DNA from: Bacteroidota bacterium
GTDB lineage: Bacteria; Bacteroidota; Bacteroidia; Chitinophagales; Chitinophagaceae
Direction of reading: 5' to 3'
NCBI GenBank assembly: GCA_028876495.1
Contig: JAGWRO010000090.1
Coordinates: forward strand, 28,557-92,556
Length of the DNA: 64,000 bases
This document shows, piece after piece, positions 1 through 64,000 of this stretch. The notes beneath the pieces are model-generated. The model was not told the origin of the DNA and ran no database searches. It saw only the letters and a program-made list of their open reading frames with translations. A program made the position numbers and the translations under genes. Numbering within the stretch: position 1 is the first letter of the stretch; every line of letters begins with the position of its first letter.

Positions 1-473
1 TCTTTATGAAGCAAAGTGCCATTAAAGGGATGAGCAAAATTTTGAATAATTTCTTCGTTTACTTCGTCAATTGTATTATAATTTCCCGTTTTCCATACAA
101 AACTCTTTCGATCTTCTTTATTAATAACAGCACAGTTTCTCAAACATAATTTTTCTCGTGTATGTTCCAATAAATTTGCCAATGCGTCTTCTTTGGGGAA
201 ACCATCATCATCCATCAACCATACCCAATCGTAATTTTTTTCATATGCCATTTTTATTCCTGTATTAAAGCCGCCACCAGAACCTACATTTTTTTGAGAA
301 AAAAATTCAAGGTCTTTTTGTTGCGCAAGCCAGCTTTCAGTACTGTCATTACTACCATTATTAATAACAAGAATTTTATCAATCCTGCGGGTTTGATTTC
401 TTAATGCAGTAATACATTCACTTAATAATTTTTGGCGGTTGTAAGTTACAACCACGGCAATAACTTTTTCCAT
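1..473 (-). CDS. GT2 glycosyltransferase, GlfT1-like candidate galactofuranosyltransferase (5' part; truncated by window edge)
   Basis: Not in the ORF track. Manual translation from ATG at 473 gives MEKVIAVVVTYNRQKLLSECITALRNQT..ILVINNGSNDST..WLMDDDG (GT-A DxD motif), open to position 1. Lies directly downstream of glf. Confidence 0.85.
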   Translation of the reverse strand, partial: MEKVIAVVVTYNRQKLLSECITALRNQTRRIDKILVINNGSNDSTESWLAQQKDLEFFSQKNVGSGGGFNTGIKMAYEKNYDWVWLMDDDGFPKEDALANLLEHTREKLCLRNCAVINKEDRKSFVWKTGNYNTIDEVNEEIIQNFAHPFNGTLLHK

Positions 474-569
474 GAGGGGCGGACTTTGGAGTTTAACTGA
501 TATATAAACTTCTTTAAAAACGATAAAAGAGGGAATGTTATTGTTACTATAACAGAGGAATGAATTATT

Positions 570-1727
570 TTAATCTTCTTTGTTAGGAAAAACCGGTCTT
601 GGAGATGAGGAAGACACAGCTTTTAAAAAAGATTTTGAAAAATCAATTGCCTCGCCAATTACATTATGCATATCCATATAGCGATAAGTGGCCAACCGGC
701 CAAGGAATGAGACATTGGAAAGTAAAGCGGCTTTTTGCCGGTATTTTGTTAATAGAATTTTATCTTTTTGCAATCTTTTTGGATAATAAGGAATATCGTT
801 TACTTCGGTTTCTTTACTGAATTCTTTGAAAATGATGGTCTTTTCGTGAGACTCCCAAGGCGTAAAATGTTTATGTTCAGTAATACGGGTGTATGGAATT
901 TCTTCATCACAATAATTCATCTGTGCTGTTCCCTGGAAATCTCCATCTTGTACTGATGACTCAAATGTCACAGTACGATAACCAAGCCTTCCAAATTCAT
1001 AATTGAAGTAGGCATCAATAGGTCCTGTATAGAAAATATGATCGTATTCATTTACTCCCGCTGCAGGAACAAATTTTTTATTTAAATAAATCCGGATAGA
1101 AGGATGATCCAATAGGCTTTCTATTAAACGGCTGTATCCTTCTTTAGGAATTCCGGTAAAAAAATTGTTATGATAATTGTCATCGTAATTAAATCGAACA
1201 GGGATTCTTTTTAAAACTGAAGCAGGAAGTTCTTTTGGTTCAGCCCCCCATTGTTTCTTGGTATATCCATAAAAAAATGCCTTGTATAATTCTTTTCCAA
1301 TAAAAGAAAGTGCCTGTTCTTCAAAATTTTTTGGCTCAATAATATTTTTATCTCCAAGTGTTTTTAGAAATTCTTTTGCAGTGGAAGGTGTGAACGTTTT
1401 ATTAAAAAACTGATTTAAAGTAAGAAGATTTACAGGAAGCGTATATACTTTGCCGCTATACATGGCTTTTACGCGATGAACATAAGGAATGAATTCTGTA
1501 AATGAATTTACATAATCCCATATTTCTTTTTTATTAGTATTAAATATATGAGGTCCATACTGGTGGACCATTATTCCAGTTTCTTCATCGCGCTCGGTGT
1601 GGCAATTGCCGGCAATATGGTTTCTTTCTTCCCATACGTCAATATGGCAACCAGAATTTTTAGCCAGTTCATGTGCTAACACCGCTCCTGAAAATCCGGA
1701 CCCAATTATGAGATATTTTGAAAGCAT
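570..1727 (-). CDS. glf: UDP-galactopyranose mutase
   Basis: FAD-binding IIGSGFSG, GNC, YGPHIF, KQWG, RITE, PYYP and GRLATYRYMDM motifs. Confidence 0.95.
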   Translation of the reverse strand: MLSKYLIIGSGFSGAVLAHELAKNSGCHIDVWEERNHIAGNCHTERDEETGIMVHQYGPHIFNTNKKEIWDYVNSFTEFIPYVHRVKAMYSGKVYTLPVNLLTLNQFFNKTFTPSTAKEFLKTLGDKNIIEPKNFEEQALSFIGKELYKAFFYGYTKKQWGAEPKELPASVLKRIPVRFNYDDNYHNNFFTGIPKEGYSRLIESLLDHPSIRIYLNKKFVPAAGVNEYDHIFYTGPIDAYFNYEFGRLGYRTVTFESSVQDGDFQGTAQMNYCDEEIPYTRITEHKHFTPWESHEKTIIFKEFSKETEVNDIPYYPKRLQKDKILLTKYRQKAALLSNVSFLGRLATYRYMDMHNVIGEAIDFSKSFLKAVSSSSPRPVFPNKED

Positions 1728-1739
1728 TAATTAAAACCT

Positions 1740-2510
1740 TTATTTTTTGTTATGAACGAGCCTGTAGTAGATATATTGCCAAAGAGTAGGATGATACCAG
1801 AGTTTACTTTCTAAATTATTTTGCTTCAAGGTCAGAGAATTATTGAAAATATCTTTTACTGCTTTTTTCATATAAATAATACCTTCAGCCAACTGAAGCA
1901 ATGGGTAAGTTGAAAAATTGTCTTTTGGGGTAATGGTAATTTTTTGTTGATAGATAATTTTTCCGGTATCAATTCCTTCATCCACTAAATGAACAGTAAC
2001 TCCGCAATTTTCCATATCATTATTTACAATTGCCCAATAGCCCCCATGCACATTTCGGTATTTAGGAGTAATGCCTGCGTGGATGTTTACAAATTTAACA
2101 GGAACTGCTTTTAAAACCTCTTTAGAAATGATCCGCGTTCCGTTCACGATTACCATCTCAGGTTTTATTTTTTGTAAAAGGGAAATACATTCACCACTAT
2201 TTACAGATGGCACACCTATTACTTTTTCTGCCGGTAGTGGCGTATCCTGCAAACCATATTTTTCCAAAATTTCTTTCTTTCTTTTTGAAGAAGCCAGGTT
2301 TAAAAATTTAGCAACCGACAGCTGAAATAAAATTTGCCCAACTACTTTCCAAATGCCAAGTGTTTTTATTCTTTTTCTTAAGAATTCTTTCATTGAAACC
2401 GGGCTTTCAAGAATGATGGCTTCAATATCAAATTCATCTTTCAAAGAATTATAGAGAACACTTGTGCTAAGGCCTTTACGGGCCAACAAGATTAATCTGT
2501 GCTTACTCAT
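1740..2510 (-). CDS. Formyltransferase (N10-formyl-THF dependent), probably sugar/polysaccharide modifying
   Basis: VNIHAGITPKYR and HLVDEGIDTG carry the Asn-His-Asp catalytic triad of the formyltransferase fold; lies in a polysaccharide locus. Confidence 0.85.
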   Translation of the reverse strand: MSKHRLILLARKGLSTSVLYNSLKDEFDIEAIILESPVSMKEFLRKRIKTLGIWKVVGQILFQLSVAKFLNLASSKRKKEILEKYGLQDTPLPAEKVIGVPSVNSGECISLLQKIKPEMVIVNGTRIISKEVLKAVPVKFVNIHAGITPKYRNVHGGYWAIVNNDMENCGVTVHLVDEGIDTGKIIYQQKITITPKDNFSTYPLLQLAEGIIYMKKAVKDIFNNSLTLKQNNLESKLWYHPTLWQYIYYRLVHNKK

Positions 2511-3480
2511 TATTTAATTCTTTTGCTAATTGCCGCATACTTAAGCTTTCAAAATTAAATTCACTGTTTAATTTCTTATAATGAATTAAAATTTTTTCCA
2601 AAAAAGAAAAGTTTTCCTGGATGTTATTTCCAAAATTATGAGGATGCCACCATAAATGATACACAAGGCCTTTTTTTGCAGCGTAACCCATACTATCAGT
2701 TATTCTCTTTAAACGTAAGTTTTCAAATGCCTTTAATTTTTTTGAGTAGGGCCTTAAAAATCTGCTTGACGGAATATTTAATATCACCTGGTCTTTCATT
2801 TCCTCTGATGAATAACAATTTTTTCCACTTAGATTCAAGTAGGAGTCTAATAAACGAAAGGGCCTTCTTAGAAAATTATCAGCACCAAAACTTTCTGAAG
2901 AAAATAACCATGATTTTTCATTTCCACGGTAACAAGTAAATCCCAATTCCCGGCAAACGTTTAAATAATCTTTATTGTATTGATTTCTCGGAAAAACAAA
3001 ACTCTTTAGTTCTATGCCATTTTTTTGTGCCATTTTTTTGGCTGCTATCAGGTCTTCCTTAAATTCTTCTTTTGTCTGACCTTTTTCAAGACAATAATAA
3101 TGAGAGAAAGTGTGTGAACCGATTTCCTGGTCATTGTTCACAATTTGCTGAATCAGGCTACTTGCAAAATGAAATGGATCAACTTTTTCATTTTCTCCCA
3201 CTGAATCAAAATGGTTGGTGTATGGTGAGAGTTTTGCATTTTTGTATTCAGGTTTTTTATTTGGCAGATTTTTAAGAAGTTCTTCTTTTGTATTGAAAAA
3301 TAAAAATCCAACGGTTGCAAAAGTTGCTTGAATATCATATTGTTTGAACAAGTCTAATAATAAAGGAATTACTTTTTGTACACCCAAAAGATGTTCTCCG
3401 TATTGCTTTAGCGTAACTGCGTCGCGTACTCCCCAGTAGATTTCAAAATCAAGTGAAATAACTAATTTTCCGTTTGCCAT
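2503..3480 (-). CDS. Polysaccharide deacetylase family protein (NodB/CE4-like)
   Basis: ISLDFE, ATFATVG, EIGSHTFSHYY metal-binding His pair, FVFPRN and HLWWHPHN. Overlaps the formyltransferase start by 8 nt. Confidence 0.85.
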   Translation of the reverse strand: MANGKLVISLDFEIYWGVRDAVTLKQYGEHLLGVQKVIPLLLDLFKQYDIQATFATVGFLFFNTKEELLKNLPNKKPEYKNAKLSPYTNHFDSVGENEKVDPFHFASSLIQQIVNNDQEIGSHTFSHYYCLEKGQTKEEFKEDLIAAKKMAQKNGIELKSFVFPRNQYNKDYLNVCRELGFTCYRGNEKSWLFSSESFGADNFLRRPFRLLDSYLNLSGKNCYSSEEMKDQVILNIPSSRFLRPYSKKLKAFENLRLKRITDSMGYAAKKGLVYHLWWHPHNFGNNIQENFSFLEKILIHYKKLNSEFNFESLSMRQLAKELNNE

Positions 3481-3562
3481 TTCAACAATATTAATTGAAA
3501 AAAATGATTTCTATTATTTAAATAAACTTATTTTGTCCTACTGAAAAGCCTGAAAGTTGAAT

Positions 3563-4465
3563 ATGAAAAGTGAATTTACAAGAAGCCCCGAAAGAATCAT
3601 CAAAACAAAGAAAAGGGAAATTTTTATTTTTGATATTGAAGGAAAAAATATAGATCAAAAAGTAGTAAATGAATTCGGGGATGAGTGGTTAAAGTTTTAT
3701 GAGCATGATGATGACCTGGTAAAGAAAGGAGGAGAAGAATACTTTGATATTCTTACCGACCAAATGATAAATGCAAATTCGTATGTGCTTGATATTGGCT
3801 GTGGAACGGGAAGGTGGACAAAATATCTTGCAGGCAAAGTTGGCTTTATAGAGGCTGTTGATCCGAGTAACGCTATTTTTGCTGCAGATAAATTACTGGG
3901 AAAAATAGAAAATGTACGATTATTAAAAGCATCAATTGAAACTCTACCTTTTGCCGACGAAACTTTTGATTTTGTAATGAGTATTGGGGTATTACATCAC
4001 ATACCCAACACTCGCCAGGCTTTAATAGATTGTGTAAAAAAAGTAAAAAAGGGAGGATATTTTTTCGTTTACTTATATTATAATTTAGATAGAAGAGGGC
4101 CGCTTTATAAAGCGTTATTTCATTCAAGCGATTTGATAAGAAAAGCCGTGAGCAGGCTTCCCGGAAAAATTAAGCATTTTGTGTGCGACGGTTTAGCGAT
4201 CATTTTTTATATGCCTTTTATTTTAGTTGGAAGGTTTTTTAAATTTTTGGGATTTACAGATTTGGCAAAAAGAATGCCGTTACATGGTTATCAAAACCGT
4301 TCGTTTTTCATGATACGAAATGATACTTTAGATCGTTTTGGAACAAGACTCGAACAGCGATTCTCTAAAAAGGAAGTTATTGAAATGATGGAGGCGGCGG
4401 GATTAACTAATATTGTAATAAGCCCCGGAATTCCATATTATCATGCCGTTGGAAAGAAGAAATAA
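3563..4465 (+). CDS. Class I SAM-dependent methyltransferase, inverted within the locus
   Basis: VLDIGCGTGRW motif I, EAVD, LPFADETFDFV..GVLHH. ATG 3563 preferred over TTG 3557. Confidence 0.85.
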   Translation: MKSEFTRSPERIIKTKKREIFIFDIEGKNIDQKVVNEFGDEWLKFYEHDDDLVKKGGEEYFDILTDQMINANSYVLDIGCGTGRWTKYLAGKVGFIEAVDPSNAIFAADKLLGKIENVRLLKASIETLPFADETFDFVMSIGVLHHIPNTRQALIDCVKKVKKGGYFFVYLYYNLDRRGPLYKALFHSSDLIRKAVSRLPGKIKHFVCDGLAIIFYMPFILVGRFFKFLGFTDLAKRMPLHGYQNRSFFMIRNDTLDRFGTRLEQRFSKKEVIEMMEAAGLTNIVISPGIPYYHAVGKKK

Positions 4466-4547
4466 ACAGTAAATCAACAAATAACACGGATTTAATTTTT
4501 GGCAATCAGACAAATTATTCTGACACCAACCGGGAGCTCTTTTTATT

Positions 4548-5774
4548 TTATGCTAAAATTTGATTGTAAATTTTACGATACTTTTCAATGGCATTATCAA
4601 GATTGTAAAATTCCCCGGCTGCATTTCTGATTTCATTTTGATTAAAATTGATCCTTTTAGAGATTTGGCTAACCGCTGATTGATATTCTGATTGATTTAA
4701 GTCTTTCAATACAATTCCGGATTGATATTTTTCAACTATATATGCTACATCTCCAACGCCGGCATTGGTTATTACGGGAATTCCCATTGCCATAATTTCT
4801 CCATGTTTGGTAGGAGAAGAAGATTGTTTTGAATAACATGGCTTTATAAAAAAGGCAGAAAAGTTACTTAAGGATAAAAGTCCTGGAATTTCGTTTCTTT
4901 TTGCCTTCCTGAGAATTATTTTATCTTGTTGTAAGCCGAATTTATTTGCTTTCTTGCTTATAGTATTATGTTCATTAGGAGAGATAAATAAAAATTTTGC
5001 ATTTGGAATATGATCACTGATAATTTTAAAAAACTGCATCATTTCATCTATGAGATACCAACTTCCGATTGAACCAAGATAGCTGATTATAAAATCGCTG
5101 TCATTAATATTCAACTCAGATTTCAATTTTGATTTTTGGAAAGTATCAATTTTTTCCGGATCAAATAAATTCATATCAACACTACAGGGAATCACTTCTA
5201 CAGGGATTTCATTTTTATATAGAGACCATCCTTTTATTATTTTTTCTGCAACATAAGTAAGGCAAACAATTCCGTTACTGTTTTCAACTTCTTCTTTTTC
5301 TTTTCTTTTAAAAAAATCGTAAATTTTTTTGTGGAAAAAATTCGTTTTATGCCAGATGTTACCATCTAAGCGGCTGTCGGCATAAAACTCCCTGATATCA
5401 TTTAAAAATTTAAGGCCAAATTTTTTCTTCATCCATAAGCCAATCAATGCAGGGATTCCTGGCCTGGTATGAACTATATCGAATTTTTCTTTTGAATGAA
5501 GTTTTCGTGCTTTTTTCTTTAATTGAAAAACATCATATATGGTAGAAAACACCAGAGGGTTTTTATGATAGGAAATGGGAACCCATTTTATTGAAAATGA
5601 TTCTAAAAGATTTTCAATTTCATTCCTATGTAAAGAATAATTTTTTGGTTTCTCGCAACTTAAAATGGTAAACCTGTATCCAAACTTTGTTAGCCCTGCC
5701 AGGTAAGGTATTACCTGGCTTTGACCAAGTGGATCAGTCATGCCATCATAAGATATGAAAAGTATATTCGGCAT
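4548..5774 (-). CDS. GT4 family glycosyltransferase
   Basis: GT-B C-terminal SSPTKHGEIMAMGIPVITN and YLGSIGSWY. Confidence 0.85.
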   Translation of the reverse strand: MPNILFISYDGMTDPLGQSQVIPYLAGLTKFGYRFTILSCEKPKNYSLHRNEIENLLESFSIKWVPISYHKNPLVFSTIYDVFQLKKKARKLHSKEKFDIVHTRPGIPALIGLWMKKKFGLKFLNDIREFYADSRLDGNIWHKTNFFHKKIYDFFKRKEKEEVENSNGIVCLTYVAEKIIKGWSLYKNEIPVEVIPCSVDMNLFDPEKIDTFQKSKLKSELNINDSDFIISYLGSIGSWYLIDEMMQFFKIISDHIPNAKFLFISPNEHNTISKKANKFGLQQDKIILRKAKRNEIPGLLSLSNFSAFFIKPCYSKQSSSPTKHGEIMAMGIPVITNAGVGDVAYIVEKYQSGIVLKDLNQSEYQSAVSQISKRINFNQNEIRNAAGEFYNLDNAIEKYRKIYNQILA

Positions 5775-5787
5775 TTAGAATTAAATA

Positions 5788-6876
5788 TTATTGCGCAGTT
5801 TGCAAAATTGAATCGTAAATATTGAAAAGTTTTTTTAGATAAATTTCTTTGGTGTATTTTTTTGAAATTCTTATTCCATTTTTTGAAATTTCATTCAAAT
5901 CATATTTCTTTTCCAAAATTGATTTGATTAAATCAGAGAAAGAGATGGGATTGCTCACATCAAAAAATAAAGCATTTTCCATAGTAATTTCATGGTAAAC
6001 CGGCAAGTCAGATAATAATAAAGGAATGCCTGTTGCCATTGCTTCCACTGAGGCTATTCCAAAACCTTCGTGTTTGGAACAAGAAACATATAAATCATAA
6101 TCAGTAAGCAATTCATGTAAGTTATTTACAGGCCCTTTAAAAATAATTGCCAAGTTATTTTTTTCAATTTCGTTTCTCAGTATTTCAAAATCTATTCGAT
6201 TGCCTTGCCCATAAACATCTAAAGAAACCTTGTAATCTTTTAAATAACTAAAGGCACTTACAAGATAGGCGTAGTTTTTTGTTTTCTTTAAATTGCCAAC
6301 AGCAATTAGTTTTAATTTTTGAAGGCCATTATAATCCTTTTCATATTTATTTTCGCAAAAAAATAAATTTGAGATATAATTTTTTAAAACAAAAGAGTTG
6401 ATATTCTTCGCAATAGTTTTTTCATAATCTTTCAACACAGCATTAGAAACTGCAATTACCGAATGATTTTTTTTTATAGTTTTTTTCTCTAAAAAGGTGA
6501 GTAGTTTACTATTATTAAAAACATTTTTACTCATTTCACCATGTAAGGAGTAAACTAAAGGAACACTTGAAGGGCAAGCCAACCGGGCAATTAAACTACT
6601 ATAAAACAAATGAGAATGGATAATTGATGGCCGATGGTTTTTTATTATTTTTTTTAATTTCCAGATGCTGGAGATCAAATAAAAATTGCTTTTGAAGCCC
6701 AATGAATATCTTTTTTTGCATTCAATTTCTTCTATGAAATCGCATTCTGCCGATAACGTAACAAGAGTTACTTCAAAAATTTTATTCAGGTCATGAAGAA
6801 TTCCGGTTAATAATATTTCAGCGCCTCCTTTTTTTAAATTATCAATAACTATAAGTAGTGAGGTTTTGCATTTCAT
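5788..6876 (-). CDS. GT4 family glycosyltransferase
   Basis: GGAE N-terminal motif, VGNLKKTKN, EGFGIASVEAMATGIP (EX7E). Confidence 0.9.
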   Translation of the reverse strand: MKCKTSLLIVIDNLKKGGAEILLTGILHDLNKIFEVTLVTLSAECDFIEEIECKKRYSLGFKSNFYLISSIWKLKKIIKNHRPSIIHSHLFYSSLIARLACPSSVPLVYSLHGEMSKNVFNNSKLLTFLEKKTIKKNHSVIAVSNAVLKDYEKTIAKNINSFVLKNYISNLFFCENKYEKDYNGLQKLKLIAVGNLKKTKNYAYLVSAFSYLKDYKVSLDVYGQGNRIDFEILRNEIEKNNLAIIFKGPVNNLHELLTDYDLYVSCSKHEGFGIASVEAMATGIPLLLSDLPVYHEITMENALFFDVSNPISFSDLIKSILEKKYDLNEISKNGIRISKKYTKEIYLKKLFNIYDSILQTAQ

Positions 6877-6934
6877 TTGGCCTGATAGTAATTAAAAGTT
6901 CTTTTTATAAATCATTATCCCCAAAAACTTATTC

Positions 6935-8014
6935 TTAGGCGTTAGTATAATTTAGTAAAATATGATTTCTTGAAAAAGCATATACTCCTTTTATTGAAAA
7001 ATAAAAAAATAGGAAAATATCCTTTAGAGAGAAGTCAATCAAAAAAAATAAAAAATAAAAAGAAGCTGATATATTTCCCTTGTTTATATGATGCCAACAT
7101 CTGTCAAACCAGTTTTTTTTCAACACTTTATTAAATAAGTGTGTGTCGAATGCCTTTTGGTTCCGATTCATTTCCTTTAATTTTTTGAGCCATTTACTGC
7201 TATCTTTTAAAGATTTTGCATTCTGTTTAAAACTACCAAAATACCACGATGAATGAACAAAAAGCTCTTCTTCTGTTGGTTCATAATTAAAATAACCCCT
7301 AAACTGTTCTTTTATAACTTCATTAAATAATTGAAGTTTACGAGAGTCTTCGGTACTATGGCTTATATTTTCTGAATAAGACCGGTACAATATCAAAGGC
7401 TCTTTTAGATTAGTTAATCTATGGTTGGAAGCTAATTTTGTCCATAGTTTATAATCTTCCCAGCTTGGGTATTTAACATCATATTCTGCGTTTTTAAATA
7501 ATTCTGCGTTAATCATGATTGATGATTGGGAAAAACAATTTCTGAATAATAATGTAGCTTTTATTTCTTCAGGATCTGTTTGTAAAGGTGTTAAAAAAGA
7601 CCACTTTCCATTTCTTCTTATACCATTTTTATTTATAAATATACAAGGAGAACCTACTAAAATATTATCATTGTTAGCCTTTAAAAAGTCTATTTGTTTT
7701 TGAAAACGAGTTGGCAAAGCAATATCATCTGAATCGAGTAGAGCAAAAAATTTTCCTCTTGCTTCTTTTAATAACCTATTTCTACTGTATGGAATTCCTT
7801 TATTTTCTTCGTTCTTTAGGATTCGTATTCTGCAGTCATTAAATTCAAGTATTTTTTTAACTGTATTATCAGTAGAAGCATCATCCAATATTATAAGTTC
7901 AAAATCGGTAAAAGTTTGATTAAGAATGCTTTTTATAGAATCAGAAATAAATTCTTCACGATTATAGGCCGGCATTAAAACGCTTATCTCAGGTTGTTGT
8001 AAAATATTATCCAT
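6935..8014 (-). CDS. GT2 family glycosyltransferase
   Basis: ISVLMPAYN, LDDASTD, LLDSDD, EDYKLW. Confidence 0.9.
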   Translation of the reverse strand: MDNILQQPEISVLMPAYNREEFISDSIKSILNQTFTDFELIILDDASTDNTVKKILEFNDCRIRILKNEENKGIPYSRNRLLKEARGKFFALLDSDDIALPTRFQKQIDFLKANNDNILVGSPCIFINKNGIRRNGKWSFLTPLQTDPEEIKATLLFRNCFSQSSIMINAELFKNAEYDVKYPSWEDYKLWTKLASNHRLTNLKEPLILYRSYSENISHSTEDSRKLQLFNEVIKEQFRGYFNYEPTEEELFVHSSWYFGSFKQNAKSLKDSSKWLKKLKEMNRNQKAFDTHLFNKVLKKNWFDRCWHHINKGNISASFYFLFFLIDFSLKDIFLFFYFSIKGVYAFSRNHILLNYTNA

Positions 8015-8068
8015 AAAAAATTAAGAATATAAATGTTTATGTTTTATAGGCGTATAGAAGGCATTTAT

Positions 8069-8998
8069 TTAAACTTCAGTTATACTTATTCGTTTTTTTG
8101 AAAACACTGTTGATACCATGAATGGCTTTCTCAAAATACCCAGAACTGTTTTACCAGTTTGTTTAAAATAAAAATAGTTAAATCTATAGTTTTTTAAAAT
8201 AAATACGAGAGTTTTCAGGGAAGGCTCCATTGTAGCATAATGATACGTTTTTGTATTATTAATTAATTTTTTTGTTTCCTGAATTTCTGCATAGTGAGAA
8301 AATTTATTAACGATATAATCAAATCCCTTGAGCATATACTGGTAATTTCCTGTAATGTTCACTCCATTTTTTATTCTATAATAGGCTAATTCTTTATTAA
8401 CAAGACCAATGGGGAATTTTTCAGCTATCCTTATAAACATATCCCAATCCTCCAATAGCGAGTTCTCGTCAAAATTGCCCACTTTTTTAAAGGTTCGCCT
8501 TTTTATAATACATCCTGTAGTACTAATAAAACATTCCTTTAATATTTCTATAAGAATCCATCCTTCTTTAAATTTATTTTTTTTTGCTGATATTAAAGTT
8601 TTTTTTGTATCATCAAAATAATAATAACAACTGGTATAAACCATACCAAATTCAGGATGTTGATTAAAATATTTCACTTTCTCTTCTATACTATCCCTCG
8701 TTAACCAATCGTCAGTAGATAAAGGACATATGTATAGTCCTAAAGAATTCTCTAATAATAAATTCAGGTTTTTTGAAATACCTTTTGATTCTGCATTGCA
8801 AAATATTTTATAAGAGATACCTGATTGTTCCAATGCTTTTTTTGCAATTTCAAAAGTATTATCGTTAGAAGCATTGTCTAAATATATGATCTCAATATTC
8901 TTATAAGTTTGTTCTTTCAGGCTTAAAATACATTGCTCAATGAACAGCTCATGATTCATACTTAGCAGGAGGATACTTACAAGTGGATTTTCATTCAT
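8069..8998 (-). CDS. GT2 family glycosyltransferase
   Basis: PLVSILL, YLDNASND, STDD, EDWDMFIR. Confidence 0.88.
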   Translation of the reverse strand: MNENPLVSILLLSMNHELFIEQCILSLKEQTYKNIEIIYLDNASNDNTFEIAKKALEQSGISYKIFCNAESKGISKNLNLLLENSLGLYICPLSTDDWLTRDSIEEKVKYFNQHPEFGMVYTSCYYYFDDTKKTLISAKKNKFKEGWILIEILKECFISTTGCIIKRRTFKKVGNFDENSLLEDWDMFIRIAEKFPIGLVNKELAYYRIKNGVNITGNYQYMLKGFDYIVNKFSHYAEIQETKKLINNTKTYHYATMEPSLKTLVFILKNYRFNYFYFKQTGKTVLGILRKPFMVSTVFSKKRISITEV

Positions 8999-9074
8999 TT
9001 TTGTACTCTTTCTTTTACTACGGTATAAACGTTATAATAATTAAATACATTGTGTTTTAAAAGAGAATCATAGT

Positions 9075-10319
9075 CTATGATTTTAATTTATTCTTCATTA
9101 ATACCCACATCAAAATCCAATAAAGTAAATAATTAATACAAAACGAATAAGTAGCGCCAATTATTCCATATTGATCCATAAAATAATAAGATAAGGCTAC
9201 ATAAGTAGCAGCAAATATAATTTCGGTGGCGATATAGGCTCTTGTCATAGCTTTTGCGATCATTAAATAGCCTAACAACCAACTTCCAATTTTAAAAAAA
9301 TCACCCAATAATTGATAGGTAAATAGCGGTTTCATTGGCAAAAATTCCGGGGTAAATAAAATGTGAATGATCAGATCTTTAAACAACCAAATTAAAAAGG
9401 CGATAGCTCCCACTATCGGCAAAATAATTTTGTAACCACCCATGATTTCATGCCTTAATTCGGCCTTACTTTTTAATTCTGATAACCTTGGCATGTAATA
9501 AACTCCCAATACTGAAGTAATGAATCCTAAATAATAATCAGAGATTTTTGTGACAGCCTGCCAGTAACCTGCATCCGCTACCGAAAATTGAAGTATAATT
9601 CTATCTCTTACCAATATTTGCATGGTAGGTATCACGAAACCACTTACGATTGCCATCAATGAAAAACCAGAAAGCATTTTGACAACTCGATTATCCCATG
9701 ATTTAAAATCAGGCTTCCATCTTATTCCTAGTTTATTAAAAAAATAAATATTTATAAGAAAAACAACAATAGCGGTGGCGGTGCTTGCTATTAAAACCCC
9801 TTTTAAACCAAAAGTATAAGCAAAAATTACTGTAATAGTTACACCCGTTAATGAAGAGCAAATATTGGCAATGGTAAATTTCCTTATTTCTTTTAATCCA
9901 TTTAAAATGGCTGAAAACATTACATTGAAAGAAATTGCCATGGTAAATAATCCAAATAAAAAATAGACGATCCAGAAATTTTTTGTCTTGAAAGCCGCTT
10001 CAGATAAATAACCGCTGGTGCTTATCACAAATAAAGAAATAATCAACGAACTAAAAAAGACAATAAGAAAGGCAGTATTAATGATTTGTTTTCTTTTTTC
10101 GGGATCACTTTTATGTTCGGCCAGGTATTTAATTACGCCTGTAGAAATAGCAGCGGTTGCCAGCATAGTTAAGATAGCGGTAGTATTTTGAAACTGTCCA
10201 ACAAAAGCAATTCCTTTCGGTCCTATTTTTACAGCTACTACTTTTACAACAATAAAGCCACTGATAAAAGTAATAGCTGTAGAAATAGAAGTATAAAAAC
10301 TGGTTTTTAGTAAGTTCAC
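9075..10319 (-). CDS. wzx: O-antigen/oligosaccharide flippase (WzxE-like translocase)
   Basis: Multi-TM protein with [25 protein letters not shown] and GDFFKIGSW. Start refined to GTG 10319, which overlaps the upstream TGA as GTGA. Confidence 0.88.
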
Positions 10320-11431
10320 TTGAAGCAGTTTATGACTTTGCAAACCACTTCAACATCTGCCTGTTTCATCACTTGGCTAATTGGTAATGAAATAATTTGC
10401 TCATGAATTTTTTCAGATATGGGATAAGAGTCATTGTTCCATTCGGAATAGGCTTTCTGTTTATGTGGAGGAATTGGGTAATGAATTACAGTCTGAATAC
10501 CGTTCTCTGTCAGATACTTTTGGAATTTTTCTCTTTCTTCGACTCTCACTGCAAAAACATGCCATACATTAGAATCTAAATCTTCAATATTTGTTTGTTT
10601 ACTGTAGGGCAATACTATTAAATTGTTTTTTATATTATGGATATAATAGTGAGCAATTTTTCGCCTGAAGGAATTATCCAGATTAAGGTTTTTTAATTTG
10701 ATAGATAAAAACGCTGCCTGAATTTCATCGAGTCGGCTATTTATTCCTTTATAAATATTTTCGTATTTTTTATGAGATCCATAATTGCGCAAAGCAGTTA
10801 TGGTTTCTGCAAGTTTATCATCATTGGTTGTAACAGCACCACCATCACCAAGTGCACCGAGGTTTTTGCCGGGATAAAAACTAAAACCCGCTGCATCTGC
10901 GAGATTGCCACACATAATGCTATTGAATTTTGCTCCATGAGATTGAGCGCAATCTTCAATCACCTTAAGATTGTATTTTTTTGCAATGATATTAATAGCA
11001 TCCATATTGCAAAGTCTTCCATATAAATGCACTGGTAAAATTGCTTTGGTTTTTGAAGTGATTTTTTCTTCAATTAAATTTTCATCTATCAAAAAAGTTG
11101 AAATGGTTGGCTCTACTAAAACTGGAATCAGGCCTGCTTTTGAAATAGCGAGTATGGTTGCAATGTACGTATTGGAGGGAACGATCACCTCGTCACCATT
11201 ATTTATATTTCCTAATTCTTTATATCCTTCAAGAATTAAAATCAAAGCATCTAAGCCATTGGCAACGCCAATACAATTTTTAACGTTGCAGAACTCAGCA
11301 AATTCTTTCTCAAATTTTTTTACATTTTCTCCTAAAATAAACCAGCCGGCATCCAAAAGTTTTTCGAACTCCCGCATGAACTCTTTATTATCTCTCTTAT
11401 TAATTCCTTTAATATTTAAAAATTCAATCAT
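10316..11431 (-). CDS. DegT/DnrJ/EryC1/StrS PLP aminotransferase (FdtB/QdtB-like)
   Basis: [39 protein letters not shown] (PLP lysine) and [10 protein letters not shown]. Follows the isomerase and acetyltransferase genes. Confidence 0.92.
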
Positions 11432-11439
11432 TTAACTAT

Positions 11440-11913
11440 TTATTTATTCTGATTTTCGTCAGTCCTTCCAATAACTTTCGCAGGATTTCCATAAACTAAG
11501 GTAAATGGCTGTATATTCTTTGTAACTACGCTTCCAGCGCCTATCATAGCATATTCACCAATCGTAACGCCACCAAGAATTGTTGCGTTAGCTCCGATGG
11601 AAGCTCCTTTGGCAATATGGGTTGTCTGAAATAGTTCGGGATATTTTTTTGACCTTGGATATTTGTCATTTACAAAAGTAACATTGGGGCCAATAAAAAC
11701 ATCATCCTCGATTCTTAGTCCATCCCAAATGAAGACGCCTGGTTTTACAGTTACCCTGTCACCAATTATAACATCATTTTCAATAAATGTATGGCAATTG
11801 ATATTACAATTTTTCCCCACGATTGCTTTTGGTAAGATAACAGCAAATTGCCAAATGGTAGTTCCTTCACCTATCTGAGTTGATTGCACATCAGCTAATG
11901 GATGAATCTTCAT
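11440..11913 (-). CDS. Hexapeptide-repeat N-acetyltransferase (FdtC/QdtC/WxcM-like)
   Basis: [21 protein letters not shown], left-handed beta-helix repeats, [18 protein letters not shown]. Confidence 0.9.
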
Positions 11914-12311
11914 GATAATTTTTTAAATTCTTCGTAATCTCTTATATAGTCACTCATTTCATAAGGCATATTTGCAATGCACATCTGTACGGCATTGTGG
12001 CTGTATTGCATTTTATGCCAGCAATATTTTGGCAGAAAGATTCCCTGGTCGGCAGTTTCTAAAATAAACCATTGTTCATCTTCGCCAGGCATTTGCGTTG
12101 TAACAATTATTTTGCCTGCTACAGCTACTAAAATTTGTTCCAGGTGGTGGTGGGCATGTCCTCCACGATTTATACTTTCAGGAGTAAAATAAGTCCAGTA
12201 AACCCTTTTAACTTCAAAAGGCAACGTTTCTTTTTCTGCTACAGAAATGTAACCTTCAATAGTTTTACCAATTTTAGGAAAGTTCATTAGCCTGGGGGTT
12301 TCGTAAATCAT
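11910..12311 (-). CDS. dTDP-4-keto-6-deoxyglucose 3,4-ketoisomerase (FdtA/QdtA cupin)
   Basis: PFEVKRVYW and RGGHAHH catalytic His pair. ATGA overlap with the next gene. Confidence 0.9.
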
Positions 12312-12561
12312 CGGGCGAATATAATTTTAAGCTTTGTATTATTTTTAGACAGGTTTTTAGTGATTAGAAAACTCTGTTACTTTTAAGTAACTGCATTGTT
12401 AGGTCTATTATTGCGATCATTTCAAGTATTTTTTATTATAATGGTTTTGAATGTTTAATAAACTAGCCAGTTTTATTACCTTAAGCACCTTCTTTGAAAC
12501 CCATCGTGAGCTCAGCTTAAAAATTGGCATTTATAAAAAAATACTCCAATAGGTATTGAAA

Positions 12562-12569
12562 CAAAGATA
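12562..12569 (-). promoter_or_regulatory. Bacteroidota -7 promoter element (TATCTTTG), distal to fdtA
   Basis: Matches TAnnTTTG on the minus strand about 250 nt upstream of the isomerase start. Confidence 0.45.
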
Positions 12570-12618
12570 ATCACAATGCAAGTTATTATATTCTAATCCG
12601 AAGGTGTTATTCTATTAC

Positions 12619-12626
12619 TATATTTG
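12619..12626 (+). promoter_or_regulatory. -7 promoter element (TATATTTG) for the inverted GT gene
   Basis: TAnnTTTG match about 30 nt upstream of ATG 12655. Confidence 0.6.
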
Positions 12627-12654
12627 AACTGAGTATATACTAAATGAATTGTTT

Positions 12655-13707
12655 ATGAATTTCAGGGAATTAAAAATTGGCTATGTTCCTTATCTGCCAG
12701 ATCTATCGCAGCCGGCAGACAGAAGGAGATTCCCTTTTTTTGCAAAAACCAATGGGATACCATTTGAAATCGCTGATGAAAATAAACCTTATGATGTTAT
12801 TTTATTGACTGCTCCTGCCAACCTTACCCAATGGCTTTATTACAAAAGGAAAAATCCTTCAACCAAATTTATTTTTGAAATGGTTGACAGTTTGATTCTT
12901 CCTTCTGATACTTTTAGTGATTTATTTAAAGGGATTGGCCGGTATATTATTGGGAAAGAAAAGAAGCTTACTCTCAATTTCAGGCACCTGTTAATCGAAT
13001 GGATTAAAGTATCAGATCTCGTTATTTGTTCGAGTAGTGAAATAAAACGAATTATTGAGCAGTGGAATAAAAACGTGGTGATAAGCCTGGACTATTTGCA
13101 AAACGAAATTAAGACGTGTAAAGATGATTACCATATAAGCGGTAAAATGAAATTAGTTTGGGAAGGGCAGAGTGTTGTTGCGCGACATCTGTTGGATTTT
13201 AAGGAGGTTTTTAAACAAGTAAATTCTTTTTGTGAACTTCATATAATTACTGATAAAAAATTTCCTTCATATGGAAATCTGATCAATCGTGAGGTAAATA
13301 ATATTTTAAAAGAATTGCCTATAGAGACAGTTTTTCACCCTTGGGAAATTTATAAAAACTACGAAATGCTTATACAATGTGACTGCGGTATTATCCCTTT
13401 GAATAAAAAAAACAAAATGGCCTGGCATAAGCCTGCTAACAAACTAATTTCGTTTTGGTTTGCAGGCCTTCCTACTTTAGTTTCAGATACTCCGGCTTAT
13501 ATCGAATTTATGGAAGCAGCTAATTCTAAAATGTATTGCAGAAACACGGATGAATGGGTATCAAAAATAAAAGAAATAATGAGTATATCTGCTGAAGAAA
13601 GAAAAGTAAATGCGCTACAAAATTTAAGCTTTGTTAAGCAACATTATTCAAATGAAGCCATCTCATCAACCTGGTTTGAGGTTTTTAACATGATAAATGT
13701 GTCCTAA
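12655..13707 (+). CDS. Atypical GT-B fold glycosyltransferase (GT4-like), inverted within the locus
   Basis: C-terminal CDCGIIPL..HKPANKLISFWFAGLPTLVSD resembles the GT4 nucleotide-sugar binding region but has no EX7E. Confidence 0.65.
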   Translation: MNFRELKIGYVPYLPDLSQPADRRRFPFFAKTNGIPFEIADENKPYDVILLTAPANLTQWLYYKRKNPSTKFIFEMVDSLILPSDTFSDLFKGIGRYIIGKEKKLTLNFRHLLIEWIKVSDLVICSSSEIKRIIEQWNKNVVISLDYLQNEIKTCKDDYHISGKMKLVWEGQSVVARHLLDFKEVFKQVNSFCELHIITDKKFPSYGNLINREVNNILKELPIETVFHPWEIYKNYEMLIQCDCGIIPLNKKNKMAWHKPANKLISFWFAGLPTLVSDTPAYIEFMEAANSKMYCRNTDEWVSKIKEIMSISAEERKVNALQNLSFVKQHYSNEAISSTWFEVFNMINVS

Positions 13708-13761
13708 ACAGTAAATAAACAAATTCTTTCAATTTAGATTTTGACAATTCATTTACTAAGC

Positions 13762-14691
13762 CTATATGCCTTTTGATTTCGAATTTTGATTATTTGCTTT
13801 CCTTATGAACAATGTATAGCCTATGAACACAGTTTTTATTTCTTTAAACCTTCCTGAAAGCAAAAGAAAAAATGTTCGTGTAAAAGGTTCAATAAAATAA
13901 GTGCCAAACCAAACCAGCCAATAACCACTGGTTGTAAAATGTTTTCGGGCATATTGTAATCTGCTCCGCAAATTCAAAAAAAGCCGAAAAGCCTTCACAG
14001 CTTTGGTGGTTCCTTCGCCGCTATGAATTGCAACGATATCTGTATTAAAAAATGATTTTCCACCAAGGTTATGTAATCTTTTTGAAAAATCTAACTCTTC
14101 ACAATACACAAAGAAACGTTCGTCAAAATACCCCACTTTTTCAAAAATTGAATACCTCATAAACATAAAAGCGCCCATTACCTGATCGACATATCTACTG
14201 GTTTTATGATCCCAATCAGACATTAAAATAGCTGGTGTAAAAACTTTTGGAAAAACTTTTGAGAAGCCGACGGAGTCCATAAATAATTTTAGAGGAGTTG
14301 GGAACCGTGCACAACTTGAGGACGTTTCACCTTCATCATTCAACAGTCTGCAACCCAGAATATCTGTTTCAGGATGCCTTTCCATAAAAGCAATACAATC
14401 TTTTAATGTGGTATCTAATAATTGTGTGTCTGGGTTAAGTAAAAGAACGTATGGTGATTTTGACAAAAGAAAACCTTGGTTGGATGCTTTTGCAAATCCC
14501 TTGTTTTCGTTATTTCTTATGATTTGAATCTTATCGTTTGGTAAAATGTTTTTGACGGATAAATCACTGGAACTATTATCAATAATAAAAACCATATTTA
14601 CAAAACGTTCATTAGAATTAGAAAATATTGAAGTAATACATTTCTCCAAATAATTACCACTGTTCCAGTTTACTATTATAATATCTGTCAT
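13762..14691 (-). CDS. GT2 family glycosyltransferase (WbbL/rhamnosyltransferase-like)
   Basis: DIIIVNWNS, IIDNSSSD, LLNPDT, GAFMFMR, FFVYCEELD. Confidence 0.88.
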   Translation of the reverse strand: MTDIIIVNWNSGNYLEKCITSIFSNSNERFVNMVFIIDNSSSDLSVKNILPNDKIQIIRNNENKGFAKASNQGFLLSKSPYVLLLNPDTQLLDTTLKDCIAFMERHPETDILGCRLLNDEGETSSSCARFPTPLKLFMDSVGFSKVFPKVFTPAILMSDWDHKTSRYVDQVMGAFMFMRYSIFEKVGYFDERFFVYCEELDFSKRLHNLGGKSFFNTDIVAIHSGEGTTKAVKAFRLFLNLRSRLQYARKHFTTSGYWLVWFGTYFIEPFTRTFFLLLSGRFKEIKTVFIGYTLFIRKANNQNSKSKGI

Positions 14692-15965
14692 TTTGGAGAA
14701 ACAAAAAATTTATTTAAAAATAAGATTCCTTCAAAGTAAATAACAACCTGTAACCAGGTTGAAAATAAAGACAAATATTGATCCTGGAAAAAGCTCATAA
14801 ATAAAGGGAATAATAAAAAAGAAAAATAGACGGTGTACCTTATACTTTTTGCAGAGATAGCCTTGAGGTAAATAAAAGTATGAATGAAACCAAAAACAAA
14901 CAACATAAACCATGCATAGAAGTTTCCGAAGTCTTTTATATAAGGGCTGTAGATGGTGTATACATTAGTGGGATAGGGTACAAAAACAAAGGGCTGCGTT
15001 AATTCTTCAACTTTTGCATTTGGGACCCATTTTAATTGTTCAGCAATCTTCATGAAAAATCGTAAAGAGTGATTACCATCGTAATTAATCTGAAAATGAT
15101 GATGCCTTTCCCATTCAAGAGCATTTAACGGAGAAACCAGGTAAACAGCAGTTGTTTCAGCAGCTGGTTTTATATTTTCTTTTAATGTATTTTTTTCGCT
15201 TCCTCCTTTACCATACATTATGCCGATTGCAATAAAAACCAGCATGAAAAAAATCAACAGATAAAATATTTTTTTAACTGAAAAGTTTTTATTAAGCAGA
15301 TAAGAGAGGCCTAAATAAATAAGCACCAGTTCTAAAAACAAACCACGTCCTGTAACAAAAACAGCGTAGGTAATAGATATTAATAAATTAGCTATTAACA
15401 AGATCCCATTCAATCTGTTTTTTTCCGTAAGGTAACAATACAAGTTAACGGCAAAAATTACATAAGAGAATGAAACGAGGTATTTTAAAGGGCCGATATC
15501 TTCACTACCGTATGAAAGCTCGGTCCTTAATCCCACGAAGAAATTATCAATATTGGAAGCAAGAAAAACGCGATAGGCTGCCTGAATATAAAATGGTAAC
15601 CCTACCGCAATAATAACAAGAAGTATAATTCTTAGCGCAAGATTTATATTCGATTGCCCGCTACAGGCAGGCGTAATTTCTGTATTTTTTTTTTGCCAGA
15701 TGATTGTTTGAACGAAGCCACCAAAACTAAAAGCCAACGTTCCAATAAAGAAAATAAGAAAGGTAGAGGTGCTTAAAGGAAATAAGTCAGGAAGAATAGT
15801 AAGTTTAAAAATAAAGTGTAACAACAATACCGTAAACCAAATGAGCGAAAACAAAACAGCAGGATGCATTATTTTCTTTTTCATTATTTGATAATTTGCC
15901 ACAAATAATAAAAATTGCAGAAAGATAAAGCTCAATTCAATTAAGATGTTATTTAAATCATGCAT
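14688..15965 (-). CDS. wzy: O-antigen/oligosaccharide repeat-unit polymerase
   Basis: About 10 TM segments, TGRG motif, periplasmic loop ending in PTNVYTIYSPYIKDFG; adjacent to a flippase. Confidence 0.8.
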   Translation of the reverse strand: MHDLNNILIELSFIFLQFLLFVANYQIMKKKIMHPAVLFSLIWFTVLLLHFIFKLTILPDLFPLSTSTFLIFFIGTLAFSFGGFVQTIIWQKKNTEITPACSGQSNINLALRIILLVIIAVGLPFYIQAAYRVFLASNIDNFFVGLRTELSYGSEDIGPLKYLVSFSYVIFAVNLYCYLTEKNRLNGILLIANLLISITYAVFVTGRGLFLELVLIYLGLSYLLNKNFSVKKIFYLLIFFMLVFIAIGIMYGKGGSEKNTLKENIKPAAETTAVYLVSPLNALEWERHHHFQINYDGNHSLRFFMKIAEQLKWVPNAKVEELTQPFVFVPYPTNVYTIYSPYIKDFGNFYAWFMLFVFGFIHTFIYLKAISAKSIRYTVYFSFLLFPLFMSFFQDQYLSLFSTWLQVVIYFEGILFLNKFFVSPK

Positions 15966-15979
15966 GAATAATTTTGTTA

Positions 15980-17269
15980 CTACATTTTAAGGTTTATGAA
16001 TTTTGGTTTTCTGCTGAATGATCTTGAAAATGATATTAATTCAGAAAACGATATTAATAAAAGATAAACAAAAGCTGATAATAAAAATCCTGCAGGATAA
16101 ACCAAAATGTTATTGTTGCTTTTAAACAGAAAGTAAAATATAAGTTGTATAGTAAAGGCGATAACAACCATTGCAAGTAAGAAAAAACTATTAAGCTTTA
16201 ATTCAAAACGTTTTTGCGCAAGAATAGCCAATTGCCAAATGAAGGTTCCGCAAATCACAATAAATCCCATCAGTCTAAAAGTTTCTGTATTTGGGGTTTT
16301 TAAAATTAAGCGTAACAGATCGGCACCAAACCACCAATATAAAATGCTTGCAACAGTAAATCCACTTATTTCAAAGATTATTATTTTTTTTATGAATTTT
16401 CTTATTTCAGTTTTATTGCCTCTTTCATAGGCCGACGTTAAAATCGGAAACAATGAAGTAACTACAGGTGAAATAATTAATGTAATACCTCTGAATAGTA
16501 AATCAAAAATAGCCTGGTAGTTACCTTGCGCTTCCGCACCTTCATATTTAAACATAAATAGTTTATCTGCATAGGAAATCAGGTAAGAAAATAAAAACCA
16601 TAACGAAAGCGGTGCTCCGTATTTGAAAAATTTTTTAAACAATAGTATCTTTTCAAGTGTTGTATTTAACTCAAAATCTTCTTCTTTAAAAAATTGCAAC
16701 GCCTTTTTTATTAAAAAAAACAGGGAAAAAAGATACGAAGAAAAAACAGCGATAAATAATGAGTAAAGGTAACTTAGGCCAGAAAATTTTAGAAGTAAAA
16801 CGGCACCTCCAACATATGTGGTTACTCTTATGATTTCTGACAAGATTATTTTTCTGGATAAGAAGCTTGACTGAATGATAGGTAAAATGGTGAATTGCAG
16901 TGAAGTGGCGAATAAAACAAGCGACGTCAGTAAGGCTAAAAGCAAATCGTGTCCTACATAAAAAGCTACGATGAAAACAGGGACAAAGAAGATGCCTTGG
17001 GTTTTAAGCGAAAGAATAATAGCCTGTCTTGAAAATGAACGTTTATTGGTACTGGCAGGAAAAAACCTGATGATGCTTTGTGCGATCCATCCGGATAAAA
17101 TTGCAGTAGCAATTAAAATAGCATTAAACCAGATTGAAAATTTGCCATATCCTTTTGCACCTAATAAGTTTTTAAAAACTGGTATGGATAAAGCGGAAAT
17201 AAATGAAGGTAAAATAATGCTAATGAGGTAATTGAAATAATCTTTCTTAAATTTTGAAAATAAATCCAT
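15980..17269 (-). CDS. Second Wzx-like polysaccharide flippase
   Basis: Multi-TM MOP-family pattern: LGAKGYGKFSIW, YGAPL, ADKLFM, GNYQAIFD. Confidence 0.78.
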   Translation of the reverse strand: MDLFSKFKKDYFNYLISIILPSFISALSIPVFKNLLGAKGYGKFSIWFNAILIATAILSGWIAQSIIRFFPASTNKRSFSRQAIILSLKTQGIFFVPVFIVAFYVGHDLLLALLTSLVLFATSLQFTILPIIQSSFLSRKIILSEIIRVTTYVGGAVLLLKFSGLSYLYSLFIAVFSSYLFSLFFLIKKALQFFKEEDFELNTTLEKILLFKKFFKYGAPLSLWFLFSYLISYADKLFMFKYEGAEAQGNYQAIFDLLFRGITLIISPVVTSLFPILTSAYERGNKTEIRKFIKKIIIFEISGFTVASILYWWFGADLLRLILKTPNTETFRLMGFIVICGTFIWQLAILAQKRFELKLNSFFLLAMVVIAFTIQLIFYFLFKSNNNILVYPAGFLLSAFVYLLLISFSELISFSRSFSRKPKFINLKM

Positions 17270-17344
17270 TTTATCTTAGAATATTAAGAGCCCGTTTTTA
17301 TGAATAACTTATTTGAATGCGGATTTATATTACTTAAGTCTAGC

Positions 17345-18412
17345 CTAAGAAAGACTTTTATTTTCAAACAGATTGCGCAATGCAAACCAAAACAAAACCA
17401 GCAGTTCAGCAAAAAAGGCAAAAATGACGGCCATTTTGAATTTGCCTGATTTTATTTTTTCCATTGGATAATCTGCATGATCAATAATCTGCATTAATGG
17501 TATTTCATTTAGATATTGGAAACGCGCCAGCTCAAGGTTTTTAAACATTTCCCCATAAGCTGCTCCATATACCTGGATGTTGGCTTGTTGTTTTTGCACC
17601 GGTACCTGTCCTTCAGAAAAGGCAGGATTCACATTTACATCCTGAACTGTGGCTTTACTGGTAATACTGGAGTTTAAATTTGCTTTCATCGCTGCTGCTC
17701 TTTGCTCAAGAATTTCGAGCGTTTCTTTTGCCTTTTTAGTCCTGATTTCTGTATAAAAATCATTTGTTTTGGCCACCAGACTATCTGTAAATACTTTTGT
17801 AAACTTTTCATCAGGGCTGGTGATATTGACTTCATAAATACTCAATTTGCGATCCGGCCTTTGGGCAAGAATATATTTATCAGTAAAACGGAGGTACATT
17901 TTATATAAGAGGCTATCCTGTTGATAACTGAAGGAAGATCTTGGCTGGCCGGCGGGAAAGTGAATATTTTTTATGGTGCGACTATTTTTGCGCATACCAG
18001 ATTTTTCCAGGTAATATTCTATCAATGTATAAGGTTTGTTGTTGAAAGTATCTATTGATAGCAATACATTTTCAACCATTCGCCGGCTTTTCATGATTTC
18101 CAGAATGTTGTCCCCTTCAAACATGTCTTTTCCACCCCCAATATTTAATCCGAATTGGGAGGCAAGATTTAAAAAATTTCCCACACCATTTCCACTTTCT
18201 GACTCATCAAGGGCAAATGTTAAATGGCTTTTGTATTCAGGCTTTTGATAGATGGCGTAAATAATTCCTGCTATACCCGCCACAATTCCAACTATTAAAA
18301 GCAGCAGCCATTTGTGAAGCAGGAACTTAAGTAGTCTTTTAAGGTTCTTGATTGCTTCAGGTGTATTATCCATTCTATTTAATAACACTTCATTATCTGT
18401 TGCAGCAGCCAT
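17345..18412 (-). CDS. Polysaccharide co-polymerase / chain-length determinant (Wzz-like, no kinase domain)
   Basis: N- and C-terminal TM helices, KPEYKS, periplasmic coiled coil, and PLMQIIDHADYP before the last TM. Confidence 0.8.
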   Translation of the reverse strand: MAAATDNEVLLNRMDNTPEAIKNLKRLLKFLLHKWLLLLIVGIVAGIAGIIYAIYQKPEYKSHLTFALDESESGNGVGNFLNLASQFGLNIGGGKDMFEGDNILEIMKSRRMVENVLLSIDTFNNKPYTLIEYYLEKSGMRKNSRTIKNIHFPAGQPRSSFSYQQDSLLYKMYLRFTDKYILAQRPDRKLSIYEVNITSPDEKFTKVFTDSLVAKTNDFYTEIRTKKAKETLEILEQRAAAMKANLNSSITSKATVQDVNVNPAFSEGQVPVQKQQANIQVYGAAYGEMFKNLELARFQYLNEIPLMQIIDHADYPMEKIKSGKFKMAVIFAFFAELLVLFWFALRNLFENKSLS

Positions 18413-18433
18413 TATTATTTTTTTACAGGTTTA

Positions 18434-20881
18434 TTACAACTTAGGTATCACGCTGGCAATTATACCAAGTGCAGAAACAATTAAAGCTAATTCTCCTATT
18501 CCGAGTTTAGCCCTATTCGTTTTAATTTTCTGGGGCACAAATATTTCTGAACGTGGGGTAACGGATGGATAGAACTTAAACCAAAGGAAATGCCTTACAG
18601 AAGCAGCTTTCCCATCGGCATGAATAACCAATGAACCTGTCTTTCTTGCATAAGGAGTAAAGTTTCCAGCCTGTTGCACGTAATACTTCAAACTTTTATT
18701 TTCCTTGTAAGGAATGATGGTTGGATAATATACCTCTCCGGATATTTTTACCAGTTTAGAATTTCTGTCAATTGTCAGCACATCTCCGTCCTCCAGCACC
18801 AGGTTTTCAGAATTATTGGGATTTGATAAAGCAGTGGTTAGATCCACACTAATTAAATCATAGGATTTAAATAATTCATCTTTAAGCCTTGGATGTAGCG
18901 AAAGACTATCAGGGCTGATATTCAAAATTCTTTGAAACAATTTTTCTCTTTCTTCTGCAGTAAGATCAGATTTGATACTTCTTCTGATGGTAATAGCAGA
19001 ACTGTCAGCAGAAGCTTTAAATCCCCCCACTCTTTTAAGAATATCGCTGATTTTATCCCCGCTTTTTTCGAGGGCGTAGCGCCCCGGGCTTTTCACATCC
19101 CCTAAAACAAGTACCGTTCGCTGGGAAGTATATCCCGGAAGTTTTTTTACGATTATAATATCATAAGGTTGTAACAAAACATTTTGTGCAAGTTTACTTT
19201 TTCCGGTCAGGTCTATATTAATCACCTCACTTTCATTATGGTTGGCTTTATTTACATCTGCATTCCTTATTCTTCGGGAAATTTCTATATTAGAGGAATC
19301 ACCAAATTCTGAAATACCTCCTGCAGAAAGTAATAAATCGCGAAGAGAAAAATTTTCCCGCCAGCCTATTATCCCAGGTTTTCTCACATTTCCCTCAATA
19401 GAAACATAATTACTATCCTGGAATTCAAAAATTGAATGAATAGCAATAGAATCATCTTTTGAAAGAAAAACGTCTTTGCTTTTCTTTGAGGTTGAATCAA
19501 GATCTACCGATAACATGGTAGGCATTTTATTTTTCAAAGATCGGAAGATGGAGACCCGAGTTGTATAGGCATCTCTTGTTAACCCCCCGGATTTTTGAAT
19601 TAAGGAATCAAGTGTAAGTTCCGGCGTTAACTCGTAAGCGCCTGGCCTCAGCACCGAGCCGGTAATTACCACACGGTTACCAAATTCCTCTTGAAGCCTT
19701 CTTACAACAAACCTATCACTGCCATTAATTTTGAATGTGCCATATTCATTTGCATTCAAATCAATTATTTTTCTCTCTGTTGGGGTAATTCTGATTACTG
19801 TTACTGCTCCCCTATATGCATTATCTGTGAATCCGCCGCAATATTTCAAAAGGTCATTGAATGTTTCGTTGTCAAGTATTTCAAATTTTCCTTCTCTTTT
19901 TACATTACCGGAAATCGTGACCCGGTTCTTGTAATAGGGAATCCGTATTACATCGCCCTCCTGAAGTAAAATATTATCTTTTTGATTCCCGTCAACTAAA
20001 AAGTCATAAAGATCTGCAGTTCTTTTCAATTGGTTACCCCGGATAATTTCAATATCCCTGTAACTTCCCATTGAGGTGGGCCCTCCGCATAAGTATAAAA
20101 TATTATATAGTGTGGTGAGTGAAGAAACTGTAAATGTACCGGGTTTTTTTGCCTGGCCAATTACTGTTACACGTATGCTTTTGATTTTGCCAAGCGTTAC
20201 CTGTATTTTGGTCTTTCCTGTGTTGATAGCCCTGTAAATGGTTGACGCGAGTTTTGACTTAATTTTTTCCGTGGCCTGATCAATACTTAAGCCACTTATA
20301 AATATCGGGCCCACACTTGGGATATAAATTTCACCCGATTCATTGATGGTGAGGTTATATTTTTTTTCACTGTATCCATATACGGATACGATAAGCTCAT
20401 CATCTGGTCCCAAAACATAACCAACAGGAGCGGGAATTCTCAGGTTTGGTTCAAAAACGGAACTGTTACTTGTAAAAAGTTCAGAGCCAAAAATGCTAAT
20501 ATCATTTTGAAATTTCTGCACATCTTTATTTAACCCGGAAGTATCATAAGGATGAGGCTCATTATAATTTTTTTCGTCTTCTGCAATGGCCTTTTTCTTT
20601 ACAATCCCTTTTTCCCCGGTTATTTCCTGTAATCTTTCTTTTAATTTAGCAATTTCAGAATCCGGAAGCCCTTTTTCCTGGGCTATTTTATATAATTGAG
20701 ATTCACTAATGCCTGATTCAACTGCTTTGTTATACAGTGAAAGAAGTTGGCTGTCACTATAGTTATCTATATTAACCTGGCTTAGATCCTGAATGTCGAG
20801 TAGACTATTTTGAGCGTGCAGTTGGTTTGAACAAAAAATTATCATGAACAAAACAAATAGTACTCTTTTGACTATTTTCAT
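18434..20881 (-). CDS. Polysaccharide export protein with multiple SLBB repeats (Wza/KpsD-like)
   Basis: Signal peptide, YVLGPDDEL Poly_export motif, repeated V.I.G.V..PG.Y SLBB units, C-terminal TM. Confidence 0.92.
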   Translation of the reverse strand: MKIVKRVLFVLFMIIFCSNQLHAQNSLLDIQDLSQVNIDNYSDSQLLSLYNKAVESGISESQLYKIAQEKGLPDSEIAKLKERLQEITGEKGIVKKKAIAEDEKNYNEPHPYDTSGLNKDVQKFQNDISIFGSELFTSNSSVFEPNLRIPAPVGYVLGPDDELIVSVYGYSEKKYNLTINESGEIYIPSVGPIFISGLSIDQATEKIKSKLASTIYRAINTGKTKIQVTLGKIKSIRVTVIGQAKKPGTFTVSSLTTLYNILYLCGGPTSMGSYRDIEIIRGNQLKRTADLYDFLVDGNQKDNILLQEGDVIRIPYYKNRVTISGNVKREGKFEILDNETFNDLLKYCGGFTDNAYRGAVTVIRITPTERKIIDLNANEYGTFKINGSDRFVVRRLQEEFGNRVVITGSVLRPGAYELTPELTLDSLIQKSGGLTRDAYTTRVSIFRSLKNKMPTMLSVDLDSTSKKSKDVFLSKDDSIAIHSIFEFQDSNYVSIEGNVRKPGIIGWRENFSLRDLLLSAGGISEFGDSSNIEISRRIRNADVNKANHNESEVINIDLTGKSKLAQNVLLQPYDIIIVKKLPGYTSQRTVLVLGDVKSPGRYALEKSGDKISDILKRVGGFKASADSSAITIRRSIKSDLTAEEREKLFQRILNISPDSLSLHPRLKDELFKSYDLISVDLTTALSNPNNSENLVLEDGDVLTIDRNSKLVKISGEVYYPTIIPYKENKSLKYYVQQAGNFTPYARKTGSLVIHADGKAASVRHFLWFKFYPSVTPRSEIFVPQKIKTNRAKLGIGELALIVSALGIIASVIPKL

Positions 20882-20935
20882 TTATTTCTTCATTTTGAGT
20901 TTCATTGGTAATCGGTCAGGTGAGTAAAACGTTTG

Positions 20936-20943
20936 CGAAGTTA
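20936..20943 (-). promoter_or_regulatory. -7 promoter variant (TAACTTCG) for the wza-wzz-wzx-wzy unit
   Basis: One-mismatch TAnnTTTG about 55 nt upstream of the wza start. Confidence 0.45.
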
Positions 20944-20988
20944 ATAATATTTTTTCTTCCCAATTTAGTTAAAATCCTTTACTCCTAT

Positions 20989-20996
20989 TACTTTTG
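20989..20996 (+). promoter_or_regulatory. -7 promoter element (TACTTTTG) for the beta-helix gene
   Basis: TAnnTTTG match about 45 nt upstream of ATG 21041, divergent from the wza promoter. Confidence 0.55.
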
Positions 20997-21040
20997 AAAC
21001 ATATTGGCTATGAAATATTTCTCAACAATTTAAATAAAAT

Positions 21041-22537
21041 ATGAAAAGAATTATATTTAATTTCTTGTTCTTTTTTCTGTTACTTAATGCAAAAGGATCA
21101 AATATTTTAAATGTAAAAGATTTTGGAGCTAAAGGTGATGGCGTTACTGATGATACAAAAGCTATACAATCAGCTATTGACATTGCTTCTCCTGATTCAA
21201 ATACTATTATTTATTTCCCGAAAGGGATTTATATTATTGGTTCATACACAACTACGTCCAACTATCTTGAAAATTATTGTCTGAAGCTCCATTCGAATTT
21301 ATCTTTTAGAGGAACAGGTGATGCATCTTTAATTAAGCTTGCTGATCATTTATTTGATAAAATGGATACTTCGGCATGTGCGCATATGTTTTATGGTTCA
21401 GAAACTATGAATATTAGTTTTTCGAATCTACTCATAGATATGAATGGAAGTAAAAATCTTGTACCTCCAAATATTATTAAAAACAATTCAGCCATTTTTG
21501 CCATAAATGCGAAAAACTTTCACCTCGTTAATTTAACCATTAAAAATTGTTCGGGAACCAATATGATTAATTTAATGGGAGAAGGGCAAAAATTACTTAT
21601 CGAAAAGTGCAGATTTATTAACGGAGGTAACTTTGTTGGAAGTTCTCAACCTAACAAAAACCAAGTTGATTTTTCTTTCATTTACAGTGAATGGAGCAGT
21701 ACTATTATACGAGATAATATTATTCAACAGCAAAACATAAACCTTGCTCTTGAAAATTATTCTGGTGGAATAGAAATGCACGGAAGTAATTCATCTGCTT
21801 TCGGCAATCATATAGAAGGATGCTGGCCAGCTATATATATCACAAGCAGCAGGAGTGTATTAAGGAATATTGCAGTTAAGAATAACAGCCTGATAAACTG
21901 CGTTACCGGTATTTCTTTTTGGATAGTTTTTCCTATGGAGAATATAGTAGTTGCGAATAATATTATGCACCTTACCCATGCCAGGAGTTCTAAAAACGAT
22001 TTTTGTGCCGGGATAAGGATTCCTAATGGAAACGTAAAAGAATATAATAGCAATCTAGCTAATGCTGCCCCTGTTTACAATCTTCAAATTTCGGGAAACA
22101 CAATTCAAGCAGATTCTATGAAAACTTTATCTATGGGAATGTTGTTGCATTCATTACATCAAAGTAAAATTTATGGAAATACAATAAGAAAAATGAACTA
22201 CGGAGGAGTCGTCCTACAAGGAAGCAAATGGGGAATTGATTCGCTTTATATAGACCACAACACTTTTTCTGATTTCAGGGAAAATACTCATCAATCCGCT
22301 GTCGCCGGCTACATTGTAATTACGGATATTTATTCAAAGGGAATAAAAGATGCATTGGGTATTAAAAAAGTAGTTGTAAGTAATAACATGTTTGTTGGAA
22401 ACCCTGAGAAGAAAAAAACAAAAAACTTTTATGGTGCTTTCATTGCTCTTCCATCAAATATGAGAAATGCGATAAAATTTACAAATAATAAATTCACCAA
22501 CAAAAATGATAAGATTCAATTTATAGAAACGAATTAG
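21041..22537 (+). CDS. Secreted right-handed parallel beta-helix protein (pectate lyase 3 / GH28-related), inverted within the locus
   Basis: Signal peptide, then [32 protein letters not shown] and Asn/Ile-rich PbH1-type repeats. 3' end overlaps the convergent gene by 4 nt. Confidence 0.85.
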
Positions 22538-23382
22538 TCTATAATTTTTTTAAGCTTTGATGTGCTTCCCCAAAAACTCATTGGTTCATAATCGGGATAA
22601 GCATAAAAACCTCTATTTAATTCTATTGATTGTCGCTTTTCTTTTAGATAATTTTCAACCAATTTATTGATGGTTAACGGAACACCACTGCAGCAATTAA
22701 TAATGCCTGTTTCCTGTTTTTGCAGTGCAATTTTTACAATGTATTCAGCAACCTTTTCTACCGGTAAATAATCTCTTTGCTGTTCACCCTTGCTCATCTT
22801 AAATTCTTTCTCTCCTTTTTTTAACGCCCCTTCTAACTGGGCAAGAATAGAATTAGGATTCTGCCCGTGCCCATACATATAAAATAACCTCGGCCACTTT
22901 AAATCAAAAGGGTATTTTTTTTGAAGTTCTTCTAAAAACTTTCTTAATGAATCTTTGGCTATTGAATAAGGATTTTCAGGGCATGGCATCATTTCTTCAG
23001 ATAACATGCCTTCCTGTAACCCATATTCCATACATGTTCCGCTAACCGTAATATCTTTTGCACCGTTAATAACCAGGTTTTTTAAAAATGTATAATGCCT
23101 GAATAAATTTTCTTCAATATGGAATAAAGATTTATAATTGGGCAACCCTTCCCACGCTAAATGAATTACAATGTCGGGAGCATCAAAATATTGAAAAAAG
23201 TCAATCTCTTCTTGTAATTGAGATAAATCAAGGTCATGATATTTGACCTCGTTAAACCAGGGAAATACTTTCGCTTTTTCAGGATGCAGGGAACTGGCAA
23301 TTACCATATGATCATTTTTCAACAATTCAGTTACGACATAGTTTCCGATAAATCCAGTGGCGCCGGTTACAAGAACTTTCAT
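22534..23382 (-). CDS. NAD-dependent epimerase/dehydratase family, probable NDP-4-keto-sugar reductase
   Basis: [26 protein letters not shown] (YxxxK), RDYLPV. Confidence 0.85.
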
Positions 23383-23384
23383 AA

Positions 23385-24611
23385 TTAAAAAATTTCTAAA
23401 ACGGGAATAGCGGTAACAAATTTACCATTCCAGTTCCTGATATAACTTAATTGCTCACTTATTTCTTCCTTTAAATTCCATGGAAGAATTAACACATAAT
23501 CCGGAATATGATTCTTTAAAAATTGTTCGTCTACTACAGGAATATGGCTTCCCGGTAGGAATTTATTTTGTTTATGCGGGTTGGCATCTACAACGTATTC
23601 GATAAGGTCACTTTTTATTCCACAATAATTAAGCAATGTATTTCCTTTTGCTGCTGCACCATAAGCCGCAACTCTTTTCCTTTCATTCTTTTTATCGAGC
23701 AAAAAAGTAGTTAATGCTAATTTTATCTGTAATGCTTTTTCCGTAAAATGGCGGTAATAGTTAAGGTCAGTGATTCCCTTGTGATTTTCCTTTTCTAATA
23801 GTAAACCAACATTTTTCGAGATTTCTTTATTTGTGTCTTCCCGGTGTTTTGCATAAATCCTGATAGAACCTCCATGAGTTGAAATTTCATCTACATCAAA
23901 GATTTCCAATTTTTGTGATTCAAAAATTTTCTTAACTGTATGCAACGACAAGTAAGAAAAATGTTCGTGATAAATGGTATCGAATTGATTGTTTTCAATC
24001 AGTTGCATTAAATGGGGAAATTCCATGGTGATAACGCCATCATCTTTCAATACTAATTTTAATCCTGTCACAAAATCAACAATATCAGGAACGTGGGCCA
24101 ATACATTATTTCCTATCAGAAGATCAGCCTTAATATTTTTTGAAACCATTTCCTTTGCCAGCTTTGTTCCAAAAAATTCGTTAATCGATTCAATTCCTTT
24201 TTGTTTTGCCACATCAGAAGTGTTTTTTGCCGGTTCAACTCCCAAAACCGGTACTTTCTTTTCTTTAAAATATTGCAACAAATACCCATCATTGGAAGCG
24301 ATTTCTATTATTTGTGAATTTTCATTATATCCAAAGCGGCCCATCATCATTTCTGTATACTTTTTTGCATGGGCAAGCCAAGCGGAACTATAAGAAGAGA
24401 AATAAGCGTACTGATGTGAGAAAATATCTTCTGTTTTTTTGTACTCGTCAATTTGCACCAGGAAACATTTCGGGCAGGTAAAAACTTTTAATGGAAAATA
24501 CGTTTCAGGTTCATTCAATTCTTCTTTGGATAAAAAAGAATTCGATGCCGGTGAATTAAACAGGTCAATGAATAAATGAGTTAATTCTGTTTTGCAAAAC
24601 CTGCATTTCAT
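23385..24611 (-). CDS. NDP-hexose C-methyltransferase
   Basis: Zn-binding CRFC..CPKC, EIASNDGYLL, HEHFSY, THGGS, YGAAAKGNTLLN. Confidence 0.9.
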   Translation of the reverse strand: MKCRFCKTELTHLFIDLFNSPASNSFLSKEELNEPETYFPLKVFTCPKCFLVQIDEYKKTEDIFSHQYAYFSSYSSAWLAHAKKYTEMMMGRFGYNENSQIIEIASNDGYLLQYFKEKKVPVLGVEPAKNTSDVAKQKGIESINEFFGTKLAKEMVSKNIKADLLIGNNVLAHVPDIVDFVTGLKLVLKDDGVITMEFPHLMQLIENNQFDTIYHEHFSYLSLHTVKKIFESQKLEIFDVDEISTHGGSIRIYAKHREDTNKEISKNVGLLLEKENHKGITDLNYYRHFTEKALQIKLALTTFLLDKKNERKRVAAYGAAAKGNTLLNYCGIKSDLIEYVVDANPHKQNKFLPGSHIPVVDEQFLKNHIPDYVLILPWNLKEEISEQLSYIRNWNGKFVTAIPVLEIF

Positions 24612-25159
24612 ATTATTATTCCTTTAAAATTTTCTGGCAGTTTCGGAAGATTTTTATCCCTATGCGAAATCATTTCAATTGCTTCAGGCCATTCTATTTT
24701 TACAGCCGGATCCTGGTAATTAATTCCATCCTCATAAGAAGGCGTATAAAAATTAGTGTGATGGTAAATAATTTCACAATCATTGGTAAGCGTGAGAAAG
24801 CCGTGTGCACAACCTTCAGGTATATAAATCATTTTTTTATTTTCTGCACTTAGTTCAACGCCGAACCATTTTAAAAAAGAAGGAGAATTTTTTCTCAGAT
24901 CGATTGCCACATCAAAAATTTTTCCGGCAATACAACGAATCAGTTTTATTTCAGCATTGGGAGGATTTTGAAAATGCATACCACGAAGCGTTCCTTTTTC
25001 TTTTGTAAAGGAATGATTTATTTGAACCCATTCTTTGTCATGGCCAATTTTTTTAAATTCATCTTTACAAAAAGTGCGTGCAAACCAACCACGATTATCT
25101 TCATGCGGGATCACTTCAATTTCGTAACATCCTTCTAATTTGGTTTCTTTGAAATTCAC
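24608..25159 (-). CDS. rfbC: NDP-4-keto-6-deoxyhexose 3,5-epimerase (RmlC/RfbC family)
   Basis: DNRGWFARTF, LRGMHFQ, DVAIDLRKNSPSF, IPEGCAHGF. Confidence 0.92.
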   Translation of the reverse strand: MNFKETKLEGCYEIEVIPHEDNRGWFARTFCKDEFKKIGHDKEWVQINHSFTKEKGTLRGMHFQNPPNAEIKLIRCIAGKIFDVAIDLRKNSPSFLKWFGVELSAENKKMIYIPEGCAHGFLTLTNDCEIIYHHTNFYTPSYEDGINYQDPAVKIEWPEAIEMISHRDKNLPKLPENFKGIII

Positions 25160-26244
25160 AATTCCAAATATTTTTGAATTTGATAGAAAGTAAATTCTTT
25201 TTGAGTTTCAGCAGATTTTTTATACCAGTCTATCGTCCATTCAATTGCTGTTGCAGCGGGCAGTAAAGGTTTCCAGTTTAAAACCTCCAGGGATTTATTA
25301 ATATTTAATTTCAGCAACTTCGCTTCATGCGGAGCATTATCTTCTGAAATAATTTCGTAAGAGCCACTGTTCCAAATCCCAATTGCTTTTTCTACTAATT
25401 CTTTTACTGAATAGGTATCATTTTCAAGCGGACCAAAATTCCATCCACCGGAATATTTTTCAGGTAAATTATGAAGGTTCTGCGCCAGATAAAGGTATCC
25501 AAACAATGGATCTAAAACATGTTGCCACGGGCGAATAGAATTAGGATTTCTGATGGGGATTTTTTGATTCTTTTGGAGCGCTTTCACAATGTCGGCAACA
25601 ATCCTGTCATTAGACCAATCGCCTCCTCCAATAACATTTCCTGCCCTGGCCGTCGCAATCGCCATATTGTGTACGCCGATATTTTTCAAGTTGAAATACG
25701 ATTCACGGTATGAATTGGTGACAATTTCCGCAGCCGCTTTACTTGCACTGTATGGATCGCAACCTCCTATTCTGTCCAATTCTTTATAAGCATAATCCTG
25801 GTCTGTATTTTCGTAGACTTTGTCTGTTGTAACGATAATTACAGAACATTTTTTGTCCAGATAACGGCACGCATTTAAGACATTTGCGGTTCCGATAGTA
25901 TTCACCTTGAAGGTTTCGAGGGGATGAGCATACGAATAGCGTACGAGAGGTTGAGCAGCAAGATGAAAGATAATATCAGGAGCAAAATCGATAATTTCTT
26001 CCTGCAATTTTTTTTCGTCTCTTATATCGTGTATAACTGACTTGCAGAGTCGGTCATCATTATTTACAATTGAATAGAGATTGGTAAAATGCGATGGAGC
26101 GAGTGCATAACCTTTGACCCTGGAGTTAAAAGTTTTTAGAATAGACAATAGCCAGCTTCCTTTAAATCCTGTATGGCCGGTAACAAAAACTTTTTTATCG
26201 CTGAAAAATTCAGCAAGTGTTTTTTTATTTACCATGTTTTCCAT
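25156..26244 (-). CDS. rfbG: CDP-glucose 4,6-dehydratase
   Basis: VTGHTGFKGSWL, HLAAQPLVRYSY, TTDKVYEN, YSASKAA, RAGNVIGGGDW, RPWQHVL. Start MENMV at 26244 preferred. Confidence 0.95.
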   Translation of the reverse strand: MENMVNKKTLAEFFSDKKVFVTGHTGFKGSWLLSILKTFNSRVKGYALAPSHFTNLYSIVNNDDRLCKSVIHDIRDEKKLQEEIIDFAPDIIFHLAAQPLVRYSYAHPLETFKVNTIGTANVLNACRYLDKKCSVIIVTTDKVYENTDQDYAYKELDRIGGCDPYSASKAAAEIVTNSYRESYFNLKNIGVHNMAIATARAGNVIGGGDWSNDRIVADIVKALQKNQKIPIRNPNSIRPWQHVLDPLFGYLYLAQNLHNLPEKYSGGWNFGPLENDTYSVKELVEKAIGIWNSGSYEIISEDNAPHEAKLLKLNINKSLEVLNWKPLLPAATAIEWTIDWYKKSAETQKEFTFYQIQKYLEL

Positions 26245-27005
26245 TTTGCCTCGTTTGATTCCCATAATTGCTCCAGTTCAATTTTATCCCTCATGGCATC
26301 CATGCATTTCCAAAAACCGGAATGCTTATAGGCAATCAACTGCTGATCTTTTGCAATATTTTCCATTGGCTCTTTTTCCCATTGAACAGTTTCCATATTT
26401 CCATTTAAATATTTGAAGATACCCGGTTCAAGAACAAAATAGCCTGCATTTATCCAAATGTCTTTTCCATTTGGCTTTTCCTTAAAATTTTTTATAATGG
26501 AGGTTTCATCAGTTTCCACCGTTCCAAATCGGGTAGGTAATTGAACGGAGGTAAGGGTTGCCAGTTTACCCGATGATTTATGGAAGGCCAATAAATCATT
26601 AATATTTATATCAGAAACACCGTCACCATAAGTAAGCATAAAGGTTTCGTTGGCAACATACTTTTCGATTTTTTGAATTCTTCCCGCTGTATTGGTTTGC
26701 AATCCTGTGTCAACAAGAGTTACTGTAAAAGATTCTGTATTAGCAAAATGAACATCCACTTTGTTATTGGTAAGTTCAATGGTGATATCGGAATTGTATA
26801 AAAAGTAGTTTAAAAAATACTCTTTTATCAAATAGCCTTTGTATCCACAACAAATTACAAAATCATTAAAGCCATAGTAAGAATAACTTTTCATGATATG
26901 CCATAATATTGGCTTTCCGCCAATTTCGATCATTGGTTTTGGCTTTAATTGCGACTCTTCTGAAATTCTTGTTCCTAAACCACCAGCGAGAATTACAACT
27001 TTCAT
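26229..27005 (-). CDS. rfbF: Glucose-1-phosphate cytidylyltransferase
   Basis: LAGGLGTRISEE..PKPMIEIGGKPILWHIMK, TYGDGV, INAGYFV, GFWKCMD. Confidence 0.95.
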   Translation of the reverse strand: MKVVILAGGLGTRISEESQLKPKPMIEIGGKPILWHIMKSYSYYGFNDFVICCGYKGYLIKEYFLNYFLYNSDITIELTNNKVDVHFANTESFTVTLVDTGLQTNTAGRIQKIEKYVANETFMLTYGDGVSDININDLLAFHKSSGKLATLTSVQLPTRFGTVETDETSIIKNFKEKPNGKDIWINAGYFVLEPGIFKYLNGNMETVQWEKEPMENIAKDQQLIAYKHSGFWKCMDAMRDKIELEQLWESNEAKWKTW

Positions 27006-27070
27006 TGCGGGTATAAAATTTATAAAAACCCTATGGCTTTATTTTATTTACGTTTCTAATTTAAAACAAA

Positions 27071-27078
27071 CAAATATA
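27071..27078 (-). promoter_or_regulatory. -7 promoter element (TATATTTG) for the rfbF cassette
   Basis: TAnnTTTG match on the minus strand in the 154-nt gap upstream of rfbF. Confidence 0.55.
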
Positions 27079-27159
27079 CTTGAAAGAATAAGTAGAAAAT
27101 AAACAAGTTGTAACTCATGTAAAATCTGAATTATTTCTTGTTTACTGCATAATAATTTT

Positions 27160-28059
27160 TTATTTTTTAAAATTCCTTATATCATGTACTAATTCAATAG
27201 CCCTCTTTGTTTCCATCAGTGGAAATCCTTTGCCAGCTAAAATATTTTCATATGATTTGGTGTGAAGTTCAGTAAAGCCATCACTAAATTCAAAAGATTC
27301 TCCGTCTATATTCAATGCCCTGTAAGTTCGTTTTCCTGATGCTTTTACGTCTTCAGGCAAATTATTTACATCAATGCTCAATCTCCATTTTACAGAAGCA
27401 TTCTCCAATTCCAAAACTCCGGAAGCGGTACTCGTGGAATGTTCGGTAACTAAATTGTCTTTGACATCACCAAATATCCACATCAGCATGTCAAAAAAAT
27501 GAACCCCGATATTGGTAGCAATACCGCCACTTTTTTGAATATCTCCTTTCCAGCTTGCATAATACCAATGCCCGCGGCTGGTAATGTAATCCAAATCTAC
27601 CTGGTGTTTTGTTCCTTTTGGTTCTGAATCAATTTTTTCTTTTAATGCAATAATGGACGGGTGCAATCTTAATTGTAAAATGGTAAATATTTTATTACCA
27701 GTTTCTTTCTCTATTTCTGCAAGCGCATCTATATTCCATGGGTTTAAAACGACAGGCTTTTCGCATATAACGTCTGCGCCTATACGCAATCCAAAACGAA
27801 TATGAGCATCATGTAAATAATTGGGACTGCAAACACTTACAAAATCAGTTTTTATTCCCCGGCGTTTTTGTTTTTCAATATACCTGTCGAAGCGTTCGAA
27901 CTCTGTAAAAAAGTCTGCTTCCGGGAAATAGCTGTCCAATATCCCAACCGAATCATTTTTATCCAGCGCAGCAATCAGATTATTACCTGTGTCTTTTACT
28001 GCTTTCATATGACGAGGGGCGATATAACCACCGGCACCTATCAATGCAAAATTTTTCAT
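27160..28059 (-). CDS. wbpB: Gfo/Idh/MocA oxidoreductase, WbpB/WlbA type (UDP-GlcNAcA 3-dehydrogenase)
   Basis: FALIGAGGYIAPRH, SPNYLHDAH, CEKPVVLNP, QLRLHP, TNIGVHFFDML. Confidence 0.85.
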   Translation of the reverse strand: MKNFALIGAGGYIAPRHMKAVKDTGNNLIAALDKNDSVGILDSYFPEADFFTEFERFDRYIEKQKRRGIKTDFVSVCSPNYLHDAHIRFGLRIGADVICEKPVVLNPWNIDALAEIEKETGNKIFTILQLRLHPSIIALKEKIDSEPKGTKHQVDLDYITSRGHWYYASWKGDIQKSGGIATNIGVHFFDMLMWIFGDVKDNLVTEHSTSTASGVLELENASVKWRLSIDVNNLPEDVKASGKRTYRALNIDGESFEFSDGFTELHTKSYENILAGKGFPLMETKRAIELVHDIRNFKK

Positions 28060-28062
28060 GAA

Positions 28063-28635
28063 TTATTTTATTCTTTTAACAACGTTATTCTCCAAAAAAT
28101 ATTCTTGTTTGCTTTCAGGGCAAATAGCCATATTTTCAGAATTAAAGATCAGTTTGTGCCCATATTCGCTCATCCAACCTTTTTGCCTTCCCGGATTACC
28201 TACGATTAGTGCATAAGAAGATACATCTTTGGTAACCACTGCCCCTGCACCAATAAAGGCATATTCACCAATCGTGTGTCCGCAAACTATCGTTGCATTT
28301 GCGCCAATACTTGCTCCTTTTTTAATCAAAGTTTTTTTAAATTCTTCTTTTCTGCTGATAGCGCTTCTCGGATTTACAACATTGGTAAGCACCATGCTCG
28401 GCCCCAGGAAAACATCATCTTCACAAATAACGCCTTCATAAATACTTACATTGTTTTGAACCCGGACATTATTTCCTAAAATTACTTTTGGAGAAACTAC
28501 CACATTTTGACCCAGATTGCAATTGTTACCGATTACAGCGCCTGACATCACATGGCTAAAGTGCCAGATCTTAGTACCGTCTCCAATTACGCAATTGTCA
28601 TCAATAAAAGAGGAGGGATGAACGTAGTAACTCAT
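28063..28635 (-). CDS. wbpD: WbpD-type N-acetyltransferase (hexapeptide repeat)
   Basis: [45 protein letters not shown]. Confidence 0.85.
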
Positions 28636-28640
28636 TCTTT

Positions 28641-29501
28641 CTATTTTACAATATTTTTTAAATATTCACCGTAGCCACTTTTTTCAAATTTTGTAGCAAG
28701 AACCATTAATTGTTCTTTGTCTATAAAGTGCATGCGGTAAGCTATTTCTTCGAGGCATCCGATTTTAAAGCCCTGTCTTTTTTCAATTACTCTTACAAAT
28801 TCTGTAGCGTCATGAAGGGATTCAAAAGTACCGGTATCAAGCCATGCAAATCCCCTGTTTAAGACAGCTACTTTTAGTTTTTTATTTTCAAGATATTTTC
28901 TGTTCACATCTGTAATTTCATATTCTCCGCGTGGGGAAGGTGAAATATTTTTGGCGATTTCCACAACCGAATTATCATAAAAATACAAACCCGGAACTGC
29001 ATAATTTGATTTCGGCTTCACGGGTTTTTCCTCAATGCTGATTGCCAGCTGGTTTTCATCAAACTCAACCACCCCGTATCTTTCAGGATCACTTACGGGA
29101 TAGGCAAAAATAATGGCTCCATCAGGGTCTGCTGAGGCTTGTAGCAATTTCGAAAATCCACTGCCGTAAAAAATATTATCACCCAAAACCAACGCGACCG
29201 AATCCTTTCCGATAAATTTTTCTCCAATTACAAATGCCTGTGCAAGTCCGTTCGGTTTTTCCTGCACTTCATATTCCAAATGACATCCCCATTGTTTCCC
29301 ATCGCCCAACAATCGCTGAAACTGAGATTGGTCTTCAGGCGTAGTGATGATCAGTACTTCTTTAATCCCGGCCAACATTAAAGTTGATAAAGGATAATAG
29401 ATCATGGGCTTATCATAAATGGGCATCAGTTGTTTACTGATCCCCATTGTGATGGGATATAGTCTTGTGCCGGAACCGCCGGCTAGTATTATTCCCTTCA
29501 T
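28641..29501 (-). CDS. rfbA: Glucose-1-phosphate thymidylyltransferase
   Basis: [48 protein letters not shown]. Confidence 0.97.
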
Positions 29502-29504
29502 TGA

Positions 29505-30560
29505 TTATCTTTTTTCATATTGTTCTTCATAATAATTCTGATAATTTCCACTCGTTACTTCATTCAGCCATTCACTGTTATTCAGGTACCAATCTATCGT
29601 TTTTGATAAACCTTCTTTAAACTGTAACGACGGCTGCCAGCCTAATTCGTTTTTCAACTTTGTCGCGTCTATTGCATAACGCAAATCGTGACCTGCCCGG
29701 TCTTTCACAAATGTGATCAGTTTTTCCGAAGTGCCTTTTTCACGGCTTAGTTTTTCATCCATTTGCCGGCACAGCTCTTTTATGATATCAATATTTTTCC
29801 ACTCATTATGGCCACCGATATTATAGGTTTCACCAATTTTTCCATTATGCAAAATGGTGTCAATTGCACGAACATGATCCTCTACATATAACCAATCCCG
29901 AACATTTTCACCTTTTCCGTAAATAGGAATGGGTTTGTTATTGATGATATTATGAATGGAAAGTGGAATTAATTTTTCCGGAAAATGATAAGGTCCGTAA
30001 TTATTTGAGCAATTAGAAACAATAACCGGTAAATGGTAAGTGTGAAAATAAGCTCTCACAAAATGATCTGAAGACGCTTTGGAAGCGGAATATGGGCTTC
30101 GTGGATCATACGCCGTTTCTTCTGTAAAAAATCCTTCTTCTCCCAAACTTCCATACACTTCATCCGTAGAAATATGATAAAATAATTTTCCTTCGTAATT
30201 GTATTTCCACTGCTCTTTTGCAACCTGCAACAAAGAAACTGTTCCCAACACATTGGTTTTTACAAAAGCCAAAGGATCGGTAATGGAGCGATCTACATGG
30301 CTTTCAGCCGCGCAATGCAACACATTGGTAAATCGATATTTTTCAAAAAGGCTTTTTACCAAGTTCATGTCCATAATGTCGCCCTTTACAAAAGTGTAAT
30401 TTGGTTTTTCCTCTACATCTTTTAAATTTTCCAGGTTTCCTGCATAAGTTAGTTTATCAAGATTTACGATCGTGTAATCGGGGTATTTAGTTACAAATAA
30501 TCGGGTAAGGTGCGAGCCGATAAATCCTGCGCCACCGGTAATTAATATCACTTTTTGCAT
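29505..30560 (-). CDS. rfbB: dTDP-glucose 4,6-dehydratase
   Basis: ITGGAGFIGS, AAESHVDRSI, ISTDEVYG, YSASKASSD, RAGHDLRYAID. True start MQKV at 30560. Confidence 0.97.
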   Translation of the reverse strand: MQKVILITGGAGFIGSHLTRLFVTKYPDYTIVNLDKLTYAGNLENLKDVEEKPNYTFVKGDIMDMNLVKSLFEKYRFTNVLHCAAESHVDRSITDPLAFVKTNVLGTVSLLQVAKEQWKYNYEGKLFYHISTDEVYGSLGEEGFFTEETAYDPRSPYSASKASSDHFVRAYFHTYHLPVIVSNCSNNYGPYHFPEKLIPLSIHNIINNKPIPIYGKGENVRDWLYVEDHVRAIDTILHNGKIGETYNIGGHNEWKNIDIIKELCRQMDEKLSREKGTSEKLITFVKDRAGHDLRYAIDATKLKNELGWQPSLQFKEGLSKTIDWYLNNSEWLNEVTSGNYQNYYEEQYEKR

Positions 30561-30586
30561 GAATTCTTTAAATTTTGAACAGTTTG

Positions 30587-30594
30587 CAAAAGTA
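30587..30594 (-). promoter_or_regulatory. -7 promoter element (TACTTTTG) at the head of the polysaccharide locus
   Basis: TAnnTTTG match 26 nt upstream of the rfbB ATG. Confidence 0.6.
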
Positions 30595-30720
30595 TATATT
30601 AATTTTCGCATTGAAACGGCCGGTGGTTCTGCAATACAATACACCAGATCGCTTTTTATGGTCGCGTGTTACCTTTTAAAATTATGTGTGGTTGGCATTT
30701 AACTAACCGCTTAAATAAAT

Positions 30721-30728
30721 TAAATTTG
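30721..30728 (+). promoter_or_regulatory. -7 promoter element (TAAATTTG) for the toxin-antitoxin pair
   Basis: TAnnTTTG match 16 nt upstream of ATG 30745. Confidence 0.6.
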
Positions 30729-30744
30729 TACAAACAATCCGGTG

Positions 30745-30978
30745 ATGGAAAATATATTAGAAAAAGAATTGCATGCTTATTTTGTTCAACTTAATGATGC
30801 AGAAAAAAAATCTGTTTTACTTATGCTAAAAACTTTTTTGTCAGGCAGGGGTAAAGAAGATATTGGAAATATTAGTATTGAACAATACAATAAAGATATA
30901 GATGAAGCTTTAGCGGAGGTAACAGAAGGTAAATTTATTTCACAGGCAGAAATGGAAAAGCAAGCTGATAAATGGTAA
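30745..30978 (+). CDS. Putative antitoxin (small acidic protein upstream of a RelE/ParE toxin)
   Basis: 77 aa with acidic C-terminus SIEQYNKDIDEALAEV..W; overlaps the toxin start by 7 nt. Confidence 0.7.
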   Translation: MENILEKELHAYFVQLNDAEKKSVLLMLKTFLSGRGKEDIGNISIEQYNKDIDEALAEVTEGKFISQAEMEKQADKW

Positions 30979-31268
30979 GAGAAGTAATATGGCCACAAAA
31001 GTCGCAGAATCAACTTGCAAAAGCATATGAACATATTCTAACGGATTCAATACAAAGTGCGGAAAAAGTAAAGCAAGAAATTCTTGCCTCTACCCGCAAG
31101 CTCGCCACTCTTCCGGAAATGCATCCTTTGGGTAAATACAGAAAAAATAATGATGGAAGTTTCAGGGCTTATGAGTTATATCATTACAGAATTTCATATC
31201 GTGTAACAGAAAAGCAAATTATAATTGTACGCGTGCGCCATACTAAAAGAATTCCCAAGGCTTATTAA
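30972..31268 (+). CDS. Type II toxin, RelE/ParE family
   Basis: 98 aa: VIW..SQNQL..AYEHI..SAEKV..I, RAYELYHYRISYRV..IIIVRVRH. Confidence 0.85.
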   Translation: MVREVIWPQKSQNQLAKAYEHILTDSIQSAEKVKQEILASTRKLATLPEMHPLGKYRKNNDGSFRAYELYHYRISYRVTEKQIIIVRVRHTKRIPKAY

Positions 31269-31289
31269 AAATTTTTTAGCATTCCAAAC

Positions 31290-31320
31290 TTTGTATTCAC
31301 AAACAGTAAAACTACATTTG
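31290..31320 (+). promoter_or_regulatory. Full consensus Bacteroidota promoter (TTTG-N19-TACATTTG) upstream of the ABC-F gene
   Basis: TTTG at 31290-31293 and TACATTTG at 31313-31320. A second -7 box TACCTTTG lies at 31425-31432. Confidence 0.6.
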
Positions 31321-31438
31321 GTTTAGATTTTTATTTTATAGACATTTTGAACGCCTTAAACATCAGAACCCATCACTTTACCCAAAACTATCTTAATCCC
31401 TTTCAAACAATCTTAACTCTGAATTACCTTTGCAGACT

Positions 31439-33355
31439 ATGCATTATGCCTCAGTAGAAAATTTAAGTAAGTCATTCGGAATCAGAACGCTTTTTAAAGA
31501 CATCAGTTTTTATATAGAAGAAGGCGACAAAATCGCATTTGTTGCGAGGAACGGGAGTGGTAAATCGACTCTTTTGAAAATCATTTCAGGCCTTGATACG
31601 CCCGATACCGGAACGATCTGGATTAATAAAGAGGTAAAAGTAATTATGCTTCAGCAGGAAACTGCTTTTGAAAATGATCAATCTATTTGGGATAATATTT
31701 TGAATTTGGATAATCCTGTTGTAAAGCTGGTAAAAGAATATGAAATGCTTTTGGAGGACGAATCGCAAAATGATCATCGAATTAGCGAATTGATTACAGA
31801 ATTGACGGAAGCAAATGCCTGGACTTTTGAAAGTGATCTTAAACAAATTTTAGGGAAATTAAATCTTCATCATCTCAATGAACCTGTAAAAAATTTAAGT
31901 GGCGGACAACGAAAGAGAGTCGCCCTGGCGCAGGCTTTGATTGAATCTCAATTGCATGAAGGAAAATGTATGTTGATCCTTGATGAACCCACGAATCACC
32001 TGGACGTGGAAATGATAGAATGGCTTGAAAATTTCCTTGCAAGCAATAAAAGCACTTTGCTTTTGGTAACTCACGATCGCTATTTTTTGGATGCTGTTTG
32101 TAACGAAATTATTGAGCTTGATGATGAAAAGCTCTATGTGTATAAAGGCGATTATGATTATTTTTTGGAACAAAAATCATTAAGGCAGGAAATTCAGCAA
32201 AGTGAATTGCAAAAAGATAAAAATATTTTCAGGAAAGAACTGGAGTGGATGCGCAAACAGCCGAAGGCGCGCACTACAAAATCAAAAAGCCGGCAGGATG
32301 CATTTGTTGAAGTTGAAGAAAGAGTAAATCAGAAAAAAGAGGTGGCTGAAGTTTCATTGCAGGTAAAGATGACGCGAATGGGCGGGAAGGTTTTGGAAAT
32401 GAAAAAAGTGTATAAAGCTTACGGTGATAAGGTCATCATGAAAGGGTTTGACTATACTTTTAAAAAAGGAGAAAGGATAGGAATTGTGGGAAAAAACGGA
32501 ACAGGGAAATCTACTTTTTTAAAAGTGGCTCTTGATCTTGTTCCGCCGGATAGTGGCAAAATAAATCATGGAGATACGATTGTTTTTGGAAATTTTGCAC
32601 AGGAAGGGTTGCAATATAAAGAAGATAAAAGAGCGATCGAATATGTAAAAGATTTTGCCGAATTTTTTCCTTTGGCAGATGGAAGTAAGATAAGTGCTTC
32701 ACAATTCATGGAAAAATTTGGGTTTACGGCGCAGCAACAATTTACACCTTTGAGCAAATTGAGTGGGGGCGAAAAAAGAAGATTGCACTTGCTGAGTATT
32801 CTTTTTAAAAATCCTAATTTTTTAGTGTTGGACGAACCGACGAATGATCTGGATCTGCAAACCTTAAGAACGCTGGAAGAATTTTTGCAGGATTTTCCGG
32901 GTTGTATTTTGATTGTAAGTCATGACCGCTATTTTATGGATCGGTTGGTAGATCATCTTTTTGCATTTGAAGGAAACGGTGAGATAAAAGATTTTCCGGG
33001 AAACTATTCTCAATACAGGCTTTGGAAGCAATTGGAAGAAAATAAACCGCAGAATCCAGGAGGCCATTTGCAAAAAGCAAAAGGTAATGAAGAAAAAAAG
33101 ATCAATGCAGATGTGAATGATAAGTCGTCAGCTTCAAAGAAATTTTCTTTTAAAGAAAAAACAGAATTTGAAAATTTAGAAAAGGAAATTGCAAGATTAG
33201 AAAAAGAAAAAAAACTACTGGAAGTAAAGCTGAGTAATGGTTCAAATGAATTTGAAAAACTCCAGGAAACGGCTGAAAGGATAAGTGATATTATTGTACT
33301 TCTGGATAAAAAAGAAATGCGTTGGTTGGAATTGAGTGAGAAAGCAGGGATATAA
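31439..33355 (+). CDS. ABC-F family ATPase (Uup-like)
   Basis: Two NBDs (ARNGSGKST/LSGGQ/LDEPTNH and GKNGTGKST/LSGGE/LDEPTND), linker, no TM segments, C-terminal coiled coil. Confidence 0.93.
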   Translation: MHYASVENLSKSFGIRTLFKDISFYIEEGDKIAFVARNGSGKSTLLKIISGLDTPDTGTIWINKEVKVIMLQQETAFENDQSIWDNILNLDNPVVKLVKEYEMLLEDESQNDHRISELITELTEANAWTFESDLKQILGKLNLHHLNEPVKNLSGGQRKRVALAQALIESQLHEGKCMLILDEPTNHLDVEMIEWLENFLASNKSTLLLVTHDRYFLDAVCNEIIELDDEKLYVYKGDYDYFLEQKSLRQEIQQSELQKDKNIFRKELEWMRKQPKARTTKSKSRQDAFVEVEERVNQKKEVAEVSLQVKMTRMGGKVLEMKKVYKAYGDKVIMKGFDYTFKKGERIGIVGKNGTGKSTFLKVALDLVPPDSGKINHGDTIVFGNFAQEGLQYKEDKRAIEYVKDFAEFFPLADGSKISASQFMEKFGFTAQQQFTPLSKLSGGEKRRLHLLSILFKNPNFLVLDEPTNDLDLQTLRTLEEFLQDFPGCILIVSHDRYFMDRLVDHLFAFEGNGEIKDFPGNYSQYRLWKQLEENKPQNPGGHLQKAKGNEEKKINADVNDKSSASKKFSFKEKTEFENLEKEIARLEKEKKLLEVKLSNGSNEFEKLQETAERISDIIVLLDKKEMRWLELSEKAGI

Positions 33356-33373
33356 AAATCAAAAAAAGCTTGA

Positions 33374-33952
33374 ATGAAAAACTGGTTTGTATCAGATCTT
33401 ATTTTTAACTCATTATATCCAAAACCTATTCAGGAGGTAGCTGAAAAACATTGGACTCCGATAAATGTTGCAAAGAAAGCAGCAGCTTTTTTAGCAACAT
33501 CAGAAAATGTAAAAGTGCTTGATATCGGAAGCGGTTCCGGAAAATTTTGCCTTATTGCGGCACATGAACATCCTCTTACTACTTTTTATGGAGTGGAGCA
33601 AAGACAGCATCTTGTTGACCTTTCAACCGATCTGGCCAAACAACTGGAGCTTGAAAATGTCACTTTTACCTGCGACAATATTTGCAATATAGATTTTGAA
33701 AAGTATGACCACTTTTATTTCTACAACTCCTTTTATGAAAATGTGCCTGGCACTCAAAAAATCGATTCAACCATAAAATATTCAGAAGAGTTATACAATT
33801 TTTACAATCGGTATTTATACAGGCAATTGAAGAAAAAACCTGAAGGAACAAGGTTGGTTACCTACCATAGTTTTGGCAGTGAAATACCGGCAGGTTATGA
33901 AGTGGTGAACACCGATTACAATGAGTTTTTAAAATTCTGGATAAAAGTATAA
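33374..33952 (+). CDS. Class I SAM-dependent methyltransferase of unknown substrate
   Basis: HWTP, VLDIGSGSGKFC, GVEQR, FYFYNSF. Confidence 0.8.
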   Translation: MKNWFVSDLIFNSLYPKPIQEVAEKHWTPINVAKKAAAFLATSENVKVLDIGSGSGKFCLIAAHEHPLTTFYGVEQRQHLVDLSTDLAKQLELENVTFTCDNICNIDFEKYDHFYFYNSFYENVPGTQKIDSTIKYSEELYNFYNRYLYRQLKKKPEGTRLVTYHSFGSEIPAGYEVVNTDYNEFLKFWIKV

Positions 33953-33984
33953 TGCTTACCCGGATTCAATTAATAAATGATGTG

Positions 33985-36120
33985 ATGAAAATATTTAGGT
34001 TTATTATCAGAAAAATATTTCTACTATTTTTCCTTACAGGTTTTATTAACCCATCATTTGCACAGGCAGTAAACAAAGGAATTATTCAAATTCTTTATTC
34101 TCCAGGTCATCCTTTAAATACTTTTGTTCCTTCAAAAAATATAGGGGGTGCTGTTGATGGACATTTTAAAGGTGACATTGATAAAATGCTTACTCATGAA
34201 AATATTTCAGAAATGAAATTAGCCGGACTCAAACCTGTAAGCTATCGTTTGAGAACAGAATTAGCCGGAGAGGTGTGGCACTGGAATCCTGAAGGGAAAT
34301 GGAGCGACAGTTTGAAACAACAAGGATACTGGATTTCCGATTCAGTAACTTCTAAGCCAATTGAGCTTTCCTATGGTTATCGTTTGCCCAGAAGAGGTAA
34401 CACACTCGACCAGGCTAACAATGATAGTTACTCGAGAATTTCAGACGGAGATACCGCTACTTTCTGGAAAAGCAATCCTTACCTTGATTCCTTTTATACT
34501 CATGAATCTAATAAGCTGCATCCTCAATGGATAATTGTAGATCTTGGTAAAAAATACAGGATCAATGCTATTCAAATTAACTGGGGAAATCCTTATGCAT
34601 TGAAATATAAAGTAGAATATGCAAAGGGAAACGATCCTCAATATTTTGATCCTTATGAACCGGGCATCTGGCATTCTTTCCCGCAAAACAATATTGACAA
34701 CAGTAAACAAAGAAATGACATTAAAAAGATTTCTGAAAAGCCCGAGTTGGTTCGTTTTATAAGATTTTCTTTTACAGAAAGTTCATATACCGCTTGTAAA
34801 ATCTCTAACGACATCAGGGATAAATTAGGCTTTGCTGTAAAAGAAATGGAAGTGGGAATGCTGGATGCAAAAGACAACTTCCATGATAGGATGCATCATT
34901 CTGCCAGCCACAATCAAAGTGTAGTTTATGTATCATCAACCGACCCATGGCACACAGCAAAGGATATTGATTACAATACAGAACAGCCTGGAGTGGACCG
35001 ATTTTTTACAGATGGTATTACCCTGGATCAGCCTTCTTTAATGCCAGCAGCACTTTTATATGACACACCGGATAATGTTTTATCATTAATAAAATATCTT
35101 GAAGCAAAAAAGTACAATGTAAAAGAACTTGAGATGGGTGAAGAACCTGAGGGACAATTGGTTTCTCCAACTGATTACGCTGCTCTGTATTTTCAACTCG
35201 CAAAAAAATTAAGAAGTCTGAATCATAATATTAAAATGGGAGGTCCATGTTTCGCTTCACTTTCTTCTGATGAAGAAGACAGTACCACTTTTACGGAAGC
35301 AAAATGGACAACGTTGTTTTTAAATTATTTAAAAAGCCGCAATAGCCTTAATCTCTTTAACTTTTTTTCTTTTGAATGGTATCCTTTCGACAATCTTTGT
35401 GCGCCATCTGCACCACAGTTAGCAGCAGCCCCGGGCATGATTTCAATGGCAATGAAAAATATTCGAAATGTTTTGCCAGCAAATACTCCGATGTATGTTA
35501 CAGAATATGGCTATTCTGCTTATGAAGGCAAGCCGGAAGTTGAAATACAAGGTGCATTAATGTATGCTGATATTTTAGGGAAGTTCATGGAATTGGGCGG
35601 CAGTAAAAGTTTTTTATATGGATATGAACCTGCTTTTCTTCAGCAATCATTTAACTGTGGCTATGGAAATAATATGCTGTTGGGGTTAAATGATAACGGC
35701 AAAATAAAATATAAAACCGCTGCTTTTTATGGAACACAAATGCTTACTCATTTTTGGGCACAACCTGTAGATTCTGTTTTAGAAGTTTTTCCATCTGTTA
35801 GTACTATTCAAAACAGGAAAAGGGAATCGCTTGTCAGCGCTTATTCTCTTCGAAATTCTGCTGGTAAATGGTCGGTGATGCTTATTAATAAAGATCCGCA
35901 TAGAACATGGAACGTTCATATTAGTGTAAAGGATATTTCAGCAAACAAAACGATCACATGGAACCCAATGCATTTGATACAGTACTCTAAAGATCAATAC
36001 CAATGGGAGGCTGAAGGAATGAACAGTTATGTGTCTAAAAGTCTTCCTCCTGTTGTAAAAAATATAAAAGGAGCAACAAATGTTTCCTTGCCACCTTTTT
36101 CATTAACAGTGATTAATTGA
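33985..36120 (+). CDS. Secreted F5/8 type C (discoidin/CBM32) domain protein, putative clan-A glycoside hydrolase
   Basis: Signal peptide ending SFA|Q; SDGDTATFWKS..WIIVDLG..INAIQINW module; candidate catalytic GEEPEG and VTEYG; C-terminal beta-sandwich ending LPPFSLTV. Alternative start 33952. Confidence 0.7.
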   Translation: MKIFRFIIRKIFLLFFLTGFINPSFAQAVNKGIIQILYSPGHPLNTFVPSKNIGGAVDGHFKGDIDKMLTHENISEMKLAGLKPVSYRLRTELAGEVWHWNPEGKWSDSLKQQGYWISDSVTSKPIELSYGYRLPRRGNTLDQANNDSYSRISDGDTATFWKSNPYLDSFYTHESNKLHPQWIIVDLGKKYRINAIQINWGNPYALKYKVEYAKGNDPQYFDPYEPGIWHSFPQNNIDNSKQRNDIKKISEKPELVRFIRFSFTESSYTACKISNDIRDKLGFAVKEMEVGMLDAKDNFHDRMHHSASHNQSVVYVSSTDPWHTAKDIDYNTEQPGVDRFFTDGITLDQPSLMPAALLYDTPDNVLSLIKYLEAKKYNVKELEMGEEPEGQLVSPTDYAALYFQLAKKLRSLNHNIKMGGPCFASLSSDEEDSTTFTEAKWTTLFLNYLKSRNSLNLFNFFSFEWYPFDNLCAPSAPQLAAAPGMISMAMKNIRNVLPANTPMYVTEYGYSAYEGKPEVEIQGALMYADILGKFMELGGSKSFLYGYEPAFLQQSFNCGYGNNMLLGLNDNGKIKYKTAAFYGTQMLTHFWAQPVDSVLEVFPSVSTIQNRKRESLVSAYSLRNSAGKWSVMLINKDPHRTWNVHISVKDISANKTITWNPMHLIQYSKDQYQWEAEGMNSYVSKSLPPVVKNIKGATNVSLPPFSLTVIN

Positions 36121-36193
36121 TAAAATGAATTTAAAAATTATTATTTTTTGTTGGTTTACTGTTATAGTATAAATGGGAATAACTCAATAAATA

Positions 36194-36760
36194 ATGAACT
36201 TAAAAAGAAAAATTATAACTTCAATCTATCCATTACAAATAAAAATTTCTAAACTTACAGGGATGGGAATCAACATATATGAAAATAAAGGTAAAGTGGT
36301 TGCACCTCAGCATTTTTATTCATTAAAAGCAACTTTAAATAATGGCGAAGAGATTTCTTTTGAAAGATTTAAAAACAAAAAAGTGTTGATTGTTAATCTT
36401 GCTTCTCTTTGCGGGTTTACGCCTCAATATACTGAGTTGCAGGAATTATATGAAAAGGCTGAAAACCTTGTAATCCTTGGGTTTCCTGCAAATAATTTTG
36501 GTGACCAGGAACCGGGAAGTGACGATGAAATTGGTAATTTTTGCAAGCTTAACTACGGTGTAACTTTTCCTTTATTTAAAAAAGATGATGTTACCGGAAG
36601 CGAAAAACAGCCGGTTTATCAATGGCTTTCTGATAAAAATAAAAATGGCTGGAACGATGTTGAGCCGCAATGGAATTTTTATAAATATTTGATTGATGAA
36701 AATGGAAATCTTGAAAAAGTTTTTTCTTCTTCCGTTTCGCCTAACGATATAAACCTATAA
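36194..36760 (+). CDS. Glutathione peroxidase family protein (Cys type)
   Basis: VNLASLCGFTPQY, GFPANNFGDQEPG, WNFYKYLID. Confidence 0.93.
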   Translation: MNLKRKIITSIYPLQIKISKLTGMGINIYENKGKVVAPQHFYSLKATLNNGEEISFERFKNKKVLIVNLASLCGFTPQYTELQELYEKAENLVILGFPANNFGDQEPGSDDEIGNFCKLNYGVTFPLFKKDDVTGSEKQPVYQWLSDKNKNGWNDVEPQWNFYKYLIDENGNLEKVFSSSVSPNDINL

Positions 36761-36802
36761 GGTTTTGCTTCGCCAATTCCCTTTGTTGCAAACCTTATAG
36801 TT

Positions 36803-37840
36803 TTACACCGGGCACTTTTCATGATAATTGATCAGCTCAATCGGTGTTTTTTCAAATTCGTAGCCCGAATAGTGTTTTACGATATTATCAAGCACATCTA
36901 AAATTTCATCTACTTCTTTTAGCGTTACTAATTTAGAACGATACTCTTTTATATTCGGCAATCCTTTTAAATAATTGGTGTAATGCCGGCGCATTTCATT
37001 GATGCCCACAACCGGGCCTTTCCATTCGTACGATTTTATCAAATGTTTTTTACACACAGCTACTCTTTCTTCAACAGTGGGCGAAGGAAGTATTTCACCG
37101 GTTTTTACATAATGAGAAATTTCATTAAAAATCCACGGATAACCGATGGCTGCACGGCCGATCATAATTCCATCTACTCCATATTTGTTTTTATATTCAA
37201 GCGCTTTTTTAGGTGAATCAATATCACCGTTTCCAAAAATCGGAATTGTAATTCTCGGATTCTCTTTTACTTTCGCAATCAACTCCCAGTTGGCACTTCC
37301 TTTATACATCTGCATTCTGGTTCGCCCATGAATCGACAGCGCCTGGATTCCGATATCCTGCAATCGTTCTGCCACTTCTTCAATATTTTTTGAATCCTCA
37401 TCCCAGCCTAATCTTGTTTTTACAGTTACCGGTAACGAAGTACTTTTTACCACGGCATCGGTTAAGCGGATCATCAACGGAACATCTTTTAAAACTCCTG
37501 CACCTGCACCACGGCACGCTACTTTTTTTACAGGGCAACCAAAATTGATATCTAACAAATCAGGGTTAGTCGCATCCACAATTTTTGCAGCAAGAGATAA
37601 ACTGTCTTCATCTCCACCAAAAATTTGAATGCCTACCGGTTTTTCATAATCAAAAATGTCTAACTTCTTTTTGCTTTTTATCGCATCGCGAATCAATCCT
37701 TCGCTGCTTATAAATTCTGTATACATCAGGTGGGCGCCGTTATCTTTGCAGACGGCCCGAAACGGCGGATCGCTCACATCTTCCATTGGCGCGAGCAGCA
37801 AAGGAAATTCAGGAAGTTGTATGTTACCTATTTTAATCAA
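36803..37840 (-). CDS. dusB: tRNA-dihydrouridine synthase B
   Basis: LAPMEDV, QIFG, DINFGCP, GAGA, HGRT, GNGDI, MIGRAA. Confidence 0.95.
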   Translation of the reverse strand: MIKIGNIQLPEFPLLLAPMEDVSDPPFRAVCKDNGAHLMYTEFISSEGLIRDAIKSKKKLDIFDYEKPVGIQIFGGDEDSLSLAAKIVDATNPDLLDINFGCPVKKVACRGAGAGVLKDVPLMIRLTDAVVKSTSLPVTVKTRLGWDEDSKNIEEVAERLQDIGIQALSIHGRTRMQMYKGSANWELIAKVKENPRITIPIFGNGDIDSPKKALEYKNKYGVDGIMIGRAAIGYPWIFNEISHYVKTGEILPSPTVEERVAVCKKHLIKSYEWKGPVVGINEMRRHYTNYLKGLPNIKEYRSKLVTLKEVDEILDVLDNIVKHYSGYEFEKTPIELINYHEKCPV

Positions 37841-37950
37841 AGTGCTTAGTTAAATAGAAATCTTCGTTATTTGTTTGTTTACTAATATCTTATTTATGTC
37901 CTTTAAAAAATTTTGGCTGTAAATTTACGCACTTAAATATTGGTAACATA

Positions 37951-38919
37951 ATGATTGACAGAAATTCGAGAAATTTTAGCTTTACGGGGCAATTGGGAAT
38001 TTTACTGGGACTTATTGGTGCCGGAATGATAATTAGCATTATTGTTTCTTTCCTGATCTGGCTGGTGATGACCGGCAGAGGGCTTGACACTATGGCCACA
38101 GATATAATGAATCCGAAATATTACAATGCGATAATGTGGATGCAGGTAGTTTCAACTTTCTTTTTGTTTTTTTTGCCTGTCTATTTTTTTGCCCTTATTT
38201 GCTACCGGAACCCAACTAAATTTATTGGCTTTAATACAAGAATCAATTATAAACAGGTGTTGATTTTACTGGCTATTGTGGCTCTTACTTTTCCTTTGTC
38301 AGGAGCTTTGGCTGAATTAACAAAAATGATCCCAATTCCTCATTCGTGGCAAATTTATTTTAAAGCAAAAGAAGCTGCCCGTAATGCACAAGAAAAGGCG
38401 CTTATTAATATTAATACATTTCCTAAATATTTGGTTTCAATGATAATAATTGGTTTACTGCCTGCAATTTTTGAAGAAGTTTGTTTCAGAGGCGGTATTC
38501 AGAATATTTTAACGAGATGGTTCAAAGGTCCATGGATTGCGATTATCATTACATCCGTTGTTTTCAGTTTGGTTCATATTTCTTATTATGGTTTCCTGGT
38601 GCGCGCTGTTCTCGGCGTTTTCCTCGGATTGGTCTTTTATTATAGCGGAAGTTTATGGCTTTCGATACTTTTCCATTTTCTGTATAACGGTTTGCAGGTA
38701 ACGGCACTTTATTTTGCAACGACTTCAGTGGGTAATTCTTCGAAAAATGCAAAAGATATTGAAGGAAGTTTTCCTTTGTGGGCCGGCGTTGTAGCACTTG
38801 TATTGATCATTTATGCTTTTATAAAATTTCGCGAAATCTCAATCCTCGAACAACAGAAATATGTGATGCCTGAAGAAGATCCAAACGATTTTCAAAACTG
38901 GATTACCAAAGAATCTTAA
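37951..38919 (+). CDS. CPBP (CAAX protease/Abi) family intramembrane metalloprotease
   Basis: EEVCFRG, FSLVH and H..YN motifs; multi-TM. Confidence 0.9.
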   Translation: MIDRNSRNFSFTGQLGILLGLIGAGMIISIIVSFLIWLVMTGRGLDTMATDIMNPKYYNAIMWMQVVSTFFLFFLPVYFFALICYRNPTKFIGFNTRINYKQVLILLAIVALTFPLSGALAELTKMIPIPHSWQIYFKAKEAARNAQEKALININTFPKYLVSMIIIGLLPAIFEEVCFRGGIQNILTRWFKGPWIAIIITSVVFSLVHISYYGFLVRAVLGVFLGLVFYYSGSLWLSILFHFLYNGLQVTALYFATTSVGNSSKNAKDIEGSFPLWAGVVALVLIIYAFIKFREISILEQQKYVMPEEDPNDFQNWITKES

Positions 38920-38928
38920 TACTGATGA

Positions 38929-39606
38929 ATGGCTTTTGATACACAAACTTTTAGAACCCGAACTCTTAGCGCTATTGTTTTTGCCGTAATAATGCTTGCA
39001 GGATTGTTATGGAATAAATGGAGTTTTATCATTCTGTTTACCCTTGTCCATTTTGGTTGCTGGTATGAATTTATTGGTTTGATGAAAAAGATTGATCCTG
39101 TAAATTACAAGCTGAGAAGTTTGCTGGGCTTGTTTTATATTACGCTTCCAATTGTGTTAATAATTTTGATGCGGGTAAATGATTTCAATGATTTAAGCGA
39201 TAACTATTTAAAAGTAATTCCCTGCGGAATTGTTTTTTCAATCTGGATCAACGATACAATGGCTTACATTGTAGGCTCTTTTATTGGCAAAACGCCCTTA
39301 TCTTCCATTTCCCCTAAAAAGACGCGTGAAGGGACTTTTGGAGGAATCATTCTTTGTGTAATGGTAATTACTTTAATTGGTTATTTAACAAGGTTTTATT
39401 TTGTAGCAGATTGGATAGTGATCAGCTTATTTTGTGCTGTTTTCGGAACGCTTGGTGATTTGCTGGAAAGTAAACTGAAACGCCTTGCATCTGTAAAAGA
39501 CAGCGGCAGTCTAATGCCGGGCCATGGAGGTTTTTTAGATCGGTTTGATTCCATGTTGGTGGCTATTCCATTTGTATTTGTTTATTATTCCATATTTATC
39601 CGGTGA
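38929..39606 (+). CDS. cdsA: Phosphatidate cytidylyltransferase
   Basis: DTMAYIVG, SPKKTREG, GDLLESKLKR..VKDSG.LMPGHGGFLDRFDS. Confidence 0.95.
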   Translation: MAFDTQTFRTRTLSAIVFAVIMLAGLLWNKWSFIILFTLVHFGCWYEFIGLMKKIDPVNYKLRSLLGLFYITLPIVLIILMRVNDFNDLSDNYLKVIPCGIVFSIWINDTMAYIVGSFIGKTPLSSISPKKTREGTFGGIILCVMVITLIGYLTRFYFVADWIVISLFCAVFGTLGDLLESKLKRLASVKDSGSLMPGHGGFLDRFDSMLVAIPFVFVYYSIFIR

Positions 39607-39637
39607 ATAAAAAAAGGCCCGTCTCCCCGTCAGTTTT

Positions 39638-39645
39638 TATATTTG
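39638..39645 (+). promoter_or_regulatory. -7 promoter element (TATATTTG) for psd
   Basis: TAnnTTTG match 17 nt upstream of the ATG. Confidence 0.55.
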
Positions 39646-39662
39646 TACTCTAAACGTAGTTA

Positions 39663-40373
39663 ATGAATATTCATAAGGAAGGTTACCGAACCATTGCAAT
39701 TACTGTATTGATCTTCGGAGCCATTAATATTAGTTTCTTCTATTTTTTTAGTGCTGCTATGCCTTTTGTTTCGTGGATGGTGTTTGGTGTAACCCTGATA
39801 ATGCTTTTATTTATCATTTCTTTTTTCAGATCTCCAAAAAGAAATTTTACGGTGGCCCATCACCAGGTAATATGTCCGGCAGATGGAAAAGTAGTAGTGA
39901 TTGAAGAGACGGTTGATCCGGAATATTTCAAAGACAAAAGATTGCAAGTTTCAATTTTTATGAGCCCGGCAAATGTTCACATCAACAGAATCCCCATGTC
40001 GGGAAAAGTAGAATACAGTCAATATCATAAAGGAAAATATTTGGTTGCCTGGAATCCTAAATCATCAACAGAAAATGAACGACATTCGGTAGTAATAAAA
40101 AGCGATAGCGCAGAAATCCTGGTAAAACAAATTGCAGGAGCCATGGCAAAGCGCATCGTAAATTATTTGAAGATAGGAGAAATGGTATCCCAGGGAAATG
40201 AAATGGGTTTTATAAAGTTTGGAAGCCGGGTAGATGTTTTATTACCTGTAGGTACAGCACTAAATGTAAAACTTAACCAGCAGGTAAAAGGTGGCGTTAC
40301 TGTTTTGGCTACTATTGACACTTTAGTTCCTGTTGATGAAACTGAAACACATGGAACTACTTTATTCGGTTAA
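39663..40373 (+). CDS. psd: Phosphatidylserine decarboxylase proenzyme
   Basis: PADGKV, IFMSPANVHINR, ENER, IKFGSRVD self-cleavage site. Confidence 0.95.
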   Translation: MNIHKEGYRTIAITVLIFGAINISFFYFFSAAMPFVSWMVFGVTLIMLLFIISFFRSPKRNFTVAHHQVICPADGKVVVIEETVDPEYFKDKRLQVSIFMSPANVHINRIPMSGKVEYSQYHKGKYLVAWNPKSSTENERHSVVIKSDSAEILVKQIAGAMAKRIVNYLKIGEMVSQGNEMGFIKFGSRVDVLLPVGTALNVKLNQQVKGGVTVLATIDTLVPVDETETHGTTLFG

Positions 40374-40453
40374 ATGATAGTAAAGCAACAAATAATTATC
40401 TTTCCTGTTTTCTTACGTATTGGAATTTAATCAGCAATTGCAGAAGAAACAAA

Positions 40454-41002
40454 ATGCCTATGGCCAAAACAGTACAAACTTTAGTAGAGGGTAAAATCAT
40501 TAACAAAATTTATTTCATTCGTGACTTAAAAGTGATGTTGGATTTTGATTTAGCGGAGTTGTATTCAGTAGAAACCAAACAATTAAAAAGGCAGGTAAGA
40601 AGAAATATAGATCGTTTCCCTGAAGATTTTATGTTTGAATTAACTAAGGAAGAATATGATACTTTAAGGAGCCAATCTGGCACCTTAAAACGTGGCGAAC
40701 ATAGCAAATATTTACCAATGGCTTTTACAGAACAAGTTGTAGCAATGCTTTCAAGCGTTTTGAACAGTAAAATGGCTATCGAAGTAAACATCCAGATAAT
40801 AAGGGTTTTTAGTAAAATGAGGGCAATGATATTAAGCAATCAAGAAATCCTATTAAAGTTGGAACAGGTAGAAAAAAATATGATAAAAAATGATGTAAAA
40901 ATGAAAAAATACGATGAGGATATCCAAGTGATTTTTAAGGTGCTCAAACAATTAGTCAATCCGCCGCAGCTACCACGGAAAAGAATCGGATTTAAACCAT
41001 AA
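40454..41002 (+). CDS. ORF6N domain protein (phage antirepressor-related DNA-binding domain)
   Basis: IR..KVMLDFDLAELYSVETKQLKRQVRRNIDRFPEDFMFELT..PMAFTEQ.VAMLSSVL. Confidence 0.9.
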   Translation: MPMAKTVQTLVEGKIINKIYFIRDLKVMLDFDLAELYSVETKQLKRQVRRNIDRFPEDFMFELTKEEYDTLRSQSGTLKRGEHSKYLPMAFTEQVVAMLSSVLNSKMAIEVNIQIIRVFSKMRAMILSNQEILLKLEQVEKNMIKNDVKMKKYDEDIQVIFKVLKQLVNPPQLPRKRIGFKP

Positions 41003-41034
41003 CCTTATATTTTATAGATATTCAAACCACAATT

Positions 41035-41559
41035 ATGTCCTTCAATTATTTAGAAAGTGTAAAAAAATATTTCCATCAACAGAAGTCACTCGGTGATAAA
41101 ACTATTGAACAACTTGGTGAAGAAAACTTATTTTGGCAATACAATGAAAACAGCAACAGCATTGGAGTTATTGTGCAACATTTGTGGGGAAACATGTTAT
41201 CAAGATGGACTAATTTTCTTACAGAAGATGGCGAAAAGGAGTGGCGCGACCGCGATACCGAATTTGAAACAGTAATTAAAACAAGAGAAGAACTGATTAA
41301 AAAATGGAACGATGGATGGCAGTGTGTTTTTGATACACTGGATTCTTTAAAAGAGGAAGATCTTTCAAAAACCATTTACATAAGAAAAGAACCACACAAT
41401 GTTGGTGATGCGATCAACCGTCAATTGGCACATTATTCCAATCATGTAGGCCAGATCGTATATATCGGGAAAATGGTTAAAAATCAAAATTGGAAATCTT
41501 TGTCAATCCCTAAGGGGAATTCAAAAGAGTTTAACCAAAAAATGATGTCGGGAAAATAA
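41035..41559 (+). CDS. DUF1572 / DinB superfamily protein
   Basis: SNSIGVIVQHLWGNMLSRWTNFLTEDGEKEWRDRDTEF, HYSNHVGQI. Confidence 0.88.
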   Translation: MSFNYLESVKKYFHQQKSLGDKTIEQLGEENLFWQYNENSNSIGVIVQHLWGNMLSRWTNFLTEDGEKEWRDRDTEFETVIKTREELIKKWNDGWQCVFDTLDSLKEEDLSKTIYIRKEPHNVGDAINRQLAHYSNHVGQIVYIGKMVKNQNWKSLSIPKGNSKEFNQKMMSGK

Positions 41560-41577
41560 AATGAGGAATAAAAATTT

Positions 41578-42273
41578 CTATAAAATACTTTCCAGTTCTC
41601 TTAAATGCCGGATGGTATAGGTGGGTTGGGTGATACAATCTTCATTCGTGTGGTTCACAAAAATAGAATCCATTCCTGCATTTTTCGCACCTAAAATATC
41701 AGCTTCCGGATTATCACCAATCATGATGCTTTCTTCTGTTTTGCATTTGGCTTTATTTAAAGCAAATTCAAAAATCTCTTTTTTGGGTTTTACAGAATTA
41801 GAAGTTTCTGAAGTAATGATATGGGTAAAATATTTTGAAAGACCAGCACTGTTTAATTTCAATCGCTGCGTTTTTTCAAATCCATTGGTAATGAGGTGAA
41901 GCGAGTATTTTTTTTCAGTAAGATATTCAAGGATTTCGTAGGTGTAATCAAAAACTCTTTTTTTGGTAGGAAGAATTTCCAGGAAATATTCGCTCATATC
42001 TTTTGCGAGTTTTTCATCAGCAATATGAAAATCAAGTAAGGTGCGCCACATTCTCCGCCACTTCAGTTCTTCAACGGTAATATATCCTTTTTCGTACCTG
42101 CTCCAGAGAATTTTATTGTGATTAAGATAGATATTGTAAAACTGGTTAAATGACCCAATAGCTCTTGATTCCAAATTAAAAAAACCATATAATTCTGTAA
42201 GCGATTCTTCAGCGTTGGCATTAAAATCCCAAAGCGTATGATCAAGGTCGAAAAAAAGATGTTTGTATTTCAA
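41578..42273 (-). CDS. yjjG: HAD-family nucleotidase, YjjG-like
   Basis: FFDLDHTLWDF, ITNGF, KP, MIGDNPEADI. Confidence 0.85.
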   Translation of the reverse strand: MKYKHLFFDLDHTLWDFNANAEESLTELYGFFNLESRAIGSFNQFYNIYLNHNKILWSRYEKGYITVEELKWRRMWRTLLDFHIADEKLAKDMSEYFLEILPTKKRVFDYTYEILEYLTEKKYSLHLITNGFEKTQRLKLNSAGLSKYFTHIITSETSNSVKPKKEIFEFALNKAKCKTEESIMIGDNPEADILGAKNAGMDSIFVNHTNEDCITQPTYTIRHLRELESIL

Positions 42274-42341
42274 ATAGGTATATTTAAAAAAGTCGACTTA
42301 AGATTTTAGATTTGCTTAATACCTTAAAACGAAATAAAAAG

Positions 42342-43043
42342 ATGAATATTGTAATTACAGGTGCCAGCAAAGGTATGGGAAAAGCAATGGCTGAAAAATT
42401 TGCCGCTGCGAAAAATAACATTTTCATTTGCTCAAGAAACGAGCAAAAACTGGCTGAAACGGCTTCGGAACTGAACCAAAGATGCAATAGCAATATTCAA
42501 TATTTTGCCGCAGATCTTTCTCAAAAGGAGGAGGTTTTAAAATTTGCAAACTGGCTTTTAGGTAAAAATATGGACATTGATATCTTGATCAATAATGCGG
42601 GGCAGTTTGTGCAGGGAAGTGTTTACAATGAAACGGAAGGTAATCTTGAACAAATGATTGATATTAATTTGTATAGCGCCTACCATTTAACAAGGGCACT
42701 GCTTCCGAAAATGATAAAAAATAAATCGGGCCATATATTTAATATGTGTTCTATTGCTGCTTTAAAAGCTTATAATAACGGGGGTTCTTACAGTATCAGC
42801 AAATTCGCTTTAATGGGTTTTAGTAAAAATTTGCGTGAAGAAATGAAGCCTTTTAATATAAAGGTAACGGCAGTTTTTCCCGGGGCTGTCTATACCTCTT
42901 CGTGGGAAGGCGCCGGCATAAAGCCTGAAAGAATTATGGAGGTAGAGGATATTGCCAATATGGTTTTAGCAGCTTCGCTTCTTTCACCGCAGGCTTGTGT
43001 GGAAGATATCGTGATTCGCCCGTTGTTAGGCGATCTTCCTTAA
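42342..43043 (+). CDS. Short-chain dehydrogenase/reductase (SDR)
   Basis: ITGASKGMG, INNAG, YSISK (YxxxK). A -7 box TAGATTTG at 42307-42314 supports ATG 42342. Confidence 0.92.
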   Translation: MNIVITGASKGMGKAMAEKFAAAKNNIFICSRNEQKLAETASELNQRCNSNIQYFAADLSQKEEVLKFANWLLGKNMDIDILINNAGQFVQGSVYNETEGNLEQMIDINLYSAYHLTRALLPKMIKNKSGHIFNMCSIAALKAYNNGGSYSISKFALMGFSKNLREEMKPFNIKVTAVFPGAVYTSSWEGAGIKPERIMEVEDIANMVLAASLLSPQACVEDIVIRPLLGDLP

Positions 43044-43127
43044 TAGATTTTTAACACGAACTCATTCTATTAACCTTTTTTTAAATTCCTTTCCAACTAC
43101 TTTTGTAGCTCATCCTTTGCTGAAGAA

Positions 43128-45059
43128 ATGATAACATTTTTACAATCCGGCTTTAAAAAATTTTTCTTCCTCTTTCTATTTCTTACAGCGGTTTTCGTTG
43201 CAAAAACCTCCTATGCGCAGGTGAAATTTTCTGTGGTTTGTCCTCAAAAAAAGATTGGAAAGAAAGATTTATTGCAAATTCAGTTTAAGGTAGAAAATGC
43301 TTCTTCGGTCGATGAAATTAATCCTCCTTCTTTTAATAATTTTACAGTTGTTTCTGGTCCAAACCAGGAACAAAGTACTTCAAATATAAATGGGAAAGTA
43401 AGCGGGTATGTTTCGCTCGGCTATTCACTGGCGCCCACTTCAACCGGAACATTTACTATTGGTCCGGCAACTGCTGAAGCCGATGGTAAACAACTGAAAA
43501 CAGATCCCGTTACCATCACGGTAGTAAATGGATCACTGGCACAATCTCAGCCAAATACTTCCCAACAAAATTTGCCTCCATTCCCTAACCTTAATTTTGA
43601 TTTCCCGCCTGAACCTGTAACTCATCAGTTTGATGATTATATTTTAAAGCCCGGCGAAAATGTAGCAGAAAAAACGGCAAAAAATCTTTTTATAAAACTG
43701 GATGTTAATAAAAAGAGTTGCTATGTTGGCGAACCTATTGTAGCTACCTACGAACTTTATACAAGGCTTCCGTCAGAAACTACCATAACAGATGCACCTT
43801 CTTTTAACGGGTTTTCTGTAAATGATCTGGACATCAACAGTAATTCAGCACTCGAAAACTATAATGGGCGTAAGTACAACGTATATACTATCCGTAAAGT
43901 TGAATTATATCCTTTGCAGGCCGGAAATATTACATTGGGTTCAATGACAGCGTCCAACAAGATAACTTTTGTAAAATCTCAATATTTAAACAAGCAGGAT
44001 AATAGTGGCTTTTTTGATATGTTTCAGAATTTTGGGAGTGACGCGATTCCGCCTGGAGGTATTGTTGAGAAAAATGTTATTTTAAAATCCACTCCAGAAG
44101 TAATCACAATTAAACCACTGCCAACTGAAAATAAACCTCAGGGTTTCCGTGGTGCTGTTGGAGATTTTTCTATCTCCGCTTCTTTGGAAAAAAATAACAT
44201 TACTACAGATGATGCAGGAACTTTAAAACTTACTATAACCGGAAAAGGAAATATTCAATTAATCAACGCGCCTTCTATAAACTGGCCAAACGGAATAGAT
44301 GGCTATGACGCAAAAATAACCGATAATGTAGACAGAAAACAGGTGCCTATGCAGGGAAGTAAAACGTTTTCTTATCCTTTTACTGTTTCAAAACCAGGCA
44401 CTTTTACAATTGATTCCATCGCATTTTCTTATTTTGATCCTTCTTCGTCTACCTATAAAATTTTAAGAACAGCATCGTTGCAGGTGAATGTAAAAAAAGG
44501 GAAAGGCATTTCTCAAAATTCAGTAACAAGTTCGCCAAACGCTTCAAAAAAAGGTGGTTTTTTCTCAAACAGGACTGAGTTAATAACCGGAATTATATTG
44601 GTTGCCGGAATTCTTTTAGCGATCCTTTTTGTTTTGATGAAAAGAAATAAAGATAAAAATGACCTGGAAAAAGATATAAAAGTAGATGATCTGAAGAATG
44701 AAGCTGAAACGAATGCCGCTAAAAAAGAAAAATTCGTAATTCCTGAAAATCCTTTAACTGCAGCGCATGAAAAACTTATGACCCAAGATAGTGCGGGGTT
44801 TTATCATACTTTAGACGCCTCTCTAAAAAAATACCTGGCGACTAAATTAAAAGTGCCTGCCAATGAATTATCTAAAAAAAGGCTGAATGAAGAATTGGAT
44901 AAATGCAATGTAAGCCTTGGTACATCGCTAATGCTTACTTCTTTGATGGATGATGTGGAACTTAATTTATATGCGCCACCTTCAAATGTAAATCAGCTTA
45001 ACAGTGTTTTTGAAAAAGCTTCTGAAGTGGTGTCTTTACTGGACAAGCAGGTTTGTTAA
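43128..45059 (+). CDS. batD: BatD family protein
   Basis: Signal peptide, F..VSGPNQ..STSNING, K..CYVGEPIVATYELY, GAVGDFSI, C-terminal TM. A -7 box TACTTTTG lies at 43098-43105. Confidence 0.8.
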   Translation: MITFLQSGFKKFFFLFLFLTAVFVAKTSYAQVKFSVVCPQKKIGKKDLLQIQFKVENASSVDEINPPSFNNFTVVSGPNQEQSTSNINGKVSGYVSLGYSLAPTSTGTFTIGPATAEADGKQLKTDPVTITVVNGSLAQSQPNTSQQNLPPFPNLNFDFPPEPVTHQFDDYILKPGENVAEKTAKNLFIKLDVNKKSCYVGEPIVATYELYTRLPSETTITDAPSFNGFSVNDLDINSNSALENYNGRKYNVYTIRKVELYPLQAGNITLGSMTASNKITFVKSQYLNKQDNSGFFDMFQNFGSDAIPPGGIVEKNVILKSTPEVITIKPLPTENKPQGFRGAVGDFSISASLEKNNITTDDAGTLKLTITGKGNIQLINAPSINWPNGIDGYDAKITDNVDRKQVPMQGSKTFSYPFTVSKPGTFTIDSIAFSYFDPSSSTYKILRTASLQVNVKKGKGISQNSVTSSPNASKKGGFFSNRTELITGIILVAGILLAILFVLMKRNKDKNDLEKDIKVDDLKNEAETNAAKKEKFVIPENPLTAAHEKLMTQDSAGFYHTLDASLKKYLATKLKVPANELSKKRLNEELDKCNVSLGTSLMLTSLMDDVELNLYAPPSNVNQLNSVFEKASEVVSLLDKQVC

Positions 45060-45142
45060 AGTGAATTTGCTGAAAAATTCTATCTACAGTAAAAGAACAA
45101 AAATTGAAGAATTTTATTTGGATGCACCTGCAAAAAGAGGAG

Positions 45143-45853
45143 CTAATTTTCATTCGTAAACTTATAACCTATTCCTCTTACAGAATGAAAGTATTTTGGA
45201 TTACGGCTATCTTCCTCAAAATATTTTCTGAAGTTTAAAATGAAATTATCTACCGTGCGTGTTGTTGGATAAACGTTGTATCCCCAAACTGATTGTAAAA
45301 TTTTTTCTCGCGTTACTACTTCATTTTTATTTTCGATCAGGAGTTTTAAAAGCATCGCTTCTTTTTTAGTCAATGCTACCAATTCTCCTGATTTGGTGGT
45401 GCATTCGAGCGATTTAAAATTGATCAGATTTTTGCCGAAAGTAAATTGTTCTGTCACCGGCTCTTTAGCTGAGATCTTCTGGCTTTTATTGATTAAAATC
45501 CTTACTCTTAATAAGAGTTCTTCCAGGCTGAAAGGCTTGGTTAAGTAATCGTCTGCTCCTTTTTTTAATCCTAAAATTCGGTCTTTACTTTGGCTTTTTG
45601 CGCTCAGCATCAAAATAGGAATTTCGGTATTGCTCAATCTTATATTTTCGCAAACCGCTATTCCATCTATCTCCGGTAGCATTACATCCAATACGATGAG
45701 ATCAAAATATTCATTTTGAATTGCTTTGAGTGCTTCTTCCCCATCATAAGCTGAAGTAACTTCATAGCCTTCCATTTCAAAATTTAATTTCAATGCATCC
45801 TGCAAATTTTCTTCATCTTCTACTAATAAGATTGAAAGTTTTTTTCCTTGCAT
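45143..45853 (-). CDS. OmpR-family response regulator
   Basis: LLVEDE, LDVMLP, LSAK, DDYLTKPF, winged helix RTVDNFI..RK..E, SVRGIGYKF. Confidence 0.95.
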   Translation of the reverse strand: MQGKKLSILLVEDEENLQDALKLNFEMEGYEVTSAYDGEEALKAIQNEYFDLIVLDVMLPEIDGIAVCENIRLSNTEIPILMLSAKSQSKDRILGLKKGADDYLTKPFSLEELLLRVRILINKSQKISAKEPVTEQFTFGKNLINFKSLECTTKSGELVALTKKEAMLLKLLIENKNEVVTREKILQSVWGYNVYPTTRTVDNFILNFRKYFEEDSRNPKYFHSVRGIGYKFTNEN

Positions 45854-45868
45854 AAGATTAGTTTATGG

Positions 45869-46864
45869 TTATATATTTTTTGAACTTCTTATCTGTATTT
45901 CAAATATACTTCCACGAGGTTTATTATTTTTCATACTGATACTTCCACGATGTTGTTTTACAATTTCTCTTGTAAGATAAAGTCCCAAACCGGTTCCTTT
46001 TGTTTGTTTGCTGGCACCACGAAAATATTTTTCGAAAATCCTTTCTTTCTCAGCAGGCTCTACTCCACTTCCCTGGTCAATTACCTGGAGTTTTATCTTT
46101 TTGGGTTCTTTAAATACTTTTATCAAAACTACATCCTCTTTTCCTGAATATTTGATAGCATTATCTAAAAGATTGTTAATGGCGAGTTGCAACAAAAGCT
46201 TGTCTCCGGTGAAAATTATGTCATTTTCCACGTCTATCTCAATTTTCCTTTCGGGAAAACGCAGAATAAAATCTTCAGCGCAATCAATTGCCAGCGTAGA
46301 AAGATCAATCTTTTCATTAGTAAGAGAAGAACCCTCGGAATCAAGTTGACTCATGAAAAGCATATTGTTACATAATGTATTTAGCCGGTTTGCCTCCTGG
46401 ATAGTACTTCGTATAAGTTTTTGCTGTTGCCCAAATTCAAGTTTACGTATTTGCATCGTTTCAAGGTTGAGCTTTGTAACAGCAATAGGGGTTTTCAATT
46501 CATGACTAATTGCCATCATAAAGTTTTTTTGTTGCTCTGATTGCACCAGTTGTCTTTTGATTATCCTAAAAACATATACCGCTCCGGCTATAATCATTAA
46601 TAAAAAAGTCACTCCTTCGCCGATGTATTGAGCGGTTTTTCTTTTTTCCTCATTTTCAATTCTATTTATTTTTTGTATATAGTAAGTATCATGTACATTA
46701 ACAGCGTTAAGTCTTAATTGAGTGAGTTCTTTGTTCTGTTCGTTAAGATCAATGAACCAAAAAATGAGCGCAGCTAAAATATAAGCAAGTAAAAACCAAT
46801 AGAAGATAAAGATGATTCGAAGTGGCCTTACTTTATATTTATTTTTTAGAATTAAATAAGGCAT
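45869..46864 (-). CDS. Membrane sensor histidine kinase
   Basis: Two TMs, ISHELKTP H-box, NLLDNAIKYS, DQGSG, GTGLGL. Confidence 0.95.
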   Translation of the reverse strand: MPYLILKNKYKVRPLRIIFIFYWFLLAYILAALIFWFIDLNEQNKELTQLRLNAVNVHDTYYIQKINRIENEEKRKTAQYIGEGVTFLLMIIAGAVYVFRIIKRQLVQSEQQKNFMMAISHELKTPIAVTKLNLETMQIRKLEFGQQQKLIRSTIQEANRLNTLCNNMLFMSQLDSEGSSLTNEKIDLSTLAIDCAEDFILRFPERKIEIDVENDIIFTGDKLLLQLAINNLLDNAIKYSGKEDVVLIKVFKEPKKIKLQVIDQGSGVEPAEKERIFEKYFRGASKQTKGTGLGLYLTREIVKQHRGSISMKNNKPRGSIFEIQIRSSKNI

Positions 46865-46907
46865 TTTTTAAGTTTTGAAAATATAAATAAGCAGAAAATT
46901 AAAGTTA

Positions 46908-47372
46908 CTACCTTACTTTTTCAACTCTCAGCCCCACATTTAAAATATTTTTCAACGGATTTTCCCGCATTATTTGCGCTATAGAAAATGTATAATCACC
47001 TACAGTTTTAAAAGAAAACGGCGCGGCTGAAATACTTTTTCTTACTTCATATATATCGTCCATTCCTGTTCCATCCCATCCTTTTGAATCTGACGCAAGT
47101 ACCAGGTTTACCTTTTGATAATTAAAAGAATCTGCCGGCGTTTTTAGGCCAACTTTTAACCAGATATTATTGAATTTGTAAAGATCAGTGTGACGTAAAA
47201 TGACATACACGTTATAGAGCGAAGTGGTATCGTCAATATGAAAGGTGAACTGTGGTACATCTGTATAATACCATTTCTGTGAAGGTATTGTGGTTTGTTT
47301 TTCGTAATGATCAATTTTGATACAGGATGCAAAAATTAAGGAGACTAATGATATTACAAAGAATTTTTTCAA
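46908..47372 (-). CDS. gldH: Gliding motility lipoprotein GldH
   Basis: Lipobox FASC, LRHT..Y.FNNIWL, GWDGTGMDDI, QIMRENPL..ILNVGLRVE. TTG start, with a -7 box TATTTTTG at 47386-47393. Confidence 0.85.
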   Translation of the reverse strand: MKKFFVISLVSLIFASCIKIDHYEKQTTIPSQKWYYTDVPQFTFHIDDTTSLYNVYVILRHTDLYKFNNIWLKVGLKTPADSFNYQKVNLVLASDSKGWDGTGMDDIYEVRKSISAAPFSFKTVGDYTFSIAQIMRENPLKNILNVGLRVEKVR

Positions 47373-47423
47373 ATTGATTTTTTTACAAAAATAGATTGTT
47401 TTGACCGTCGTTTAAAAGCATGG

Positions 47424-48299
47424 TTAAAGAATATTGAAAGTTTGTTCTTTCATTTTTTCCAATTCATCCTTCATAAGTACCACACATCTTTGTATTTCTG
47501 AATCATAAGCTTTTGATCCGGTTGTATTGATTTCCCTGCCTATTTCCTGAACAACAAATGCCAGTTTTTTTCCTTTGGCATCTTCTTCACTATCAAGGAT
47601 TGATATAAAATATTCGCAATGATTTTTTAAACGTACCTGTTCTTCCCTGATATCTATTTTTTCAATGTAATAAATTAGTTCCTGCTCCAGCCTGTTTGAA
47701 TCATAATTTTCTTTACCTACATTTTCTTCAAGAACTGCTATCAGTTCGTTTTTCATTTTTTTTCTTCTCTTCGGTTCCAGCTCCAGAATTTTATCTTCCT
47801 GGATTTTGATATTTTTTATCCTCAGGCGCAATTCTTTTTCCAAAGATTTCCCTTCTTCTATCCGATGTGTGTTTAGCTCAAGCAAAGCAGTTTCAATTAC
47901 TCCTTTTAAATTTTTCCAGTCCGATTCATCCAGCACTTCGTTACTTGGTGTTACTACTTCCGGTAATCTTAACAACGCCGCTAAAACCGAATTGGTGTCA
48001 ATTGATAATTCTGTTGCTAGGGTTTCTATTTGGCTGTAGTAAGCTTTTATAAGATCGGTATTTATAACAACCGGTTTGGCGGCGCCGTTTTGTTTAACTA
48101 CTATCAGGCATTCAACCGTTCCTCGTAATAAACTTTCCTGCACCAAACTCCTGATGTCGAACTCGTAGGGTTTTATGAGCGGTGGAATTTTTAGATTTAT
48201 ATCAAATTGCTTTCCATTCAATGATTTTATTTCTACCAGGTACGTTTTATCTCCTATTGTTTGTTCTGCTCTTCCAAAGCCAGTCATTGATTTTACCAT
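47424..48299 (-). CDS. yicC: YicC/YloC family endoribonuclease
   Basis: KSMTGFGRA, EIKSLNGK, EE.VRL..H, GKKL.FVVQEIGREINTTGSKA, LEKMKEQ..NI. Confidence 0.93.
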   Translation of the reverse strand: MVKSMTGFGRAEQTIGDKTYLVEIKSLNGKQFDINLKIPPLIKPYEFDIRSLVQESLLRGTVECLIVVKQNGAAKPVVINTDLIKAYYSQIETLATELSIDTNSVLAALLRLPEVVTPSNEVLDESDWKNLKGVIETALLELNTHRIEEGKSLEKELRLRIKNIKIQEDKILELEPKRRKKMKNELIAVLEENVGKENYDSNRLEQELIYYIEKIDIREEQVRLKNHCEYFISILDSEEDAKGKKLAFVVQEIGREINTTGSKAYDSEIQRCVVLMKDELEKMKEQTFNIL

Positions 48300-48898
48300 C
48301 TTAATTTATCTTTTTTTATTTTAAGCAAGTTATACAATTCTTGTTTAGGTAGTTTTTTCATTTCTCCGGGATACAAATTTTCTAAAGTGACCTGTTCAAT
48401 TCTGTAGCGAATCAGTCTTAATGTAGGACAACCAACTGCGGCTGTCATTTTTCTGACCTGCCTGTTTTTACCTTCTGTTAAAATTATTTTTATCCAGCTA
48501 TCAGGAACCGATTTTCTAAAACGGATCGGTGGATTTCTTGTACTTACCTGCGGAGGTTGTAAAAACTTTTTTGCAATACATTTTTTAGTACAATACATTT
48601 TTCCGTTAACATTTATTTCAACACCTTGTTGTAAAGAATCAATTTGATCTGTTGACACGTTACCTTCTACCTGTACCCAATATTCTCTTTCATGATTGTT
48701 TAACGGATCCAATAAATAATGATTTAATTTTTTATCGTCTGTTAAGATAAGCAAGCCTTCGCTATCATAGTCCAAACGCCCTACCGGATAGATATTCAGA
48801 GGAACGTCAAAAAAATCCTTTAGCGTTTTTTTACCATCGGTGGAAGAAAATTGCGAAAGAACATTAAAGGGTTTATGAATGATATAATAGTTATTCAA
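48293..48898 (-). CDS. RsuA-family rRNA pseudouridine synthase (RluE-like)
   Basis: HKPFNVLSQF, YPVGRLDYDSEGLLILT (catalytic Asp), EGKNRQVRKMTAAVGCPTLRLIR. TTG start. Confidence 0.9.
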   Translation of the reverse strand: MNNYYIIHKPFNVLSQFSSTDGKKTLKDFFDVPLNIYPVGRLDYDSEGLLILTDDKKLNHYLLDPLNNHEREYWVQVEGNVSTDQIDSLQQGVEINVNGKMYCTKKCIAKKFLQPPQVSTRNPPIRFRKSVPDSWIKIILTEGKNRQVRKMTAAVGCPTLRLIRYRIEQVTLENLYPGEMKKLPKQELYNLLKIKKDKLRW

Positions 48899-48949
48899 AA
48901 GAAAACATTTTTAAAAAAATTACAGCCAAATTGTAAAAATAAAAGTGGC

Positions 48950-48988
48950 AAAAAATAATAAAGCCCGACAAGAAAATGAACGGGCTTT
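48950..48988 (-). terminator. Intrinsic terminator hairpin
   Basis: Perfect 8-bp stem AAAGCCCG (48960-48967) / CGGGCTTT (48981-48988), followed on the minus strand by a U-rich tail. Confidence 0.75.
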
Positions 48989-49030
48989 GTTATATTGATG
49001 GGTTAGTAAGTACAGGAAATAAATTTCCTT
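48950..49030 (-). ncRNA. Candidate standalone small RNA (about 80 nt)
   Basis: TTTC-N20-TAATATTG promoter-like motif, 5' hairpin AGGAAA/TTTCCT, single-stranded ACTTACTAACCCATCAAT, then the terminator. No upstream minus-strand gene needs this terminator. Confidence 0.5.
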
Positions 49031-49081
49031 ACACAATATTAAAAATAAATTTTGCTTTATGAAAAAATATTTACGATTTTT

Positions 49082-49112
49082 TTATCAACATTTTAAAATG
49101 CTGTGTGGATAA
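49082..49112. promoter_or_regulatory. DnaA-box pair
   Basis: TTATCAACA (one mismatch, 49082-49090) and TGTGGATAA (perfect reverse complement of TTATCCACA, 49104-49112) in an AT-rich 364-nt intergenic gap. Confidence 0.4.
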
Positions 49113-49262
49113 GCATAATAAAATTGAACCGAAATTGACTTTTTATTTTTCAAAAAAGCCTTTTATTTCTTTCTGAATTTTTTAATAATGCAGATAATGC
49201 AATTTAAAATAGGTGTGGTTCATCGCTTTGCAAACTTTACCTTTGAAACTTAATTTTATTTT

Positions 49263-50243
49263 ATGCAATTTCCTTCCCCTGTTTCTGTTTCTTGGATCGC
49301 AGATTTTATCAATGCAAAAATTTTAGGCAACAAAAATTCTTATGCTTCAGGCATCAATGAAATACACAAAGTAAAAAATGGCGACATTGTTTTTGTGGAT
49401 CATCCTAAATATTATGATACTTGTTTGAACAGCGCTGCTACCTGTATTATCATTAATGCAGAAAGGGAAGTGCCTGAAGGGAAAACGTTGCTTGTTGTTT
49501 CAGATCCTTTTGAAGCATACCTTAAAATTGTTAATCATTTTAAGCCTTTTCTTGCCTCAGATAAAATGATAAGTGATACAGCTAAGGTTGGCAAAAACCC
49601 GGTTATAATGCCAAATGTTTTTTTAGGAAATAATGTGGTGATAGGTGACCATTGTATCATTCATCCGAATGTGATTATTTACGATGATTGCGTTATTGGT
49701 AATCATGTTGAAATCCATTCCGGTACCGTAATCGGGAGCGATGCTTTTTATTTTAATACCAAAAAAAACCGGGAACATTGGTATAAAAAAATGCAAAGCT
49801 GTGGCAATGTTGAAATCAAAGATGATGTTGAAATAGGAGCCAATTGTACCATTGACCGCGGTGTAAGCGATTCTACAGTTATCGGAAGCGGAACAAAAAT
49901 GGATAACCTGATTCATATTGGCCATGACGTGATAATTGGAAAAAATTGTTTGATTGCTGCACAGGTAGGCATAGCGGGAGGAACCGTTTTAGGTGATGGT
50001 GTAACACTTTGGGGACAGGTTGGTGTAAATAAAACAATTTCTATCGGCGACAATGCAATTGTAATGGGACAAGGCGGAGTTACTTCAAGTATTGAGGCGA
50101 ATAAAACCTATTGGGGAACTCCGATCCAGGAATTTTACTCTAAAAGAAAAGAACTGGTAATGATAAAAAGACTTCCTGAAATTTGGGAAAAAATAAAATC
50201 ATTGAGTAATCAAAATGGAGAAAATAAGTCTTCTGAAAAATAA
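49263..50243 (+). CDS. lpxD: UDP-3-O-(3-hydroxyacyl)glucosamine N-acyltransferase (LpxD family)
   Basis: LpxD N-domain (GINEIH, FVDHPKY), hexapeptide repeats, IGANCTIDRG, DNLIHIGHDV. A -7 box TACCTTTG lies at 49238-49245. Confidence 0.88.
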   Translation: MQFPSPVSVSWIADFINAKILGNKNSYASGINEIHKVKNGDIVFVDHPKYYDTCLNSAATCIIINAEREVPEGKTLLVVSDPFEAYLKIVNHFKPFLASDKMISDTAKVGKNPVIMPNVFLGNNVVIGDHCIIHPNVIIYDDCVIGNHVEIHSGTVIGSDAFYFNTKKNREHWYKKMQSCGNVEIKDDVEIGANCTIDRGVSDSTVIGSGTKMDNLIHIGHDVIIGKNCLIAAQVGIAGGTVLGDGVTLWGQVGVNKTISIGDNAIVMGQGGVTSSIEANKTYWGTPIQEFYSKRKELVMIKRLPEIWEKIKSLSNQNGENKSSEK

Positions 50244-50286
50244 TTTGCATTTTTCCACAAAATAAAAATTCATAAAATTTACTGGT

Positions 50287-51417
50287 TTACTGCAACTCTT
50301 CTTCAGTGTTATAATCATAAGGAAGCATATCACCAATCTTTTTAAAACCAAGATAGCCATTGGTTACCAGATCTTCCTGGTCGTAAAAATATCCGTTTTG
50401 GTCGATAAAAAACTTTTCTCCTTTAGGAAAAATTAAAGTGGATAGCTGAAAAGTTTTCTTTACGGTAGAATCCAAATCTGTATAAGTTTTTTCGGGCTTG
50501 GCCTTATTATAAATCAACGCCACTTCACTTTGATTCGGATAAAACGCTACAATATTAGTACTGTCATCTTTCTTGTAATTTAAGGCTCCATAAACATTGC
50601 CAAGATGAATTGGATAATCTTCACCATTATTGTGGACGATAAATTGAATTTCAAATCCATTTTCCTCCAAGGTGCGTGAATAAAGGCTTCGCATAAACTG
50701 AAGTAAAGAACCTTTATAAGCAATGGTACGATTTGCCTGCCACATTTCCTTCTGCTCCGGGGTGCCGTTCATTTCTGTGAACAGAGGATATCCGACAAAT
50801 AAATTAGTGCCTGAGTTGTAATTGTTGGTAAAAGAATCGATAGCAAATTTTAATGTATAACCTAAGGCAAAGTTGTCAACGATCAAAGGTTCTTTTGCCA
50901 GAACCTTTAAAGAATTTCTTTTTTTATTAAAATAAAAATGCAGTACTTCAGGATTTTTTATAAAACATAATTTGGAAAATTTTGTTTGACCGATAAAATT
51001 GTCAGTAAAAAAGTTTCCATATTTTTCCCAGCCATCTTTTACCTCATTACTGATAGAAATGGTTACTGCTTCAAGTGATGTTACTTCCGGGTTTAATTCA
51101 AAAATCAAACTATCATTTTGAGATGAACTGGTTACACGAATGGTTTGGGTTTCATATCCGGTAAAAGTGGTAACTAAAGAATAACCACCCTTTGGAAGCC
51201 AGATACTAAAATTTCCATCCGCATCGGTTGCTTCTCCGATAGTGGTATTTTGAGCAAATACAGATGCCCCGGCCAATGGAACCTGGGTTGTTTTATCTAC
51301 TACTTTTCCTTTTACCAAATAATAAGGAGCCTGTGCTAAACCTTTGCGTGGGAGCACAAAAAAGGAAAGAATAAAAATAAAAGCAGCAACAAAAATAATT
51401 TGGATATTGGTATTCAT
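50287..51417 (-). CDS. Secreted protein with carboxypeptidase-regulatory-like domain
   Basis: Signal peptide; VKGKVVDKTT..PLAGASVF..T..G..TDADGNF; L.AVTIS. Confidence 0.8.
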   Translation of the reverse strand: MNTNIQIIFVAAFIFILSFFVLPRKGLAQAPYYLVKGKVVDKTTQVPLAGASVFAQNTTIGEATDADGNFSIWLPKGGYSLVTTFTGYETQTIRVTSSSQNDSLIFELNPEVTSLEAVTISISNEVKDGWEKYGNFFTDNFIGQTKFSKLCFIKNPEVLHFYFNKKRNSLKVLAKEPLIVDNFALGYTLKFAIDSFTNNYNSGTNLFVGYPLFTEMNGTPEQKEMWQANRTIAYKGSLLQFMRSLYSRTLEENGFEIQFIVHNNGEDYPIHLGNVYGALNYKKDDSTNIVAFYPNQSEVALIYNKAKPEKTYTDLDSTVKKTFQLSTLIFPKGEKFFIDQNGYFYDQEDLVTNGYLGFKKIGDMLPYDYNTEEELQ

Positions 51418-51435
51418 AGGGCTATTTTATTGTAA

Positions 51436-52449
51436 TTAAAGTTGGTACTTTTCTTTCATTCGTTGGCAGGTAAATTCAATGGTGTCTTTAATTTGGGTAA
51501 AATGAAACTCAGGCAACGCCCGTAAAATCCTGCTGTTATCAAAATAAACTTTTGCCTGTGCTGTTCTCGCTGTTTCTTTTGTGAGCAAATGTTTGTTGCC
51601 CGTAAACTTCGTTTTTATCGCTTCCAGTCTCCAGATCAATTCTGCTAAAAAAGGAGAAACTTTTTTTGATGGCGGTTTTTTTCCAAAGCATTTTGCAATT
51701 GAAGAAAAAATTTCTCTGTAAGGTAAATTCTCTCCATTTAAAATGAAACGTTCTGAAGTAATTTCGCTATTCATTAACAGGATCATGGCGCTTGCCACAT
51801 CTCTTACATCTACAAATCCCGACACGCCATCTGTGTACCATTTAAACTCGTTGTACGCGTTTTTGAAAATGGCCGAAGACCCGGTTTCCCAATTATCTCC
51901 CCCCAATATTAAACTAGGATTTACAATTACCGCTTTCAAGCCTTCTCCTATTCCGCGCCATACTTCCATCTCGCCATAGTATTTTGATTTACCATAAATA
52001 CTGTTGCTGGTTTCTTCGGTCCAGTTCATTTTTTCTGTAACTATTTCTTCTTCTCTAATTCTACCTAAAGCTGCTACAGAACTAACGTGTACTAACTTTT
52101 CAATTCCGGCATCAATACAAGCATTTACCACATTCGCTGTTCCTTCAATATTTATTTTTAAAAGTTGTTCTTTATCTTTTGGATCATAGGAAACCAAAGC
52201 TGCACAATGGTAAACGTAAGTAATTCTTTCCATGGCTTCTTCAAGCGCTGGTACATCAAGAATGTCGCATGGTAGAATTTCAAGCGAAGGATGAGAAAAA
52301 GGAATGGGTGCTGAATGATAGATTGCTTTTACTTTTTCACCGGCATCCAGTAACTGTTTTATTAATTCATTTCCAATAAGGCCTGCACCGCCTGTAACCA
52401 GGATCCTTTTTTCAGCTATATTTTTTTTAGACAAATTTTCTTGAAGCAT
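51436..52449 (-). CDS. NAD-dependent epimerase/dehydratase (dihydroflavonol reductase-like extended SDR)
   Basis: VTGGAGLIG, HCAALVS, VSSVAALG, YGKSK, VNPSLILG. Confidence 0.88.
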   Translation of the reverse strand: MLQENLSKKNIAEKRILVTGGAGLIGNELIKQLLDAGEKVKAIYHSAPIPFSHPSLEILPCDILDVPALEEAMERITYVYHCAALVSYDPKDKEQLLKINIEGTANVVNACIDAGIEKLVHVSSVAALGRIREEEIVTEKMNWTEETSNSIYGKSKYYGEMEVWRGIGEGLKAVIVNPSLILGGDNWETGSSAIFKNAYNEFKWYTDGVSGFVDVRDVASAMILLMNSEITSERFILNGENLPYREIFSSIAKCFGKKPPSKKVSPFLAELIWRLEAIKTKFTGNKHLLTKETARTAQAKVYFDNSRILRALPEFHFTQIKDTIEFTCQRMKEKYQL

Positions 52450-52501
52450 TTTTGAATTTCCAATAATTATTTAAGCAATGTAAATTATTTATCCTAACCA
52501 G

Positions 52502-53347
52502 CTATTGGTAATTGTAAAATCCTTCCCCTGTTTTTTTGCCTAACAAATGCTGCTTTACTTTTTCTATTTGAAGTGGCGAAGGTGTAAAACGTAGCGCATT
52601 ATTAAAAGACCGGTACATAGTTTCAGTAACAGCAAGATTAATATCCATACCAATTAAATCCATCAATTTGAAGGGCCCCATTTTAAAACCAGTTGCTTCT
52701 AAAATTTCATCCACCTCTTCGAATGATGCAATTTCTTCTTCAACTATTTTTAAAGATTCAAGGTAATAATGTCGTGCGACCCGGTTAACAATAAACCCGG
52801 GAGAATCCTCACACAAAACCGGTTTTTTGCCCATTTGGCGGCAAATATTGATTACAGCATTTACAACTTCGTTGTTGGTTTGTTTTCCTTTTACCACTTC
52901 TACCAGTTTCATGATATAGGCCGGGTTAAAAAAATGCATCCCAATTACCCTTTGTGGAAAAGCAATTTTTTCCTGTATTTGCGAAACAGAAAGTGAAGAG
53001 GTGTTAGTAGCAAAAATTACTTCTTCATTGTTGTAGTTAGCAAGTTCAGTAAACAAAGAAATTTTGGCTTTTTCTATTTCGACAATAGCTTCAATTATCA
53101 CAAATGCACTGCAATCGGCGATGTTATTGGTAAATTTTATTCTGCTGAAAATTTCCTGTTTTTCGTTTGTCGAAATTTTGTTTTTATCAACTAAATATTC
53201 AAGGTTTTTTTGAATAATTTTTTTTGCATTTTCAAGCACTGATTCATTTACATCAAAAAGAATAGTATCAAAACCGCTTTGCGCAGAAACCTGCGCAATA
53301 CCGCTTCCCATTGTTCCTGCTCCACAAATGCAAATGGTTATTATCAT
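52502..53347 (-). CDS. 3-hydroxyacyl-CoA (3-hydroxybutyryl-CoA) dehydrogenase
   Basis: GAGTMGSGIAQ, IEAIVE, ATNTSSLS, GMHFFNPA, PGFIVNR, GPFKLMDLIG. Confidence 0.93.
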   Translation of the reverse strand: MIITICICGAGTMGSGIAQVSAQSGFDTILFDVNESVLENAKKIIQKNLEYLVDKNKISTNEKQEIFSRIKFTNNIADCSAFVIIEAIVEIEKAKISLFTELANYNNEEVIFATNTSSLSVSQIQEKIAFPQRVIGMHFFNPAYIMKLVEVVKGKQTNNEVVNAVINICRQMGKKPVLCEDSPGFIVNRVARHYYLESLKIVEEEIASFEEVDEILEATGFKMGPFKLMDLIGMDINLAVTETMYRSFNNALRFTPSPLQIEKVKQHLLGKKTGEGFYNYQ

Positions 53348-53721
53348 AATTCAATATTATAAAAATCAATTGTTAATTCAGAAATTTGTTTAAACCCTTT
53401 ATCAGCAGTAACCAAAGGGATTTCAAGGGCAATTGAAGAAGCAGCAATAATTATATCGGGAATTTTTAGAGAATATTTCTTCCTAAATGCAATAGAAATA
53501 TCTTTTACTGTTTCATCAATAGAAATAACTTTAAATTCTTTTAAAAAGTTTTTTATTTCTTTTTCCTGACTTTCTGAAATTGACTTGAAACTGAATAATT
53601 CGATTTCGCAAATGATTGAAGTGTAAAGAATTTTATTTTGAAGATAAGTTGAGATAGTCTTATCTCCTGAAAGAATGTATAAAATAATATTAGTATCAAG
53701 GAAGAACTTATTGCCATTCAT
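53344..53721 (-). CDS. vapC: PIN-domain toxin (VapC family)
   Basis: FLDTNIILY, EIEL, KIPDIIIAAS, LVTADKGF acidic tetrad. Confidence 0.88.
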   Translation of the reverse strand: MNGNKFFLDTNIILYILSGDKTISTYLQNKILYTSIICEIELFSFKSISESQEKEIKNFLKEFKVISIDETVKDISIAFRKKYSLKIPDIIIAASSIALEIPLVTADKGFKQISELTIDFYNIEL

Positions 53722-53872
53722 CCCGTAGTTTTTTTTGAATAACTAATGGGTCTTCTTTAAGGGTGATTCTTCCGCAGTATTTTAAAGTATCTACGCCCTT
53801 TTCTTTTGGACTTTTGGTTCTTTTTATCCGTGTTATACTATTTTTTCTTGTTTTATTTTTTGTTTGAGCCAT
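53708..53872 (-). CDS. Putative antitoxin, 54 aa (not in the ORF track)
   Basis: Manual translation: MAQTKNKTRKNSITRIKRTKSPKEKGVDTLKYCGRITLKEDPLVIQKKLRDEWQ*. Overlaps the vapC start by 14 nt. Confidence 0.75.
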   Translation of the reverse strand: MAQTKNKTRKNSITRIKRTKSPKEKGVDTLKYCGRITLKEDPLVIQKKLRDEWQ

Positions 53873-53947
53873 AGTGGAATTAATTAGTTCTAAAGATAAA
53901 AAATGAAATTTACTTAAAAACCAATAAAATTGAAAAGACGGATTTAA

Positions 53948-54979
53948 CTAAACCGCACTTTCAAATTGTTTTAAAAATCTCAGGTCATTTTCACTGAAAA
54001 TCCTTAAATCTTTTATTTGGTATTTGAGCATGGTAATCCTTTCAATTCCCATTCCAAAAGCAAATCCTGAATATTTGTTAGGATCAATTCCACAGTTTTT
54101 TAAGACATTGGGATGAACCATTCCGCAACCTAAAATCTCAACCCAGCCCGTGTGTTTACAAACGTTACATCCACTTCCGCCACAAATAAGGCAGGAAATA
54201 TCCATTTCAGCGCTCGGTTCTGTAAAAGGAAAATAAGAAGGGCGAAAACGCACTTTCATTTCTTTGCCAAACATTTCCTGCACAAAGAAATAAAGTGTTT
54301 GTTTGAGGTCGGCGAATGAAACATTCTCAGCAATATATAAACCTTCTACCTGGTGGAAAAAACAGTGCGCTCTTGCGCTGATCGTTTCATTTCTGTAAAC
54401 ACGGCCGGGACAAATAATTCTTATAGGTAAAATTCCTTTTTCCATTTCGCGTACCTGCACACTGCTCGTATGAGTTCGTAGCATCCATGCAGGATTTTGA
54501 GAAACATAAAACGTGTCCTGCATATCACGCGCCGGATGATTTTCAGGTAAATTAAGTGCTGTAAAATTATGCCAGTCATCTTCAATTTCAGGTCCTTCAG
54601 CAACAGCAAAGCCAAGCCTTTGAAAAATAGAAACGATTTTATTTCTCACAATGCTTATAGGATGGCGGCTTCCGATTGGCAATGAATCGCCAGGCAATGA
54701 AAGATCTATTTTACTTTCTGTCGCCGTTCCTCCGATATCTGTCGCCGTCTTCAACTCCTCATATTTGTTTTCTGCAAATAATTTTAATTCATTGAGCGCC
54801 TTACCCATTTCTTTTTTATTCTCCGGCGGCACATTTCTCATTTCACTCATCAGTGATTTTACAGAACCATTCGAGCCAATAAATTGTATGCGAAATGTTT
54901 CCGCTATATTTTTTTCAGACGAAGAGAAATTGATTATTTCTTCTTTTAAATTTTTTATTTGCGTAAGCAGATTTTCCAT
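53948..54979 (-). CDS. pheS: Phenylalanyl-tRNA synthetase alpha subunit
   Basis: HPISI, GPEIE, HPARDMQDTF, LRTHTSSVQ, PGRVYR, FHQVEG, RPSYFPFTEPS, GFAFGMGIER. A -7 box TATTTTTG lies at 54985-54992. Confidence 0.98.
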   Translation of the reverse strand: MENLLTQIKNLKEEIINFSSSEKNIAETFRIQFIGSNGSVKSLMSEMRNVPPENKKEMGKALNELKLFAENKYEELKTATDIGGTATESKIDLSLPGDSLPIGSRHPISIVRNKIVSIFQRLGFAVAEGPEIEDDWHNFTALNLPENHPARDMQDTFYVSQNPAWMLRTHTSSVQVREMEKGILPIRIICPGRVYRNETISARAHCFFHQVEGLYIAENVSFADLKQTLYFFVQEMFGKEMKVRFRPSYFPFTEPSAEMDISCLICGGSGCNVCKHTGWVEILGCGMVHPNVLKNCGIDPNKYSGFAFGMGIERITMLKYQIKDLRIFSENDLRFLKQFESAV

Positions 54980-55095
54980 AGATGCAAAAATAAGTGAAAC
55001 AGGATTTAGAAAGATTTTTAGTACTTACGGGAAGATAATTATTTGCAAACAATCTTTTTCTTCATTTATTGGTAGGTTTGCCAAAAAATTAAAAA

Positions 55096-56226
55096 TTGAT
55101 TTACGATTTAATTGAATATTTAACGCCATTGAATCTCGCCGTTATAAGTGGAGATGCTTCATACAATGACAGCCAGATCGGAAGTGTTATCAAAATCTAT
55201 GAAGAAGAGATTCCGGATTTTGAAAACATAGATATTATAATTGTTGGGATAAATGAATTCAGGGGAAGTGGCATTGATGTAACAATAAATTCGGCTGATG
55301 CGGTACGTAGAAAGTTTTATGAATTACACTATTGGCATAAAGAAATTTCAATTGCCGATATTGGAAATATTAAATGCGGTTCATCTTTAAACGATAGTTA
55401 TTCAGCAATAACTATTGTTTTAAAAGAATTGCTTCAGCTTAACAAAACAGTGGTGATTATTGGCGGATCACATGATAATACTTTAGCCCAGTATTTTGCT
55501 TATAAAGAATTAAATAAAATAATCGACGCGACGGTTGTAGATGCAACCATTGATCTGAGAAGCGAATCCACCTTGCGGAGCGAGAATTTTTTAATGGAAA
55601 TGCTTACCGGCGAACCGAATATGGTTCGGCATTATAATCATATTGCCTTTCAGAGTTATTTTGTTCATCCAAGGATGCTTGAAACAATGGATAAGCTTAG
55701 GTTTGATTGTTTCAGGGTAGGAAATGTAAGAGAAGAATTATCTGAAATGGAGCCGGTGATCCGTAATTCTGATATGTTCAGTTTTGATATTGCTGCAATA
55801 AAAAGCAGTGATGCTCCGGCAAGTGCCTGCAGCCCCAATGGTTTGACAGGGGAAGAAGCGTGTACGCTTATACGTTATGCAGGTATGAGCCCTTCTGTTT
55901 CTTCAGCAGGTATTTATGGATTTGACGCGTCGAAAGATTCTGGTGATCTCACCGCATTGCAGATTGCGCAAATGCTTTGGTACTTTATTGATGGTAAAAA
56001 CAGGAGCCTCCAGGAATCAGCATTAAATGAGCGTCAGAATTTTAATGAGTATCACACGGCTTTTGCAGAAGTGGACACCGTTTTTATACAAAGTAAAAAA
56101 ACGGGCAGATGGTGGATGCAAATGCCTGATAAAAAAATGATTGCCTGCAGCTATAAAGATTATTTATTTGCGAGCAGGAATGAAATTCCTGAAAGATGGT
56201 TAAGGGCGCAGGAAAGAGATGTTTAG
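55096..56226 (+). CDS. Arginase/formiminoglutamase-fold protein with a degenerate metal site
   Basis: GGSHD, DATID and SFDIAAI correspond to GGDH, DAHxD and SxDxD. TTG start, with a -7 box TAGGTTTG at 55073-55080. Confidence 0.8.
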   Translation: MIYDLIEYLTPLNLAVISGDASYNDSQIGSVIKIYEEEIPDFENIDIIIVGINEFRGSGIDVTINSADAVRRKFYELHYWHKEISIADIGNIKCGSSLNDSYSAITIVLKELLQLNKTVVIIGGSHDNTLAQYFAYKELNKIIDATVVDATIDLRSESTLRSENFLMEMLTGEPNMVRHYNHIAFQSYFVHPRMLETMDKLRFDCFRVGNVREELSEMEPVIRNSDMFSFDIAAIKSSDAPASACSPNGLTGEEACTLIRYAGMSPSVSSAGIYGFDASKDSGDLTALQIAQMLWYFIDGKNRSLQESALNERQNFNEYHTAFAEVDTVFIQSKKTGRWWMQMPDKKMIACSYKDYLFASRNEIPERWLRAQERDV

Positions 56227-56309
56227 ATTTATCTTTTAGACAATCTTTGCAGTAAACAAATAAATTCTCCTGATTTTTTATTTTGTGATAGTTTTAAAAA
56301 TCAGAATAT

Positions 56310-57524
56310 TTATCTTCTGCTTGCGATCAATAAATTCAGATCAGTAAATTTAAGATCGAATCTTTGACTAAGATGAAAGTTAGTAAGCGAGCCTTTGAAT
56401 AAATAAATGCCACTTCGGATATTTATTTTATACCAGACTAAACTCTCAAAACCACCGTCATCCGCCATTTCAAGCATTAATGGCATTAATACATTACTTA
56501 TTGCCTGTGAAGCTGTACGTGCAAAACCACTGGGAATGTTGGGTACACAATAATGGATCACATCATATTTTTTAAAAACCGGTGAGGTGTGTGAAGTGAT
56601 TTTTGAAGTTTCAAAACATCCTCCATGATCAATGCTTACATCTACTATCACACTTCCGGGACGCATTTTACTTACCATTTCTTCTGTTACAACCATTGGC
56701 GTCCTTCCGCCGGAAGCGGCTAAAGCGCCAACGGCTACATCACAGGTTTTTAATTGTTTTGAAAGAATTCCGGGCTCTATAACGGAGGTGAACAAACGCA
56801 TTCCAATATTATTTTGTAAACGCTTCAACCTGTAAATACTGTTATCAAAAATTTTGATGCTGGCACCCATTGCCAGCGCGGTTCTTGCCGCTTGTTCGCC
56901 AACTATGCCTGCGCCGATAATAATCACTTTTGTAGGAGGAATTCCTGAAATGCCTCCGACTAAAACACCTTTGCCATGATTGGCATTGCTTAAATATTGG
57001 CCGGCAATCAGCATCACAGCGCTTCCCGCAATTTCACTCATGCTTCTTACAATGGGATTGTGCCCACTGTCGTCTTTCAGATTTTCAAAACTTAAGGCTG
57101 TTATTTTTTTATCCATCATTTTTTCCAAAATGTCACGCTTCATAGCGGTAACATGAATAGGAGAAATAATGAACTGATTGGGTTTTAATAAATCAATCTC
57201 AGCTTCGCTAACAGGTGCGCTTTTTACCAGGATATCACAATCAAAAACTTCTTTCTTGCCTGTAGCAATCTTTGCGCCTGCATCACTATAGTCTCTGTCA
57301 GAATAACTTGCGCCTTCTCCTGCTTTGCTTTCCATAATTACCCGGTGACCATTTGCTACCAATACGGCTACTGCTTCAGGGGTAAGTGCAATTCTGTTTT
57401 CCTGGAAGGAGGTTTCTTTTGGGATTCCAATAAATAAGTCTGCACCTTTGGGTTTTACATCCAGCGTCTCTTCCAGAGTTTCATAAGTAAAGGAAGAGGA
57501 GACAAACGGTTTTGAAGTTGCCAT
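56310..57524 (-). CDS. ald: Alanine dehydrogenase (Bacteroidota type with N-terminal extension)
   Basis: GIPKE..ENRIALTP, MSEIAG, IIGAGIVG, VDVSIDHGGCFET, HYCVPNIP. Confidence 0.92.
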   Translation of the reverse strand: MATSKPFVSSSFTYETLEETLDVKPKGADLFIGIPKETSFQENRIALTPEAVAVLVANGHRVIMESKAGEGASYSDRDYSDAGAKIATGKKEVFDCDILVKSAPVSEAEIDLLKPNQFIISPIHVTAMKRDILEKMMDKKITALSFENLKDDSGHNPIVRSMSEIAGSAVMLIAGQYLSNANHGKGVLVGGISGIPPTKVIIIGAGIVGEQAARTALAMGASIKIFDNSIYRLKRLQNNIGMRLFTSVIEPGILSKQLKTCDVAVGALAASGGRTPMVVTEEMVSKMRPGSVIVDVSIDHGGCFETSKITSHTSPVFKKYDVIHYCVPNIPSGFARTASQAISNVLMPLMLEMADDGGFESLVWYKINIRSGIYLFKGSLTNFHLSQRFDLKFTDLNLLIASRR

Positions 57525-57564
57525 GTAAAATGTTTACAATTAATAGTAATATAAATATAAATTT

Positions 57565-57984
57565 TTATACCGGTAATTTGATAATCAATTTCCTTTTAGT
57601 ATCTGAAAGAATTTCAATGTCGGTATAAATGGTATTATCAGGAAAAATATCAGGCGCTTTTTCAGGCCATTCCACCATGCAAATGTCGTTGCTAAGCAGG
57701 CAATCTTCAACCCCTGCATCCATAGCTTCTTCTTTACTTTTAATACGATAAAGATCAATATGAAAAATAGTTTTGTTATTGTTTGTTTTGTATTCCTGTA
57801 TAATAGAATAAGTGGGACTTGTTACAGTTTCTGCAACACCAAGTACTTTGCAAAGTGCTGTAATGAAGGAAGTTTTTCCTGCACCAAGGTCTCCACGAAA
57901 TGCAAATACCTTATAACCCGGGGTAGCTTTTAAAAATTTCTTTGCTGTTTTTTCTATTTCATTGAAATCGAAATAGATTTCCAT
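57565..57984 (-). CDS. tsaE: tRNA threonylcarbamoyladenosine biosynthesis ATPase TsaE
   Basis: GDLGAGKT, VTSPTYSIIQEY, HIDLYRI, VEWPE. Confidence 0.95.
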   Translation of the reverse strand: MEIYFDFNEIEKTAKKFLKATPGYKVFAFRGDLGAGKTSFITALCKVLGVAETVTSPTYSIIQEYKTNNNKTIFHIDLYRIKSKEEAMDAGVEDCLLSNDICMVEWPEKAPDIFPDNTIYTDIEILSDTKRKLIIKLPV

Positions 57985-58139
57985 ATCAACCATTTTGTAA
58001 AAATAATACATAAGAAGAGTTGAAAATAAAATTCTAAAATCAAATTGTACTTAAATTTTAAATTTTCATTTTTGAAACTTTTCTTCTTCCTGCTTTGAAT
58101 TACTTAATTTCAATTTTATACAACTTACTTTAAAATTTG

Positions 58140-60047
58140 ATGTTAGAACCGCAGAATCTTTTAAAAAAATATTGGGGATATGATTCCTTCAGGCCACTTC
58201 AGGGCGAGATCATTGATTCTGTTTTAGCCGGTAATGACACGCTGGCCTTGCTACCCACCGGGGGAGGAAAGTCGATTTGTTTCCAGGTTCCATCGTTGCT
58301 AAACGAAGGTATATGTCTTGTAATTAGCCCGTTGATTGCATTGATGAAAGACCAGGTTTCTAATCTTAAAAAAAAGGGAATCCCCGCTCTTTCTGTTTAT
58401 TCAGGAATGAGTTTTATCGAAGTAAAAAAGACGCTGCAAAATGCTGCTTACGGTAATTTTAAATTTCTGTATGTATCCCCGGAAAGGCTGGAAACGGAGC
58501 TTTTTATAGAATATTTGCCTTTAATAAAAGTAAATTTAATTGCGGTAGATGAAGCACATTGTATTTCACAATGGGGTTATGATTTCAGACCCTCTTACCT
58601 GCGAATAGCTGCTTTGCGCGAATATTTTCCCAAGGTTCCTGTTCTTGCACTCACTGCTTCGGCAACTTTAGAAGTTCAAAAAGATATTCGGGAAAAATTG
58701 CTTTTTGGAAAATCGCAAAATACTTTTCAGCAATCATTCAACCGTCCTAATCTTTCATATAGTGCTTTTCAGCTTTTTTCAAAAGAAAATAAATTATTAA
58801 CGATTTTAAAAAAAGTTCCGGGCAGCGGAATTGTTTATTGTAAAACAAGGCGTCGAACAAAAGAAGTAGCGGAACTTTTAAAGCTTAATGGCATTGTTGC
58901 AGATTATTATCATGCCGGTCTTGCCAGTGAAGAGCGCAATAAAAAACAAGAAGATTGGATAAATAATAAAACGCGCATTATTGCCTGTACCAATGCTTTT
59001 GGAATGGGGATTGACAAGCCTGATGTAAGGACAGTGGTGCATTATGATGTTCCTGATGCCCTCGAAAATTATTACCAGGAAGCAGGAAGGGCAGGGCGCG
59101 ACGGTAAGAAAGCTTATGCGATATTACTATATAGTGAAGCTGAACTGGAAGAATTGAAAAAGCAAGTTGCTGTGAGGTTTCCATCTAATAGCGTTATAAA
59201 AAAAGTATATGGCGATTTGTGCAGCTTTCTTCAGTTGCCTTCTAACAGTGGAGAAGGTTTTTCTTATGATTTTGATTTAAACACTTTTGCGAAAAACTTC
59301 AAATTGGATGCCTATACAGTTAACAGCGTTTTGAAAATACTGGAACAGGAAGAATTGATTACTTACAGTGAACAATTTTTTATGCCTTCGACAGTTGAAT
59401 TTTCGATAGACAAGCAACATCTGAATGATTTTGAAAAAAGTTATCCTAAATATAGCGATGTAGTAAAAGGGCTTTTACGTTCGTATGATGGAATATTCGA
59501 TTTTCCTTCTTTTGTAAACGAAAATGAACTTGCCCGGTTTGTTGGAATAGGAAAAGAGAGATTGATGCAAATATTGCTTGAATTAAAAGCTCTCGGAATT
59601 ATTAATTATTTGCCTCAAAAAGAAACTCCGCAAATCTATTTTTTAAAGAATCGGGTTAAAACGGATGAACTTTTTATTAATCAAAAAAATATTCTAAAAC
59701 GAAAAGAAGCCTTTGAAAAAAGGTTAGCGGTCATTACCCATTTTTGTGTAACGCAAAATGAATGCAGAAGTACAATGATAAGCTCTTATTTTAGCGGACA
59801 ACATTTGCCACCTTGCGGTATTTGTGATAATTGCCTGCGCAATAAACAGTTGATGATTACCAGTGAAGAATTCAATTTTATTTCTGGTGAAATAAAAAAG
59901 ATGGCTCACAAAAGGGCGGTTACTTCAAAAATGATAATTGAAAATTTGCCTTCTGTTAAAGAAAATAAAATATGGAAAGTCCTGAAGTTTTTGCAGGAAG
60001 AAAACCTGGCAAGTGTAGGCCAGGATGGATTGATAAAAGTCAAATAG
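58140..60047 (+). CDS. recQ: RecQ family ATP-dependent DNA helicase
   Basis: PTGGGKS, DEAHC, QWGYDFRP, ALTASA, YHAG, QEAGRAGRDG, Zn-binding CGICDNC. Confidence 0.93.
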   Translation: MLEPQNLLKKYWGYDSFRPLQGEIIDSVLAGNDTLALLPTGGGKSICFQVPSLLNEGICLVISPLIALMKDQVSNLKKKGIPALSVYSGMSFIEVKKTLQNAAYGNFKFLYVSPERLETELFIEYLPLIKVNLIAVDEAHCISQWGYDFRPSYLRIAALREYFPKVPVLALTASATLEVQKDIREKLLFGKSQNTFQQSFNRPNLSYSAFQLFSKENKLLTILKKVPGSGIVYCKTRRRTKEVAELLKLNGIVADYYHAGLASEERNKKQEDWINNKTRIIACTNAFGMGIDKPDVRTVVHYDVPDALENYYQEAGRAGRDGKKAYAILLYSEAELEELKKQVAVRFPSNSVIKKVYGDLCSFLQLPSNSGEGFSYDFDLNTFAKNFKLDAYTVNSVLKILEQEELITYSEQFFMPSTVEFSIDKQHLNDFEKSYPKYSDVVKGLLRSYDGIFDFPSFVNENELARFVGIGKERLMQILLELKALGIINYLPQKETPQIYFLKNRVKTDELFINQKNILKRKEAFEKRLAVITHFCVTQNECRSTMISSYFSGQHLPPCGICDNCLRNKQLMITSEEFNFISGEIKKMAHKRAVTSKMIIENLPSVKENKIWKVLKFLQEENLASVGQDGLIKVK

Positions 60048-60065
60048 CTTTATTAAATGGAACAT

Positions 60066-60098
60066 AAAAAAAGGGGACCCAGATAGAAATCTAGTCCC
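60066..60098 (-). terminator. Intrinsic terminator hairpin
   Basis: Minus-strand GGGAC-U-AGAU-(UUCU)-AUCU-GG-GUCCC followed by C and U7. The G-U wobble works only on the minus strand. Confidence 0.75.
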
Positions 60099-60130
60099 GC
60101 TTTAAAATCCAATATCCTATGAAAAACCAT
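60066..60130 (-). ncRNA. Candidate standalone small RNA (about 65 nt)
   Basis: ATTG-N20-TATATTTG promoter (-7 at 60140-60133) immediately followed by ATGGTTTTTCATAGGATATTGGATTTTAAAGC and the terminator. Confidence 0.6.
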
Positions 60131-60139
60131 GACAAATAT

Positions 60140-60176
60140 AGGGTTAAAAATAGTATTTAACAATATTTTTAACCCT
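60140..60176. repeat. Perfect 13-bp inverted repeat overlapping the candidate sRNA promoter
   Basis: AGGGTTAAAAATA (60140-60152), 11-nt spacer, TATTTTTAACCCT (60164-60176); extends to 17 bp with one G-U pair. Confidence 0.85.
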
Positions 60177-60292
60177 GTATCAAATAAAATCGCATATTTA
60201 TACTACTAAAAAGCAACTCTATTTATTAATTGGCTGTTTTTTTTGAGTAATCGGTTTTGAACCAAGAAAGAAAATCATAGCTTTTTGGTAGA

Positions 60293-61834
60293 CTAAAACC
60301 ATCCTGTAGTTGTTTTTCGGCTTCGGCCACCCAGCCCTAAAGAACCTAAAAGACTTCTTACTATAGTTGTTCCTGCAGTTCTCATCATACTTTTTACAAC
60401 TGTATTGTTTACTACTTTTTCAAGTGTGCTTTCTTCAGGTTTGGCTGCTTTTTCAGGTACTACAACGGGATTCGCAGCAGCTTCCTGTAACTTGGCGGTA
60501 AGCATTTCATAGGCGCTGTCAGGGTCGGTAACCTGGTTATATTTTGCAGCTAACTTAGAATGATCAACGATAGAATCGATTTCACTTTGGGTTAATACAT
60601 CCATCCTGCTTCTTGGTGTGCACATCATCGTGTGGACTAAAGGAGTTGGAATTCCTTTTTCATTCAATAAGGTTACCAGCGCTTCCCCGATTCCTAATTG
60701 AGTAATAAGGTCAGCGGTTTTATAAAATGTAGTTTCAGGATAATTTTCAGCTGTTTGTTTTATTACCTGCCTGTCCGCTGCGGTAAATGCTCTTAATGAG
60801 TGCTGAATTTTTAATCCCAACTGCCCTAAAACACTTGCGGGCACATCCATCGGATTTTGAGTACAGAAATAAATTCCGATACCTTTTGAGCGTATTAATT
60901 TGATGACCGTATTTATTTCATCAAGGAGTGCTTTGCTGGCTTCTTCAAAAATAAGATGCGCTTCATCAATAAAAATGATCAGCTTGGGTTTGTCAAGATC
61001 CCCTTCTTCAGGGCAAACAGCATATAATTCAGCCAACATCTGCAACATAAAAGTTGAAAATAATTTTGGCCTGTCCTGGATATCTGTCACCCTTAATACG
61101 CTTATCATCCCACGTCCGTCGTCATTAATCCGCATAAGGTCTTCCACTTCAAAACTTTTTTCACCAAAAAATAAATCGGCTCCCTGCTGTTGTAATTCTA
61201 TCACTTTTCTTAAAATAGTACCGGTAGAAGTTGTTGAGATATTTCCATATGATTGTTGCAATTCTGCTTTGCCTTCATTACCTACATATTGCAATACTTT
61301 AATAAAATCTTTAAGATCAACAAGAGGCAATTTCTTATCATCACAATATTTAAAGATCATGGCCACCACACCACCTTGTGTATCGTTTAATCCCAAAATT
61401 TTACTCATTAAAATAGGGCCAAATTCAGAAACTGTTGCCCGCAATCGTACTCCTTTTTGGTTGCTTAATGTGAGTAGATCAACCGGGAAAGTTGTGGGCT
61501 TGTAATCCATTTTTAATTTTTGATAACGGGAAGCGATCTTATCATTTAAGGTTCCTGCTGCTGCAATTCCACTTAAATCACCTTTTATATCCATCAATAA
61601 GCATGGAACACTTGCATCACTTAAACCTTCAGCAATCATTTGAAAAGATTTTGTTTTACCACCACCTGTTGCACCGGCAATAAGCCCATGGCGGTTCATT
61701 GTGGCAAGCGGAATAAAAATCTCTGCTTCGGAAATTACTTCACCATCTAACATACCCGCACCTATTTTAATAGTTTCGCCTTTAAAAGCGTAACCAGTTT
61801 TGATCGTTTCAATAAATTGTTCTTTTTTATCCAT
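60293..61834 (-). CDS. HerA/FtsK-family ATPase, DUF853 (YjgR-like)
   Basis: NRHGLIAGATGGGKT, DIKGDLSG, IFIDEAH, IRSKGIGIYFCTQNP, QHSLRAFT. Confidence 0.9.
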   Translation of the reverse strand: MDKKEQFIETIKTGYAFKGETIKIGAGMLDGEVISEAEIFIPLATMNRHGLIAGATGGGKTKSFQMIAEGLSDASVPCLLMDIKGDLSGIAAAGTLNDKIASRYQKLKMDYKPTTFPVDLLTLSNQKGVRLRATVSEFGPILMSKILGLNDTQGGVVAMIFKYCDDKKLPLVDLKDFIKVLQYVGNEGKAELQQSYGNISTTSTGTILRKVIELQQQGADLFFGEKSFEVEDLMRINDDGRGMISVLRVTDIQDRPKLFSTFMLQMLAELYAVCPEEGDLDKPKLIIFIDEAHLIFEEASKALLDEINTVIKLIRSKGIGIYFCTQNPMDVPASVLGQLGLKIQHSLRAFTAADRQVIKQTAENYPETTFYKTADLITQLGIGEALVTLLNEKGIPTPLVHTMMCTPRSRMDVLTQSEIDSIVDHSKLAAKYNQVTDPDSAYEMLTAKLQEAAANPVVVPEKAAKPEESTLEKVVNNTVVKSMMRTAGTTIVRSLLGSLGLGGRSRKTTTGWF

Positions 61835-61994
61835 GATTTCGATTTTTTTGAAAGTTACAAAGTGAATTTGAAAAAGTAAGATTGTTTTAACTTTTTAGTA
61901 AATACATTTATCGTTCTTTAATTATGGCATTAAATATGTAAAAGATATTTCATAAAAACTAAATACCTTTATTCAGAATTAAACACAAAAAGTT

Positions 61995-62693
61995 ATGGAA
62001 AATAGTAAACCTAAAATTCTTATCTGTGAAGACGATCCAAACCTGGGAATGGTGCTCAAAAATTTTCTTGAGCTTAATGATTATGACATTGTGCTGGAAA
62101 GAGATGGAAGGCTTGGCCTCGCTGCTTTTCAGCGCGAAAAATTTGATTTATGCCTGCTAGATGTTATGATGCCCAACATGGATGGATTTACTGTGGCAGA
62201 AGAAATAAGAAACGTGGATCCGGATATGCCTTTATTCTTTCTTTCAGCAAAAACAATGAAAGATGATATCATTAAAGGATACAAACTTGGGGCGGATGAT
62301 TATATCACAAAACCTTTTGACAGCGATGTTTTACTCCATAAAATAAAAGCAATCTTAAAAAGAAATGAAGAATTGCATCGTGAAGAAGCAAATGCAGAAT
62401 ATGACCTTGGAAAATATCATTTTAATCCAAGACTTCGTCAACTTGGCGTAGGAAAAGACATACAGACATTGTCTCCCAAAGAAAATGAATTGTTAAAAAT
62501 GCTGGCTGAGTATAAAAATGATTTGTTACCCAGGGAAGCAGCTTTGAAGAAGATTTGGGGAAGTGATACTTATTTCAACGGTAGAAGCATGGACGTGTAT
62601 ATTGCCAAACTCAGAAAATATTTAAAAGGAGATCCTAATATTGAAATTGTAAATATTCATGGAAATGGCTTTAGGCTTGTGGTTGAGGAATAA
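61995..62693 (+). CDS. OmpR-family response regulator, RprY-like
   Basis: ILICEDDPNLG, LDVMMP, LSAK, DDYITKPF, YFNGRSMDVYIAKLRKYL, NIHGNGFRL. Confidence 0.92.
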   Translation: MENSKPKILICEDDPNLGMVLKNFLELNDYDIVLERDGRLGLAAFQREKFDLCLLDVMMPNMDGFTVAEEIRNVDPDMPLFFLSAKTMKDDIIKGYKLGADDYITKPFDSDVLLHKIKAILKRNEELHREEANAEYDLGKYHFNPRLRQLGVGKDIQTLSPKENELLKMLAEYKNDLLPREAALKKIWGSDTYFNGRSMDVYIAKLRKYLKGDPNIEIVNIHGNGFRLVVEE

Positions 62694-62741
62694 TTTACTT
62701 TTCTGGTTACTGTATAGTAAAGAAACTAAAACTCAGGATTT

Positions 62742-63437
62742 TTATTTTAATAAGACGGCTGCAGCTATACCGGCGGTTTCTGTTCTTAATCTTGTTTTTC
62801 CTAAACTAACAGGAATATAATTCTGTTGAATGGCAGTTTGAATTTCCTCTTCAGTAAAATCTCCTTCGGGGCCTATTAAAATTATTTTTGAAGCTGAGTC
62901 AGAAACAAGACTTTTTAATTCTTTTTTTGCATGGTCTACACAATGAGCAATAAATTTCTGCTCATAATTTTCATTTTTTATAACCTCTGAAATTTTTACC
63001 GGTTCGCTTAATTCGGGTAACCATGACTGTTGGCTTTGCAACATTGCGCTTATTAAAATAGATCTTGTTCTTTCCATTTTAAAATGTGTTTTTTCTGAAC
63101 GCTTGCATATCAGCGGAATAATTTCTGAAATGCCGATTTCAGTTGCTTTTTCTGCAAACCATTCGAAACGGTTATTATTTTTTATCAGGGAGATGGCAAT
63201 GGCAGTATTTGGAACCGATTGTTCTAAAAATTCTTTGCGAATAAACAAGGCTTTTGTTTTTTTCTTATCTGCAAAAAGAATGTTGGCAAATAACCTATAA
63301 CCTTTACCGTTGGTGAGGATAATTTCTTCACCTTCTTTCATTCTTAAAACCTGGCTTATGTGCCTTGAAGTTTCTTCACTTAAAGTAAATTCATCAGAAT
63401 CAGGAAGGGTTTCTTCAAAAAAATAAGGGGACGTCAT
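62742..63437 (-). CDS. rsmE: 16S rRNA (uracil-1498-N3)-methyltransferase
   Basis: HISQVLRM, EKATEIG, AMLQS, IGPEGDFT, SLGKTRLRTETA. Confidence 0.95.
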   Translation of the reverse strand: MTSPYFFEETLPDSDEFTLSEETSRHISQVLRMKEGEEIILTNGKGYRLFANILFADKKKTKALFIRKEFLEQSVPNTAIAISLIKNNNRFEWFAEKATEIGISEIIPLICKRSEKTHFKMERTRSILISAMLQSQQSWLPELSEPVKISEVIKNENYEQKFIAHCVDHAKKELKSLVSDSASKIILIGPEGDFTEEEIQTAIQQNYIPVSLGKTRLRTETAGIAAAVLLK

Positions 63438-63475
63438 CGTATGATTGCTTTACCAAATAAGGCGCAATTGTTTAA

Positions 63476-64000
63476 TTAAAAAGGTGCGTTTTCATCAAAC
63501 TCTTCATCATTCATTTTACTTCCTGCCTGGAAATATAATTTAGCGCCACCGTTTTCGTCAATGTCTTTCACTGGTTTAAAGTTTCCGGGAGGCAGCCTGT
63601 TGCTAAAATCATCTTCGTCGTTATCTACAAACTTTTGAATATGTAATAAGGCTTTTAGCGTAATGGTCTCCAATTGTCCGTTTCTGTGTTTTGCAATGCG
63701 GACTTGTGTTTCTCCTTTCGTAGATTCTCCCATTTCATTTGCCTGAATATCATGGTATTCAGGACGGTAAAGGAATATAACCATATCTGCATCCTGCTCA
63801 ATGGCACCTGATTCTCTCAAATCACTTAATTGCGGAATTTTGCTTCCTTCTTTTCTTTTTTCAACTTCACGACTTAACTGGCTAAGCGCAATAATAGGAA
63901 CCTGCAATTCCTTGGCAAGCCCTTTTAAATCTCTTGAAATGCGGCTGATTTCCTGCTCGCGATTGCTGTTTCTGTTTTCACCGGTACCGCTCATCAATTG
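63476..64000 (-). CDS. dnaB: Replicative DNA helicase (3' part; truncated by window edge)
   Basis: [60 protein letters not shown]. Confidence 0.97.

Follow-up and report, generated by a model that had tools for sequence, protein, structure and literature searches.

In several bacterial surface polysaccharides N-formyl sugars serve as antigenic determinants, and to our knowledge every characterized route to them formylates the product of a transaminase while it is still on the nucleotide. The N-acetyl group of UDP-GlcNAc/GalNAc-type precursors is installed before nucleotide activation. A logic of deacetylating a sugar and then re-decorating it is found in NodB/NodA/NodS, LpxC/LpxD and MshB/MshC: NodB, the founding CE4 de-N-acetylase, bares the amine of GlcNAc, which is then N-acylated by NodA and N-methylated by NodS. 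HfsH, from the Caulobacter holdfast, is a cytoplasmic CE4 enzyme that has no signal peptide; it is encoded in a Wzx/Wzy-type locus and thought to act before export, and we know of no re-acylating partner for it. CE4 enzymes may also be O-deacetylases or, as ArnD, deformylases, and ArnA together with ArnD is the only characterized system known to us that joins a sugar N-formyltransferase with a CE4-fold amidase. In the Wbp/Vim pathway of Porphyromonas gingivalis and Tannerella forsythia (VimE/VimA, WbpS, VimF), the CE4 enzyme VimE has been proposed to take off a 2-N-acetyl group, after which VimA attaches Ser or Gly (PMC7468200).

The locus described here was studied within a stretch of 64,000 nucleotides, to which we refer as the window, and its features are collected in Table 1. 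A sequence-only reading of this DNA had described a NodB-like deacetylase overlapping by 8 nt a formyltransferase with an intact N-H-D triad: open reading frames, family matches and alignments confirm this description, with the ATG of the formyltransferase lying within the last codons of the deacetylase (shared nucleotides ATGAGTAA).

Table 1. The gene pair and its neighbors, in order of position within the window
Feature	Position	Strand	Evidence or remark
GT2 glycosyltransferase, N-terminal part (332 aa in full)	3..473	-	extends past window start
UDP-galactopyranose mutase (Glf)	570..1727	-	PF03275, E 1.1e-73; next gene downstream of pair
N10-formyl-tetrahydrofolate-type formyltransferase (P0002, 256 aa)	1740..2510	-	PF00551, triad, fold; three-helix insertion ~37-90
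Deacetylase stop/formyltransferase start overlap, 8 nt	2503..2510	-	read as translational coupling
Putative cytoplasmic CE4/NodB-fold de-N-acetylase (P0001, 325 aa)	2503..3480	-	PF01522, DUF2334, fold, residues
Divergent SAM methyltransferase (cluster 10)	3557..4465	+	PF08241
GT4 glycosyltransferase (cluster 7)	4548..5774	-	kept upstream of pair in Chitinophagaceae cassettes
GT4 glycosyltransferase (cluster 1)	5788..6876	-	family directly abuts deacetylase in other loci
Wzx-type flippase of the pair's gene set	9075..10343	-	PF01943
DegT aminotransferase (FdtB-like)	10316..11431	-	
Hexapeptide acetyltransferase (FdtC-like N-acetyltransferase)	11440..11913	-	
FdtA-type isomerase	11910..12311	-	PF05523

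The deacetylase matches PF01522 (Polysacc_deac_1; E 6.6e-12, 45.9 bits versus a cut-off of 23.1) as well as DUF2334, and it belongs to the CE4 family also by fold: its AF2 model (pLDDT 94.7) aligns along its full length with many CE4 structures at Z scores of 15 to 25, the nearest being those of the PuuE/HpPgdA-type cytoplasmic group (3rxz, Z 24.9; 3qbu, Z 23.8). The metal-binding and catalytic motifs of CE4 are in place. H123 and H127, invariant in 69 homologues, align with the canonical H-S-x-x-H metal motif (H123-T-F-S-H127 is aligned to the HSYSH motif of 7y51); the same homologues show no variation at H275, H279 and H281 and at least 90% conservation at D11, E13 and R165. Motif 1 reads D-x-E (D11-x-E13) and not D-D. 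A signal peptide or transmembrane segment was found neither in this enzyme, whose highest 19-residue hydropathy is 0.97, nor in the formyltransferase.

The formyltransferase is a member of PF00551 (Formyl_trans_N; E 8.6e-21, 74.9 bits versus a cut-off of 26.1), and its N142, H144 and D181, which align with the catalytic Asn, His and Asp of WlaRD and PurN, are invariant in 43 homologues. Sequence matches in the PDB include PurN, WlaRD, FdtF, QdtF, WbkC and ArnA, and the best Foldseek matches are the N-terminal domain of ArnA, Fmt and WbkC (TM about 0.6). The likeness to nucleotide-sugar N-formyltransferases, in sequence as in fold, is of superfamily level only, and the score against the VioF-type model PRK07579 is 44.9 bits, with a cut-off of 238. 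The nearest solved relatives work on transaminase-made nucleotide-linked amino sugars, on tRNA-bound methionine or on GAR, and we know of none that accepts the product of a deacetylation. WlaRD, FdtF, QdtF, WbkC and VioF/WbtJ have the catalytic core and the Asn-His-Asp triad in common with the present enzyme and likewise contribute to surface polysaccharides, but their substrates are 3- or 4-amino sugars made by a transaminase and linked to a nucleotide, they have no known deacetylase partner, and they are without a family-specific insertion of about 50 residues that the AF2 model of our enzyme (pLDDT 93.6) shows at approximately residues 37-90. This insertion consists of three helices (40-51, 53-73 and 75-84), and R47, G52, G58, Q59 and F62 within it are invariant in the 43 homologues.

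Seen against the systems described above, the pair would resemble VimE/VimA in that a cytoplasmic CE4 enzyme bares the amine of an amino sugar (in the Vim case, by proposal, of an amino-uronic one) and the product of a neighboring gene re-substitutes it; the VimE/VimA genes adjoin a GT4 gene and their pathway has the AsnB-type WbpS, and the present locus likewise has GT4s and an AsnB/WbpS-like gene. The differences lie in the second enzyme, which is a FemAB-like aminoacyl transferase in VimA and a folate-type formyltransferase here, and in the role of the Vim pathway in anchoring type IX secretion cargo, a link not evident for this locus. Orthology to VimE was considered and rejected, as the deacetylase gives no match to the VimE model NF053580 (equivalog cut-off 440 bits) even at E ≤ 1: the likeness is one of logic. 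In the same genome this model picks another gene, a separate weak VimE-like one on contig C27 (156 bits). The alternative partners found beside the deacetylase in other loci recall NodA and NodS, and a methyltransferase adjoins the pair here; the Nod acceptor, however, is a free chitooligosaccharide rather than a polysaccharide repeat unit, the group added is a fatty acyl rather than a formyl, and the deacetylase matches NodB only weakly, at 19 bits where the cut-off is 240. With HfsH it shares the absence of a signal peptide, the cytoplasmic CE4 character and the Wzx/Wzy-type locus, differing in that the amine exposed by HfsH stays free; the match to the NCBIfam HfsH model is faint (E 0.075).

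The arrangement recurs well beyond this genome. Neighborhoods were rebuilt by ORF calling and clustering for 80 related loci, in 48 of which the deacetylase is followed immediately, on the same strand, by the formyltransferase; of the remaining 32, four break off before this can be decided, leaving 48 of 76 informative loci, a count that overstates independence because these loci are kin, mostly from Bacteroidota. In 47 of the 48 the two genes are spaced by -4 to +81 nt, and in the other one by 168 nt. Among 401 sampled Bacteroidota genomes the formyltransferase occurs in 7 and the deacetylase in 10, and the two are adjacent in 5 (once in reverse order); two of the 7 genomes with the formyltransferase (G291 and G380) have no deacetylase. 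The pair is a portable cassette found in several phyla, with a recurrence far above chance, and its adjacency persists through transfer among very different gene clusters and phyla. Among its cultured carriers are Pricia antarctica DSM 23421 (L024), Niabella drilacis DSM 25811 (L051), Hymenobacter norwichensis DSM 15439 (L037), Chryseobacterium sp. Leaf394 (L033) and Peribacillus frigoritolerans (L026).

Single-chain fusions of the two enzymes occur in both domain orders, in six clusters in all. As an example, P0244 joins a deacetylase (residues 1-325) to a formyltransferase (333-583), which are respectively 52% and 50% identical to those of the window, while P0318 has the opposite order; such fusions are chemically sensible for two consecutive steps. 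Other fusions join the deacetylase to GT4 enzymes (about 50 clusters), to GT2 enzymes and to Wzx flippases (4 clusters).

Within the arrangement the deacetylase stays constant, and the second enzyme is exchangeable: a formyltransferase, a GNAT- or FemAB-like acyl/aminoacyltransferase, or a methyltransferase. The deacetylase occurs without the formyltransferase in 28 of the 76 informative loci, and in these loci the gene that abuts it is of GNAT type (c28 and GNAT36, homologous to each other with an hhalign probability of 96.8%), FemAB-like (c17, which matches FemAB at E 2.4e-6 and, in the PDB, the aminoacyl-tRNA-dependent peptide synthase/FemX), or a methyltransferase (L010, L021, L048). Two Chitinophagaceae cassettes (L004 and L021) are nearly identical to that of the window and differ from it in the partner slot alone. 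On a tree of the deacetylases, from a quick IQ-TREE run, the partner label requires at least seven well-supported switches; for instance, L031, with a GNAT partner, is sister to L036, with a formyltransferase.

Deacetylase and formyltransferase are genetically coupled, and we infer that they act consecutively on one amine. From the sequence and model comparisons we consider it probable that the pair is a two-step N-acyl exchange cassette, working in the cytoplasm during the assembly of a Wzx/Wzy-type surface polysaccharide. In the first step, to judge from fold and conserved residues, the metal-dependent deacetylase would cleave the N-acetyl group from an acetamido sugar, for which a 2-acetamido hexose or hexuronic acid made from UDP-GlcNAc is the likeliest candidate; the sugar may be carried by a nucleotide or, as the fusion partners suggest, by an undecaprenyl-diphosphate-linked repeat unit after transfer. 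In the second, the formyltransferase would use N10-formyl-tetrahydrofolate to formylate the freed amine, yielding a formamido sugar. Overlapping frames or covalent fusion would hold the two activities together, perhaps for direct hand-over of the free-amine intermediate, and the cassette would be one form of a general strategy for varying the N-substituent on a surface sugar.

The core of the editing module suggested by the sequence-only reading, one unit that removes N-acetyl and installs N-formyl, is supported by strict adjacency, translational coupling, fusions in both orders and exchangeable partners. Two parts of that suggestion are not supported. The first is action on the finished glycan: both enzymes are without signal peptide or membrane segment, and the fusion partners of the deacetylase are cytoplasmic-face enzymes and Wzx flippases, which points to editing before export. 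The second is the tie to a 3-amino-3,6-dideoxyhexose, discussed below. The accompanying statement that no example of this route has been characterized holds for a deacetylase followed by a formyltransferase within the literature searched, which gave nothing relevant on such a route or on 2-formamido sugars beyond the Arn pathway, although for other acyl groups this logic has been established or proposed.

A different explanation is that the two enzymes perform independent steps encoded in a shared operon, the formyltransferase acting on dTDP-Fuc3N/Qui3N, with mixed acetyl/formyl decoration as a result, and the deacetylase on some other residue. The window does contain, as previously noticed, 3-amino-sugar genes and an acetyltransferase: the FdtA-type isomerase, the DegT aminotransferase and the hexapeptide acetyltransferase make up a dTDP-3-acetamido-3,6-dideoxyhexose route in the same locus as the pair. 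The 3-N-formyltransferases WlaRD, FdtF and QdtF are among the solved structures matched by the formyltransferase, and the latter stands alone in the two genomes mentioned above. Across genomes, however, there is no link between this route and the pair: of the 28 pair loci with full flanks, only one has an FdtA homologue and 13 have a DegT aminotransferase, which agrees with an amine set free by deacetylation and not made by transamination, and speaks against the dideoxyhexose tie. Moreover, an adjacency kept through so many transfers and fusions in both orders are hard to explain for unrelated reactions, and the conserved insertion is absent from the characterized nucleotide-sugar formyltransferases. 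Overall, we regard independent action as unlikely.

We find it more improbable still that the pair forms an Arn-like protecting-group system, in which the formyltransferase would formylate a transaminase-made nucleotide sugar, a glycosyltransferase would move the sugar to a lipid carrier and the deacetylase would deformylate it to a free amine. The formyl domain of ArnA is the closest fold to our formyltransferase, the deacetylase shares the CE4 fold with ArnD (8t0j, Z 17.2), both enzymes are cytoplasmic, a DegT aminotransferase is present in the locus, and the literature co-mentions of both enzyme types all concern the Arn pathway. Yet ArnD ranks only 25th among the structural matches, with a Z score some 8 units lower than that of the nearest CE4 group, and the deacetylase has no match to the NCBIfam ArnD model. 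The Arn pathway of lipid A aminoarabinose proceeds in the opposite order (formylation, transfer, deformylation), obtains its amine from ArnB and needs ArnC and ArnT, and none of this is supported here: a DegT gene is missing from more than half of the pair loci with full flanks, the GT2 beside the pair resembles chondroitin-synthase/GalT1-type GT-A enzymes and not ArnC/DPM1, and no ArnT-like or other GT-C family was detected in the locus, where a 458-aa membrane protein with at least seven hydrophobic segments, and without a match in Pfam, NCBIfam or the PDB, is probably a second Wzy polymerase. On these grounds the deacetylase was not classed as an ArnD-type deformylase. Fusions in both orders would, in addition, unite the addition and the removal of formyl in a single chain, and in the 28 informative loci without the formyltransferase the deacetylase is accompanied by acyltransferases or a methyltransferase instead.

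The least probable of the alternatives considered is that the deacetylase is no sugar de-N-acetylase but an O-acetyl esterase or a hydrolase of some other amide, in which case its coupling to the formyltransferase would reflect another pair of successive reactions on a shared intermediate. Acetylxylan esterases do belong to CE4, and the allantoinase PuuE is a member of the fold group nearest to the deacetylase. Yet the two metal-binding histidines, which PuuE-type enzymes are known to lack, are invariant in the deacetylase, and the enzymes that fill the partner slot are all of amine-modifying kinds.

Returning to the N-acyl exchange cassette, it is possible, although we place it somewhat short of an even chance, that the pair is the missing route to UDP-GlcNAc/GalNAc-derived formamido sugars, that its formyltransferase is the first member of the superfamily to use an amine bared by a deacetylase, perhaps on a lipid-linked repeat unit at the membrane, and that the pair belongs to a general plug-in system diversifying surface glycans across phyla, in which one conserved deacetylase combines with interchangeable formyl-, aminoacyl-, acyl- or methyltransferases. 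A deacetylase-coupled route, if true, would explain the origin of 2-formamido sugars; it would provide an annotation rule for thousands of genes labeled just 'polysaccharide deacetylase' or 'formyl transferase', and it would define a modular system of editing, in which the deacetylase is fixed and the second enzyme can be swapped, that could be used in glycoengineering. For biochemistry, the natural fusions such as P0244 and P0318 offer a convenient starting point.

With regard to sugar precursors, the transaminase route to a 3-amino sugar in the window could in principle feed the formyltransferase directly. The Wbp diacetamido-uronic acid pathway was also considered as a source of substrate. 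WbpA/B/D/E-like genes lie 1.5-7 kb from the pair in one genome (G084), while in the window WbpB/WbpD-like genes lie 25 kb from it and WbpE/WbpA-like genes are on another contig; this source was not adopted, since it is suggestive in one genome only and a WbpB-like gene is near the deacetylase in only 1 of 80 loci.

Several neighbors of the pair recur with it. The position of Glf downstream is conserved in L001, L002 and L006-L008, and a GT4 gene lies immediately upstream of the deacetylase, at -3 to +6 nt, in L022, L029, L031 and L057. The family of the divergent SAM methyltransferase adjoins the deacetylase in 15 loci (including L001, L002, L003, L005 and L007), and this enzyme may take part in the module. 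Beyond the window, the GT2 gene is followed by genes for a polytopic membrane protein, the AsnB/WbpS-like amidotransferase (366 bits to eps_aminotran_1) and a GT4. A scan for sigma-70 promoters and terminators was uninformative, with promoter-like sites fewer than in shuffled sequence. Finally, helix 53-73 of the formyltransferase is hydrophobic (hydropathy 1.2-1.3, below transmembrane thresholds) and has basic helices on either side, a pattern that, speculatively, is compatible with membrane association.

The deacetylase (DA, P0001, CE4/NodB type) and the formyltransferase (FT, P0002, folate type) are confirmed as the sequence-only reading had described them with respect to ORFs, families, intact catalytic triad and an 8-nt overlap, which places the FT ATG within the last DA codons. 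The FT triad, Asn142-His144-Asp181, aligns in register with those of WlaRD and PurN and is invariant across 43 homologues; the canonical CE4 histidine pair of DA, H123 and H127, aligns with solved CE4 enzymes, and its acidic D11-x-E13, R165 and WWHPH motif are conserved among 69 homologues. The AlphaFold models are confident (pLDDT 94.7 for DA, 93.6 for FT), and sequence prediction on both proteins gives neither a signal peptide nor a transmembrane segment. FT also carries a conserved three-helix insertion at residues ~37-90, in which R47, G52, G58, Q59 and F62 are invariant; solved formyltransferases lack it.

Homologues of DA and of FT number in the thousands each, many of them from Chitinophagaceae metagenomes. 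Among 80 fetched loci with DA homologues (46-71% identity), mainly from Bacteroidota and also from Bacillota, Cyanobacteriota, Acidobacteriota and Pseudomonadota, 48 have an FT homologue as the next gene downstream, in the same orientation, which bears out the co-occurrence of the pair; 4 of the other 32 loci stop before this can be judged. Of 401 evenly sampled Bacteroidota genomes, 7 have FT and 10 have DA, and in 5 the two are adjacent, once in reverse order. Since this occurrence is rare and patchy, the couple behaves as a mobile accessory cassette and not as a lineage-wide trait. Five Chitinophaga-type loci (L040, L050, L062, L069, L070) contain two formyltransferases, the second (235 aa, cluster 14, without the insertion) being located ~6-8 kb downstream of DA and adjoining a PglD-like acetyltransferase and a UDP-sugar dehydrogenase. 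Five Flavobacteriales loci (L038, L064, L067, L068, L074) have a large Amidohydro_3 protein (578-925 aa) abutting the DA start, both with and without FT downstream; the gap, measured in L067, L068 and L074, is 8-19 nt, and in L068 the DA stop is overlapped by a succinylglutamate-desuccinylase/aspartoacylase-like gene.

Where FT is missing, DA is abutted by a GNAT-type protein (two clusters, homologous to each other with an hhalign probability of 96.8%), by a FemAB-like protein, in Bacillota, or by a methyltransferase. Two Chitinophagaceae cassettes correspond to the window in every gene but this one: the FT slot is empty in L004 and occupied by a methyltransferase in L021. On a quick tree of DA the partner type switches at least 7 times on well-supported branches, and sister DAs have an FT partner in one genome and a GNAT partner in the other. 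From these observations it follows that DA is the fixed component, paired with an exchangeable second activity that is predicted to modify amines. This asymmetry fits an amine made by DA and decorated by its partner; it does not fit a DA that takes off what the partner has put on.

A search of longer proteins recovered single-chain versions of DA and FT in six clusters and in both domain orders (P0244, DA-FT; P0318, FT-DA), which argue for consecutive reactions. About fifty GT4-DA fusions, GT2-DA fusions and four fusions of DA to a Wzx flippase were also found; they put DA on the cytoplasmic side of the membrane and point to, without proving, a lipid-linked substrate. DA is further fused to sulfatase-type transferases (LtaS/EptA-like domains) and to phosphosulfolactate-synthase-like domains (P0255, P0258, P0261, P0278, P0289, P0298 and P0301 combine it with these or with Wzx); for a single CE4 subfamily this is a broad set of architectures.

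Deacetylation followed by a new substitution of the amine is the logic of NodB/NodA/NodS, LpxC/LpxD and MshB/MshC. It is also that of the Wbp/Vim pathway, in which the CE4 enzyme VimE is proposed to strip the 2-N-acetyl group from a diacetamido-uronic sugar, after which the FemAB-like VimA adds serine or glycine; a GT4 gene is adjacent and an AsnB-type amidotransferase is involved (PMC7468200). Unlike VimA, the partner of DA is a formyltransferase, which with its conserved insertion is the new element, and the searchable literature yielded no characterised deacetylase-then-formyltransferase route. The cassette would be a putative new variation on a known kind of sugar tailoring. Of the editing module put forward in the sequence-only reading, the N-acetyl to N-formyl core stands as putative, on the basis of adjacency, fusions and partner swapping; its proposed substrate and its timing, after synthesis, do not.

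That substrate was the 3-amino-3,6-dideoxyhexose of the locus. The 3-amino-sugar genes and the acetyltransferase are indeed present, as had been stated, but among the 28 pair-carrying loci with full flanks FdtA accompanies the pair in only 1, and a DegT aminotransferase in 13. DA is not a VimE orthologue either, as the curated VimE model gives no match to it and in the window's own genome (G000) selects another, weakly scoring gene away from the pair; this gene, preceded by kdsA and followed by two GT4-like genes, may belong to a separate Wbp/Vim-like linking-sugar pathway. An Arn-like scheme is unlikely: ArnD is a distant structural neighbour of DA (Z 17.2, rank 25, versus 24.9 for the PuuE/HpPgdA-type group), the GT2 adjoining the pair is not ArnC-like, no GT-C family was detected in the locus, and some DA genes have no formyltransferase nearby.

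The most economical guess for the substrate is a 2-acetamido sugar, because its acetyl group is added before nucleotide activation and can be replaced only after deacetylation. AsnB/WbpS-like genes, which accompany the pair in 15 of the 28 full-flank loci, and a full WbpA/B/D/E-like set 1.5-7 kb from the pair in one genome (G084, L107) hint at amino-uronic acids; this stays a hint, since a WbpB-like gene is near DA in only 1 of the 80 loci. The WbpD-like acetyltransferase of the window is 63% identical to its G084 counterpart, and the WbpE/WbpA-like genes of G000 are on another contig (C78, ~200-202.5 kb).

Coordinates of the features discussed (window positions unless a contig is named)
Feature	Position	Strand	Remarks
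FT	1740-2510	-	256 aa; Formyl_trans_N; downstream of DA
DA	2503-3480	-	325 aa; Polysacc_deac_1 and DUF2334
Divergent methyltransferase	3557-4465	+	start 76 nt from DA start
Second flippase	9075-10343		just beyond window edge: polytopic protein of 458 aa without known family
352-aa ORF	12649-13707	+	breaks minus-strand run; cluster 23
Polymerase, first set	14688-15965		TIGR04370
Flippase, first set	15980-17269		with polymerase; behind Wza/Wzz
C-methyl deoxysugar set	22534-27005	-	sugar C-methyltransferase (PF08484/PF08421), NDP-hexose dehydratase, nucleotidyltransferase, 3,5-epimerase, reductase
GFO/IDH/MocA oxidoreductase and hexapeptide acetyltransferase	27160-28635	-	resemble WbpB and WbpD
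VimE-model gene	G000:C27:78245-79552 (L116:5246-6553)		435 aa; NF053580 156 bits, below the 440 cut-off

The pair sits inside a large glycan region (window, G000:C79:28557-92556). Along the direction of transcription this region comprises a block of dTDP-sugar genes, WbpB/WbpD-like genes and the C-methyl-sugar set; a block of Wza, Wzz and the first Wzx/Wzy pair; a block of FdtA, acetyltransferase, FdtB, the second Wzx, two GT2, two GT4 and the divergent methyltransferase; and, last within the window, DA, FT, Glf and a GT2. Past the window start follow a polytopic membrane protein without known family, probably the second Wzy, an AsnB/WbpS-like amidotransferase and a final GT4, after which a sigma-factor gene marks the locus end. 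The two Wzx/Wzy sets in tandem (window 9075-17269 plus L084:16646-18022, on C79 upstream of the window) suggest that gene sets for two polysaccharides have been joined here one after the other, and the C-methyl set indicates that this region also encodes the pathway to a branched-chain or C-methyl deoxysugar. The divergent methyltransferase family recurs in the same orientation beside DA in 15 related loci and is therefore a conserved neighbour, not a one-off insertion. The 352-aa ORF has no Pfam or NCBIfam match, and its family is found again in the related loci L004 and L034.

Follow-up and report, generated by a model that had tools for sequence, protein, structure and literature searches.

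Positions 60128..60066 on the minus strand of the 64,000-nucleotide stretch of Chitinophagaceae DNA analysed here (the window) very probably constitute a conserved small RNA (sRNA) gene. The product is likely an independently promoted, trans-acting RNA of about 63 nt, a sister of FopS and of the R1 part of GibS, whose seed blocks translation initiation. FopS, described in a 2025 report, is a family of Bacteroidaceae sRNAs with many copies, by which polysaccharide-utilisation loci are switched off (PMC11697453). In the proposed mechanism, an RNA of ~63 nt would be transcribed from its own primary-sigma promoter, TTG-N20-TATATTTG, would end at its own intrinsic terminator and would act in trans as the HerA/recQ-linked copy of a multi-locus Chitinophagales family. 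Its predicted layout is that of FopS/GibS-R1, with an unstructured, invariant 5' seed followed by a terminator hairpin only; the seed would pair with the translation-initiation regions of mRNAs, blocking initiation, and may also be bound by an RRM-type RNA-binding protein.

The element lies in the 245 nt intergenic spacer (60048-60292) between two convergent genes, namely that of a RecQ-type helicase downstream (58137..60047, plus strand; Pfam DEAD, Helicase_C and RecQ_Zn_bind) and that of a HerA-like ATPase upstream (60293..61834, minus strand; Pfam HerA_C, PF05872, E=2.7e-174; DUF853 in the original prediction), and is located 164 nt past the stop codon of the latter on the same strand. The original prediction had described an ATTG-N20-box promoter, an unstructured 5' stretch, a hairpin and a U7 tract on the minus strand, all of which are present in the sequence. 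The -33-like element (A)TTG (60161..60164) is located 20 nt upstream of the -7 box TATATTTG (60133..60140), which follows the Bacteroidota primary-sigma consensus TAnnTTTG. The four nucleotides TCAT separate this box (60140-60133) from a GG dinucleotide (60128-60127), the first G of which, also the first G of GGUUUUUCAU, is the predicted transcription start (60128, +/-2 nt), as placed by the onset of conservation in the family. The invariant single-stranded 5' seed GGUUUUUCAUAGGAUAUUGGAUUU (60105..60128) is followed by the A-rich unpaired spacer UAAAGC (60099..60104, delimited in the family alignment), by the terminator hairpin of 6 bp, a bulged G and 4 bp with the loop UUCU (60074..60098, supported by folds and covariation), which reads GGGACUAGAU-UUCU-AUCU(G)GGUCCC, by a single C and by the U7 tract (60066..60072) at the transcript end. 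The predicted RNA, from G60128 to the end of the U7 tract, is ~63 nt in length and contains one hairpin; its unpaired stretch reads GGUUUUUCAUAGGAUAUUGGAUUUUAAAGC, and in the centroid fold the 5' 27 nt are unpaired and the hairpin is formed. A generic promoter scan flagged a sigma-70-like site at 60163-60135, the position of the proposed promoter; the hairpin was not flagged by a generic terminator scan, probably because of the bulged G.

Two further features of the locus lie at its 5' side. The -33 element and the promoter spacer are spanned by a perfect 12-bp inverted repeat, GGGTTAAAAATA-N11-TATTTTTAACCC (60141..60175, minus strand), which is common to the window and its closest relative only and is missing in Hanamia caeni and the others; on comparison of the sequences it is lineage-specific and outside the family core, and it could act as an operator or terminate the HerA-like mRNA. 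In addition, a frame of 25 codons begins at ATG 60130, upstream of the likely transcription start. This ATG is missing in most family members, in which a C precedes the GG, and the frame is broken by indels in the spacer; the small-protein reading was rejected on these grounds, in line with the earlier view that the unit holds no meaningful ORF.

The family is large and its seed is strictly conserved. When an exact 22-mer of the seed was scanned against a one-genome-per-species collection of 596 Gb, it was present in at least 120 genome stretches from species-level genomes, whereas by our own arithmetic a random 22-mer would be expected ~0.07 times; within the window the 24-mer seed is unique, with 0 matches in 100 shuffles. 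Among the matches listed, the carriers are nearly all Chitinophagales, including the genera Ferruginibacter, Flavisolibacter, Puia, Flavitalea, Segetibacter, Sediminibacterium, Terrimonas and Agriterribacter; two isolates, Longitalea arenae and Flavihumibacter petaseus (NBRC 106054), are among them. The neighbouring protein led to two more carriers, Hanamia caeni and Ferruginibacter sp. SUN106; in H. caeni BO-59 this protein is 91% identical and the sRNA is unchanged. The original prediction had looked to the Chitinophagaceae for related copies, and this host family was borne out. With the single exception of L067, a short A-rich spacer, then a hairpin and a U-run come after the seed in the listed copies, and the sequence before it is unrelated. 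In an alignment of close relatives (the closest relative L278, H. caeni and three others), the conserved block extends from the -7 box to just after the U-run. With the covariance model built for the family, R1, the copy in the window reaches 87.5 bits (E=1e-19), and the 64 kb give no second match. The sRNA has 0 matches in viral contigs, and in other orders a single match of 34.5 bits was found, in Chryseobacterium formosus, which is without the promoter box and is not recurrent.

In an alignment of 118 distinct family copies (A1), the 10-bp stem is paired in 93.6% of the cells, eight of the ten stem pairs show changes on both sides, and the columns of the T-run are at least 90% conserved, while the spacer UAAAGC (columns 26-33) carries indels and substitutions and varies in length and sequence across the family. 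On four of the five measures used, the observed values were reached by none of 500 shuffles; the count of pairs changed on both sides was reached by 19 of the 500. In controls with a slid register, pairing drops to 30-62%. One pair is kept as U.G in 99 of the 118 members and therefore fixes the strand, as had been proposed from the single sequence.

The same unit recurs in at least three neighbourhoods, as defined by clustering of the flanking ORFs. In the context of the window, the HerA-like ATPase gene, sometimes followed by a gene for a 641-aa protein, precedes the sRNA, which faces a convergent recQ; in the second, gldM-gldN precede the sRNA and a convergent uvrC; in the third, the sRNA lies between a pdhB-like gene and a sigma-54-type response regulator. 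The hairpin variant differs by context class, the stem type GGGACUAGA being confined to the HerA-recQ copy, and the seed is identical; in each of the neighbourhoods a promoter box stands 4 nt before it. Additional tandem or divergent copies were found at six loci (L009, L024, L027, L033, L071 and L114), and two assemblies (JBMOEQ01 and CAMAXV01) each carry the sRNA on two contigs; the pair from DATAHC01 (L006 and L058) looks like a single locus split at the sRNA. For a view that avoids ascertainment by the seed, 80 loci were picked via the HerA-like protein alone (71-96% identity, all Chitinophagaceae): the sRNA is found downstream on the same strand in 45 of the 80, at 151-509 nt from the HerA-like stop codon or at ~2.1 kb with another gene between; about 13 of the loci without a match end too soon. 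The 26-nt seed is identical in 47 of the 48 copies from these loci.

The sequence upstream of the seed shows the signature of a promoter at a fixed distance. In Bacteroidota, the primary-sigma consensus consists of TTTG at -33 and TAnnTTTG at -7 (PMC7366714). A box of the form TAnn[TC]T[TCA][GA] is present in at least 73 of 120 copies; its end lies exactly 4 nt before the GG in 69 of 75 cases, and 61 of the 73 copies with a -7 box have a TTG-type element at the expected distance, orthologous copies showing CTTG or GTTG in place of ATTG at equal spacing. Column identity rises from 30-50% farther upstream to 66-89% at the box and to ~100% from the GG onwards. In some other copies its place is taken by sigma-54-like or ECF-like motifs, likewise at a constant distance. 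The promoter of the window, ATTG-N20-TATATTTG followed by 4 nt and GG, is a motif match with predicted activity.

The sRNA sequence was found in many metatranscriptome assemblies from soil, rhizosphere, sludge, ice and freshwater. In one run (X45), a cDNA contig fuses GGTATCAACGCAGAGTACGGG, which we take to be the 3' part of the SMART template-switching oligo, directly to the first G of the GG in a gldN-linked copy (L044:5378). This junction would place the 5' end of an RNA exactly where the start is predicted, homologous to position 60128 of the window; it was seen in one contig, which stems from a paralogous copy of a different organism and runs beyond the terminator. Contig ends also cluster at 60128-60130 in three further runs (X28, X39 and X42), which is only suggestive of such a start. 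Several metatranscriptome contigs reach upstream of the proposed start, which could reflect DNA carry-over or read-through, and the expression boundaries in Logan contigs are ambiguous because the flanks vary between species and the contigs are directionless. Taken together, the promoter spacing, the contexts, the covariation and the adapter-tagged cDNA argue for the complete, independently promoted minus-strand unit of ~63-65 nt with a start at 60128 (+/-2) that had originally been proposed.

The complement of the seed, AAAUCCAAUAUCCU-AUG-AAAAACC (also written ...CCAAUAUCCU-AUG-AAAAACC), resembles a translation start, with a start codon followed by Lys-Asn codons. Base-pairing across start codons with translational repression is, by analogy with FopS and GibS, slightly favoured as the mechanism; envelope or secreted-protein mRNAs would be the likely target class, and the seed may be modulated or bound by an RRM protein, as its counterpart in FopS is. 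A start codon with Lys-Asn codons is typical of signal-peptide and lipoprotein genes. An ungapped scan against shuffles gave no complementary target site above background in the window, and in 0.9 Mb of related loci no long complementary site was found besides the sRNA genes themselves, the remaining hits being divergent paralogues and a few isolated start regions. Ten translation-initiation regions (TIRs) paired at <= -18 kcal/mol, against 2.5 +/- 1.6 with controlled shuffles, in a test sequence that contained no susC-like gene; this enrichment is modest and rests largely on gldK orthologues, one gene counted several times. The gldK start, AUGAAAAUGAAAAACCU, offers 10-11 bp to the 5' end of the sRNA, and gldK belongs to the operon directly upstream of the gldN-linked copy. 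A genome-wide scan for start regions with the perfect complement (CCAATATCCTATGAAAAAD) returned mostly sRNA variants with altered 5' ends, the remaining matches being at chance level in unrelated phyla. The mechanism is therefore one that we infer. The idea of a generic anti-TIR sequence was considered separately and rejected: compared with the consensus of local start regions, the seed complement deviates at -2, -3 and -9 to -11, positions at which pairing of the G residues of the sRNA would demand C in the target.

Several other explanations of the element were weighed. One takes the hairpin and U7 tract as no more than an intrinsic terminator for the HerA-like (DUF853) mRNA, which recQ might use as well, with a promoter match by chance and no separate RNA. 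This would suit an element that lies on the strand of the HerA-like gene, 164 nt after its stop codon and flanked by convergent genes, and also the metatranscriptome contigs that continue upstream of the proposed start. However, the seed-plus-hairpin unit also stands after the unrelated gldN and pdhB-like genes, can be separated from the HerA-like gene by 2.1 kb and a further gene, and occurs in tandem copies; an invariant unpaired leader of 24 nt is not needed by a terminator; the -7 box keeps its 4-nt spacing in 69 of 75 cases; an adapter junction falls on the GG of a homologous copy; and the inverted repeat at 60175-60141 could itself terminate the HerA-like mRNA. The scenario of a mere DUF853 terminator, which the original prediction had set against its own reading, is ruled out by the occurrence of the unit after unrelated genes or 2.1 kb beyond HerA, and we regard the broader version, with a chance promoter, as very improbable. 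Still less credible, to the point of being negligible, is a DNA-level repeat (REP-like, a protein-binding site or the end of a mobile element) without an RNA gene: the element occurs in more than one copy, at times in tandem, and several contigs of MAGs stop near it, but the strand-specific U.G pair, the compensatory stem changes, the promoter and U-tract in one orientation only, the fixed syntenic positions across 71-96% protein identity, the lack, within the recurrent contexts, of target-site duplications and of transposase genes nearby, and the 0 matches in viral contigs all speak for an RNA gene. A more serious alternative, although still an unlikely one, is that the sRNA is mainly derived from 3'-UTRs by processing of read-through HerA-like (or gldN) transcripts. 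The upstream gene is on the same strand in all three major contexts, FopS-14 is derived from a 3' end (PMC11697453), contigs from RNA runs span the upstream boundary, and template switching tags any RNA 5' end, whether primary or processed. Initiation at the element itself is nevertheless indicated by the constant distance to a near-consensus -7 box in most copies and to sigma-54-like or ECF-like motifs in other copies, and in the window a strong 12-bp hairpin separates the HerA-like gene from the sRNA.

The remaining alternative concerns the function of an independently promoted sRNA, for which the 5' segment would chiefly be a protein-binding platform (a sponge or partner of an RRM-type protein, e.g. 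of the RbpB family) rather than an antisense seed. FopS is bound by RbpB with footprints on the 5' portion of the sRNA, and its seed pairs with susC start regions and blocks translation, as confirmed by compensatory mutations (PMC11697453). The footprints favour the platform, as do the 24 invariant nucleotides, which exceed the need of most seeds, and the failure to find extended target complementarity in the window and 0.9 Mb of related DNA, whereas the compensatory mutations, the reading of the seed complement as a start-codon region and a motif search of the window and the family loci (a small sample) that turned up no ORF with an RRM motif favour antisense pairing. A chiefly protein-binding role is accordingly considered improbable; protein binding and antisense pairing by the 5' segment are compatible with each other.

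For the preferred reading, a trans-acting sRNA that blocks translation initiation, the implications extend beyond the window. To our knowledge, almost no sRNAs have been described in environmental Bacteroidota, which are without Hfq and ProQ, and the family gives these bacteria a concrete, testable riboregulator with cultured hosts on hand (Hanamia caeni, Flavihumibacter petaseus, Longitalea arenae and Ferruginibacter sp. SUN106). The single seed behind different promoter types offers a natural experiment, and the covariance model could annotate hundreds of genomes that are now blank at this locus. Since we infer the function, the value of the family lies mainly in opening an experimental path. 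Published accounts may greatly understate the age and the spread of this FopS-like regulator; if the two families are sisters, the origin of the regulator, or of the start-codon motif that it reads, would go back to the split of two Bacteroidota orders. More tentatively, and with the balance at present against it, the FopS/GibS R1 seed could be one order-specific version of an ancient Bacteroidota regulatory RNA module instead of a peculiarity of gut Bacteroides; the Chitinophagales would have a frozen 24-nt version of their own, its several conserved loci wired to different inputs and jointly controlling the translation of envelope and secretion genes. The inputs in such a module would be the primary-sigma, sigma-54-like and ECF-like promoters, and its targets possibly include the type IX secretion/gliding operon gldKLMN, which adjoins one copy.

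Among known systems, MicA, RybB and MicL are sigma-E-dependent sRNAs of Enterobacteria with a conserved 5' seed and a terminator, which repress the mRNAs of outer-membrane proteins and lipoproteins. They offer a functional analogy to the present sRNA, some Chitinophagales copies of which stand behind ECF-like promoters, but they are Hfq-dependent and unrelated in sequence; Bacteroidota are without classical RNA chaperones such as Hfq (PMC11697453). A guide RNA of the dCas12f/sigma-E type (PMC13472631) was rejected, because those RNAs bear the guide at the 3' end of a scaffold and adjoin dcas12f-rpoE, whereas the invariant part of the present sRNA is at its 5' end and no dcas12f-rpoE recurs nearby. 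The original prediction had proposed a conserved Bacteroidota sRNA and had likened it to MasB (BTnc201); the type was borne out by the stem covariation, the recurrent contexts and the spaced promoters, but the name was not. MasB is likewise an intergenic Bacteroides sRNA that represses its target via its 5' region, but it is ~100 nt in length, narrowly conserved and Cur-dependent (PMC10994844), in contrast to the ~63 nt, order-wide sRNA described here, and no MasB-like Rfam family matched even at E up to 10; identity with MasB was rejected on length and conservation, by comparison with its published description. GibS resembles the present sRNA in the R1 portion of its 5' seed, in a long 5' region without structure and in pairing across the start codons of its targets, but at ~145 nt, with a second seed (R2), the non-canonical PM2 promoter and a single copy (PMC7366714), it differs from the sRNA of 63 nt with one seed and a canonical -7 box.

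The closest system is FopS. In the Rfam 15 comparison that had been proposed as a check, nothing in the whole window reached a gathering threshold; in a permissive search the sole Bacteroidota match was RF04319, the family of FopS, which scored 18.0 bits (gathering score 56; E=3.2 when 551 nt were searched), with a full-length alignment from 60130 to 60063, start through terminator, and no Rfam match was obtained in 18 other family loci at a search size of 55 kb. RF04319 (BTncRNA_FopS) comprises FopS-01 to -14 of B. thetaiotaomicron; FopS sRNAs are ~65-70 nt in length, consist of a single-stranded 5' seed (R1') and a Rho-independent terminator, have canonical promoters and occur in 12-15 copies per genome in Bacteroidaceae, and the R1/R1' seed of FopS and GibS is the UUUUUCAUAG segment (PMC11697453). 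When the seeds of FopS (GUUUUUCAUAG--UAUUAGAUUU) and of the Chitinophagales sRNA (GUUUUUCAUAGGAUAUUGGAUUU) are aligned, 20 of the 21 aligned bases are identical with one 2-nt gap, a similarity reached by four of 20000 shuffles (p ~2e-4). Taken by itself, the second half of the seed shows no significant likeness to FopS, so that the similarity may also reflect convergence on similar start-codon regions. A scan with a FopS-type 25-mer gave at least 120 loci; the matches listed belong to Bacteroidales families (Bacteroidaceae, Prevotellaceae, Muribaculaceae, Paludibacteraceae, Dysgonomonadaceae and Tannerellaceae), the exceptions being one MAG with the label Clostridium and a few records without classification, and the FopS loci of Bacteroidales show the same layout of box, 4 nt and G as the Chitinophagales sRNA. 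When the Chitinophagales model R1 was run on 33 Bacteroidales loci, the FopS copy was the top match, full-length, at 14-23 bits.

The two families resemble each other in size class, in an unstructured 5' seed followed by a terminator only, in promoter spacing, in tandem arrays and in a seed (GUUUUUCAUAG..UAUU.GAUUU) complementary to a start-codon region, and their models find each other reciprocally at sub-threshold scores. They differ in that the Chitinophagales seed carries a 2-nt insertion (CAUAG-GA-UAUU) and an A-to-G change, the AAGGUUAAC extension of FopS is missing, the terminator is different with a conserved UUUCU loop, and some copies have sigma-54-like or ECF-like promoters, unlike FopS. 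FopS has 12-15 copies per genome; for the Chitinophagales family, the 64 kb of the window show a single copy, and three or more conserved loci along with tandem pairs are known across genomes. The hosts are Chitinophagales from soil, water and sludge rather than Bacteroidales. The size and layout are those of RF04319 and a canonical sigma-ABfr promoter is present as a motif match, whereas the gathering score is not reached and the host range lies outside the Bacteroidaceae/Bacteroidales, and formal Rfam membership fails. Neither the seed sequence nor a Chitinophagaceae sRNA of such a kind was found in the searched literature. Given the weak Rfam score, the shared layout and the likeness of the seeds, the Chitinophagales sRNA is therefore treated, on sequence comparison, as a sister or variant family of FopS, the likeness of which may stem from common descent or from convergence on similar start regions. 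Absent from Rfam 15 and from the searched literature, the family would thus represent an order-wide variant of the FopS-type riboregulator.

Upstream of the sRNA in loci L042, L063, L064, L096, L117 and L119, the -7 box of the standard primary-sigma promoter is replaced by a sigma-54-type element, TGGCAC-N5-TTGC, which lies at a constant distance of 11–12 nt before the initial GG of the sRNA; strict matches to this motif occur in 6 of the 120 family copies, compared with 0.42 expected. L014, L020 and L048 also belong to this sigma-54-type group. In another subset of copies, assigned only by visual inspection and a loose regular expression, ECF-sigma-like motifs (GCAAC/ACAAT followed by CGTTTA/CGTCTTA) are found instead of primary-sigma boxes (L017, L027, L031, L045, L071, L080, L085, L087, L089, L090, L116 and L118). 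Furthermore, a palindrome, ATACCC-N6-GGGTAT, overlaps the -33 TTG in many family copies (for example L010, L046, L054, L056, L076, L091, L105, L109, L115 and L120), and it resembles a conserved operator for a dimeric regulator.

In the window copy, a perfect 12-bp inverted repeat, GGGTTAAAAATA-N11-TATTTTTAACCC (60141–60175, minus strand), overlies the sRNA promoter and takes in both its -33 element and its spacer. Among the orthologous loci compared, this repeat is common only to the window and its closest relative, L278, with 96% identity in the neighbouring protein, and was not found in Hanamia caeni or the other loci. It could be the terminator of the HerA-like ATPase mRNA or, alternatively, an operator.

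Several contigs from metagenome-assembled genomes (MAGs) stop inside or adjoining the sRNA, or just past the HerA-like gene (L002, L006, L046, L058, L079, L288, L290, L321, L336 and L348), and these ends may reflect assembly breaks at sequence that is common to co-occurring strains or paralogues. Elsewhere in the window, positions 570–30644 hold a long series of ORFs, mostly on the same strand and of 250–430 amino acids, with one of 815 amino acids, in an arrangement that resembles a surface-polysaccharide biosynthesis cluster.

In a Bacteroidales-labelled MAG (CAJAXK01; L067:4107–4130), the 22-mer occurs with no sRNA gene, as the start region of a 153-amino-acid META-domain lipoprotein (MKNSLV...), which is complementary to the sRNA seed over about 24 nt, or 26 nt with two G·U pairs at the 5' GG; this may be a perfect target site, or else the contig may be mis-binned or the gene transferred. 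The start of the GldK lipoprotein gene, AUGAAAAUGAAAAACCU, can form 10–11 bp with the 5' end of the sRNA in L003, L005, L032, L044, L076, L091 and L105, about 4–5 kb upstream of the gldN-linked sRNA, and the A-to-G changes among these starts would preserve G·U pairing; the pairing and its preservation suggest possible feedback from the gld-linked copy onto the gldKLMN operon. In a single case, a Sediminibacterium MAG (L099:1017–1047 region), a 21-bp duplex of -23.5 kcal/mol is predicted between the seed and the start of a Tat-signal DUF1800 protein (GUGAAAUCCAAUAUUUUAUGGA).

Further family members have altered extreme 5' ends, including GAUUUUUCAU and GGUUUUUUCAU (L125, L126, L127, L130, L132, L134, L137, L142–L146, L149, L150 and L157), so that counting exact 22-mer matches gives too low a figure for the family; the first 2–3 nt of the seed are under weaker constraint. 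The family model also matches Chryseobacterium formosus at 34.5 bits (L135:6289–6361, minus strand), where UUUUUCAUAGGAUAUUGG precedes an AU-rich hairpin and a U-run. This match lacks a recognizable -7 box and was not observed in other genomes of Chryseobacterium; it may be a stray copy of the family in Flavobacteriales, or a decayed one.

The host range of FopS, the closest known family, was described as Bacteroidaceae (PMC11697453). Among the matches listed (L158–L277), the FopS-type 25-mer reaches well past this family, into Prevotellaceae (including Segatella copri), Muribaculaceae, Paludibacteraceae, Tannerellaceae and Dysgonomonadaceae, with four copies inside 1.8 kb at one locus of the last (L226).
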